DNA of 63,327 bases, the filler included, from Collodictyon triciliatum (Eukaryota), in NCBI GenBank assembly GCA_043381765.1. It is 5 parts of 5 records of this genome, joined end to end, with 100 filler letters (N's around TTAATTAATTAA, not from the genome) between each part and the next. Parts side by side here need not be neighbours in the genome. Positions count along the whole stretch, not along the records: positions 14,835 to 30,538 come from JBHJMP010001643.1; positions 30,639 to 46,342 come from JBHJMP010001644.1; 3 more parts are not named here. One strand, 5' to 3'. The translations under genes and the position numbers were made by a program. Numbering within the stretch: position 1 is the stretch's first letter; the number at the start of each line of letters is the position of its first letter. This document shows positions 1-63,327 of the stretch, in pieces. The notes beneath the pieces were generated by a model that saw nothing but the letters and a program-made list of their open reading frames with translations, made no database searches and was not told the origin of the DNA.

Positions 1-44
1 TTTTTTTTTTTTTTTCTTTTCCATTTTTTTTTTTTTATTTTTTT

Positions 45-79
<35 letters not shown>

Positions 80-162
80 GTTTTGGATCAATATGAAATT
101 TTATAATATTTGAACTAGGTTCATGATATCTAGAGTTAAGAGCCGGGAATGAATATCTATAC

Positions 163-2334
163 TTGCAGTAGGAGTTGCTGGACAGAGTAACCGTATCTGA
201 TTGTCATCTCAACCTGTTCTTGTATGTTAGAAAATCTACTCGATTTCACTGCACCGATGATTGAGTGAACCAAGCTCTCAGGAACCAACTGGCAATAGAA
301 AAATAAGGGGAAAAATAACTATGCTATAAACGCATACATTTCTAAGAGAGACTAAATAAACTGTGAGCATACTGATTTGAGCATTTTACACCTAAGCAAT
401 AAAAGAAGAGGAAATGATTATGGTACTCAGGAATTGTGTTTGAATCAATATCTCTATACCCCAGACACTTCCACAATCTTCTCGTCGACATTAGAAGATG
501 GGCCATAGCGAGAGACAGTTTGTAGCATGGTGACTGCACGTCGCATATCCCCTCCAGAAACTGAAACTATTCTATCCAAGTCTGCATCTTGGCACGGAAC
601 ATTTTCCTGGTCGCAAATGTATCGCAGCCTGCCCTTCATGACCCCAGACTCAAGAGGCTTAAAACGAAACTTAGCACACCGAGATGTCAAGGGGTCAATT
701 ATCCTGTAGTGTTGATTCCATTATTGATATTGGGGTTCTTTTCAATTTCAAAAATGGTTTAGGTTTGAATTTCATTTCAAAGTAATACTAATATTAATGG
801 TAATGGTAATAGGAATAAATAAATAAATAAAAAAACAATAATAACAAGGATTATGAAGTTTAAAATGTGAATTTTCGGATGAGTACAAGTGCTGATACCT
901 GCTGATGTAATTGCAAATCAAACAAAATCGAGTGACATTTGTATGAGTTTCCATCGTTCTGCGCAGAGCAGATTGAGCATCGGTAGTCATCGCGTCAGCT
1001 TCGTCCAGAATGACAATTTTAAATGGTGGGCAGGGAAACCCTTCACTAATGAAGTCGCAGTTTAACCTCCTCAAAATATTATTACTTTCGTAGCCATTTT
1101 CCAATCAAGATTTATCTTATGTTTATATTTACTGGTGCGCGCGTTTGTTTGTTTGTTTGTTGTTTGTTTTTAAACTAATTACCATTGCATGGTTGTGAGT
1201 ACTAAGTAATTATACTTTGAAAAAATTGCTTACGTTTTTTCAGATGAAACAGCAAATTGAGAAAAGTTTTTTATCTTCGTTCGGACAACATCGATTCCAC
1301 GTTCATCCGATGCATTCAAGTCCAGTATTCTGCTCTGATATAGGGTGGGTCTATAAAACAGCAAAAATACATCAGCAACTATTGTAAAAACGGATATTCA
1401 ATTTCTTCATTGCAATATAATTTGCGTAAAATAAGTTCTAAATATGATATATGGTACGATATCTGATTTTAGAGAAAATATGAGCAAAAGAAAAAACACT
1501 TAATTGACCTTTTAGAGATAAATACATTTATAGATAGTTGGCATAAGTAATAATAAAAAAAATCACGAGAGTTTGGAATCGAATTACCCATATAGCTGTC
1601 GAGCGAGTGCGAGGATAGTTGATGTTTTTCCAGTTCCAGGTGGCCCATAAAATAGCAAATGTGGCATCTAAACGCGATTTTGTCATGCTTACCGAATTAC
1701 AGCGCGTACTTATGGAATTTTCCTTCGGTATTCAAGTATCACCAAGTAATATATTTCCTGGCGAGCAAATAAAGTTCTTCGAAGAAAAATGTAAAATAAT
1801 ATATTTTAAAGATAAAAGTAAAGCCGGTATATGTATAAAGAAATAAAAATACATGTAAGAAAAGCATTAGAAAAAAAGAAAAGAATAAGAAAAATAATTA
1901 GAAAATGAACAAGACCAAGAACAAGAACAAGAACAAAGGGAATGAATAAGTTTCCAAACGTTTCCTGTCTCGATAGACTTCTGCAGCGCGCCCACAACCT
2001 CCTCTTGATGAGCAATGTCTGCCACAGTCCTTGGTCGGCTTGAAGTATAAGAAGTTTTTGAAATCAACTCTTGGGAAGAATATCTTGCATCGTATACATT
2101 TTTGTTTGTGTGATGGGAGAAAGTGTATTCTCATCGCCACCACAGCAAGAGGCAAACAAACAAACAAACAAACAAACAAAAAAAATAATGAAACTGGGAC
2201 ACAGGAAGAAGCGAGAAAGAAGCAAGGAAGAGCTGAGTGAGAAAACGCAGATTCGGGAGCGCCAGATCTATGAAGACTTACTATTTCTCCACCCACGGGA
2301 TGCTGTCTCGTTTTTGCAGCTTTGAAGAAGACAT
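163..2334 (-). CDS. RFC4: Replication factor C small subunit (human RFC4 / yeast Rfc2 type), multi-exon, 3' end runs off the contig
   Basis: Exons with GT-AG boundaries encode PWVEKY-RP, Walker [49 protein letters not shown] and GDMRRA motifs. Confidence 0.93.
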
Positions 2335-3128
2335 GTCTGGCTCGCTCACCTGCTTGCTATTGACCAGCGGACTTGTGTCGTTGATTCTTCTTCCAAATCA
2401 CACTCGCTTGCCAATCTTTTCACAAAAAGTGAGAATTTAAAATCCACAAATGGTAGAATCCGGTGTATAAGGGTACTACTACCAAAATTATATCGTACTT
2501 GCATTACAAACCCCAAAACCAAACCACCTAGCTTCCGCTGCCTTCAGCACATTTTTTATATTATTTTTTGATTTCTTTTTTAATTCTGAATAAGAACATA
2601 AAACATAGATTGAAGCGGGTCTCACCTGTATCGTTCCAATTTTTTCAGATGACCCCGAAGGGTCGAAGCGGGTCTCACCTAAACGTGAACCCATTTTCTC
2701 TTTTTTTTTCTTCTTCTGGGATATAGTGCCATTAAAAAAATCATCCTCGTCACAGTCCCAATTTCGTGCTTGTGGCATTCTCCAAACGCAATCGACGGGT
2801 TATTGGCTGAAACGCACCAGGGTTCCGTCAGGTTGAACCTGTTCCCTGTTACTCTCTTCTGAAGACGAAACCAGCAGAAAAATAAGACATAAAGTGCTGA
2901 GCTGGACACTTCCTGCCCACCTGTTGGGTGAAATCATGTTTCCTAACAAACCAGTATCTGGCTAACTGTTTTTCTTTATGGAGTTCTCTCTTCAGTATCT
3001 GCAGCCGCCCTGTCAAACGCAGGCCCTTCGTTTTCCTTTCCTTTTACTCAGTCGGAGCCCTTTTTTCTTTTCTTTTAGAGAGGTGGCCGTAAAGCAACTC
3101 TTCGCAAAAGGAATCAACAAACGTCGCA

Positions 3129-4619
<1,491 letters not shown>

Positions 4620-5719
4620 TCCTTTGTGAAGAGAAAATAAGAATGAGAACGGCCCACGAGACGCTAGTTGAGTTGATTAAAAGCCACGCATAAATATAAT
4701 ATTTCTATTCCCAGCAAGCTCTCCCATGCGGTATAAATCGACAAAGCTGTTCACAAGAGAAAAAAAAAAAGAAGAAAGGAGCATGAAACCTCTACATCCG
4801 TTTCAGGTATTGGGAAGAGATACGAGACAGTAGCAAGGAATAAGTAAAATCATGAGTGTGCGCGTGTCACCTTTAAATTAAAATCACGCCTCGAGTTTAT
4901 TTTCCCTTCCTTTTCTCATAGGTAATGTATATTTTAAAAAAGAATAGCAATAAACCAATTTTTGCACTAAGATGAGCCCAAATATGAAAAAAAGAGAACA
5001 GAAAGGAAGGAATTTTTTATTTTTAAAAATAATGTGTATTCATACAGAGAACTAACGCTTGTAAATCGAACCCCGGTTTGGGACGGAGACAAAGTGACGA
5101 TAAATGGGAAGTAAGAAAATGAAAAAGAAAATAAAATATGTGATTCTTCGACGGCAGCGCCAATACCCCACCCAGCCTATCTATCATAACGAATTTTTAT
5201 TTTATTTTTTTCTTAGTGGAAGAAAAGGCTCTATTATGCGGGTGTCTGATGATTATCTTATCATTATCCGCTCTTGTTTGCAAAATAATTGTAAAGTAAA
5301 AGTTGGTTAAATGGCCTCTCTCTTTTTTCTTCTTTTTTTCTTTTTGCTCTTAAAATGGCTGTGGTCTGGTTTAAGAAAATGTATAGCGAGTTGAAGGCAA
5401 ACACATCAATTATGGTGGTATCAGAAGGCCCACAAACCAAAAGCCTTTTGATAAGCCAAACAAAGTCTAGAAAAGAAAATTCTCGCTCAACCAAGTCTCT
5501 TGTTTCTCCGGACGTTGTGTGGCTGGACAGTTTCTGGACAAGAAAAAAAACCTAACTTGTCTCTTGATAGTCACTTTCAGGTTGCTTTTCCATTTGGTGA
5601 GCCTCGCATGCTAGAACGGATTTACCATTAGATGATTAGGTTGAGAAACAAGAATGCAAACTGGGGAAAAGATATACCGATGAGAGTTCATATGGAATAG
5701 AAGTGTATAATATTCACAA

Positions 5720-7099
5720 TCAGATGGATTTGGTGTTCCAAGGTGCATTTTGTCTTTGTGATAAAAGATGCATCGTACTGAGATTGCCTTCCTTGTGGGC
5801 ATCAGGTCTCCGTGTTTCCGCACAATGATTGTCCGTTAATGCCGGAGATAAAACTTCATCTTTATGCGATTTGATAAATGAGTCGACATGTTTCTCCTCT
5901 GGCGCAAGCTCTTCAGTGAAAGGTCCAGGATTAGCATCCGTCTCCCCATCTTGGGAGCCATTGATTTGAGACAAGGAAAAGACCGATGATGTCGAAGGTA
6001 TTGATGCGTTACTGCTTCCTGCAGATACGGCGATAGACACTTCCGTTAATCCTTCATCCTCGCCTTCTAATTCAATCGATCTTCCAAGTTCTGGTGCAGG
6101 AGACTTTGAACCCAAGTGACTCTGAGAGGAGACTGAATGATTTAAAGCCCGAGAAGCTCGGATAGCCATCATCACTCGGCGCATTTTCCTTCCGGCAGTA
6201 TATTTTGCTAGTAGCTGGGACGTGTGAACAAGGTTGCCTAGTTCTTTCTCGTTTGCCTGGAACCAGGGATGCTGCAATGCCTGCTTTGACGTTGGCCGCT
6301 TTTCTGGGCGCAACTGAAGTAAGCTGCGAATGAAATCTTTCGCTAATGGTGAAACTTCTGCCCATTCATCTTCTGGGAACGAATAACGGCATTCTATGAT
6401 GTTGTTATATGTAATATCAGTCCTATCATTATCAAAGGGAGCAACTCCAGAGAGCAAGACATAGGTCACCACGCCTATAGACCACAAGTCCACAGAGTAG
6501 TTATAAGATCTCCCGAGAACGATCTCTGGAGCAACGTAATTCGGGGTCCCACATGAAGTGGACATCAGTTCTGCATTGATGTAGTATCGAGAGAATCCAA
6601 AATCAGACAATAAAACAGGTGAGTCTGGACTCTTTGCTGCATAAAGAAGATTCTCTGGTTTGATGTCCCTGTGGACGATGCTATTCTCGTGCAAGTAGTT
6701 GATAGCATTTAGCAGGCCAAGAACAATACTGCGAGCCTCAGACTCTGTGTAAGCACCATTCGCAACGATACGATCAAAGACTTCGCCTCCACTTGCGTAT
6801 TGCATTATCAAGTAGCACTCTCTCCCTGTATCGAAGAAATTATACAGTCGAATAATGTTTGTATGGTTGATGGACTGTAAAATGCTGAGTTCGCGCTCAA
6901 GCTCATGCTGCTGGAATCTGTTTGATCGCTTGTCAATCACTTTGATCGCGACATATTGGTTGGTAGCTCGAACCAAACCGAGCTTCACGGTCGAGTAAGA
7001 GCCTTTCCCAAGAGTTCGCAATATCTTGTATTTCTCGTCGAACTGGCGGCGGTTCCCTTTCACAAAGAAGCGTTCAAATTGTTTACTGATGAGGTCCAT
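5720..7099 (-). CDS. CaMK-family Ser/Thr protein kinase (CaMKI/MLCK-like); may have an extra 5' exon
   Basis: LGKGSYS, VAIK, HRDIKPEN, DFG, CGTPNYVAPE and DLWSIG motifs, followed by a basic CaM-binding-like segment (RKMRRVMMAIRA). The frame stays open upstream to a TAG near 7175 that could be a splice acceptor. Confidence 0.92.
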   Translation of the reverse strand: MDLISKQFERFFVKGNRRQFDEKYKILRTLGKGSYSTVKLGLVRATNQYVAIKVIDKRSNRFQQHELERELSILQSINHTNIIRLYNFFDTGRECYLIMQYASGGEVFDRIVANGAYTESEARSIVLGLLNAINYLHENSIVHRDIKPENLLYAAKSPDSPVLLSDFGFSRYYINAELMSTSCGTPNYVAPEIVLGRSYNYSVDLWSIGVVTYVLLSGVAPFDNDRTDITYNNIIECRYSFPEDEWAEVSPLAKDFIRSLLQLRPEKRPTSKQALQHPWFQANEKELGNLVHTSQLLAKYTAGRKMRRVMMAIRASRALNHSVSSQSHLGSKSPAPELGRSIELEGEDEGLTEVSIAVSAGSSNASIPSTSSVFSLSQINGSQDGETDANPGPFTEELAPEEKHVDSFIKSHKDEVLSPALTDNHCAETRRPDAHKEGNLSTMHLLSQRQNAPWNTKSI

Positions 7100-7789
7100 A
7101 GCGCTCTCGCTTGAATGCTTTGATATCCCACCTTTGGTGCTGGTCGCGCCGATCTTCCCTGTTCTTTGTAGCCGCTACGTTTTAAGAGTTTTATCTCTGT
7201 TTATTTTGTTTTTGTTTTTGTTTTTGTTTTTGTTTTTGTTTTTGTTTTTGTTTTTGTTTTTGTTTTTGTTTTTGTTTGTTTTTTTGTTTGTTTTTTTGTT
7301 TGTTTTTTTGTTTGTTTTTTTGTTTTTTTTTCATATTCGATTCAAACATTAGAAGAGGCTTCACAAGACAGTCTTTCCACAGAAATCACCCCCGCTTCAA
7401 CGACTATATGCTTTTCGCTCATAAAGGGGCTTCTGCTGTTGCGTTGATTTGATCAGAAGCAATCCGATCGGATGCCAGAATATTCCTGGAATCCCTGCCA
7501 AAGCAGATGCAGCATGGCACGTTCAATTTGTCCGACTTTATGTTGCTTCTGGTAGTCTCATAATAATAATTAATATATTACATAATGCATAGTATTTTTA
7601 TTATTTTTATATATATATTTAGGTAATCATGTGGAATTTAAATGGTTGATATCATTTATTCCGCATATAGTATTCCTGTTTTCCTTGTTTGTTTACCTTT
7701 CGTTTTCATCGGCTTCTGCGGCTCGCAAAAAAGCGCCAGGCAAGCGAATCAACTACCAGGAACAACAAAGCTCCAAGCGATCGCAAGCC

Positions 7790-10042
7790 ATGGAAAGATC
7801 TATGTTCAAGTCCAAGCTCGGACCAGGTCCGTTGCGAGCAATCCATCCGGAAAACCTTTCCCTTGAAGAAACACCAGAAAGCGAAGAGGTCGACTCGATC
7901 GGTCCACTCGCCAGGTGCACACTTTTCTTTTCTTCTCTTTTCTTTTCTTTTCCTTTCTTTTTGTCCTCTGATTGCCTCACCACATATTTTCTGTGCAAAG
8001 GATTTATATTTCACATTCCGATGAAGTCAAGACACTAGCTTCATAAACAACCTTTTAGAAAAGTAGAAGATAGAAAGCAGAGGCACGCATAATCGAGCGT
8101 GGTGTGGGGTGGCGTTTGTTTAATCATATAATTGACGACTATTATACTTTTCTCAATCGTAGCGCCCTCCCTCCAAAGCATTCTGGCCCTCGGGCAACAA
8201 ACAGGGACTCTCACAACTCAACCAGACATGCAAACTTCACCCCTTTCCCATGGAACACACATTTTCAAGAGAAAATCGCAGTGCAACCATATTCAAATGA
8301 TTCCAGCGTAATTGTTTTCATCTCTCCACATGTGGATTAGAGAAACTGCAACGCTCCCTAGGATCAGAATACTTAAGCCTACAACATAAAATAAAAAAAT
8401 AGAGCTTCACAGTATACAAGTCAGGAAACACTGGGCCAGTTTTCTTTTGCCTTCATGGAGCAGGCCATTCCGGTCTGTCATGGTCTTTAGTTGCAGTAAG
8501 CATGATTTTTTTTCACAATATGTAAGGGGCATGTAATTATCAAAGCCAAAAAGATGACTTCAAAATAATAATATAGACTTCTAGACCTATTTCTTATTCT
8601 AATTTTCTTAAAATTTTATTATTGTTCATCATCGATTACCAGTAACAGTTGCTTTCCATTTGAAATAGTCAAAAATTTGCAGTGAGGCTCAGTTAGTCAC
8701 TTATGACTTTCGTGGTCATGGTAATTAATATTTTCTAAAAAATTTTTATTATTCAACTTACAAGGAATCATTTTCCTTACAAGTGGAGACTAAATCATGC
8801 GTATGTCGCATAGGAGAGACAGTGACGACTGATGACTCTAACTTGTCAGCAGAGCAACTCGTTTCAGACACAGATGCAATCATATCGCACTTATTTCGAG
8901 ATGGGGATATTCCTAAAATCATTGTTGTTGGTCATAGGTGTGCTTAGTAGCTTGGTTACATGTTTGAACAAGATATATTATCATTTCCATTTTCTCCATC
9001 ATATATGAAGCAAATATTTGAGCCTTGAATGATGTCCGGTTATTTTTCAGATTCAATTAATATATTGCTCCCTTTTTGAAATTTTTATGGATGCTTTTCA
9101 GTCTAGGAGGGGCGATTGCAATACGATTTGCATCGGAAACCAAAATACCGATATCAGGTCTTATTGTTATTGATGTGGTTGAAGGCACAGCCCTCCAATC
9201 TCTAGCTTTCATGCATACTATTCTGCAAGAAAGGCCCTCAAAGTTTCGATCTGTGTCTCATGCTATTGAATGGAGGTTTTTTTTTTCCACATTATTATAT
9301 TCACATTGAATAGCATGTCGTTATTAATTGAGAGGTTTGGACAATATTCTAACTCTCACCCGAACAGTATACGCTCGAACTATGTCCGCAATTTAGAGTC
9401 GGCAAGAATATCTATGCCCCCACAGGTTATTCCGGTAAATAGAAAAGCAGAAGGCTCAGAAACAATGACAGAATCAACAGACGAATGCCCAGTTGTCTGG
9501 AGAACGGACTTGATAAAGTCTGAAAAATATTGGAAAGAATGGTTCACAGGAATGTCCAGTAAATTTTTGAAAGTCCCTGTTCCGAAGCAGCTAATTCTGG
9601 GTAATATTTGCTTATCTTAATCACACTTAAAAACGAAAGCTCTACCATCATAGTCACACTTTGATGGCTTGAAAAAAAAAGTACCCGTATTCAAAACATT
9701 TTTTTTTGTGAACAAACGGAACAATACAGCCGGCACTGATCGCCTTGACAAAGAGCTCACCATCGCCCAAATGCAAGGAAAGTTCCATCTTGTGCTGATG
9801 TATGGTTGTGGCCACTCCGTTCATGAGGTCAGGCGTGTGTTTGTAACACGCATATCCCTCTTTTGTGACAGCATACCCGATTTCCATTCCTTTGTTCCCA
9901 TTTTTTCCCTCTTCCTCAGCAACGAGGACCATCCTTGAAAAACTGCCGCAACCAACTCCTTTCCCTTCTCATCCATGCGCAGGATGTTCCAGACAAGGTT
10001 GCGTCCACATTGTTGGAGTTTGTACACCGCTACCGCCTCTGA
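7790..10042 (+). CDS. PPME1: Protein phosphatase methylesterase 1 (PME-1), multi-exon
   Basis: LHGAGHSGLSW, YDFRGHG, GHS/LGG nucleophile elbow split by an intron, DVVEGTA, AGTDRLDKELTIAQMQGKF and GHSVHED. Confidence 0.92.
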
Positions 10043-10719
10043 ACGAGCTACGCCACGTGAACACAATAAAATACTGTTCGGCTCCCTCGCTGAATATCCC
10101 GAGCGGTTGCGCAACAGAGATGCGGGGCATACTTGAGACACATATTTTATGCCGTTTACTTGACATAAGATCGATAGATAAGGGACTACCAAATGAATTA
10201 CTATAAATTCCGCAAAAGTATTTAGCAACGGTTTTTTCTTCGTTCCTTTTAAATCGAGTGGTATCGATACCACCCAAAAAATAAAATGGGTTTTACCGTT
10301 GGGGGCTTCACAGACAACGACTGGAAAACTTGAAGTGTCATATTACCCCGTTATGCATCCGACCATTAACCAACGCTGCGTGGATGGGCAGAAAGAGGAG
10401 CCCATCACCTTTGTTTAAGTCGCGCGCGAAGGGGCCGATCGTTAAATTTCGCTGTTCCATACATCGCGGAAAGTGATCTATATTGCGTGACTCTTGTGAT
10501 TGGCGCTGGTTTGGGTTATATTGTCTGCTTGCCGATCCCCGAACATCATTTCCTTCCCCTCTTCATCGGGCGTTGCGGCATTACCCCGGAACGAACGCTT
10601 TCGCTTTGCAAAGCCGTGACAACGCTGCTTGGCCAAATGCTCATGCACAACTTCGATCGCCTCAATTGCTTTGCTACGCTACAAGATTGCCACCTCTAGA
10701 TCTACCGGGAATTGCCTCT

Positions 10720-10762
<43 letters not shown>

Positions 10763-10795
10763 TTCAAGATTTATTTCGGTTAGGGTCACATAAAC

Positions 10796-13700
10796 ATGGA
10801 TGCAGAAAAGCCGCCAAGTGCCGAGTAATATACCTGAAACGCATTACCCTTTTGTCTTTCTGTTCCCTCGTCCAATGCTTGCTCATACCCCCGTCTTATT
10901 CCTCTCACCCGACTCTTTTCTTGCGATCTAACCGCAGAGAGGAGAAGACTCCAGACGCGGGGCCATCTCGAAGCAAGCGAATTCGGAAGGCAAACACGAT
11001 ATATTCTGGAGATGACTATGATATTCCCAAAGTACGTTTTTTTTTTTGGAGTTACTTTATAGACGAAATAAACTTTTACCCTCTTTGGTTTGTTGCGGCT
11101 CACAGAATGTCTTTCATCAGAGACCAACAAGTCGCATACACTCAAGTCTATTAATAATTGTCACGTCCTATTTACCAATTTATGCGGGACTCACTCATAC
11201 CTACATAAAAAGAGCCCTGCTTCCGGACCAAAGGCCACCACGCCAAAAGCTCAGACGCCAAAAGCTAACCCGAAATTCAGTACGCCCAAGCAACCTGAAT
11301 CAAAAGAGACACAACCGTCTGAGAAAGTAGAAGGGGCTCCACAACCAAACGATTCAAAGAACCATATAGAAGCAAAAGATGAGAAATCGGCTCCCAAGAC
11401 GTCCACGGGGTCTGTAGTTCTTCCCAGAATCAAGAAGCCTACTGCAGCGGGCGAATCATCCGAAAATTCTGCGGACAAGCGGGACAATCAAATCACTGCA
11501 AAAGAGACAACAAGTTCAGAAAAAGAATCAATCAAGTCAACTCTCCCTTCAGAAAAGATTAAGGCGTCTGGGAGAAAAGAAGATGTTGAAAAAGCTGAAG
11601 AAAGTAAAAAAATTGAGCCCGCATCCACAACAGCAAACGCATCTACAGATACATCAAAATCAGCACCCAATGCCACAGTAGATACGCCAGTGACTCCGAA
11701 GGTACACTGATATTGATATTTCAAACTTGGATGCTTTTTGTCTTTCCCATTGACCTTTGACTACCATATCGACTACCCATTTGTAAAACGTAATTGTTAT
11801 GGTCGCTTACACACCTTTCGCTCAATTTCTGTTCAGACGCCAAAATCTACTAAGAGTAAAAAGAAGGCGACCTCCAATGCTGATACAGAACGAAGTCCCT
11901 TCGGAGTGATTGGTGGGACACAATCAACCGAGCTCCTCAATTATCTTTCCAAGAAGAAAGAAGAAATTGCAGACGCTCTGAACAAATATGAGGAGGACCT
12001 GAAGGATCTCAACTCTCAGTTGAATTCAGCCATTAAGGCGAGCTCTAGTATATCACACCCTGTTGTCCCTCCACAACCAGTTTTCCCAGCCTTTGTCCCA
12101 CCCAATCCTGCCAGCTTTGTGGGCATAGGAGGACTTGGTTCACCGATGGCAAAAGGGTCAATCGCGCCCAACTATACGATGCTATCAGGCACAAGAACCA
12201 CATCTCAATTTGATCCCAGTGTGTATAATTTGAACGGGGGAAGAGCATCCCATTTACAACAAGAAGCAGAAGACGATTTATCGGATGACTCTATGGATGA
12301 TGATGACGAAGGGTCACAAACTAATGATTACAAGGAATATGAGTCCGAAATGGGGAAAAACATTTTGAACCCGAAGAGCTACACCCCAGAAGCAAATGCG
12401 ATGGTAAAGTTAAGTTCACACTCGGCTGTATTCAACTAATTATCTAAATTTCTTCAAAATCAATATTCACTTATCTGATTTTCCTACTGTTTTTTGGGAA
12501 CAGAAATATGACAGCCACCAGCCGAATGTCAAGACTCCATCTGCTATGAAGTTGCTCGAGTCATTGCCAAAGAAGTACAGAAGGAACGATGGAACGGAGG
12601 CGTACCGGTTTGCCAAAGCTGTGATGAAGAGATTGATGAATCACAAATGTGCGATGCCTTTCAACCAGCCTGTGGATCCAGTGAAGCTCAACCTACCCGA
12701 CTATTTCACCTTGATTAAGGAGCCCATGGATTTTTCGACGATAAATGTACATTTTAATTTCCCACTTTCACAATTTAGTTCTTTTCATTTGAAACAAACT
12801 ATATGACGATTTATTTGCCCAAATCGTGACATGAATATGGAGAAATACCATGCATATACTGCGTCACCTCTAACATAGTATTTTGCTAACCTCACTGTAC
12901 TTTGAATCGAATAAAGGGGAAAAAAAACATAGTATTTCGCTGATGCATATGATTGTATTAATCTCGTATTGATATTCTAGGACAAAGTCAATCAGAATAT
13001 TTACAATACATTGGATGAGTTCATTCATGATGTTCGTCTTGTTTTCCACAATTGTGAATCATACAACCATCCGGGGTCTGGAATTGTAAAGATGAGCAAT
13101 ACACTGAAGGGGCTGTTTGAATCCAAGCTACTTAACCGACCGACCGATAACAGAATGATATCCATCGAGGTTTGAAATTACTCATACGTAGTTACGAAAA
13201 CAAAGCCGTACCATGTAGATGATATATTGAGAAGTCTGCGCTTGTTTTTGTTCACATACAAAAACCACTAGTCCGAGGATGACATCATCAGCCGGTTGTA
13301 TCAGCCGCCTCCAGAGCCAAAACCAAAACACAGGTAGTGCAAAGTTTTGTAACACTCCGCAAAAATCGATGATTTCTTGCATGCAAGCTAACTCGACTAT
13401 GTAATTTATACTAATACCATCTCCTCAACCATCCACTCAGTCAAATCAAGCAGTATAGCGAGAGGGACAAGCAGAAGCTTGCTGACATGATAAACACACT
13501 GCCAGAGGATGGTCAGAGAGAGGTTCTTGAAATTCTGCGGTCGAGCATCACAGTCGGACAGGTTCACTCACCTACCAATCTAATCCCAAACTCAATTTTA
13601 TTCTCAATCTACTACACAGAGCCATTAATAGCAGATTCATCTATACGAACCTTATATTCATCTTGTATTAATTTTCAAAAAGAAAACGAAAAACCAAAAA

Positions 13701-13920
13701 AAAAATAAAATAGAGTAAAATAACTAATGGTGTCGTGTAGGAACAAGAAGAAATTGAGATTGACATTGATGTACTGGACAACGCGGCCCTGACAAAACTG
13801 GAGTCATTCCTCCGCAAGTTCAAAAGGAGACAAAACACGATGAATGCGCGTAAGGCCCAGCGAGCCCACCAGGCCATGGCGTTGGTTGCAGGGATGGGAA
13901 TGCCGATGCCGAGCGAGTGA
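10796..13920 (+). CDS. Bromodomain + extra-terminal (ET/NET) domain protein (BET/GTE-like), multi-exon
   Basis: Bromodomain [29 protein letters not shown]...[15 protein letters not shown] domain [12 protein letters not shown]...[21 protein letters not shown]. The start codon is inferred. Confidence 0.87.
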
Positions 13921-14734
13921 GGTGCATAGACACGCAGCCGATTCCCTCCTGTACCTGGCTTCTGAATCCTTTGCTTCATTCCCCATTCCTGCCCCAAACC
14001 CCTCTATCTATTGTGTTAGCATCTACAAACCCTTTCCTGTCAGCACTTTCCTTCATCAACTGCTCCCTATGACCTCTTCATGGCAACATCCACTCCATCA
14101 CGCGACAAAAAGTGAAAGTGACAATGAGAGTGAGAGAGAAAGAGAAAGAGAAAGAGAATGAGAATGACTTGCAAGTCGTCATGTAACTGACGCGAAAGCC
14201 ACGCGTCGACTCTTTCCGCCCCTCTGAGAACTTCCTTCCTGACTCCGCAAACCGGTCGCTCCTCGCCAGCAAAACTCCCTCCGTACTATACCCGCCCCAA
14301 AGAAAATAAAACCAGAAAGCAAAAGACTCACACTGTCTCCATTCAAACCCGCCTGATTCCTTGTGCTTCGTTCGATGAATCAAATAGAGTGATAGAAAAA
14401 GAAATAAAAGTCAAAGACGAGGTGCATACCGCAGGGAAAAAGAAAAAGAAACAAGCGAGCGATCATTCCCATGAGCCGACCAAAGGCCGTCCCTGCCCTC
14501 AACTTGAACATCATCCGCGCCCCTCCCGATCCGCGCGTCAAGTAAGTAATCCAAACCCTCCACAAAGTACTGCTATTTTTTATTTTTATTTTTATTCATT
14601 TATTTATTTGTTTTGTTTTGTTTTGTTTGTTTTGTTTTGTTTGTTTTGTTTGTTTGTTTTGTTTGTTTGTTTGTTTGTTTGTTTGTTTGTTTGTTTGTTT
14701 GTTTGTTTGTTTGTTTGTTTGTTTGTTTGTTTGT

Positions 14735-14834
14735 NNNNNNNNNNNNNNNNNNNNNNNNNNNNNNNNNNNNNNNNNNNNTTAATTAATTAANNNNNNNNNN
14801 NNNNNNNNNNNNNNNNNNNNNNNNNNNNNNNNNN
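14735..14834. other. Artificial contig linker
   Basis: N44-TTAATTAATTAA-N44, giving stops in all six frames. Confidence 0.97.
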
Positions 14835-15175
14835 AAAGAGAGAAAGAGAGAAAGAGAGAAAGAGAGAAAGAGAGAAAGAGAGAAAGAGAGAAAGAGAGAA
14901 AGAGAGAAAGAGAGAAAGAGAGAAAGAGAGAAAAAGAGAAAAAGAAAGAAACCATATCAAAACCTGTTTTAAAGACTCTGCCATTTCAGAAAATTGAGAC
15001 AAAATGGGCAAAGTATCCCTTACATACAGCTGGGAGATATCCAGCTAATAATGTTTTTTCAGTGAATGTGTTAAAAAATCTCAGCTGCACCATTTATATA
15101 TATATATATGAATTATTCAACTTCGTAAATTTCCACTCTTCTTTCCAGTAAAATAAAATAATCAATTGATACTTA

Positions 15176-21221
<6,046 letters not shown>

Positions 21222-21975
21222 CGCGTAGCTCGCCGATTCTGTGTCTACTTTCCTTTACAACACCAAAAGAAATTAAAGAAACAGTATAAATGTGTAAAAA
21301 AAAAAAAAAAGGAACTCTGCTAGAAGCGCGAGAACAAAGGAAGGGGATATAGCCAAGCCTTGTGTGAATAAAACAATCAAGGTAAGTATGCGCCTTCGGC
21401 TCACATGATCAAAAGCCTCCTTCCGATCGAAAGACTTGCCCGCGCCATCAAAAGGTTTTCAGGCGAATTGAACTGGCGGTGGCGAAGTAAGGCCAGCAGA
21501 CGATGCAAAGGGTCAGCCAAAGACAGGCAGAGCCGTTAACACATATCTGGAAAATATAAACATTCGGATAAATTCACGATGCCGTGGCTTTTTCCAATAT
21601 TGTTATTTTTCTTTGAATCTTCCACACACTACAGCCACTTTGATCCCCTTATTTTTTTTCATTTTTTTTTTTCAAAATCCAAACCACCGCATCCACGTCC
21701 TTGTCTTGCGTTTGCTCTTGCGCCTCGCCAACTTCCCCGGGCAAGAGGAGGAGAGAGACAAAGCCGCCGCCTTCTAGTGAAAAACTTATTCCGCTTCGAG
21801 AAGCAGTCGAAGATCCATAGAGGACTGTAGCGCTTATCAACTTTCTCCGTTCTCCTTTTTTTTAGCTGTATTTTTCCTTTTTTTTTATTATTATTATTTA
21901 TTTTCTTGCTCTATTTTTCTCTTCTTTTTATGTATATATAAAAGTCATATACCCTTCATATTTTTTCTTTTCCTC

Positions 21976-22077
<102 letters not shown>

Positions 22078-22191
22078 GTCTGTCTGCCCCTCCTCTATTC
22101 TTTCTTCTCTTCCTCTCCACCTCCACAAGCCAGCCAACTATTCCCAGCATCACCCACCAAACAGCCCCGCTGAAAGCAAGCGTGCAGGAAA

Positions 22192-23577
<1,386 letters not shown>

Positions 23578-24242
23578 AAAAAAATATTTTTCTTTCATAC
23601 TCATAACGAAAGTTGTAGAAAGATGGAAAAAAAAAGAAGAAAATCACCGCACTACCCAAATCTGCTTGGCCACGCATAATTCCAAGATAACATTCAATAT
23701 ATTATTCAATTACCGTCCTTTTATGATTCTTTACTTTCTATCGAGTGAAAAGGCTAATCATATACACACTGTGTGATTGGAGGTTTAAGAGAGAGAGGGG
23801 AAAAAAAAAGTGATTTACCCCTCCATCTTTGATTGGGTGTTGAAAGAAATTCAGAGGCTGGGATGCGGTTATAGGATAACAATTGGATTTTGTGGCATTC
23901 GATGCATTTTTTGTTTGTGGAGAGATATCAGATCACCAAAATCACATCTGAATGTGAATGAAGCGAGTTTATATATTGGCGCCCATCGTATTCTTTACTG
24001 CAAAATAGTTATTAACACAAAGAGAATAAAAAACTGGAAAGGGAAAATGTAGCAAAAGGAACAATAGAAAGAAAGAAAGAAGCCATCCTTAAAGAATCAA
24101 ACATCGCAGTTATATTATCTTTTCCATTCATTTCCTCCGCCTCCCTTTTGATGAAACTTGGTTGCGGAGTGGTCACTGTTACGCTTTACAGCGTATTGTT
24201 TGTCTTTTTCTTTTCGTATTTTTTTTTTTTTTTGATGGGGCG

Positions 24243-24782
24243 TCAGATGGCGGCAGGAATCCCGGGCAAGGATGAAAGGTCAGGAGCGTTGTCCATCACA
24301 CCATCTCCGCAACCGCCCCGCACTGGCTGCAGAGCACAGACCATCGAGCAGACTCTCTCCGCACAAACCCGGGTGCGGAAGCGAAGGATGCACAGACAGG
24401 CCAGCTCGGCAGCATTGTAGTCCGCAAGCGGGACTGCGGCCAGGAGAGCAAACGTGCGATTGTCAAAGGGATTGTCGTGCAGTAGCTTGGAAGCCAGGCC
24501 GAGGCCAACGGCTGTCATCACGCCTCGGGGCAGCAGATTGCGCTGCTCAAAGGCCTCATGCGATGCCCGATGCCACATGCGCAATATCCGGGCGATGAGG
24601 AGCAGCGCATAAGCGGCAGTCTCGGGCTCTGGGATGACAGAATGCTCTGCAGCCAGCAGAATCACGAGCCTTTCGGACCGTGCGCATGCGGTGCCGTGCG
24701 TGTTGTAGTCGCCTGGGATGCTGTGTTGTTCAAAGAGCGCCGTGGTGGCTGAGGCGAACAGCAAGGCCTGATGTTCGTCCAT
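24243..24782 (-). CDS. PHO80/PCL/CYCU-type cyclin-like protein, intronless
   Basis: Cyclin-box pattern AYALLLIARI...LGLASKLLHDNPFDNRTFA...LADYNAAELACLCILRFRTRV resembles the PHO80-family consensus ASKxxDDxxYxNxxWA...ELNxxExxFLxxLxFxLxV. Confidence 0.75.
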   Translation of the reverse strand: MDEHQALLFASATTALFEQHSIPGDYNTHGTACARSERLVILLAAEHSVIPEPETAAYALLLIARILRMWHRASHEAFEQRNLLPRGVMTAVGLGLASKLLHDNPFDNRTFALLAAVPLADYNAAELACLCILRFRTRVCAERVCSMVCALQPVRGGCGDGVMDNAPDLSSLPGIPAAI

Positions 24783-25663
24783 AATACTGGAGGGGTTGCG
24801 AGTTTCATCGCATTTGGTTGGTGATTTAAATTAAGCATCGCATTTGATTAGGCATCGCCTTTTATCAAGCATCGATTTGATACAATAGTATTAATATTAT
24901 CAACAATAATTAATTAATTTCAGGGGTTGTTTGTTTCGCTTTCGCTAGATTGATTTGGTTGGATGGGGTGATTGGGTATTGCTGCACTTCGTTTCAATAA
25001 ATCATCGCCAAAAGGTGGCGGCTAGGCCAGGTTGATGCCTTCACAAGCGCAAAGGGAGCGATGGAGAGAATACTTTGGTTTCGACGGGAGCGATGATTAC
25101 GAAAGACACATTGAGCAGCGATTGTAGATGAAATTCATTTCTCTGCCCAAAGCCGCCTTGGATTTGCTGTGGTTTCTCTTGCAATCAGGTCCCTCCGCCT
25201 TTAACCTGCCACGGCTTATATCGTGCGGATTATAGAAACGTGGGCATGCTCAATCGCCACTGCTTCCCGCACACAGCACCCCTCGTATGGAAAAAGACAT
25301 GAATCGATGAGTTTGGAAAAAGCCATTAATGGTGAGTGTTGGAGGATGATTGATATGTACATGCCCAAACCCAGATGCACAAAAAAGGATACTTGGTGGG
25401 CTGTATGTGTTGGTGTCAAGTATTTGCTCCTCGTCACCGTGCGTCATTCTTGTCCGCAGATGTCGTCACTCGCGGTCATATACCCAGAAATGGATATTCC
25501 ATAAAAGTGCAAATGGTTTTATACATAAAAAGCAATGTGATAAATCTGGAGAATATACTATTACGAGTATAATGCCGGTGCAATATATTTTTGTAAAAAT
25601 TTGAATGTCAATTAATGATACAGTATACTATCATGATATTTTTAAATAAATGGATTGCTTTCA

Positions 25664-25915
25664 TGAAGCGCCCACCACAACCCGTGCATTTCTCGCGACC
25701 CTGGGATGCTTTGCGATTGTTTTATTTTAGCATATTTAGTGCCTTATTCATCTCCACTGGGAGGATACCAGTCTTTCGAGTGGTAAACCTGGTGCACCAG
25801 TATCCAAGGTCTCACCACTTGTTTCACAAAGGTTGTGTAGTGACGAAGACTACCAGGAAAGACCCAACAGCCTGTATTTTTTTAGAGGAAGGTGTAGATT
25901 TTTTTTTTTTAAGGA
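25664..25915 (-). ncRNA. Candidate Fanzor omega-RNA scaffold / element right end
   Basis: Lies directly 3' of the Fanzor stop. Minus-strand stems GTGGTGAGACC/GGTTTACCAC, GGATACTGGT/ACTGGTATCC and AAGCATCCCA/TGGGCGCTT, ending in TTCA like TnpB right ends. Confidence 0.45.
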
Positions 25916-27800
25916 TTAAAAGAACTTTCTGAGTATATTATTAGCGCTGTTAAACTCCCTTGTCAAGAATACACTTTGCATGCTTTCTGGGCGATTGCAT
26001 TCTTTACATATGAGACATCTATACATTTTTTTTTGGATTTCCTTTCAGTGTTACATATTCCAGTTCTTTTTCGCAGTTGCAGCACATCTTGGAGGTTCTT
26101 AATCCATTTAAAATATCTGCTTCAAAAGGTTTGGGAAGTATTTTTCGTAATCCTCTTCCGATTGTTGCCATAAAATATTTCATCTGAAATTTTCTGTTTC
26201 AGTCTCCATACGCCAGCACAACATCCTTGCCAAATGCCTTTTCGATTCGGTACATAAACAATTGTTCACTTCTTTTTGTGTTAACATACTGTCTCCATCT
26301 CATCTTTCGAAAAGTTATTTGTTCATAAAATCTTGATAATTCTATCTGATATCATGGTTTTATAGATACATATTTTCGAATTTTTTCCATAATCGACCAT
26401 GCGTGAATTATTTTTACTTAGTTCTGTCTCTAAAACGATTAAAGATACTCTTGATGTCTCAAACTGCTGATTCTCTTCAAAAGACATTTGCCCAAAAGAA
26501 AAAGCACTTTGTAAATCTGTTGCCATGTATATCCCTGAAGCATTGTACTTTTCTTTTCTCGCGCAGAGTATTTTGTGATTTTTAAAGAGATTTGCTATCA
26601 TGTCTTCTTTGGTGTGCCGTGTAACGTAATTTCTTGCCTGTCTCGTCCACTATGTAAACAAAATTAAACTTGCCTGCGTCCACTCCAACTATTTCATTTG
26701 TCGCTAATAAAGATAACTGCTCTTTGGAAAGTTCATCTATATAAGCATATTCTTGGGTCTTCTGATTATATTGGATTTTTGAATTTGAAATACCCTTTCT
26801 TTTCAAACAATAATGAAACTATCGGGCTGTCTGTTTGTATCATGCATTTAAAATTATAGTCTCTTTGACGGAAGACCATCTTCATTTCAAAAAACGTATC
26901 CCATAGTGTCTCCTTACATCCTGATATATTCTTCAGTATGTTTTTCCAGTTAATACAAAAAGAACTATCAAATATGCGTTATTTAAGGTATTATGACATG
27001 GTATATTGTTAGTTCTTACAGAGATTGGTTGATACAGTTTGGCTCTAGTGTCCTCAAAAAAGCGATTCATGTAAATCAGACATGGAATGCACTTATTTGG
27101 ATTGACTTGGACGTCATATTCGATACTTTTTACAATATTGCTGGGAATGATACGATGCAAATGCGTTCTAGCCCATTCTTTGTATTGTTTCGGTATTTCG
27201 AGTTTCATGAAAATGGCTTTTTTTTTAACTTTCGTAACTCTGGCTTTTGAATAGCTTCGGTCATATTCTCATCTTTAGGAACTGTTTGGTTTATAAAGCG
27301 CAGTAACATTTTTGCAAAATGTTCCTTAATATTACTATGATAAGCTGTTAACGTTCGCTTCGCTAAGTACGGTAGTACACGAGACAGTCCAACCAACAGA
27401 AAGCGTTCTTCTCGGGACAAAAGGAATCGAAAATCATTGAGATAAAAAGTCATCAAGTCATCCCTCATTTCTGGTTTTTAATATTGTGGGTCTATCTTGT
27501 AAAACTATTCCGACTGTCTTTAAAGCGTACAAAAAAAAACTTTCATTGATTGTTTGGAGTTGTTGTGATTTCAATATGTAACATCTTGCAAACAGAAAAG
27601 TGTCGGTAATCAAATTATGACACAATAAAACCGTACCGTTGATTATGTCATAGTCATCCGCATTCTTTACAATCGAGTTTAGACATGCTTTCACATTTCG
27701 ATAGTCTGGTTTTACAGACTTTAAACTCTCAGATTCAAGACGTTTTCTTCATCTGAAAGTCTTTGCTTTACTTTTTCCTTTGGAAAACTACCAAGTTTTA
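25916..27800 (-). pseudogene. Fanzor1 (TnpB-derived RuvC nuclease) pseudogene with multiple frameshifts
   Basis: Collinear fragments: YRNVKACLNSIVKN, YHSNIKEHF..LLRFIN, YNFKCMIQTDSPIVSLLF, RuvC-I IVGVDAG, VLAYGD, RuvC-II-like ILNGLRTSKMCCNC, CLICKEC and RuvC-III-like TREFNSANNI. No introns. Confidence 0.85.
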
Positions 27801-29302
27801 AATTTTGATAAAACTTTAGTCAATCAGTCAATTTAATAAAAATAAAAATAAACTGCACAAAATCAATTCATGTAAAATTAAGCATCTACCGAGACTCTAA
27901 AAATTTGCATTATGGCAATCAAACATACAAGGTTTTTTTTTTATAAGTGATTTGAGACAAAACGCTGAGAGCTGATTCGGCGAGTTCGAAAGGACGGCCG
28001 TATAGCAATTGCGACTGAAAGTCAACATATCGGCCCCAAACAACATGATTACCGCCGCAAGTGTGGATCGTATGCTTTTTATGAAATGGATGTTTGGTGG
28101 CAGGTATACAGGGTGGGTTCTGTCTGGGCCAAGGCAAGGGCTTGTCTATAATCTTGAATTTTAATGATAATATCGCATAAATGAAAATATAGCATAAATT
28201 GATTATAGGAATAGAGTGCGATTAAGTATTTTAAACCTTATTATATATAATTATTATACTATTATTCAGGTTGTTTCTTAGATTCACAAAAGCTCCTGCT
28301 TTCATCAATCCAGATATAATTCGATCGTTGTCTGTGCAATAAACTGCTACATATGAATACGCTTTCGTTGTATAAAAAGTGTTGTCCCTTGAAAGGGATA
28401 AACCCAGGTTCGTCACCTTTGAATCGAATAAAGGAAAAAAAAAACCCAAGTTCGTCACAACCTTTGTAATGTAATTTATCCATTTACAGATGAATGAGAC
28501 CGAATGAAAGAATGAAAGGAAAAAAAAAGAGAAGAGAAAAGGAGAAAAGAAAAGATATGGAGAAAAGGAGAAAAGGAGAAAAGAAAAAAAGAAAAGATAA
28601 ACGGGTGAATGAATCAGAGCAACTACTACTGAGCATTATAACCATAATTATCTTGCTACCCGTGGGTCGATGGCTTGAGCTCGATAGGTTTTTTTTTTAT
28701 TCCCGTTTGCTATTATTATTATTACTATTATTATTCGTTTCAAAGAGCCCGCTCCGTCTTATTAGTAATTTGTTGCACCCACGGGTTGGTGGCGGCTGCC
28801 GTCTTGATTGTCGGTGTGTCTCTGTGCATAACCTGTGTTGAAAGGGATGTGGTAAAGTGACCTTTTCGCTCTCTGCGTTGGCTGCGTCGGCCTCCTCAGT
28901 TTGTGTACGATCAGTAGGCGTTTCCTCGGGGCAGGGCTGTGGCGTTGGTCTCCTGGTAGACGGTCTCGTCCTTCTCGGGATCCCTCTTTCCGATCTCTTG
29001 CTTGCTTGTTTTTTTTTTTTTTGATTCAGAGTGTGGTGGGTTGAGAGAAGAAGAAGGAAAGAGCGCCAGTGTAATAATAATATTTTCCAGAGAATGTGTC
29101 TTTTTCTCTCTCTGTGTGCTTGTTTCTCAGCAAGAGGACTCTTTCTTATTCATATTTTTTTTTTTTTTTACTTTGCTGTTCCTCTCAACTCTGGCTCTCA
29201 GTGTGTTCATCACATTTATTCACATTGTGGGACACAGAATAGATCGATCTCTGGGAAATTTGCCTCAAAAACAAACCAAAAAACAAAACAAAACAAACAA
29301 AA

Positions 29303-29344
29303 TGATATCAATATATACTTAATATTAAGTATATATTGATATCA
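29303..29344. repeat. Perfect 42-bp palindrome at the host/virus-like boundary
   Basis: TGATATCAATATATACTTAAT|ATTAAGTATATATTGATATCA is its own reverse complement. Confidence 0.95.
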
Positions 29345-29678
29345 CTTTAACCCTGCAATCTCGAAATTTCTCCCGGAAACCGTTCGCTGATACTATATTT
29401 GGTATGTATCGGCGAGTAAATCCCTGACACTGGAAGATGTGTGCCGATGACAGGCGAGACTGCAAACACTGACACACTAACATAGAATCAACCCCTATGA
29501 TTTATATAGATAATTATCCTAGTTACTATTATATAATATATAGATTATATAGATTATATAGATTAGCTGGGTTGTTTAATAAATTCATATGAGCCTTGTG
29601 CAGTTGTGCAGTTTTGCAATCACACCAATTTCCTAAGGCGATGCTTGGCCCTACCACCGACCCACCGACCCAGCGATA

Positions 29679-29843
29679 TTATATAACGACTTTTTCCAAG
29701 TCATTGTCAGGACTAGGCTCACGCGTTTCCATCACGCTACCACAACACTGAGACTTACGAACGTGTTTTAAATAATACTTCATCGCACGCTCAGCAATCA
29801 AACACAAGTTAATAATCAACGATACAATCAATACCGGGTCCAT
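29679..29843 (-). CDS. Small (54 aa) predicted single-pass membrane protein with KSQCCG motif, virus-like
   Basis: MDPVLIVSLIINLCLIAERAMKYYLKHVRKSQCCGS...: hydrophobic N-terminus, basic patch and CC motif. The ATG at 29843 lies 20 nt after the upstream ORF's stop. Confidence 0.6.
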   Translation of the reverse strand: MDPVLIVSLIINLCLIAERAMKYYLKHVRKSQCCGSVMETREPSPDNDLEKVVI

Positions 29844-29863
29844 ACAATAAAAAAGAAATAAAG

Positions 29864-30538
29864 TCAGCCAGCATATACAAACCATCCAAACCCGCCTGGA
29901 GCAGTATCCCGAAACACACACCTTAAACATGTACTTGTTTGACCTGCAGCAACAACACTTGCTGTGCTCCCAGCTGTAATAGTCTGGACACCGCTGTTCC
30001 CTATTATAAACATTGATACACTAGTGCTATTAGTAAAACTAACAGCATTACTTGTCGCGTTTGTAAAAGAAAGCCAAAAATTAAATCCATCATAGTCTTC
30101 TTGACTACCCCCAAAACTAACCAAATTTTTAAAATCAACAGTCGTAGCAGTCGCACGAGTTAATAAAACATCTTCGGGTGTGTTTCTGTCTATAGTTAAA
30201 GTGCCACCCGTAAATTTTGTATTCGTTGCTCTTTGTTTATAAACACCTCTGTCAATAACAACCCAATAAGGAGTCCCACCATTCCAAACAAACACACCTG
30301 TAATTCTAAACTCATTCATTGGTCTTGAAAATGTATATACCTGTCCAGCTGTTGAACCATCCACACCGATAGCACCTGACCTGACTTTTACAAATGAACC
30401 GGCAAGCGACAGAGTCACTGCAACACCAAAATTATTTAAGTCACCTGTTAACATAAATTCAAATTCAAAGCCATCGTATGATTGACCCATATTGCCAAGT
30501 GTAATATTCTTTTGTGATGAAATAGAATTAGATATAAG
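29864..30538 (-). CDS. Putative viral fibre/spike-like beta-rich protein, C-terminal part (frame open to contig end)
   Basis: Intronless, Thr/Gly/Ser/aromatic-rich, with two similar modules (YDGFEF...VFVWNGGTPYWVV and YDGFNF...VFRDTAPGGFGWFV). Confidence 0.5.
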   Translation of the reverse strand, partial: LISNSISSQKNITLGNMGQSYDGFEFEFMLTGDLNNFGVAVTLSLAGSFVKVRSGAIGVDGSTAGQVYTFSRPMNEFRITGVFVWNGGTPYWVVIDRGVYKQRATNTKFTGGTLTIDRNTPEDVLLTRATATTVDFKNLVSFGGSQEDYDGFNFWLSFTNATSNAVSFTNSTSVSMFIIGNSGVQTITAGSTASVVAAGQTSTCLRCVFRDTAPGGFGWFVYAG

Positions 30539-30638
30539 NNNNNNNNNNNNNNNNNNNNNNNNNNNNNNNNNNNNNNNNNNNNTTAATTAATTAANNNNNN
30601 NNNNNNNNNNNNNNNNNNNNNNNNNNNNNNNNNNNNNN
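30539..30638. other. Artificial contig linker
   Basis: N44-TTAATTAATTAA-N44. Confidence 0.97.
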
Positions 30639-31356
30639 TTTTTTTTTATTTTTTTTTTTTTTTTTTTTTTTTGTATAATCGATTGCAAATACATTCCAAA
30701 CTCTATCTCGTTCAGTGCATGCTTTCGTTTATGAGCCATTCGTGTCAAAGGTCAGTATGACAGTTGGATGAGACGTGGGGTGGTTCAGTTCCTACCTTTT
30801 TCTTAAAAAGAAAAGGAAAAAAAGGAAGAAGAGACCATTTTGATTTACATATAGTTGATTCCTGCTTTCAATCCTCCATTCATGAACAATATCAACAAAA
30901 AAATAGCAGTGTAAACAGCATGCTGGAATCCATGACAAGCAATAAAGCAACACGCGCTGAAGCCCACCGCTTACAATCTTGTAATGCATTGCGCCCTTCG
31001 TCATAGCGGCACAGGTCTTTGTATTTATTTTTTCCCTTTTACTGGGCGATAACTGCCGTTACTAGTTGTGGCTGCGGCAACTGAATTGGCATTGCCAGAT
31101 GAATCAAGATCGTCGGCGTTTGCAGTGTTCGAGGCCCACACAGGCTTTGATCGCAATATCGCTCTTTCGGCTGGCTTACTCACGAGAGATAATCAGTTGA
31201 CCAGTTTGATAGATCGCGTCTGCTGCCTTCGAAGATGTCTGGTGCTGCCATTCTGAGGAGAGGTGTGTCCTACTTCCCGCTGTCTCTTGGTTTTGCATCG
31301 ATCCAGCCTCTTGCACTCGTTGCTAGAGCCGAATAGATTTGTATGCTCGATCGGCC

Positions 31357-33811
31357 ATGAGTAGTCTAAGGGCTTTTTCTCTCCTCTATTTCCTATATAT
31401 TTTTTTTTACGACAACTTCCAACAAAACATACAATCAACTTGAATGCACGTTTCCTTATTTGTTTCTCTGCTCTTTCTTTTTTTTCTTCTCAAATCAAAA
31501 CAGCTGTTCAACTTAAGGACAAATATCCTTTGTACGTTGCAAACAACCCTGTTTTCACCCAAGAACTTTTACCAGTGAAAGATAAGTTTACGGATGAGGT
31601 ATCACTTTTTCTTTTCTTTATATGATTCTGTCAATGAGAATGTTAATGAGGAGAAGGATAATCATATTCATAATGACAACCATAATGATTACTATTACTA
31701 TTCAGGTTGTATCACATGTCAGTGTGGCTAGCCCTGGTCATTTGGGTTTGTGGGGTTTATAGACATTGATGTTTTTCAGATACATCACCCAGACAAAAAA
31801 AAAAAGGAGAAAAAGAATCTCCCAGTGTCTTTAGCTATTCTGCTTCAGGGTTGTCTTCAGCACCTCGACTCATATTTTCTTCTGAGTACCTAAAAATCTA
31901 TTCTTTCCTAGAAACTGAACTGGTGTCTCCATTTTTTTATCTCCACAGAATCCGCAATAGAAGCAGCAAAAAATTCCTTCTCACAAATGAAGAAAATGCC
32001 GCCTTTCCAAAGAAAGGCTATTCTCCTGTCAATAGCTAATGAGTTAAACGATAGGAAGGAAGAGTTATCGCAGGTGCTTGCGATTGAAGTTGGAAAACCT
32101 ATCAAGTAATTTTCTCAACATAAGTATTTGTATTGATTAATTTCTCACGAGATAATTAAATGCTGAATGAAGGGTCTTTTATTCTCTATAAGGCTTTATT
32201 TTTTTTCAATTTCTAATAGCCTTTTTTTTTTAATTTTTTTGAAAATAATCTAATTGGACAATCATAATATTTAATTTAAAAATGTCAACTCCCCTTCTGA
32301 TCCCTTAAGTTCTGGTCGTATAAATATTTTAAATATAAACATGCATGAAATAATTTTGAAAACTTATTGTATCAGAGAACCCCTAATCATTTCAATGACT
32401 TCTTTCAGTAAATTTCGAAATATCCAAAAGTATAATAAATAAATAATAGAGATGCACGAGTTGAAATCTTTCGTGCTGTCACCACCTTTCAAGTGGCCGC
32501 AGAGGAGGCAACCCGTATGCACGGCTCATTTGGTTCGTATTTTTTTTTTTTTACTAGATATATACACTTCGTTTTGTAAAATTCTTTATCTGTTATACTT
32601 AAATGACTGTAATACAGTAGTGTTATGTTTCATCGTCATGTAAATTCTAATAACTATTCCGGAACTCAACCACAGAAACATTTGAAATTACCCCAAATCA
32701 CGCTGGATTCAATGGTCTAATCCAGAGATTCCCTATCGGCCCTATTTCCATGATATGCCCGTTCAATTTCCCAATTAATCTTGCTGTAATCAAAACATTT
32801 TCAAAATTATAACCTAAAACTTGCCAAGTTATTTTTCGCACACACATGTTTTCTCTTCGCGCGAAGAGTCGCCCAGTAGACACTCTGAAATTGTCTCATG
32901 TTTTAGGTTTCTTGAGTTGGGCGTAAATTAATTCCAAATTTTTATAGGCTCACAAAATTGCTCCCGCGATTGCGGTTGGATGTCCGTTTGTTCTGAAGCC
33001 ATCAGGTAGAATATACACTACTCTAGTAAAACACAAGACACTATAAAAATAAAAATAGAAATAGAAATAGAATTAGAAATAGGTCTGCGCGATCAATAAA
33101 TGCTTTTCATTCAATTTATTTGTTTTAAGCAATATTATGACACCCATTCTCCTATGACTTTCATATCTTTTTATTTGATCGGTGATTATTATTTTTGGTG
33201 ACTTTTATCCTAATCAACCCATTCCTTTGCTTGGCAGTTGTATGTGACTGATAATTACATATATTGTTTAGATTATACCCCCATTAGTGCGTCCATTCTA
33301 GGTGACATTTTGTCTAAGAAAGGTCTTCCTGAAGGCTCCTTTTCTATCGTCCCTGTAGCAACACCAGTAAGCGTTAGGATTACCCTCACCCTGGACATCA
33401 CCATAATAATCATATTATTTTACTCAGCCTCATATGCACTCTATTAAACTGATCATAATTTAACACGAGTACATTAATGATTTTTTGTACATTTTAATAT
33501 CGAAAGGATGCTTCACCACTGTGCACTGATGAGAGATTTAAACTACTTTCATTCACGGGAAGGTATTGAGCCCAATTAAGATACTTTTTTTTTACATGAT
33601 CCTCATTCAACTCTGGCGATCTCACAAACACTTGAGAATTGAATACTGCTTATATATTATCAATAATGTACAATAGCGCCCGGGTTGGTTGGGCGCTTAA
33701 ATCTAAGGCTGGAAAGAAAAAGGTTGCCCTGGAATTAGGTCAGTAAAATTATGAAAATTTTTATGTTTATTTCATCATTTTATAAATATATTTATCCCAT
33801 AAACGAGCGAT

Positions 33812-33862
<51 letters not shown>

Positions 33863-35430
33863 TTATTGTTAACCTTATTTAATCAAAGGTGGTAATGCTA
33901 CTTGTGTCGTCGAAAGCGACGCCGACCTAAATAAGGCTATTGACAGGGTTGCTTTCGGCGCCTTCTTTCAATCGGGACAGAGCTGTATCAGTGTTCAGGT
34001 TATTGAAATTTTTTTCTTTATTGAATTGATGTAGAGTAGGCTATTGAAACATTCAGAAGACTGTTCTCCGATGAAAGGGGGTGCATCTATTTAGATATAT
34101 GATGTGGGCAGTGCGATTTTTTCTTATTGGATTTATAATCTCATGATATTGGAAAATTTCATTAGCGAGTGGATGTCCACGAAAGTGTTTATGATAAATT
34201 CAAGCAAGGATTGATTGAAAAAGTTCGTGCCATCTCTTGTGGTATTGTTTCCTCTCCATCCACAGGAAAAGTCACGCTCTTCCTCCTGTCATATGTATTT
34301 AATACTTGAGTCGTGTTTAGGTGATCCTTTTGATGAGTCAACCACAGTGGGCCCGCTTATATCGGAGAAGGAAGCAATTCGCGTGGAGGTGCATTCTTGT
34401 CTAATTTCTAATGGAAAAAATAGACAAATCATAGTGCTTATTGGTTATATGGCACCACGTCAAGACTTTTAATTTATTTTGCAACTTGGAACAGATGTGG
34501 GTAAAAAATGCTATTCTTTCCGGAGCACGACTTTTACATGGTGGAAATAGAAACTCGTCTGTTTTTGGTAAGATAGAATGGCTATTGAAGTATGTACTAT
34601 ATATAAAAGGGTTAGCTGCTCTCAGCTGACGCATATTGACATACTATTATTTATTGTTAATTAACGTAGAGCCCACCATTTTGGAGAACGTTGATTCTTC
34701 GGCAGACCTTTATTGCGAGGAAATATTCGGGTATGGTCAGAGTCATATTGATTTGTATTTTTTTTCTTTTATGGTGTACAGATCAAATATCAACCAATCT
34801 CTAATCAAATGTCGAACGTGGTCCAGCCCGGTAGTCCACTTGACCAAGTTTACCGAGTTTAAGGAAGCCTGCCGTCGTGTGAATGAATCAAAGTATGGTC
34901 TTCAGACGGGATTGTTCACCCACAACATTAACAAGGTAACTATATACGTGAGCTCTTCATGCCTGAGTCGTCGATGTGTATTATCTCGTCTTTCTTTGCC
35001 AACATCTCCACCATCCCGCACAAAATTGAAAGGAAGAATAAAAAAAAAATCTCGTCTTTCTTTGAGGAACCTTCATTTCACCTTCCATTTAATTATTGTT
35101 AGCCGAAGAAAAATGATATATCTTTAAACGGGTAGGTTTTCTACGCTTTTAATGAGATGGAAGTGGGAGGGCTTGTTATCAATGACGTCCCATCTATTAG
35201 GATGGACCCACAGCCCGTATGATTCTCATATGTTCTGAAATAATCCCTTTGTTCAAGGACCTCAATTTTACACTCGCCCGTGCAATCAGTCTCACCACTC
35301 CACACTCCATATCTTCATTTAGTACGGGGGAGCAAAGGACTCTGGGTTTGGGCGAGAGGGTCTCAGATACGCCATGGAGGAGATGACTGACCTGAAGTGT
35401 TTGACTCTTAAAAATATCTCCAGCCTCTAA
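31357..35430 (+). CDS. Aldehyde dehydrogenase, ALDH21-like, highly intron-interrupted
   Basis: MTVQLKDKYPLYVAN, RFPIGPISMICPFNFP, HKIAPAIAVGCPFVLKP, SFTGS, GKKKVALELGGNA, catalytic QSGQSCISVQR, EEIFG-PV and YGGAKDSGFGREG. Confidence 0.92.
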
Positions 35431-36133
35431 CTCTCATCTAAAAGGCGAGAGAAATAAATCTCTGCAGCAGAGCCAGGCGATTCGGATGTGGGGGCATATT
35501 GTGTGTTGGGTAGTAAATCAATTGAGCAAGGAAGAGAGTGCAATATTCATCCAATCTTACGGATTACTGCGGTGACAAAAACGATATCGACAAGGTAGTT
35601 ACTTTTTCTTTTGTTTTCTTTTTTTTTTCTTTCACTTTGTTCATGTGCGTATCATCAATGTGTTACGGTCGGACCCACCACGCCATATCTTTCCTCTGGG
35701 CGCATGTGATGTGGCAGCCTTGCGCTTCGGTGAAGGAATACCTCTTTGGTGACGGGCGGCCGGCGCCTTGACGTCCATAATTGGAATCCACATATGGTAT
35801 TAACTTACTTGGCATGATTAACCATGGCTTCCTTTTTCTTTTCTCCTCGCTCGCTCTGATTCACCCACAAAACCAGATTGATCGGCGATAGAACCGGCTT
35901 GGACGGAGGCGTCTCGCTCTCGTGTGTCACCAGTTTCTCGGAAAGTGATGTGGACTGGAGTGGTAGTCCATAAAGACCAATTGGGCCATCATATTGCAGA
36001 CTTTTAATACCCGTACAGTCGCCCATGCTCTAGCTTTTTCTATAAGAGTGTAAACAACAGTTATCGTGCCATGGGTCTTTTGCGAGTTGGAGCTGATTCG
36101 AGGGACGCTTGCCATATTTTTTGGTTTTTTCTT

Positions 36134-36220
36134 TTTTGGTTTTTGGTTTTTGGTTTTTGGTTTTTGGTTTTTGGTTTTTGGTTTTTGGTTTTTGGTTTTT
36201 GGTTTTTTGGTTTTTGGTTT
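36134..36220. repeat. (TTTTGG)n microsatellite
   Basis: Direct reading. Confidence 0.9.
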
Positions 36221-36446
36221 CTGCTTATCCGATCCATTTTCTTCATATGTTTTCTTGTCCCATCTTTTCTTGTCCTCTTTTTTTGTTCTCGTAAATGCTC
36301 GACATAGTCTCTATAGCAATACTCACTTTTCGTCTTTTTTTTTTTTTTTGGATATATGGTTTTCCTTCCATAACTTGGTTCTGATACTTTTAGTTCGCCT
36401 CGAGCAAAGCCTTAGTTGAACTCCATCCACCTAGGAAAGCTAAGAA

Positions 36447-37393
36447 ATGTCTGGAGTTTTTGTTCTCGAGGCCTCTGATTCAACTACCTTCCAGGTAGAT
36501 AAAGTAGTTTTGAAAATGATGGTCACGCTTCACAACATGATGGAAGGTAGAATATCGCACATAAGCCAAACTTCAAGTCAATTATTTTATATTTACTATT
36601 TAACATTTAACTAGTTGAAGGAAACTTTTTTTCCTGTCACCCTGGTGACGGTTTAATCATTCCGAACGCACTTTACGATCATTCTTATCGCATAAACCAG
36701 TCAGTTCTCTGATGCATCCCTTTGATCTTAACAGATACCTGCGATGAATCTGATAATATGATACCGATACCGAACGTGAACTCACCAACGTTGAAGAAGG
36801 TACCACACTGTTCACTCTAGTTTCCTGCCTAACAACTAACAAAATCTAACCATTCACATGCTGACATAGGTGGTTGCATTTTGTGAGCATTACAAAAACG
36901 ACCCCAATGGCGGTGAGAACGAAGCATCCGAAAGAACTACCGATATATCTGGATGGGACGCAGACTTTGTTGATATTCCAATGCCTGAGCTCTTCGATTT
37001 AATCCTGGTATTCTATACAGAAACTCAGAATTAGACACAGCGTCGATGTCGCTCTTTCCATTCCCTGATCCTCATAGACATGCCTCTTTCTATTCTGCGA
37101 TCCGTATACGTAATTAAGTTACGGAACCTGATGGGCGAACTCGCTGCATAATGCGTGCGCCGAGTTAGCTACTTGATATATTTCAGTAATCGCGTTGCAA
37201 CCCTCACTAATAGGCAGCCAACTACCTCAACATCCAACGCTTGCTCAACCTGACCTGCAAGCGCCTGTCCAAAGAGCTGAAAGGGAAGTCTGCCGAGGAA
37301 ATCCGCCAGCAGTTCAACATCCCTAACGATTTCACTCCGGAGGAAGAGGAGGAAATCCGCCGAGAAAACTCGTGGGTCGAGGACCATATGTGA
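36447..37393 (+). CDS. SKP1: Skp1 (SCF ubiquitin ligase subunit), multi-exon
   Basis: [34 protein letters not shown]...[32 protein letters not shown]. Confidence 0.95.
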
Positions 37394-37874
37394 GCGTTCT
37401 GTCCCGTCTCAATACGCCGCGCCGGACTCTGCAACATCGAGGACTCGGTGATAAACTCAAAGCGCTAACCTGAAGAACACGTATCTCACAGATACTTCCT
37501 GTGTATTTATTGCCAGGTTGCAATTATTTATTTCGTATATTTTCTTGTAATATTTTGTTATGGAGTTACGGAGAAAAGAAGCAGGAGAGCTCCTCGAAGG
37601 GCGCAGCGCTCTATCGCGTTTTTCTTTTTCTTTTGCTTTTTTTTTCTCTTCTGCTTCAACTTTTGCCTCTGCCTTTCGTGATACGCCACGTGTCCATTCC
37701 ATCTGTTTAAGTAAGACCATCTTTCCACACGATCTCAAAAGGCTGCGTGTGCTTCTATGCTTCCACGCTTCTGTGTTTTTCCCACGGCGAGTCTTTAGTC
37801 CGCAAAACCGATGTAACACCTCCCTTTTTTTTTTTCGTCAAGAGAAGAAGACGTCTTCCAGGCTGTTCTTAAGC

Positions 37875-38499
37875 ATGCAGTCACGCTCCGTAGTGGATGT
37901 GATGATCGAACAAATGGTTTCTGCTCCGCAAAGTCCAGAGGTTTTGCTGCACCCTAAGTGGGAGCTTCTAGTGGCATTATCTTTCTCACTTTCTCACTCT
38001 TCGCTTGCTCTCTTTCTTTTTTTTTTTTTTTTCTTCTCTCGCACACGCTCTTATTCTCTAGTAACAAAAAAACTATGTCACAGAATTTGCAGCTTGTGCA
38101 GGAGATAGAAAAGAGCGGCCTGCCTCTCGTTCGATTCAATATACAGTCCCAATTTACATATGCTATGCTCAAAATTCTATCTAGGCATAAAGGCGATATT
38201 CCAAGGGGGCTCCAAGTGATGGAGAGTGAGATTCTCTCATTTAAGAATTACAGAAGCATGTAGTGTTCACAATGCATGATTATCGGCAATTAATTCATTT
38301 GCATATTATAATATTCTAGGTTTGGCTGTGAACGATTCAAAAAATAAACTCACGTATGACTACTATATCATTCTTGGAACTTATCGACTGGATGACCTCC
38401 CCAAAACACGACGACTGGCTGAAAGATTCCTCTCAGCCCAACCTAAAAATCAACAAGTCCTCGATATTCATGCTAATGTTGTGGATCGATTGAAGCAAG
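37875..38499 (+). CDS. FIS1: Mitochondrial fission protein Fis1; the C-terminal transmembrane exon is missing from this contig
   Basis: Fis1 TPR patterns QSQFTYAMLKILSRHKGDIPRGLQVMES-L and YYIILGTYRL...RRLAERFLSAQPKNQQV...DRLKQG. A GT donor at 38500 is followed by the viral element. Confidence 0.8.
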
Positions 38500-38546
38500 G
38501 TTGTTATTTATTTCTTAAATAAAATTTTTATGACAAAATATTAATT

Positions 38547-38591
38547 TGATGCTTTTTTTTATTCATAATACATTAATAAAAAAAAGCATCA
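38547..38591. repeat. Perfect 17-bp inverted repeat with an 11-bp spacer at the host/virus junction
   Basis: TGATGCTTTTTTTTATT-cataatacatt-AATAAAAAAAAGCATCA. Confidence 0.93.
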
Positions 38592-38710
38592 GGTTTTACC
38601 TGAACGCGAAAACTCAACCCTTTATATACTGTCCTATCCCGCTTTTTCATACCATATTAGGAAGTCCACCGGATAATTTTCGCCGAACCTTCGCTTTAGA
38701 ATGTACCGTA

Positions 38711-38731
38711 CCTAACCCTAACCCTAACCCT
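38711..38731. repeat. Short telomere-type repeat (CCTAAC)x3.5, i.e. TTAGGG on the minus strand
   Basis: cctaaccctaaccctaaccct. Confidence 0.85.
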
Positions 38732-38850
38732 CGCCTCTAAAAATAAAGGGGGGGTGGGGATGAAGACCGACAAAAGAAATTATTCCACTTACTTTTTTAT
38801 CAACCACAGCATAAACACAAACCTCTATTATTTTAAATTTTATAAAAAAT

Positions 38851-39112
38851 AATAACCCCAATGCCCCAATGCCCCCTATATTTTATTTCTCTATCTCTAT
38901 TCTTATTCTTTATCTTATTATATCTTTATATAACAACTATATAATATCTTTATATAACAATTATAGAAAGGGGTATTGGGGTATTGGGGTATTACTTTTT
39001 AAGAGTTTACAAAAAAGAAGTAGTGGATGAACAGAAAACCGAACTGTAAAAACGTAAAAGAGTACAAAGTCACTTTTATTCCCACCATGCCCCCTATATT
39101 TTATTTCTCTAT
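38851..39112. repeat. Sub-terminal inverted and direct repeat cluster
   Basis: CCCCAATG repeats at 38856-38876 face GGGGTATT repeats at 38970-38993. An exact 26-bp direct repeat ATGCCCCCTATATTTTATTTCTCTAT occurs at 38869-38894 and 39087-39112. Confidence 0.85.
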
Positions 39113-39121
39113 TAAATTATT

Positions 39122-39424
39122 ATGGAGTGGTCCAAGGATATAAAATTAAATAACAAACAATACAGAATTAAAAAAGCTAATGATGGCAAGCACAAGTATG
39201 TTGTTTATTTAATTGTTAATAATAAAGAAGTGTATGTTACAAAATTTGGAGATGTCTCTATGGAACAATACCACGACAAGTTTGAGCAGTACAAGCACCT
39301 GGACCATAATAATAAAAAGCGATATGATAGTTTTAGGTCACGCTTCAGATTACAATATGAAAAAATAAAGAATGATCCATCGCTTTCCTCCGGACTGTGG
39401 TGGTCCTGGAATTATCTGTGGTAA
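39122..39424 (+). CDS. Tlr6F-like protein (family typical of Polinton-like viruses, virophages and some NCLDVs)
   Basis: KHKYVV...KFGDVSMEQYHDK...HLDHNNKKRYDSFRSRF...SGLWWSWNYLW fits the KKY...FG...Y...H.D..RR..Y..R...WS...LW pattern. Confidence 0.8.
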   Translation: MEWSKDIKLNNKQYRIKKANDGKHKYVVYLIVNNKEVYVTKFGDVSMEQYHDKFEQYKHLDHNNKKRYDSFRSRFRLQYEKIKNDPSLSSGLWWSWNYLW

Positions 39425-39470
39425 TTGTCTACTTAAAAACATTTTATCATAATCAGATAACAACACGACA

Positions 39471-39857
39471 ATGCCACTCTCTGATAAAATTAAATACGCA
39501 CTACTAAAAAGAAAATATGAAAATCCAGTCGGATACGCTCGATATCTTGAGCAAACACTTGTTATTGATTTTCGAGAAGGCAATGGTTTACGACTTGAAC
39601 ATATGCTTGGAACTATCGCTTATAGGCCATGTTTAATAATTGATGGTGGCGACTTCAGATATTCGATTTCACAAAACGACGACCTCTGGGATTATGAGAT
39701 CATGTCAAGACGCGAGTTAGAGGCATTTACAACAGTGGATCAACTGCACGATAAACTAATAAACCAGATTAGTGTTTACCAAAAAACCAACGATGATAAC
39801 ATTTTTCAAGATATGTTTCAGACCGTCCTGGAGATTTTTGAAATAACCAAACAATAA
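39471..39857 (+). CDS. Hypothetical viral protein (128 aa)
   Basis: Intronless ATG-initiated ORF packed 46 nt behind the Tlr6F-like gene; no recognised motif. Confidence 0.7.
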   Translation: MPLSDKIKYALLKRKYENPVGYARYLEQTLVIDFREGNGLRLEHMLGTIAYRPCLIIDGGDFRYSISQNDDLWDYEIMSRRELEAFTTVDQLHDKLINQISVYQKTNDDNIFQDMFQTVLEIFEITKQ

Positions 39858-40169
39858 ATTAGTACCTTGTAGTACAAATTTATTATAGATTTTTATAAAA
39901 ATAAATTACAAAATAAAACATCTGCCGCAGTACAGAAATAAATCTCAACACAAAAAGCCAACACAGACACATCACAAAACACCCACATTTCTTTTTCATT
40001 ACCTACACAATTAAATTTTTTTGACTTTGAAACTCGACGGTGCCTCCGCAGCACGAACTCTTTTTTAAATGATCAACTGTATACTTGAACAGTCTTTCAA
40101 TTACCAAAACACAAGTCATAAGTAATGAGATTATTGTAACTGGTTCCATTACTTAAGTAAATATTTTTT

Positions 40170-41807
40170 TTATTCCACGCGGAAAGTCTGCTGGTTGCTT
40201 TGAATCTCTAGGACAGCATCGTACAAAGATGCAACAATAATATTATATGGTCCATCAGTATCAGCAATAGGTCCACTGAAATTTAAACGCAAAGACATCA
40301 ACCCTGAGCCTGAAGACTGGATATCTGTTCCAACATTCTCACCCTCAACAGCATCGAGGACTTTGCGGAGATTAAATCCAATCATAAACTCACTGGCAGG
40401 TCCCTGGCAAGTTTGTTGATAAAAATTTCTATTATTTCCTGTAAAAGTTGCATTTTGAGCAGCAACTGTAGTTGAAATAGTTGTATGACTTGCATTTGCA
40501 AATAATCCCCCAGTAATTTCATCATTAGCAGCTGAACCTGCAGCTTTAGCTGCTTTTGTTCCAGTTACTATAATAGAATTTAATGCAATCCCATTGTCAT
40601 TTAGGAAAATAGTATTAGTAGCAGATACCGCATCAGCTGCACCAGCTGACTGTGCAGGTAGAGTAACTGTAATTCCAGTCTCTAAATTCATTCTGCTGTT
40701 TAAATAATTTCCTGTAAAGTTGCGACCCTCAAAAGCAAACGGACCATTGTATTCACTTCGCACGTGAGTAAGACCTAGCGCCTTTTGCAACTCTAAAAAT
40801 ACTTGGGGCGCATTGCCTTCGCAGTCCATGGGTTGCAAAGGATAATAAAATGACCCAAGTTGAAGCTGAGCGTCTACAAGTGTCGGGGGTTTATGTTTTC
40901 TATCTTTACCTGGTACCATGAATGTGTTCTGCTCACGCTGCTTGAAAAATGCAATAAACACACTATTCAAACTTTTAACTGTGTCATTAATATTAAACAC
41001 GTGTAATGTTTGCTGACCATTTGGTAAACTATACATTGATGTCCTCCACGTTTTGTATGGAATTTGCAGGGGAACGCCACGTTGAATACTTGATTGAAGT
41101 TGTTGATGATATTCAGGTGCCATTCTCACGACATCGTAGGTCAAGTAACATTGACTTAGTTCATATGTTGCATCTGTAGGAGGAGCTCCTGTGGTAGTAT
41201 TATTAATTTGACACGCATCCCTTGCAGGAGCTAATTCTATTTCAATCTGAAAAGCTGAAACAGAATCAATCAAAGACGTGCTAATGAGACCCGAGTAATT
41301 GCTAATACCAGACAGTCTAAAAGGAACGCAATACTTTCGAGACGAGGTGTATCCACTATTAGTTCCTTGGACTGCAGTCAATACTCTGGAACTATACGGA
41401 CCTATTCCTATTACAGCCTGACCAACACATTCATTAAAATCTTTTGATAAGTAATTCATAAACATACTAGATAAATAACTGTATCTTTGGATGTCTTCCA
41501 AAAGAAAAGATGACCCCTTTCTAATACGAAGATTTCCAAATACCGATTCTATATCATTACAAAATGTTGCATCATAAGTTCCAGCAGGAGCAGTTACTTG
41601 AATTCGCGCTGAAAAATGAAGCATCAGTGTATCCATATCTATCTCCATACCTGTTTCGCTTGGAATATTAAAAAGTATTCTATCTATTGAACTTGGTCCA
41701 AAGATTGAACCATTGAATGGACTAATTCGAGTTGTGTGTCGTGCAAGAACTTTATCATTGTAATTCTTGACGCGCATATATTTTGCTTCAGAGGGAAATT
41801 CAGCCAT
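40170..41807 (-). CDS. Major capsid protein (double jelly-roll) of Polinton-like virus/virophage type
   Basis: 545-aa intronless, beta-rich ORF with PLV-MCP-like patterns ISPFNGSIFGP..ILFNIP..IDMDTLMLHF, SVFGNLRI..G..LLEDIQRY, IEIELA, YDVVRM, SLNSVFIAF, QLGSFYYPLQP, FMIGFNL and terminal YDAVLEI. Confidence 0.85.
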   Translation of the reverse strand: MAEFPSEAKYMRVKNYNDKVLARHTTRISPFNGSIFGPSSIDRILFNIPSETGMEIDMDTLMLHFSARIQVTAPAGTYDATFCNDIESVFGNLRIRKGSSFLLEDIQRYSYLSSMFMNYLSKDFNECVGQAVIGIGPYSSRVLTAVQGTNSGYTSSRKYCVPFRLSGISNYSGLISTSLIDSVSAFQIEIELAPARDACQINNTTTGAPPTDATYELSQCYLTYDVVRMAPEYHQQLQSSIQRGVPLQIPYKTWRTSMYSLPNGQQTLHVFNINDTVKSLNSVFIAFFKQREQNTFMVPGKDRKHKPPTLVDAQLQLGSFYYPLQPMDCEGNAPQVFLELQKALGLTHVRSEYNGPFAFEGRNFTGNYLNSRMNLETGITVTLPAQSAGAADAVSATNTIFLNDNGIALNSIIVTGTKAAKAAGSAANDEITGGLFANASHTTISTTVAAQNATFTGNNRNFYQQTCQGPASEFMIGFNLRKVLDAVEGENVGTDIQSSGSGLMSLRLNFSGPIADTDGPYNIIVASLYDAVLEIQSNQQTFRVE

Positions 41808-41828
41808 ACAATAGTAAAGAAAATAATT

Positions 41829-42188
41829 TTATGTAAAAGGTCTAAAGGGGCGTCCAGTGGATGCAAGAACGTAAGCCTGACCCAAATCGTGAATACCTGA
41901 ACCGATAGCTTGAGCATTCTTTATTTTAAAATCTGTATTTCCCAAAGTTGATAACCCCCGCCCCAAGTAATTCGTGGCTGTAATTGCTGTTACTAATGGG
42001 TTTGTTATTGTCTGAATTGCTGGCTTGACACCAGTTGTTGAAAGGGCTAAGTCAACAAGTCCACCGCTAGCTCTATTCAAAGTTTGATAACCTCGGTCGA
42101 TTCTTTCAATCCTGTTTATCGCATCTTGTGTATTTCTTGTTAGGAATCGCCCCACGCCCCTCGCCATCTTTCTCGCGTCTACAATCAT
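41829..42188 (-). CDS. Small basic/amphipathic viral protein (119 aa) directly upstream of the MCP; possible virion core or membrane-active protein
   Basis: Arg-rich amphipathic N-terminus (ARKMARGVGRFLTR), Gly/Ala/Thr-rich body; its stop is 21 nt before the MCP ATG. Confidence 0.65.
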   Translation of the reverse strand: MIVDARKMARGVGRFLTRNTQDAINRIERIDRGYQTLNRASGGLVDLALSTTGVKPAIQTITNPLVTAITATNYLGRGLSTLGNTDFKIKNAQAIGSGIHDLGQAYVLASTGRPFRPFT

Positions 42189-42238
42189 ACATATATCAAT
42201 ATTTTATTCTTGTATGAACTTTTTATCTGTATAAAAAT

Positions 42239-45200
42239 ATGAGTGATAGACGTGAAGGTAAGAAACCCGCAAAAAATCAAAAGGATATAACTACACCCGG
42301 GGGTGCTCAAAATTTATTGAAACGAATTAAAATATATGGACAACAAAAAAAATCGGCACAACAAGCAGAAGCTGAAAGAAGTACTTCACCGGATTCTAGT
42401 AAAACAGAACAAGCACCCGAGTCTCAACCTATTTTTAATACTCCGCCTAAATCTGTTGAGCAAAAAATTCAAGAAGACATTTTACGACAAACACCAACGG
42501 GCGCTAATAAAAATAGACTACCACCAGATGTTTCAGCTGCACGCAGTAAAATTGTAGAAATGTATTATACCAAAAAACAAACACCTGCTGAAGTTTTAAA
42601 AGTTACGGCTCTAACTGGATATCCCCATTTTGCAAAAGTAAATACTACAACTGCAACACAATACGGATATTTAATTAATCAAATAGCAAGACAAAGATTT
42701 AAATTTATTTATTCGGACGGTGGAGACGAAGCTGCAATTTTTCAAAGAGCCAACAGTGAAGTGGCGATGATATTATCCGGTGATTCTAATATTGTTAAGG
42801 ACGACTATTTTGCAAGAATTTGGGGTACAACTAAAACGGCTACTGATATGCAAAACTATTATACTTCATTAGCATATTTATACGCGGTTGAACCATGGGA
42901 GGCTCCTGTAGTAGAGAAACCACAGGGAGTAGAATATCAACCACCAAATGAGGAAGCAACTGCAGAAGTAGAGGACGCTAGAATAGTTAGAAAAGAACCT
43001 GATGAAACAGTTGTAGATCTTGAAAGTGATATACAACCGCAGCCTGAACCAGAAATTGTTATAACCACGGATCAAATTAATTCAAGAGCTGCAATAGTGG
43101 CACAGAGATATCCAGGCGTAAGACAGACAGAAGTATTTAATATACCGTGCTACCGTGCTAGTACATACAAAAAGCAACCAAGAGCTACACACATACATGC
43201 GTTGGCGAACGCTTTATTAAAAGAACTTTCAAAAAGAAATTTACTTCCAGCAAAAGAGGATTTACCGCCAGCTTTACGGCCTGCTGATTCAACCGAAGAA
43301 ACTTATGGTCCTAGTACTCCTGCGTTTGAAATTTTAGATGCTTTTCTTATTAAATATTTTACAAAAGAAGTGTATGATATATTAGTTGGTATTTGGGTTA
43401 ATGACGATTTAGCAGGGGGTGATCAAACGCCTCGAGACCGTATACATGCTAAACAAATTCTCATTCAAAGAATTGCTGAAGAAGAATTAATTAATGAAGA
43501 AGTTGAGCGTAGAAAACAAGATAAAGAACGTAATCTACGACAACAGGATCGCGATAGAAGAAAAAAAGAAGAAGAAGACAGACAAGCAAGAATTCGAGCT
43601 GAACAAGAAGCTACCAAAGAACAATTAAGAAATCATAAACTAAGAGATCAAACAAAAACTGATGAAGAACTTAATGAAATAAGAAAATTACTTACAGAAA
43701 GAAATCAAGCTTACCAAGACGTTGTTCAGGCAGGACTGGTTGTTCCCGAAGGGGTTGATCCTAGAATGCTAACATATGCTCAATTATTTTATATTAAAAA
43801 AGTTATCACGTTGGCAAAACAACAACAAAATGAGGGTAGTAGAGCAGAAGACTTAATAATTGATGAAAATTTTAATTTTGATTTATTGGATAATCAAGCT
43901 GAGGAGTATGCTATGTTAATACAAGCCTACAATTTGCAAGAGGATTTATTAGAAAATAAAATAACTGAACAATATTGGGAATTTCAAAAATATGCATTAC
44001 AAGCACTAGCTCCAAATATTGATAGTACAGAAGAAAAATTAAATGAGATAGACGCCATGATATTAAACTTTATGAATGAAGAAAATTTAGATGAAATGGA
44101 GTTCCAACCAGCAACTGATATAGAAGAAATCACAAGGACCCCTAGGCAAAGCCAACCCGGAACTCCGTTTAACAGACGGCGCACTGTTTTATTCAATGAA
44201 GATAATTTCATAAACAACATATATGAGCAAATGCAAATAGTAGCGAATTCGCCATTTCTTTCTCCAGCAAGAAAACAAAGATTACAGGAATCAGTTCAAG
44301 AAATAAATCAAACTTTGTTAGATCGAACACCCCAACGCCCCGTTCGTCGTGACATCTCACTGTCAGAACCTCGTAGAGAAAATTTTACCGCTTTTGCAAC
44401 TCCGACCCCGGTTACACGAATTGGTGGTAATAGAGTTACTACGGACGAAAGATTTAATAATCCTATACCTGGAATGCAAATATTGGAAATGCCTATTGAG
44501 ATGTATGAGAAAATGCAACAAAGTAAAACAAGCGCTAAAAAAAACTTATCAAGTAGGTTTGAAGAAATACAAGATGAACCAGAAGCTCCAAGTCTTACAC
44601 CTTCATCTAGATTTACCGAAATAATCGAAGAGCCTGTGCCTGTGCCTGAGCCTGCTTCATTTCCCCCTGGATTTCAGTATCTTGAAAATATGACAAGAGA
44701 ACAATTAATTCAAGAAGTTATTAGAGTACACGAAAGTCGTGATTTAATATATTTAGAATATGATAAATTGTTTAAGGGTATGTTAGAACAAGATACCATT
44801 CATAGACAAATTTATAACATTAGTGAAAGACAATTATCAAATGCACACAAACAGTTGATTGAAAAAGTAAATGGATTAACTCCTAGAAAACCTATAAAAG
44901 AAGTTAATGAGGAAGGAATGCAAACAGATTTTACAAAAACTGTTAGACGACTGTTTACCGATGACAGTCCCATAACAGTCAGAACGCAAACTTATACTCC
45001 AGCTAAATCCGTTTATCCAACAACAATTTTTACACCAGCGCCCTCCATAATGCAAACAGGTACATACACAGTAAAAATACAACGAAATTCAGATACTGCT
45101 GATTATAGGTCGGAATTACAACTTCTAGAGGATAAATTTGAAGAATACATACGATTGATGGAGGACGAAAGAGATGCTTTAGAGGATGATAATTTAGAAT

Positions 45201-46342
45201 TGCGTCTGAACCGATTAAAAGAAATGCAAAATAGAACGATAGATGACGAAAGTGAAATGACGGATCTTGAGATACGTTTAGCAAGATTAAGAAATGCACA
45301 AGCAGAAAAAAGGGATTATGAAGATCAAATAAGAGCAGTAAGAGATGATGCAAATTATGACGAACAACAAAGAAATCGTTTAATCAATGATTTACAAGAT
45401 AAATTAGGTGAAGCCGAGGCAACAATTCAAAGATTACAAGCAGTCCCTAGACCATTACAATCACAGTCCCAAGCCCCCATAAGAACAAAGGCACCTTCAC
45501 CAATAAGTAGCTCAACACAAACACCTGCTAAAAAATCTATCCCAGGAAAGGTTGATACTACCCCTATAGATCAAATTAAAGCGTCTCTCAAACAAAAAGA
45601 CTCTGCATTACAAAAATTACAAAATAGTATAGCAATAGCAAATAAAAAAATCAGTGAAGATGAAGTATCAAATGCAAGACTTATTGAAGAGATTGCAAAT
45701 TATCGTGAGGAAATCAGAAAATTAAAAGCTGAAATAGAAATTATGAAAACAAACGCTACAATTGAAATAGACAAAGCACTTGCTGGCAAAGGTATACGGC
45801 TGAAACAAGCAATTAATCGAGCCAATAGGGAACAAGCTACAAATCAAGTATTGCTTCAAAAAATAAGAGATTTAGAAAACACAGCAAATCAAACAACAGA
45901 CGCTGCAGAAAAAGACGAAATTATAAGACAACTTAATAATACTAAGGAACAATTAAGAGTATCTGAGCAATTACGAGCTGCAAGCACACGCCCATTAGCC
46001 GCTGCTCCAATTTTTCAAACTTCTCCCAGGCCTGCAGCTCAACCAATTTTTCAAACTCCTGTACCAGTCCCCAGGCCTGCAGCTCAACCAATTTTTAATA
46101 TTGGTAATAATATGTCACAACAGTCTACAAGTTCACAGGCAAGGGTCAGGGGCGTTCCGGCGTTTATTGCAGGCATGGTAGGAGGCGGAGTAGCTGCTCC
46201 TGTCCGAGCAGGAAGTTTAACTTCCTCACAAATTCCAATATTTAACACCTCTCGCCCCATTTTAACAGGAAAAGAAGGGCGTGATTATGGCAGTCAGTCC
46301 AAGTTTGCCACAACAATTTCCAGAGGAATAGAACAGAAATAT
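42239..46342 (+). CDS. Very large coiled-coil viral protein (>1360 aa, open at the contig end)
   Basis: Intronless ORF with several long heptad E/Q/R/K-rich segments, TP/SP-rich linkers and a repeated PIF(N/Q)T motif. Confidence 0.8.
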
Positions 46343-46442
46343 NNNNNNNNNNNNNNNNNNNNNNNNNNNNNNNNNNNNNNNNNNNNTTAATTAATTAANN
46401 NNNNNNNNNNNNNNNNNNNNNNNNNNNNNNNNNNNNNNNNNN
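46343..46442. other. Artificial contig linker
   Basis: N44-TTAATTAATTAA-N44. Confidence 0.97.
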
Positions 46443-46867
46443 AAAAAAACAATAAAAAAAACAATAAAAAAACAAAAAAAAACAATAAAAAACAATAAAA
46501 AACAATAAAAAACAATAAAAAACAATAAAAAACAATAAAAAAAACAATAAAAAAAACAATAAAAAAAACAATAAAAAACAATAAAAAAAAAAACAATAAA
46601 AGATGACACGACTAAGTTCGCACCAAACAGAGATCAAAGAGACACCGATTTTCTCCAATGACACATATTGCAAAGACTAATTCAGTAGCATTATTCCTAG
46701 TTTCTTTGTTTTATTTTCAGTTCAAAGGAAAAAAAAATTGAAGAATAAAAAGAAAAAGGAAATCAATGGAAGGGATTTTTAGAGATAGTTTCTCAGGGAA
46801 GCACATATAATATTAAGGCGTATTGTTCCTATTCGTTCATTCAAGACACATCGGAGGGGTGTCCGGC

Positions 46868-49139
46868 TCATGAACCCTGGTTGTCTGTAAGTATAGAGCC
46901 CGCAGTTACACGTCTTTCAGGCCCGTCAGTTGTGTTTGCGTTTGTGGGGTTCGGATGCTCGGGTGGCGAAGATTCCAATGCCAAACCCGTTGGATTACCT
47001 CTCTCTCGGGGGTGAGTGGTGGGATAGCGGGGGATAATGGACTTGCATATAGGGCATTCTGTTTTACTCGAGAACCACATATCGACGCATCGAGGATGAA
47101 ACATGTGGTTGCAAGGAAGAAGCCGAATGTCTGTATCGAGGGTAAAATCATCCAGGCAAATGCAACAGCTAATAACAACCAGGATAACATGTCAGCATAG
47201 TTTCGGTGGATTAAGAAGTTCGAAGCGTTTAAACTAATCAACCAATCAAACCAATCAATCGACTAATCAATCAACTAATCAACCAATCAATCAATCAACC
47301 AATCGATGAACCAATCAATTAATAGTTTAATTGATGATTCAAAATGTAATGGTTAATACCTGTCGTTCAGTTTGTGCACACTCGGGTCCCATTTTATCAC
47401 GGGCAAGGCATTTATAGCGAGCGGAGAAAGACCAGTATGCATTCTTGCCGATCGATCACCGTTAATGACGTATTGAATTAAAGCGTGGAAGTCAATCTAT
47501 GTGTGATTAGATATATCAGAATTTACCATTCATCATACATACGACCTACTATTTTTATTCATCTTTTTGTAAATAAGAAGTCAACCTCCTCATCAGCAAA
47601 CTCATCCAAGTCAGATTCTATGATTATAATTTTCGTTTATTAATTATAAAAAAGGAGATGATATTTATTACGTCTGAGAGCTTATAAACCCTACCAAATA
47701 GTGGCTTTTCCCCAAGCAGTCATTTAGAATGCAGCGATTGAATTAATATATTTGCAATGTTTTTAACTCTTCAATTGTTAATGACATCAAAGTCATTTGC
47801 ATAGGTAAATTGAATTTTGTATACACGCAACCATGTTGTAATGGAATAGACAGGAATCACAATAATAATAAATACCTCAGTGGGTTGTTCCCCTTCTTCA
47901 ATTGTTTCGATCCACCGCCATAGTGAGAGGGTTGGGCAATACCTCATCCCAATCTCTTTAATATAGCGACAACCGAATATGCACAGAATTATAATAACAA
48001 GGACAACTGTAATATAATTTAATGGTAATTCAGTATTTTTTTTACTCATTTTTTATGATACATCACAATATGCCAAATACTCTGATGATAAAACGAGATT
48101 ATTTCACCCAATATAAAAATGGATAACATAATTCATACGAAAGAGTGAGAGGCGGTTCATATCAATCAAAGAAGCTCCACATGATGGGTATTTTTCCTGT
48201 TTCCCCTAATACAAAGCAATCAGCTCGTAATTACTATTCTTTAAAAATGGCATCATTAGCAACTAATTATTAAGTTTCGAAAAAGAGTTCATATGATGAA
48301 AATTTTGTCAAGCAGTGAAGGGGTGAACTAATTATCGAACGCTACATCACGCATAGATGAAGTATATGCGAATTTGTTGATTGTAGCGTATTTCTTTTTC
48401 AGTTGACTAGTACTATTCCCACCCCATGGTAATGTGGTGCTACAGAAAAAAAAAGTGGAACAATTTCCTTTATAATACAAGGGTTTATCCTTGGCCGATG
48501 ATATCACGTGAATGTAAAATATAATGGTGTAAACCCGATATATCATCGCTAATCATAATATGGAACAATTCGAAAATGATATGTATTTTACAAAATTAAA
48601 AACCTATTCGTCACTCTGACCGATACAAATGGCTTAAATGCAAAATGGAACTGGATAAATGGATCTGCAATCGATTTATTCATATCAATAAGTTAGTGAT
48701 CAGAAACATAATTATTAGATATGTGTGCACCTATTATTAAAAAAAATAATTACATGGGTATGGTATGGCAATGAGCAGCATACCACGAAGTGAAAACAAT
48801 ATTTCGCTAATGTAAATAACAATAAGTTTGTTGATTACACCGTTTTTTTAAACTTGAATGAAGTGAATACTTAGATACTATACATATTGAGCGTTTGGAA
48901 TTCAGTATGTGGGTATATGTTTCTTATGAAAGAATAATGAACAAACTTGTTAGTGTTCTCCAAAGACAACATCAGTTCCTTATGAAAACTTGTGTCCTTA
49001 TATGAAAGAGGAATTTCCTTGAAATCCTAAAAGCGGTAGAATGATATATCTTGTTGGATAATATATAGGATCTAAGATATGTTTCGAAGAGAAGAGAAGG
49101 AAAAGAAAAAGGAAAATAAAATAAAAGAAAAGAGAAAAG

Positions 49140-49171
<32 letters not shown>

Positions 49172-51173
49172 GAAAAAGAAAAAAAGAAAAGAAAAGAAAA
49201 AGAAAAAAGAAAAGAAAAAAGAAAAGAAAAAAGAAAAGAAAAGAGATATGAGTGGTATTTTTAAAAAAGGGGGAAGGTCTTCAAGCAAACCACATCGGTC
49301 CCATTCTTGCTGATAAGGTGAATGTACAATGTGTTATGATTCTTCCCTGGTATATTGATTGATAACTCCAATTGTATGTCCTTCTTTGAATCAAAATAAT
49401 AAAGACCAAAGCTTGTGACCGCACCACTATATAAAAAAAAAGCCGTAAATAAGAGGACATGATTGTGTGCCTATTTTTTTGGAACATTTATTTTAATTTG
49501 TTGGTGGGTTTCTTTTAATTGAAATTGACAAAACCTTTCACGAATTGGAGATAGATTGATATCGTAATGTGCGTGGCTTCCTCCAAATTTCCATTCGTAT
49601 TTCCCTGGAAAATAAATAAGAAATCATTTGACTGGTATACTTATATTTAGTAGAATATATTCGGGCCATATATTTCATAAACAAGACCTGATCGATACTT
49701 CGAGCCATCCATATCAATCTTCATCTTTAATGGTTCATCTTCGAAAAACTGAAGCTGTTCATCTATGCAGAGAACACGAATTATTACATTAAATGAAAAA
49801 AGCAAAGAATTAAACAGGGGTTAAATAATTAAAAAAAAATGTACTGCTTACGTACCAGACCATGTATTGGTGTAAAAAGGCTCAGTAAATATGGACTTTG
49901 TTTCTATTGAGCTGATTACGAAATAAGGGTCATTTTTTTTATTTTATTTTCATCTAGGGGTACTATTTGTATCTCATCATAGCATAACTCAATAAAGTAC
50001 CCCAACGCAGAGCACTCCAAATGGTCAATCACAGATGACTTCCAACCACTAAGAGATTGGGTGCATTTATCTTCTTGATATCTGTAAAACATGAAATTAT
50101 CCACCTCTAATATAGTTTCGTTTGTTGTGGAGATATCTGTTTCCCAAGCATTTGCTGCTGGTCCTTTCGACAAGTGCATCCCAAATATATAGGTTTGATT
50201 CTCTAGACCTCTAAAAGATTTTTTTTTTGGGCTTAATATAAGCAATTCTGATAGATGTTATTCAATACAGTATAAATGACATGAAAAATCATCACCTTTC
50301 TACAGAAATGCTCTCTCCATTCATATCAAAAGCAAACTTATCTTCTAGTATATTTATGCGAATGGTGAATGGGATTGCGAGGGGTTGTTGAAGCATGACT
50401 TCCTCATAAAAACCTTCGCTGTCTGTGACTCTACATGATTAAATAAGGATTATGTTTTTACATGGAAAATGTATGAGATAGATGAGTGGCAAGTTATAGC
50501 ACTATATTTTCTTTCAAGCACATAAATACGATAAAACGAGCTCTCTCTCTCTCTCTTTTTTTTTTAATTCCTTCAAATACCTCATGATACCCATATCTAA
50601 GCGGGTCATGTTCATCGAAAACTGAACCGTGTGGCTCTTTGAAGCCAATAAAACGTTCAAGAGACTGGACGTATCCAGACCTGGCCATATCTGCCACTCT
50701 AACAAACCAGTATCTATTTTGGTATCCAAGAACACTGCTGGAATCCATGTGATGTTTGCAAACGGGTCTGATTGGATACGAAGCCGGAGGCGACCTTCCT
50801 GAAGCGTGACCATCGATGCATTCACCATGTCGCGCGAATCTCCAAACACACTTTTTCCCTTGATGAAAAGAGCGTCAAAGTCTTTTCCCGAGACTCTCTC
50901 TTTGACTCCATAAGACCCCTTTGTCTCTGCCCCAACGGCAAAGAATGGCCACGGAACATCACTTGACTCGTAATCAAACGACTGGAATACATTTGGGATG
51001 CAGTCTTTGAGCATAGCCCGGTCAGTAGATGCTTCATCAAGTGGATTGGATATGTCAACAGCGTTTGTGGGTCGAGCATAAACACCGGTTTGCAGCTCGT
51101 GTGGTACGATGAATTGCGCAGCGACCACGACTACCAGGATAAGCAAGAATTGGTTGCCCACACCGGAAATCAT
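46868..51173 (-). CDS. Type I membrane RING-H2 E3 ligase with a large ectodomain, multi-exon
   Basis: Signal peptide (FLLILVVVVAAQ), TM helix (ITVVLVIIILCIFG) and last exon CCICLDDF..IRLLPCNHMFHPRCVDMWFSSKTECPICK. Treating it as one gene is an inference from strand and exon order. Confidence 0.75.
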
Positions 51174-51919
51174 GTACCAAAGTATGCACGCCTTTTATTA
51201 ATTTCTTGCTTCCTATTTCTTTTGAAAGACACAGGTCAAAGTGTATATGAATGGGTGAATATAAGTGAGCGCTCGGACGTGGGAATCCGTGGGTTGGTAA
51301 TAAATGTGTGTGTCATTGTGTGTGTCTATGAGTGCCGGCCTGATTTCTCATTTGCTCAGTTTACTTCTTTGTTTTTGTTTTTGATTTTGTTTTTGATTTT
51401 GTTTTTGATTTTGTTTTGCATGTGTGATTTTGCTTTGTATGTGTGATGCCTTCCAACCACTGTGACTGTATCGCCAAAGCGCGTGAACACAGCCTAACCC
51501 GTGTGCGTGCGCACTAAATACCCTTGTTGTGATTCGCGTGCTTGAGTGCGTGCTACAGACCCATATGCGGGGATTTGACTTCTGTCAAGTGATCTTTATC
51601 TAAATGAGGATTTAGATCTACCGGACTAGGAATTTGACACGCGCTGCGTGCATGCGCGTACTGATTTGGTATGATAAACCATTTTGTTTGCTTTCGTCCC
51701 CGCTTTTGTGTATTGGTGGAACTGGTTCTGTTAAAGTCGCTCAATGGACGTGATATATATATATATACAATCAATTTGAAAAGACTATTGCCCCCGACAA
51801 CATAAAACTGAACCTTATGATTCATTCATGGACAAACTCTTCTTTGATTATTATTTATTTATTCATTCATGCCTGATATAAAAGTGGACGGGTTACATAT
51901 TAATAGGGAACGTGCTGCG

Positions 51920-54135
51920 CTAAACAATGTGTACACGGTTGTCTTGAGTTGCGCTCGAGCCCCAGAATATCTCATAGATGAAATCAAGCACACCGAGAAC
52001 AGGGGAGAATATGATTGAATCGTTTTTTGGGCTCTTCTTATGATGTAAAAGTTTGGGCGATATTGGGACGTTGAATAGCTGGGGTGCGGGTTGTGAGCGA
52101 TTGGAAGGAGGCGACTTTGCAGTCGTGAGGGGAGATGAAACTGAGCGAGACTTGCTAGGCCTCATCTCGTCGTCTTGGATAACATCAAGAACAGGTGCTG
52201 ATGTGTTTGCTGCGTCAAGCGAATCCATGACAACAAAATCACCAATACTCTCAACAGTCGGGATATTTGGGGTGTGTGCATAGCCGCGGCTGAACGCATT
52301 CTGCTTTAACATGCCGATTTCGTGGAATAACTGGTCACGCTCTTCTCTCAGCCGCCCAATCTCTGTGGACATGCAGCGAATATCTTCCTGATGAGGGGAC
52401 CGCAGATGGTTAATCAAGTATGTTGTTCATGTATGTTTACTTGTATGAGAGTGTTGGGTGCATATGTAAAAAGCTCTTATTTTTTGTTATATATCCTGTT
52501 TCATTTTTTCTCATCGCATGATGGAATAGCGAATAATAATACATCCAACCTGGTGCTTTTGGTTCAGCTCGGCAAGAGCTGTTTCGTAAGCAAAGAGCTT
52601 AACTTCCATTTCGCCTTTCGAGGCCTGGCCATTCTGCAGCCTCAATTTGTATTTCAGCTCGGAATTCTGGATCAAACAAACTATTGAATATAACGATACA
52701 CATTCTGCACGTGCATAGTGCGAGACGAAGAATCCAAACACAATCATCCTATAAATCTAATATTTCATCTAAAAAGCCTGCTTTTTTCAACTTGGTGAAG
52801 GGGGAAAATACCTCCATCGTTAGCTTTTCCAGCTCTTGTATTTGGGACTGGATCTTGGACATCATCGATGATTTCTCAAACGCATATATTTCCGCCGCTT
52901 GATTCTTTTTCTAAACGAAAGAATATGTTTGAAATACGGTGAGAAAAACCATTACTGTCAAGTATCATCGATTCAAGGTAAAAATAAAAAGAGAAGGGAA
53001 AATTCAAATAATAATACTTCAGTTTATTTGTATTTTCTAAATACATATATGGTACAAATCGAGCTATTTAAGCACCTGTATCAGAAGCCTCAGTTCTTCA
53101 TTCTCAGACTTTAACAATTCGATTTCAGTAAGCGATGTGGCAAGGACCTCAGAAACGTGATGTGCCTTCTCAACATACTCTTGTATCCTTTCTTGATTTG
53201 ATATTAGACTATTCACATCGCCTGTGATTTGGACCTATATGAAGCGATTTAAAGTAAATATAACAAGTGTTCTAGATAATATATTTTATAACAAATATAT
53301 TTATCGATGAGGAAATAATTTTAGACATGAATGCGCATATTTTATTTTATCACCGCAAATACGCCTCATGCACATGCGGGTAGCTTACTTTATGATCAGG
53401 TATGTTGAAGCCAGCAGCATTATCAGTAGTTGCATTCTCTCCTTGTTCTGAGACGCTCGCGAAGGATGTTTGTGGGTGCTCACTCTGAAAGGTTTGATGT
53501 GGTCCTTTTTTTACTAATGGAAATCCGTCACTTCTTCTATGCAACCGCCCAGGAAGTCTATTCTGCAAATGTGTGACTGTAGAATCTGGATCAAACTTTG
53601 AGGAATGTGATAAGTAATGTTCTGCTGTGTCAGTGAATGCGGCAGATTGCTTCTTAATTTGGAGCTCAAGGGCAGCTTTTTCCTTCTTGAGATGCTCATT
53701 TTCCCTGAGAATATGGTTATATTCTTCATCTCGCAATGTAATGTAATTCTTGTGTGTTGGCTGGGACGCTTGTTCAGAAAGTTGGATGGTCATCTCTTCA
53801 ATCTTTTTCCCTTGAAGGTGAATATGATTCAAGAGTTGGCTCTGGTCAATTGCCATCTGCTCAGCCAACGCTGCTTTTCGCTTCGCAGCATCTTTCTGTG
53901 TCTCCAAGTCCCGCTTTAACTGATTTATTTGTTCAATCCAATACTTGGAGTCTTTCTCCAGGTTTGTCTCCTATTTATTTATTTTATTTTATTAATAAAC
54001 ATTATGTTTGGCTTCAGCGCTTAAATATTACAAAAATAACCTGCTTTTTTGTTCATAGATGTTTTCCAGCATTAAGATAAATAAATCGGTATGATGTTAA
54101 TGATAATGATGGTTATAATGGTGGTCATAATAGTA

Positions 54136-54189
<54 letters not shown>

Positions 54190-54399
54190 GTTTTTAAATT
54201 ATATGCAAAAAAAAAGGGACAAAGCAAACAAAGGGAAGAAAATGGACAATTAAGAAAGGAAAAGAAAAGAAACCTGAGAAGCTTCCTCCAGCCTCGGCTC
54301 AACACTGCTTGTTGAGGAAACGTTTGAGTTGCCTTCTGTTGTCGTGTGTAAAGATGCAGAGTAGACGCTCTGCACGATCCGCCGTGTGGAGGACGCCAT
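51920..54399 (-). CDS. Multi-exon coiled-coil protein of unknown function
   Basis: First exon MASSTRRIV...EEASQ ending in GT, followed by heptad-rich exons (ILRENEHLKKEKAALELQI; EIGRLREERDQLFHEI). Confidence 0.6.
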
Positions 54400-55062
54400 C
54401 ATACGCCTTCATGAAGAGCAGTGGCATGGTGATCGTTATTTTCGTGTTTTCCACTCACAAAACGGAGAGGTAAATAAAAAAAAGGAAAACGAGAAGGAAA
54501 AAAACAACGTTGCCTTTCGATCGTTGTTGCTTAACAAAGTTTGTCAACCAACATCTGTCTATTATTTTCTACTTATTTTCTGATTATACCACACACAAAA
54601 GAATTTATTTTATTTTTTTTGGTGAGCTTAAAAAAAAAATGAAATAGAAAAAGAAATCAACAGTTTTTATAGGGTGGGTGAGTGACTCGCCACCGTCCAC
54701 AATCTTTTTGTTTGCAAATATCCTATCACCCAATATCTGGCAATCAGCAGAATCAAAACAAAGACAGTAATGATGAATTCATTCCTTTCTTCTTCCCCAT
54801 ATTCTTCCGTCGTCTGGGAAGTTGTTTGCCCACTATTAATGTCATCACAATTTTATTTTGATAGGGTTGTTACATTAGAGGGCGTTGATTATTATTTAAT
54901 TCATTAATCAGTTCATCGGTTTTCTTTTTGTGCCCAATTCATTCTGCCGCGTCTTCTCTGCCACACATCCAATACCGTATTACTGCGCACCAAACACTCT
55001 TCTGAGCAACTCTCCGTCCACCCCAAGCTGCTTCGCGTCCGCCGCTGTGTTGTCGGGCTCTG

Positions 55063-58000
55063 TTATTTGCCCGACAATGCAGGAGACACTAGGAAATCTT
55101 TCAACTGGACTCGTCGCGCAGCCCCGAGTTGCCCGTCTGTGTTAAAGAATCTGCGCTGCCTGGGCTCGTCTGCTTTGTTGAGGTCTCTTTGGTTATGCAA
55201 ATAGAAACACCCCTGGCCAAATGGACAGCCTCGGTCTGAGTTGTGGAACTTGCAAGGAATCGCCTTCATCTTTGCTGCAAACACATCCATCAATTTGGCC
55301 TTTCGTTCGGGGTCGGTTACCAATCGCTCGCACGGGATGATAACCGTGGATACCTTTGAGCATAATGGGCATGTCTTTGTGACGGGAGTTTCAACAGCCC
55401 CTCGATGGTCACGTATGCATTCCAAACAAAAGAAGTCGTTGCACTGGTCTTTTTTTAAAAAAATAAAATAAATGAATGAATGAATAGATAATCAAAATAG
55501 TCAAAGAAATGAAAAATGAAAAATGAAAATAATATGGAAAGAAAAGAAAAGAATGCAAAAATTAAAGGTAAAGTGATGTTAATGAATGCATAACAAACTC
55601 ATGAGCCCGAATTTCTTTCGCAGTTCGGCAGGTTTTCCTTGACAGAGAACACATATAGCTCCTTGTGACTGCATCCTTTCTTTCGCAGTCATAACCATTT
55701 CGTAACAAGATTCTGTGTGTCCTGCAAGTAATTTTTTAAAATATACATAAAAATCTTTCGACATCTGAAAAAAAAAGGGCTTATCAATAAGTTTATATGG
55801 ACGAAATGGACAGCCTTACTATCCCGTTCCTCTCGATTTTCTGGATGAAGGACGTTTCTAGAACAGTGTGGACACTTCAAGCCGTGAATGTTGCGGCAGT
55901 GGCTTCCATACCGACAGGAGCCATTTAAGTGGAAGATACAAAGGGGTCTAAAGTATATAATCAGTGAGTACTATCTTATTCGAATCAAAACATTCAAGTA
56001 GCAATAGTAAGGGATTAAATTGACGAAGAGATAATAATTTTTTCGAAAATTCTTGAAAAAAAAAGTATGCTAAGAGATATTAATACAGAGCATAACTACG
56101 TGTTTGAAAAAAATAGAATTAACAAATAATCATGAAGCACACATCAGATTTTTTTCTTTTACATACAGCCTCTTTTGTTGGCTGACTCTTTTGCATCTTG
56201 CAGGGAAAATTCATGGATTCTTGGGACCTTTTAGACGAAATTGCATCTTCAAAGTCATTTGAATCGGTAGGGAGCCTGTCTAATTGATAAATATTACGCT
56301 CCCATTCTGCTGTGCTGTTGTTTGAGACGAACAAATTGCTCATATAGGCACCCACTTTTTCAGAGTAATCAGTTCTTGATTCTGCGACAGTTTTTGGCGA
56401 ACTATTAGCTTGGAAAAGAGTATTGAAGGAAAACTCAAACGAACTCTCTGTGTTATTCCCTACAGCAGGGAGACTTGTTTCGGTGAGTTATATTGTTTTT
56501 AGGGCTGCTGACTTATTTACTAAATGTATGGGTTGTATCTGCAAATATGAAGGTTTCAAGGTTTCTAGGCCTTGTGTATCGATGGACAAACTAACTGGTT
56601 GGATTAGGGGGGAATCTGTACATCCTAGCTGTGTGGATGACCGTCTCGAGTTTGGTGCAACTGATGAATGATAGTTCATAACAGGATCAGGCCTGCTTTC
56701 CATAGAAGATAGTGAAAAAGTGGAAAGTGCATTATCAGACGAAAGAAATGATGACCGACTCATCGAATGCGAATCCGGTTGATTTTGAAAATTCTGTGTG
56801 GTGTGTATCATACTTGATTCGCTTCTGAAGGCCATATTAGAATCGAATAATGGAAAGCTTCGTTCAAAAAAGGATGACAAGTTAGCCGATGACTCACTAG
56901 GTGCTGTGTCATGATGTTGAGCAAAAGCAAAGCGGCTTTTGGATGATGGTGATGGAGAGAAACTAAAGGATTGTGAAGCAAACAGAGGACTAGCATCTGG
57001 ACGTGAATCAAAAGTCGAGCGAGCAGTGAAAGAAGGTGACATTATAGATGACTTTGGTTCACTGATCTGTTCGATACTGTTAAAATTATAACATGAGCTA
57101 TTTGAATTATCTTCCAAGAAAAATGGTGAGCAATTATGAGCGCCATTAAATGGAGATAGTGGGGTCTCGCTGTCTAAAGCATTTTCTTTCTGCAACTTTA
57201 AACTTGGTTGAGGAGTATGTGATTGAGAATGGTTCAGAAAAGGTTTTGATGACATGAAAGGAGAAAGAGACAGGACGTTCATCTCATCGACACTATGATT
57301 TGCTTCAAAAGGATTGTTTGTAATACAGTATTGAATATGCTCACTGAGGGGCATTTGTAAGGACGAGATGTTTGACGTGATAAATGATGTGCTTGATGGG
57401 TTAGTTGGCTCCCGAGTAGGTGAATTTCTGGGTAAAATACTTGCTGTTGAAGATTTAAACTCCAAAATAGAGCTGACGTTTGTGTCAAGCTTTGGTGATT
57501 GCATTATTTGAGGAGATGTGCCGTTTGATACGTCGTTGGCTTTCATCAAATTACATGTCTTGTCAAATGGTAGAAGAGGTGTCGAATTTTCATTTGAAGA
57601 GGGACTGCTCCTTGAGGAATCAAAGCTCGTAAATGGCTCGCTCGTGGAGCAGAATGACAAGTCATTATCAAGTAAAGAAGAGGCATGGCTCTCTATTGCT
57701 GGTGAGTCATCTGTGTTCGCAGCTGTCGATAAAGGGGACAGGGACGCAGATTCGGCGATAGATATTGGTGATGTGAATGAAAAATTCTCTTGTGACTGGG
57801 AGGCTATCACCCTATTAATAGTGTCATCTAGGTCAATCGAAAGATTTGTTTTGGATGAGGAAAGTAACTTTGTGGACGATTCAGGCTCATCATTTGCGTT
57901 CTCCGTGATATATTCGGCTTTGGTTACTGGCAGGGCTTGTGTGTGAGCAAAGTTGCATAACGCACCGCGGCGACAATGACCAGCGAGGTGGTACTTGCAG

Positions 58001-58119
58001 ACTTGGACGTGACTGGAAATCAGGCTTTGTTGGTGGGAAAAATGACAACTTTTGCCGTTTATGCAGTGGCCGTTTCGATAGTACCTACATACAACCGGCT
58101 TCCTGCCTTGAAACGATAT
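55063..58119 (-). CDS. MKRN: Makorin RING finger E3 ligase; 5' end lies in the N gap
   Basis: CCCH fingers (CRYYRNGHCINGKSCHFSH; CKYHLAGHCRRGALCNFAH; CIFHLNGSCRYGSHCRNIH), makorin Cys-His motif CPHC..VLHP..H..SC, RING with KFGLM, and final CCCH CKFHNSDRGCPFGQGCFYLH. Confidence 0.9.
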
Positions 58120-59100
58120 NNNNNNNNNNNNNNNNNNNNNNNNNNNNNNNNNNNNNNNNNNNNNNNNNNNNNNNNNNNNNNNNNNNNNNNNNNNNNNNNN
58201 NNNNNNNNNNNNNNNNNNNNNNNNNNNNNNNNNNNNNNNNNNNNNNNNNNNNNNNNNNNNNNNNNNNNNNNNNNNNNNNNNNNNNNNNNNNNNNNNNNNN
58301 NNNNNNNNNNNNNNNNNNNNNNNNNNNNNNNNNNNNNNNNNNNNNNNNNNNNNNNNNNNNNNNNNNNNNNNNNNNNNNNNNNNNNNNNNNNNNNNNNNNN
58401 NNNNNNNNNNNNNNNNNNNNNNNNNNNNNNNNNNNNNNNNNNNNNNNNNNNNNNNNNNNNNNNNNNNNNNNNNNNNNNNNNNNNNNNNNNNNNNNNNNNN
58501 NNNNNNNNNNNNNNNNNNNNNNNNNNNNNNNNNNNNNNNNNNNNNNNNNNNNNNNNNNNNNNNNNNNNNNNNNNNNNNNNNNNNNNNNNNNNNNNNNNNN
58601 NNNNNNNNNNNNNNNNNNNNNNNNNNNNNNNNNNNNNNNNNNNNNNNNNNNNNNNNNNNNNNNNNNNNNNNNNNNNNNNNNNNNNNNNNNNNNNNNNNNN
58701 NNNNNNNNNNNNNNNNNNNNNNNNNNNNNNNNNNNNNNNNNNNNNNNNNNNNNNNNNNNNNNNNNNNNNNNNNNNNNNNNNNNNNNNNNNNNNNNNNNNN
58801 NNNNNNNNNNNNNNNNNNNNNNNNNNNNNNNNNNNNNNNNNNNNNNNNNNNNNNNNNNNNNNNNNNNNNNNNNNNNNNNNNNNNNNNNNNNNNNNNNNNN
58901 NNNNNNNNNNNNNNNNNNNNNNNNNNNNNNNNNNNNNNNNNNNNNNNNNNNNNNNNNNNNNNNNNNNNNNNNNNNNNNNNNNNNNNNNNNNNNNNNNNNN
59001 NNNNNNNNNNNNNNNNNNNNNNNNNNNNNNNNNNNNNNNNNNNNNNNNNNNNNNNNNNNNNNNNNNNNNNNNNNNNNNNNNNNNNNNNNNNNNNNNNNNN
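58120..59100. other. Scaffold gap
   Basis: Uninterrupted N run with no linker sequence. Confidence 0.97.
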
Positions 59101-59282
59101 NATACATACATACATACATACATACATACATACATACATACATACATACATGTTGACCAAGCCATAATATTTAAACTTGGTTCAATATTTTATTCCCTCT
59201 GGATAAAGAGTTTGTGAGGTATATATAAAAAAGGGAATAGACAAAGAAGCTCTGGTTTGTTCTTTTTTTTCCCCCTTTCCTT

Positions 59283-60770
59283 TCAGTAATGACGGCGTAT
59301 GCGAAAGCTGTTGATCGACAAGTAGCAGCACGTAATCAGCATACAAGAATTATAGAGTATAAGACGCCAGTTCCAGCGAGAAGGAGGTTTAGGTAAGAAG
59401 CTAAGTTTGTATGACTCTACAGTGGCGCAAATGACTCCAAAAACGAAATAAACTGACCATTGTATGAGGATGAAATATATGGCTGTGTAAATGTTGTCGA
59501 TTAAAGTAATCTCAAAGTGGTGTTGCATGTTTTTCATCAAGTACAGCAAGACGGGGACGATGAAGATAACCTTGACTTCCAACATCGTCTCCTGTGCCAC
59601 TTGCTCTCCGTGGAAAGCGATCATATAGTTTTCGTCATCTTCTGGGGTTTTCAAAACATCATGAATTTGATGAAACAGCTGGCTGACTCTCTGTACCTGG
59701 ATTTGAGCCATGAAACTGTTCATTTTTGGTGCGGATGGGCGAGATGGTAGCTGTTGCATTTCATTGATGGGGTCTTCTTGCACTCCATTCGAGTTTGTCA
59801 CCTTTGGATGACAGCTCAAAATGGCAGATTGTCTCCTTTTCATAAAATAAGGAAGAAGGGATTGCACACGCCTCAAAATCTTTTTGTTTAAGCGAAATAC
59901 TCTGATATAATTCCATCGCACGACAAGATCAATCAGACCAGAGCCGACAGCAAGAAGCACCACCGATGTCAGATCAGCAGTATTTGTAATCATCAGACGC
60001 CCGATCACAACACAAACAGCACTAACTGTGGATGGTTGCACACAACGCCGCTCCATGGATTCGGGAGACTTCCCGTACAGGACATCATATTGTAAGAATA
60101 CCAACACGTTGAAGAGGGCAGGAAAGGCGATGGACCGAAGGCCGATCTTTAACCAGATAGATGCCCTTTCAAAGAACGGCCAAAAGACATTCGCATACAA
60201 GGCGTAGCATATCACAATCACGGTTATGCCTTTGGAGAGAGCTAGCGGAGTACCATCTTTCGTGAGAGAAAACTGCACCTGCCTTTTCTCTTTCATTGTG
60301 TGGTCCCGAGAATCGATGAACCAGTTCGGCTCCAGGGATTTTGTCAAGGCGTGCATGAAGGAAAAGTGATGCGCAAGGTAGCAGATGTATTGCAGGTGGA
60401 AACTGATTGGAGCCACGAATATCCCCGTGAGAAGAAAGCCGATGTTCAGGAGCAGAAAGGGAGCCCCGATGTAAGCGACGAGCCGATACACTTGCCAGAG
60501 CCCGAAAGTCGCTGCAAAGCAGCACCATATGGAGACGTAAACAAGGATGTTGTTTGCAATCAAGTAGCCTAATAAGAAGCGATCGAGCGCACTCGATTCT
60601 GGCTCCATTCCAAAGGTAGGAGAAAACTCGATCAGAAGAAGGAGGAAGGCTGGGACACAGACAAGGAAAGAGTGCGCATGAATCTTACACACAACACAAA
60701 AAGCCGAGATGAAGCAGGTCCGCAATGATGGACACCCTTCGTTTGCAGGAGAGGAACTGCCGCTGTTCAT
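59283..60770 (-). CDS. Intronless multi-pass membrane protein (495 aa), family not recognised
   Basis: Long ORF with roughly nine or more hydrophobic segments. Confidence 0.7.
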   Translation of the reverse strand: MNSGSSSPANEGCPSLRTCFISAFCVVCKIHAHSFLVCVPAFLLLLIEFSPTFGMEPESSALDRFLLGYLIANNILVYVSIWCCFAATFGLWQVYRLVAYIGAPFLLLNIGFLLTGIFVAPISFHLQYICYLAHHFSFMHALTKSLEPNWFIDSRDHTMKEKRQVQFSLTKDGTPLALSKGITVIVICYALYANVFWPFFERASIWLKIGLRSIAFPALFNVLVFLQYDVLYGKSPESMERRCVQPSTVSAVCVVIGRLMITNTADLTSVVLLAVGSGLIDLVVRWNYIRVFRLNKKILRRVQSLLPYFMKRRQSAILSCHPKVTNSNGVQEDPINEMQQLPSRPSAPKMNSFMAQIQVQRVSQLFHQIHDVLKTPEDDENYMIAFHGEQVAQETMLEVKVIFIVPVLLYLMKNMQHHFEITLIDNIYTAIYFILIQWSVYFVFGVICATVESYKLSFLPKPPSRWNWRLILYNSCMLITCCYLSINSFRIRRHY

Positions 60771-62130
60771 CCTTGCTGGGGTGATGGTGCGAAACTCCTA
60801 AGTTGTTGTGAGGATCTTGTCACGACTCCTTTTCTTTTTCTTTTTTTGTTTCTTAATCTCTTTCTACGAGCGTTTTTATTATTATTATTTTATTATTTTA
60901 CTATTTTATTATTTTATTACGACGCAAGAGACAAGGACGAAGGTGATCTGAATGAAGAAAAGATCGAACCGATCGTTGGAGAAAGAAAAAGTGTTAACAT
61001 TAAAGATAAAAGGATATTAGGATTTAGCGGTTGGGAGTTGAGTTTTTGCAGCTGACGCAGTAGATATACCCGTTTGTGCTCTGTTTATGTTGGTATCTCA
61101 GCAGACTCCGTTTACGTGCACCGCATAGCCACATCACAAGGATGCTCGAGGGAAAGGCTTTGAAAACACTCATGAAGGAGCGGGAAACTGCATGGTTGGG
61201 ATACTTTGGCGGGCTTGGCTGGTGTCCGCGGGATGTCGTGTATAGATGACAACTCAGATGAAAGATAACAGCTTGCGTTGTTGATGGGCTTTCTCTTATC
61301 AAGTAGACGAAGGCGGATACGCAAAGATATAAAGAGATAAAGAGATAAAGAGACAAAGAGACAAAGAGACAAAGAGACAAAGAGACAAAGAGACAAAGAG
61401 ACAAAGAGACAAAGAGACAAAGAGACAAAGAGACAAATAAAAAGCAACAATACAGACAAGGCATTTCCCTTCAAATTGTGGGATGCTCGTTTATTTCCCC
61501 AGGGATTGCAGGAAGCCCTCTGAGCAACGCACAAGCTGATGGTAGACACTTTCAAAATCGGCGATAGTTCCATAATAAGGGTCCTCAACTATTTTGATGT
61601 TCTTGGGGTCGTATCTACGTACGAGAGGCGATTGTATTATTTGGTAAGCATGCATTTTAATGCATTATTTCCAAAAAAAACCATTTATCATCTGTTACAT
61701 CCCTCACTTTTTGCAGAAAATTATAGAAATATAGGATATAACTGCAAACGATGAATAATGATACCGATTTTTTTTTGTTTTTATCCATATTGATAGCATT
61801 TACATGGACATTCTTATAAGAAAAAAATACCTCCCCATAAACTCGAGCTTCTTGACAAACTCTGGAGGGCACACTCTTTTCAACTCAGACATGTTGTTTT
61901 CATCCATACACAAGATGTAGTCAAACTTTTCAAAGTCATCACGCTGAATCTAAATCATATAGAAAACATAAACAACAATCTTAAGTCAGTATAACATTTA
62001 ACAAAAGGAAAATAAGTTAGGAAAAATAAATAAGGAAAAAAGGAAAAAGGAAAAAGGAAAAAGGAAAAAGGAAAAAGGAAAAAGGAAAAAGGAAAAAGGA
62101 AAAAGGAAAAAGGAAAAAGGAAAAAGGAAA

Positions 62131-62230
62131 NNNNNNNNNNNNNNNNNNNNNNNNNNNNNNNNNNNNNNNNNNNNTTAATTAATTAANNNNNNNNNNNNNN
62201 NNNNNNNNNNNNNNNNNNNNNNNNNNNNNN
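62131..62230. other. Artificial contig linker
   Basis: N44-TTAATTAATTAA-N44. Confidence 0.97.
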
Positions 62231-62520
62231 AAATCGCCCCGCGAAAAAATAAATAAAATATAACATATACGCATTTTCTTCACCCAAATTTTTTTTTTTT
62301 TTTTTTTTTTTAGTAAAAGCTTATGACATAGCGCAAATGTTAAAACTTGAAAAGAACATGTATCTTTCTATACAAAAGATAGTCACAGAAAGCCAAAATA
62401 AACTACATATGTACATATGAAGGGATTTCTACCATATATCAGGTAAAATTGTCAACATGCCAAAACATAGAGGGGATAAATGAATGACTGACGATGAAAT
62501 GAGATTGTTCACCTTTTTCC

Positions 62521-63249
62521 CCAACGCGTGCTCATTGGTCAGTGCATCATCAGTCTCAATGTCGTCCAATACAATCGTACTTATAAGATTGTTGATTTTT
62601 TATACTTACATATACATAAACACACTAGATTGCATACCTAAATTAAACATATAGAAACATCATATTGATTATCCTGTGCGGCGGGACAAACCTGTTCAGA
62701 CGTGAGCGTGTATTCTCTTCTGCCAAAACAGCACTTCCTATAATCCACATGAGAACATGATTCGAGGGATGAAATCGAATCGGTGTTTTTTTTTTCTCAT
62801 AACAAACAAACAAACAAACAAACAAACAAACAAACAAACAAACAAACAAACAAACAAACAAACAAACAAACAAACAAACAAACAAAATTAAAAAAAAAGA
62901 ACTACTATACCAAAAGAGGTAGACGAGAGCTTTAAGTTATCCGTAGGATCTGTGTTTTGAAGCATACCAGATTTAGTGGATAAATAAGGGTGTTATGAGT
63001 ATAAAAAAATAAAAGCTGTTTTCATAAAAACAAGAACTTCACCAACCTGAGTTTTTGTCTTTGGAAAATACTTCCATGCGCATATCAATCGAATGGGGTC
63101 TCGCAGGGCGAGACGATTGGGGAGTAAAGTCATCATCAGCATTATCGGTCTTATCTTCTTGTTCTTGCCGCACTCTTTCGGTATTTATGGCCTCCAGATA
63201 TTCTGTGACGGCTTCTGGCGCCCTGGTTATCGTCTCTAGAATACTACAC

Positions 63250-63250
<1 letters not shown>
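62521..63250 (-). CDS. Internal exons of an unidentified gene on the last contig
   Basis: Open exon ILETITRAPEAVTEYLEAINTERVRQEQED... ending at a GT, plus further short exon-like blocks. Confidence 0.4.

Positions 63251-63327
<77 letters not shown>

Follow-up and report, generated by a model that had tools for sequence, protein, structure and literature searches.

Two hairpin-forming palindromes were identified in the Collodictyon triciliatum sequence, and in the reading that we favour, with a probability of about 0.55, each marks the extreme end of a polinton-like virus (PLV) genome that has integrated, lying directly against host DNA. The interiors of the two palindromes differ while the tips, TGAT and ATCA, are kept, which fits hairpin-forming viral ends. 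They would constitute a further case of the terminal palindromes already reported in virophages and PLVs of Halocafeteria.

The window analyzed here is the whole stretch of 63,327 bases, composed of five pieces separated by spacers of the form N44-TTAATTAATTAA-N44. Pieces 2 and 3 both measure exactly 15,704 bases, and may thus not be whole contigs but segments cut from them. Piece 2 contains a perfect palindrome of 42 bp (arms of 21 and 21 nt, no loop), preceded by ...ACAAAA, and piece 3 a hairpin of 45 nt (perfect 17-nt stem, asymmetric 11-nt loop), preceded by ...TTAATT (Table 1). Both are AT-rich, both start with TGAT and end with ATCA, and in the rest of their sequence they do not agree. 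The first-pass annotation had reported TGAT...ATCA palindromes at two junctions, with symmetry conserved while sequence was not, and our analysis bore this out in coordinates, lengths and tips, as well as in the flanking strings quoted at both sites. The joins at both palindromes contain no Ns. An inverted second copy of either palindrome was not found anywhere in the window.

Scanning the whole window for perfect stems of at least 11 nt and loops of up to 30 nt returned just these two palindromes. With looser settings (stem at least 9 nt, loop up to 15 nt) there were seven hairpins, the remaining five all having 9-nt stems; no other stem longer than 9 nt occurred in the ~50 kb of host-like sequence that the window contains. 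When the window was simulated 60 times with a first-order Markov model, hairpins with stems of at least 11 nt numbered 0.67 on average, those of at least 14 nt 0.017 and those of at least 17 nt 0. Folding energies as single-stranded DNA were -15.1 kcal/mol (z = -9.7) in piece 2 and -14.8 kcal/mol (z = -6.8) in piece 3, and 0 of 200 shuffles folded as stably in either case. Both palindromes are far beyond chance. The window has two host/virus boundaries, and at both of them a palindrome stands at the edge of the element, adjoining host-like DNA.

In piece 3, the host side is a gene. The exon preceding the palindrome matched the Pfam family Fis1_TPR_C (E 2.9e-7), and spliced RNA contigs from runs X2 and X3 delimit Fis1 exons at 37841-37938, 38082-38225 and 38320-38499. 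Past 38499, the X2 contig runs on into 117 nt foreign to the window (0 matches when searched in it), and the translation of 30 of these 117 letters reads as the Fis1 membrane anchor. The palindrome begins 47 nt into the last Fis1 intron. Since the RNA splices from 38499 to an exon outside the window, the insertion is real, and the host/virus junction annotated earlier corresponds here to a capsid-encoding element within a Fis1 intron. The junction annotated in piece 2 was also recovered; its left flank is presumably host, judging by its microsatellite-rich composition.

Table 1. Features at the two junctions and in the adjoining elements (positions in the window; L numbers denote related contigs or loci).
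Feature	Position	Strand	Basis or remark
Palindrome, piece 2, TGAT...ATCA tips	29303..29344	.	host-like (CAAAA)n left, virus-like DNA right
First 30 nt inside piece-2 palindrome	29345..29374	+	weak similarity to piece-3 terminus
Adjacent motif, piece 2: CCGGAAACCGTTCGCT	29373..29388	+	29 nt from palindrome
54-aa small membrane-protein ORF, from internal Met (MDPV...)	29679..29843	-
C-terminal 224 aa of large structural-looking protein, cut by piece end	29864..30538	-
Host Fis1 exon, C-terminal TPR	38320..38499	+	Fis1_TPR_C; RNA contigs; donor GT from 38500
Host flank, first 47 nt of last Fis1 intron	38500..38546	+	RNA contig exit at 38499
Hairpin palindrome, piece 3, TGAT...ATCA tips	38547..38591	.	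17-nt stem, 11-nt loop, folding
Viral terminal 45 nt with TATA-like CTTTATATAC	38592..38636	+	homologous to L005 3' end
Subterminal motif CCTAATATGG, read on minus strand	38650..38662	-	relatives CCTAATGTGG near same end in L001 and L005
Adjacent motif, piece 3: CCGAACCTTCGCT	38683..38695	+	92 nt from palindrome; not conserved in L005
Telomere-like (CCCTAA) repeat, ~3.5 units, in viral terminal region	38706..38727	+
102-aa viral ORF	39116..39424	+	weak homologues L003, L005, L014
134-aa viral ORF	39453..39857	+	family match none
48-aa small membrane-protein ORF	40003..40149	-	conserved, downstream of capsid gene
Major capsid protein, 545 aa, predicted double jelly-roll fold	40170..41807	-	structure model, homologues
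124-aa ORF	41829..42203	-	conserved beside capsid gene, L010 and L011
Long repeat-rich ORF, >1368 aa, runs off piece end	42239..46342	+

The piece-3 element encodes, as judged from a structure model (pLDDT 56, pTM 0.57), a double jelly-roll capsid protein: the model matched SGIV (8hif, 4.7e-14) and Sputnik (3j26, 6e-11), and also PBCV-1, vaccinia D13 and PR772. Environmental assemblies contained 33 homologues of this capsid with 46-82% identity, on contigs of up to 17 kb. Among the relatives, L011 encodes a Pox_A32 ATPase (E 1.5e-9), the A32-type packaging ATPase, and from this together with the double jelly-roll capsid we classify the piece-3 element as a PLV. The repeat-rich ORF at the end of the piece has weak counterparts of 1188 aa in L011 and 1368 aa in L010, and the 102-aa ORF is deleted in metagenomic variants, in which 39118 is joined to 39411.

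The terminal 45 nt of this element aligned with the 3' end of the metagenome contig L005 with a score of 18, against 3.9 +/- 1.8 in shuffles, none of which (0 of 2000) reached 18. L005 terminates 1 nt short of 38592, the inner edge of the palindrome, and has no palindrome arm. By sequence comparison, the conserved viral sequence begins at this inner edge and, taken at face value, the viral DNA would end at the inner rather than the outer edge of the palindrome; a contig stop at this position could also reflect a hairpin that defeated library preparation or assembly, and breaks at repeats do occur in related contigs. Four contigs enter the terminal region (L001, L003, L005 and L014), and none of them crosses the boundary. 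A TGAT...ATCA palindrome was found in 0 of 14 related loci, 8 of which have other hairpins, with stems of 10-13 nt. A copy in run X2 has an extra 33-nt insert at 38640/38642 that contains the CCTAATATGG motif.

The piece-2 element is linked to that of piece 3 through the small membrane protein (48-54 aa), the sole gene common to the two, with 46% identity over 39 aa (E 3.7e-8) and matches in 9 of the 14 related loci. Full-length relatives of the large protein cut by the end of piece 2 are 710-910 aa long; by profile comparison, this 710-910-aa family is unrelated to that of the capsid. The proposal of a single family of capsid-encoding viruses therefore holds in part: there is a capsid in piece 3, while the fragment in piece 2 shows no capsid gene and one small gene connects both.

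The two junctions had also been described as sharing a conserved adjacent motif. The motif is present at both sites, and its conservation was not established. Its pattern has two matches in the window, none in the 14 related loci and none in 300 simulated windows, a circular count because the pattern was derived from its own two sites, and its offsets from the palindromes are unequal (29 and 92 nt). Local alignment of the flanks scored 26, compared with 22.6 +/- 4.0 in 300 shuffles. Against 600 real 150-nt windows under four scoring schemes, 60, 27, 89 and 70 windows scored as well with the piece-2 flank, and 21, 15, 62 and 28 with the piece-3 flank. The first 30 nt inside each palindrome aligned with a score of 7 (2.8 +/- 1.4 in shuffles, 23 of 2000 reaching it), a signal absent when the alignment was extended to 45 or 60 nt. 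The similarity between these flanks thus appears marginally above chance.

Under the outermost-tip reading, the palindrome would be viral sequence, neither host DNA nor a product of repair. In the linear viral form, the single-stranded 3' end would fold back on the palindrome and could prime DNA synthesis, so that end replication would be solved without a protein primer, and an rve-type integrase would join the conserved TG...CA tips to host DNA. Substrates of retroviral-type (rve/DDE) integrases usually end in TG...CA. The interior of the palindrome may change provided that symmetry holds, and the elements would for this reason have just TGAT/ATCA in common. The same outer four letters are expected in two unrelated palindromes about once in 256, and their identity suggests a common protein recognizing or cutting the tips. 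The same palindrome, together with a target-site duplication, would probably be found at the other end of each element. The opposite end of neither element lies within the window. Several observations point against this reading: the stop of L005 at the inner edge, the 0 of 14 loci with a TGAT...ATCA palindrome, and the L010 and L011 ORFs that were scanned, which had neither integrase nor polymerase (10 ORFs by Pfam and 8 by NCBIfam).

The first-pass annotation placed the responsible enzyme outside the window and, in agreement, we found no integrase by Pfam among the 16 longest window ORFs. Polymerase families were likewise absent from the window ORFs scanned, and recombinase, resolvase and HUH genes from both these and the scanned L010 and L011 ORFs. 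A replication module of this lineage was not recovered. Its suggestion of a new or non-canonical integration system finds no evidence in the window, and the TG...CA tips and the sole precedent point to rve integrases.

As an alternative, host repair could have made the palindromes during capture of linear viral DNA at a chromosome break: a broken host 3' end would fold back, copy itself (snap-back or templated filler) and, at the inner edge, become joined to the genuine end of the virus. We consider this improbable, although it accounts for conserved viral sequence starting exactly at the inner edge, where L005 ends, and for the absence of the palindrome from the four related contigs that reach the terminal region. 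Templated insertions at end-joining junctions have a size range that covers 17-21-nt arms, and the arms observed here, with loops of 0 and 11 nt, fit it. Two independent events would have had to halt on an identical four-letter end (~1 in 256), ATCA has no visible microhomology to the viral ends GGTT... and CTTT..., and a perfect 42-bp palindrome with zero loop is impossible by simple intramolecular fold-back. Accidental annealing is named as an alternative in the preprint on the Halocafeteria elements (bioRxiv 10.64898/2026.07.28.741278); according to its available text, however, palindromes recur there across whole subtypes, which one-off events do not predict.

It is also conceivable, if unlikely, that these PLVs use rolling-hairpin replication with a conserved resolution site. 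A nuclease of the virus or of a helper virus would nick ATCA at the hairpin base, packaged or replicating genomes would end, or be hairpin-closed, at the inner edge, and the integrated copy would keep the fully extended palindrome. A nicked or hairpin-closed inner edge would explain the stop of L005 at the exact base. If true, this would bring a telomere mechanism like that of parvoviruses or poxviruses into the polinton-like supergroup, tied to integration.

A rather doubtful possibility is that the palindromes are sites of a telomere resolvase, tyrosine recombinase or nickase cutting the ATCA edge, giving hairpin-closed or hairpin-resolved ends and integration not dependent on rve. This was the view of the first-pass annotation. 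Cut-site-like letters are kept at both edges around a variable yet symmetric interior, the end of L005 agrees with nicking or resolution at the hairpin base, and closed hairpin ends would account for short-read contigs stopping there. For a telomere resolvase, a central cut should leave one arm on the linear genome; L005 has none, this being a single contig whose end is possibly an assembly break. Tyrosine-recombinase core sites usually have an asymmetric spacer, which the fully symmetric piece-2 palindrome lacks; that of piece 3 does have its 11-nt asymmetric loop between the arms. The lack of recombinase, resolvase and HUH genes in the ORFs scanned also argues against such a site, as does the sole precedent, which in the available text connects palindromes of this kind to rve integrases (bioRxiv 10.64898/2026.07.28.741278).

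Quite improbable is that the palindromes pre-existed in the host, with viruses inserting beside cruciform- or hairpin-forming DNA. Seen from the conserved viral terminus, both are indeed on the side of the host, and structure-directed targeting would tolerate differing sequences; yet, with no other stem longer than 9 nt in the ~50 kb, targets of this kind would be very rare, while both insertions adjoin one, and the common TGAT/ATCA would be left unexplained. We give very little weight to an assembly artefact in which host and viral contigs were misjoined at palindromic or adaptor-like sequence: the pieces are short, the far side of each insertion is missing, and a false join would look alike given that the last Fis1 exon is missing from piece 3, but a shared adaptor is excluded by the different sequences of the two palindromes, the joins lack Ns, and a random chimera is not expected to fall exactly at a homologous viral terminus. 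Transcription-termination hairpins, resembling the AT-rich intergenic hairpins of these viruses (10-13-nt stems just after genes in relatives, e.g., behind the L002 and L007 capsid genes), are barely credible, because no viral gene reads toward either palindrome (the nearest piece-3 ORF, 39116-39424, reads away), the host-side location is an intron rather than behind a used stop codon, and the stems far exceed the intergenic ones in length.

Among known systems, T-DNA-type templated insertions (filler, snap-back) resemble these junctions in having short inverted duplications exactly where foreign linear DNA meets the chromosome; these are one-off and without common end letters, whereas here two junctions have TGAT/ATCA and one palindrome is loopless. 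Poxvirus hairpin telomeres and parvovirus terminal hairpins, which serve self-primed, rolling-hairpin replication, are similar in being AT-rich, foldable and able to prime synthesis, with conserved letters at the hairpin base and a variable interior; the asymmetric loop in piece 3 would likewise allow flip and flop forms. To our knowledge, poxviruses and parvoviruses do not integrate with the whole palindrome retained at the junction. Unlike in these viruses, a nickase or resolvase was not found in the scanned ORFs, and one side of the palindrome is host DNA rather than a mirror copy of the genome.

Canonical Polintons/Mavericks encode pPolB and an rve integrase and have inverted repeats of hundreds of bp and a 6-bp duplication, with end letters that differ from the TGAT/ATCA tips described here. 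The elements analyzed share with them and with rve/DDE substrates the outer TG...CA and the location, in piece 3, of a capsid-encoding polinton relative in a gene intron. In contrast, the window shows neither an integrase gene nor an inverted repeat or a duplication, and terminal palindromes, which these elements have, do not belong to polintons as classically described.

In the available text of a July 2026 preprint, endogenous virophages and PLVs of Halocafeteria seosinensis have terminal palindromes adjoining target-site duplications, linked to rve integrases and non-pPolB replicases, with hairpin-primed replication proposed as their putative function (bioRxiv 10.64898/2026.07.28.741278). 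The host here is another one, freshwater judging by the runs that contain the sequence, the capsid lineage differs, and the two palindromes measure 42 and 45 nt, compared with 52 nt in Halocafeteria subtype 5. Tips common to two unrelated-looking palindromes, such as TGAT/ATCA, are not mentioned for Halocafeteria in that part of the preprint. The piece-3 element has the features of a small double jelly-roll virus (the capsid fold, and Pox_A32 in its relative L011); piece 2 has just the shared 54-aa ORF and the non-capsid large ORF. In both Collodictyon and, as described there, Halocafeteria, the palindromes are tens of nucleotides long, can form hairpins, vary in sequence (between subtypes in Halocafeteria) and occupy the extreme end of an integrated element, adjoining host DNA, this element being a small double jelly-roll virus in Halocafeteria and in piece 3.

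Both palindromes that the first-pass annotation had described, beginning with TGAT and ending with ATCA, are present at the positions in the table; their interiors are unrelated, and only these tips are common to both. They are the only perfect hairpins in the window with a stem of at least 11 nt and a loop of at most 30. With a stem of at least 9 and a loop of at most 15, the window has seven hairpins, the remaining five having 9-nt stems. In sixty Markov-simulated versions of the window, the mean count was 0.67 for stems of at least 11 nt, 0.017 for at least 14, and 0 for at least 17. The folding energies as single-stranded DNA were -15.1 and -14.8 kcal/mol, and no shuffle was equally stable in either case (0/200 for each). 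Given this rarity and stability, the palindromes are real and not due to chance. A sequencing adaptor was ruled out as their source, since the two differ in sequence. Exact searches of IMG/VR with each palindrome gave 0 matches.

The spacers between the five pieces of the window have the form N44-TTAATTAATTAA-N44. Pieces 2 and 3 have identical lengths of 15,704 bases, and thus may be cut pieces, not whole contigs. The host DNA is crowded with micro- and minisatellites (at 36118-36236 and in many places in pieces 2-4), of types such as (TTTTTGG)n, (CAAAA)n, (GAAA/GGAA)n and long homopolymer-coded ORF artefacts. We found no viral enzyme in pieces 1, 4 and 5. One of the three host genes encodes a protein kinase (Pkinase, E 1.1e-75), and the other two look like CCCH zinc-finger proteins, judging by eye from their translations.

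Coordinates of the pieces of the window and of the features discussed
Feature	Position	Strand	Remarks
Piece 1	1-14734		
Piece 2	14835-30538		
Piece 3	30639-46342		
Piece 4	46443-62130		982-N gap inside
Piece 5	62231-63327		
Ordinary host gene	5720-7099	-	
Ordinary host gene	55063-55491	-	
Ordinary host gene	56488-58119	-	
Palindrome, piece 2	29303-29344		perfect, 42 bp, 21+21 nt, no loop
Small membrane protein, piece 2	29679-29843		
Large ORF, piece 2	29864-30538		cut at piece end; C-terminus of 710-910-aa proteins; 11 homologues
Fis1 exons joined in spliced contigs	37841-37938, 38082-38225, 38320-38499		
Fis1 ORF	38280-38522		C-terminal TPR, E 2.9e-7
Palindrome, piece 3	38547-38591		perfect 17-nt stem, 11-nt loop
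CCTAATRTGG motif	38650-38662	-	
Telomere-type CCCTAA	38706-38727		~3.5 units
G-run	~38748-38762		
Imperfect inverted pair	38852-38993		CCCCAATG repeats vs GGGGTATT repeats
Direct repeat, 31 nt	38864-38894, 39082-39112		94% identity
Small membrane protein, piece 3	40003-40149		
Conserved hairpin	40120-40155		10-nt stem
Capsid ORF, 545 aa	40170-41807	-	homologues and predicted fold
Long ORF	42239-46342		>1368 aa

Environmental assemblies contain 33 homologues of the piece-3 capsid ORF, 46-82% identical to it and carried by contigs as long as ~17 kb. The AlphaFold model of this ORF is of modest confidence (pLDDT 56, pTM 0.57); a Foldseek search with it retrieved the capsid proteins of iridovirus, chlorovirus, Sputnik, vaccinia (D13) and PR772 (E 4.7e-14 to 1e-9), and a language-model look-up of the ORF gave the same capsid lead. 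Judged by this predicted fold, the foreign DNA in piece 3 belongs to a small double jelly-roll virus. For comparison we used 14 related metagenome loci (L001-L014). One of them, L011, encodes a Pox_A32 packaging ATPase (E 1.5e-9), and in piece 3, L010 and L011 the genes are locally arranged alike: the capsid gene has a small membrane ORF on one side and a 114-124-aa ORF on the other, beyond which comes a long ORF rich in repeats. The long ORF of piece 3 matched no family; L010 and L011 contain counterparts of it in synteny. Its sequence abounds in stretches that are charged, coiled-coil-like or made of proline/glutamine repeats. The start codon of the small membrane ORF lies inside the conserved hairpin directly past the capsid gene; this hairpin is also found in L002 (6236-6274) and L007 (1518-1556). 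In L009, the ORF at the contig end that follows the capsid gene (6075-6266) resembles by eye the N-terminus of a GIY-YIG nuclease. Relatives of the capsid were found neither in IMG/VR (searched with the protein and its alignment), nor in GTDB genome contigs (alignment), nor in the GenBank phage collection (tblastn with the protein). The capsid profile gave two weak non-viral matches in PDB sequences (E 0.2-0.34), and the L010 and L011 ORFs gave nothing useful against PDB and NCBIfam.

On the host side, the insertion interrupts Fis1. Four sequencing runs (X1-X4) were examined as assembled contigs, the best run containing at most 0.30 of the sampled words. Adaptor ends of a template-switch-like kind, together with GT..AG joints, mark the X2 and X3 contigs as probable RNA. 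Both join three exons. The X2 contig leaves the window after 38499 and runs on for 117 nt absent from the stretch; in our own translation, 30 of these letters, read in frame, would begin a hydrophobic anchor of the Fis1 type. Allowing up to 3 mismatches, these 30 letters have no match within the window. This places the splice donor at 38500 and the palindrome 47 nt into the last Fis1 intron. The anchor exon is missing from the window, and foreign DNA of 7.8 kb or more separates the Fis1 exon from its partner.

Conserved viral sequence starts where the piece-3 palindrome ends, at its inner edge. This follows from an alignment of the adjoining 45 nt on the right (38592-38636) with the final 45 nt of L005 in reverse complement, which scored 18 against 3.9 +/- 1.8 for shuffles (0/2000 reach 18). 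One base before the counterpart of 38592, L005 breaks off without any palindrome arm, so that an independent assembly is also interrupted at this edge. Four contigs enter the end region (L001, L003, L005 and L014), and none extends beyond it. Logan contigs start further inward, X1 at 38865 and X4 at 38853; with cover further left thin, we base no conclusion on them. The end of L005 may be an assembly effect, since internal repeats break assemblies of related viruses: L010 has a ~210-nt repeat on either side of its ATPase region (481-687 and 2006-2212, 94% identical), and the last 135 nt of L002 (6403-6537) are this twice-occurring repeat, inverted, at 95-98% identity.

Several other features were observed in the terminal region. 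The motif CCTAATRTGG is common to piece 3, L001 and L005, and the X2 copy has a 33-nt insert bearing it. Telomere-type CCCTAA units, followed by a G-run, lie 115 nt into the region; they are inside sequence homologous to the L005 viral end, which rules out a host chromosome end. Elements often lie near telomeric repeats in Halocafeteria, according to a preprint (bioRxiv 10.64898/2026.07.28.741278). The non-coding part contains an imperfect inverted pair and a 31-nt direct repeat, whose TATATTTTATTTCTCTAT core also occurs a short way before the start codons at 39124 and 42239, and is thus a likely viral promoter motif. Contigs from the metagenome runs X1 and X4 join 39118 straight to 39411, and therefore represent natural variants without the 102-aa ORF. 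L001 and L007 start with the same 17-nt string, which recurs in inverted form where L001 ends; the public assemblies seem to have retained it from a random-amplification primer.

We take the palindromes as a genuine and non-random feature of true junctions between virus and host. We favour, with a probability of roughly 0.55, that they are virus-borne terminal palindromes. Such palindromes would serve the replication of viral ends, and their tips may be the substrate of an integrase; substrates of retroviral-type integrases classically end in TG...CA. Alternatively, host-side repair could have produced the palindromes. The armless end of L005 at the inner edge, which taken at face value means that free viral DNA ends there, speaks for such an origin, which is nevertheless doubtful in view of the four letters shared between the palindromes and of a 42-mer without a loop. 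The same stop of L005 would fit if the base of the hairpin were a point of resolution or nicking, leaving closed or trimmed ends; this bold form of the idea in the first-pass annotation seems to us slightly less likely again. Host palindromes already there before insertion are improbable, misassembly a little more so, and terminator hairpins the least credible of all.

The second site has a different gene content. The left flank of the piece-2 palindrome is microsatellite-rich and host-like by composition. To its right, the sole link to piece 3 is the small membrane protein (46% identity over 39 aa, E 3.7e-8), which has matches in 9 of the 14 loci. The adjacent large ORF belongs to no Pfam family, and neither it nor its alignment found relatives in IMG/VR; the N-terminal repeats of the full-length proteins look fibre-like, an impression from their sequences. 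This ORF was ruled out as a capsid relative by comparison with the capsid protein and profile (no profile similarity, probability 0.13). A family of capsid-encoding viruses had been proposed for the two sites: piece 3 has the capsid gene, but none is visible in piece 2.

A conserved motif next to the palindromes had also been proposed. All the quoted strings were found, but their conservation between the two sites is marginal. The first 30 nt past each palindrome have a weak similarity, its score being reached by 23 of 2000 shuffles, and longer windows show no likeness. Local alignment of the 150-nt flanks scored 26 (shuffles 22.6 +/- 4.0), a value matched by 15 to 89 of 600 real windows, varying with scoring scheme and side; blastn among the five pieces revealed no similarity between the virus ends. 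The second motif, 29 nt from the palindrome in piece 2 and 92 nt in piece 3, has two sites in the window, those from which its pattern had been derived, and is not conserved in L005. We regard the similarity of flanks and second motif as a lead only. The new integration system suggested earlier is not borne out, the palindromes here being no evidence for one.

The same design in a second lineage, the shared end letters and the contig stop at the hairpin base suggest that terminal palindromes are general and functional, not accidental. Concrete sequences can now be tested for fold-back priming, for flip/flop of the piece-3 loop, and for the action of an integrase or nickase on the TGAT tips. 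Boundary searches using long inverted repeats alone may miss or cut off such tips, and "complete genome" calls in metagenomes may likewise miss or trim them.

Many polinton-like viruses (PLVs) lack the protein-primed polymerase of classical polintons. Our full-text literature search found terminal palindromes reported once, in one halophilic protist, and no other report. In the available parts of the cryptophyte and Tyrannomonas PLV papers, terminal repeats, inverted or direct, and duplications are described; in those parts, the former contains neither "palindrom" nor "hairpin", and the latter a single hairpin passage, on its giant viruses. The Halocafeteria authors propose hairpin-primed replication and name accidental annealing as the alternative (bioRxiv 10.64898/2026.07.28.741278). 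The feature described here is most likely a further case of these recently described palindromes. What is new in it is that both palindromes have tips of TG...CA type and that a free-virus contig ends where the hairpin has its base. Both sites fit the Halocafeteria case in position and size; in contrast, the host here is a freshwater protist and the virus belongs to a second, unrelated lineage, and our data add that palindromes unrelated inside have their TGAT/ATCA tips in common.
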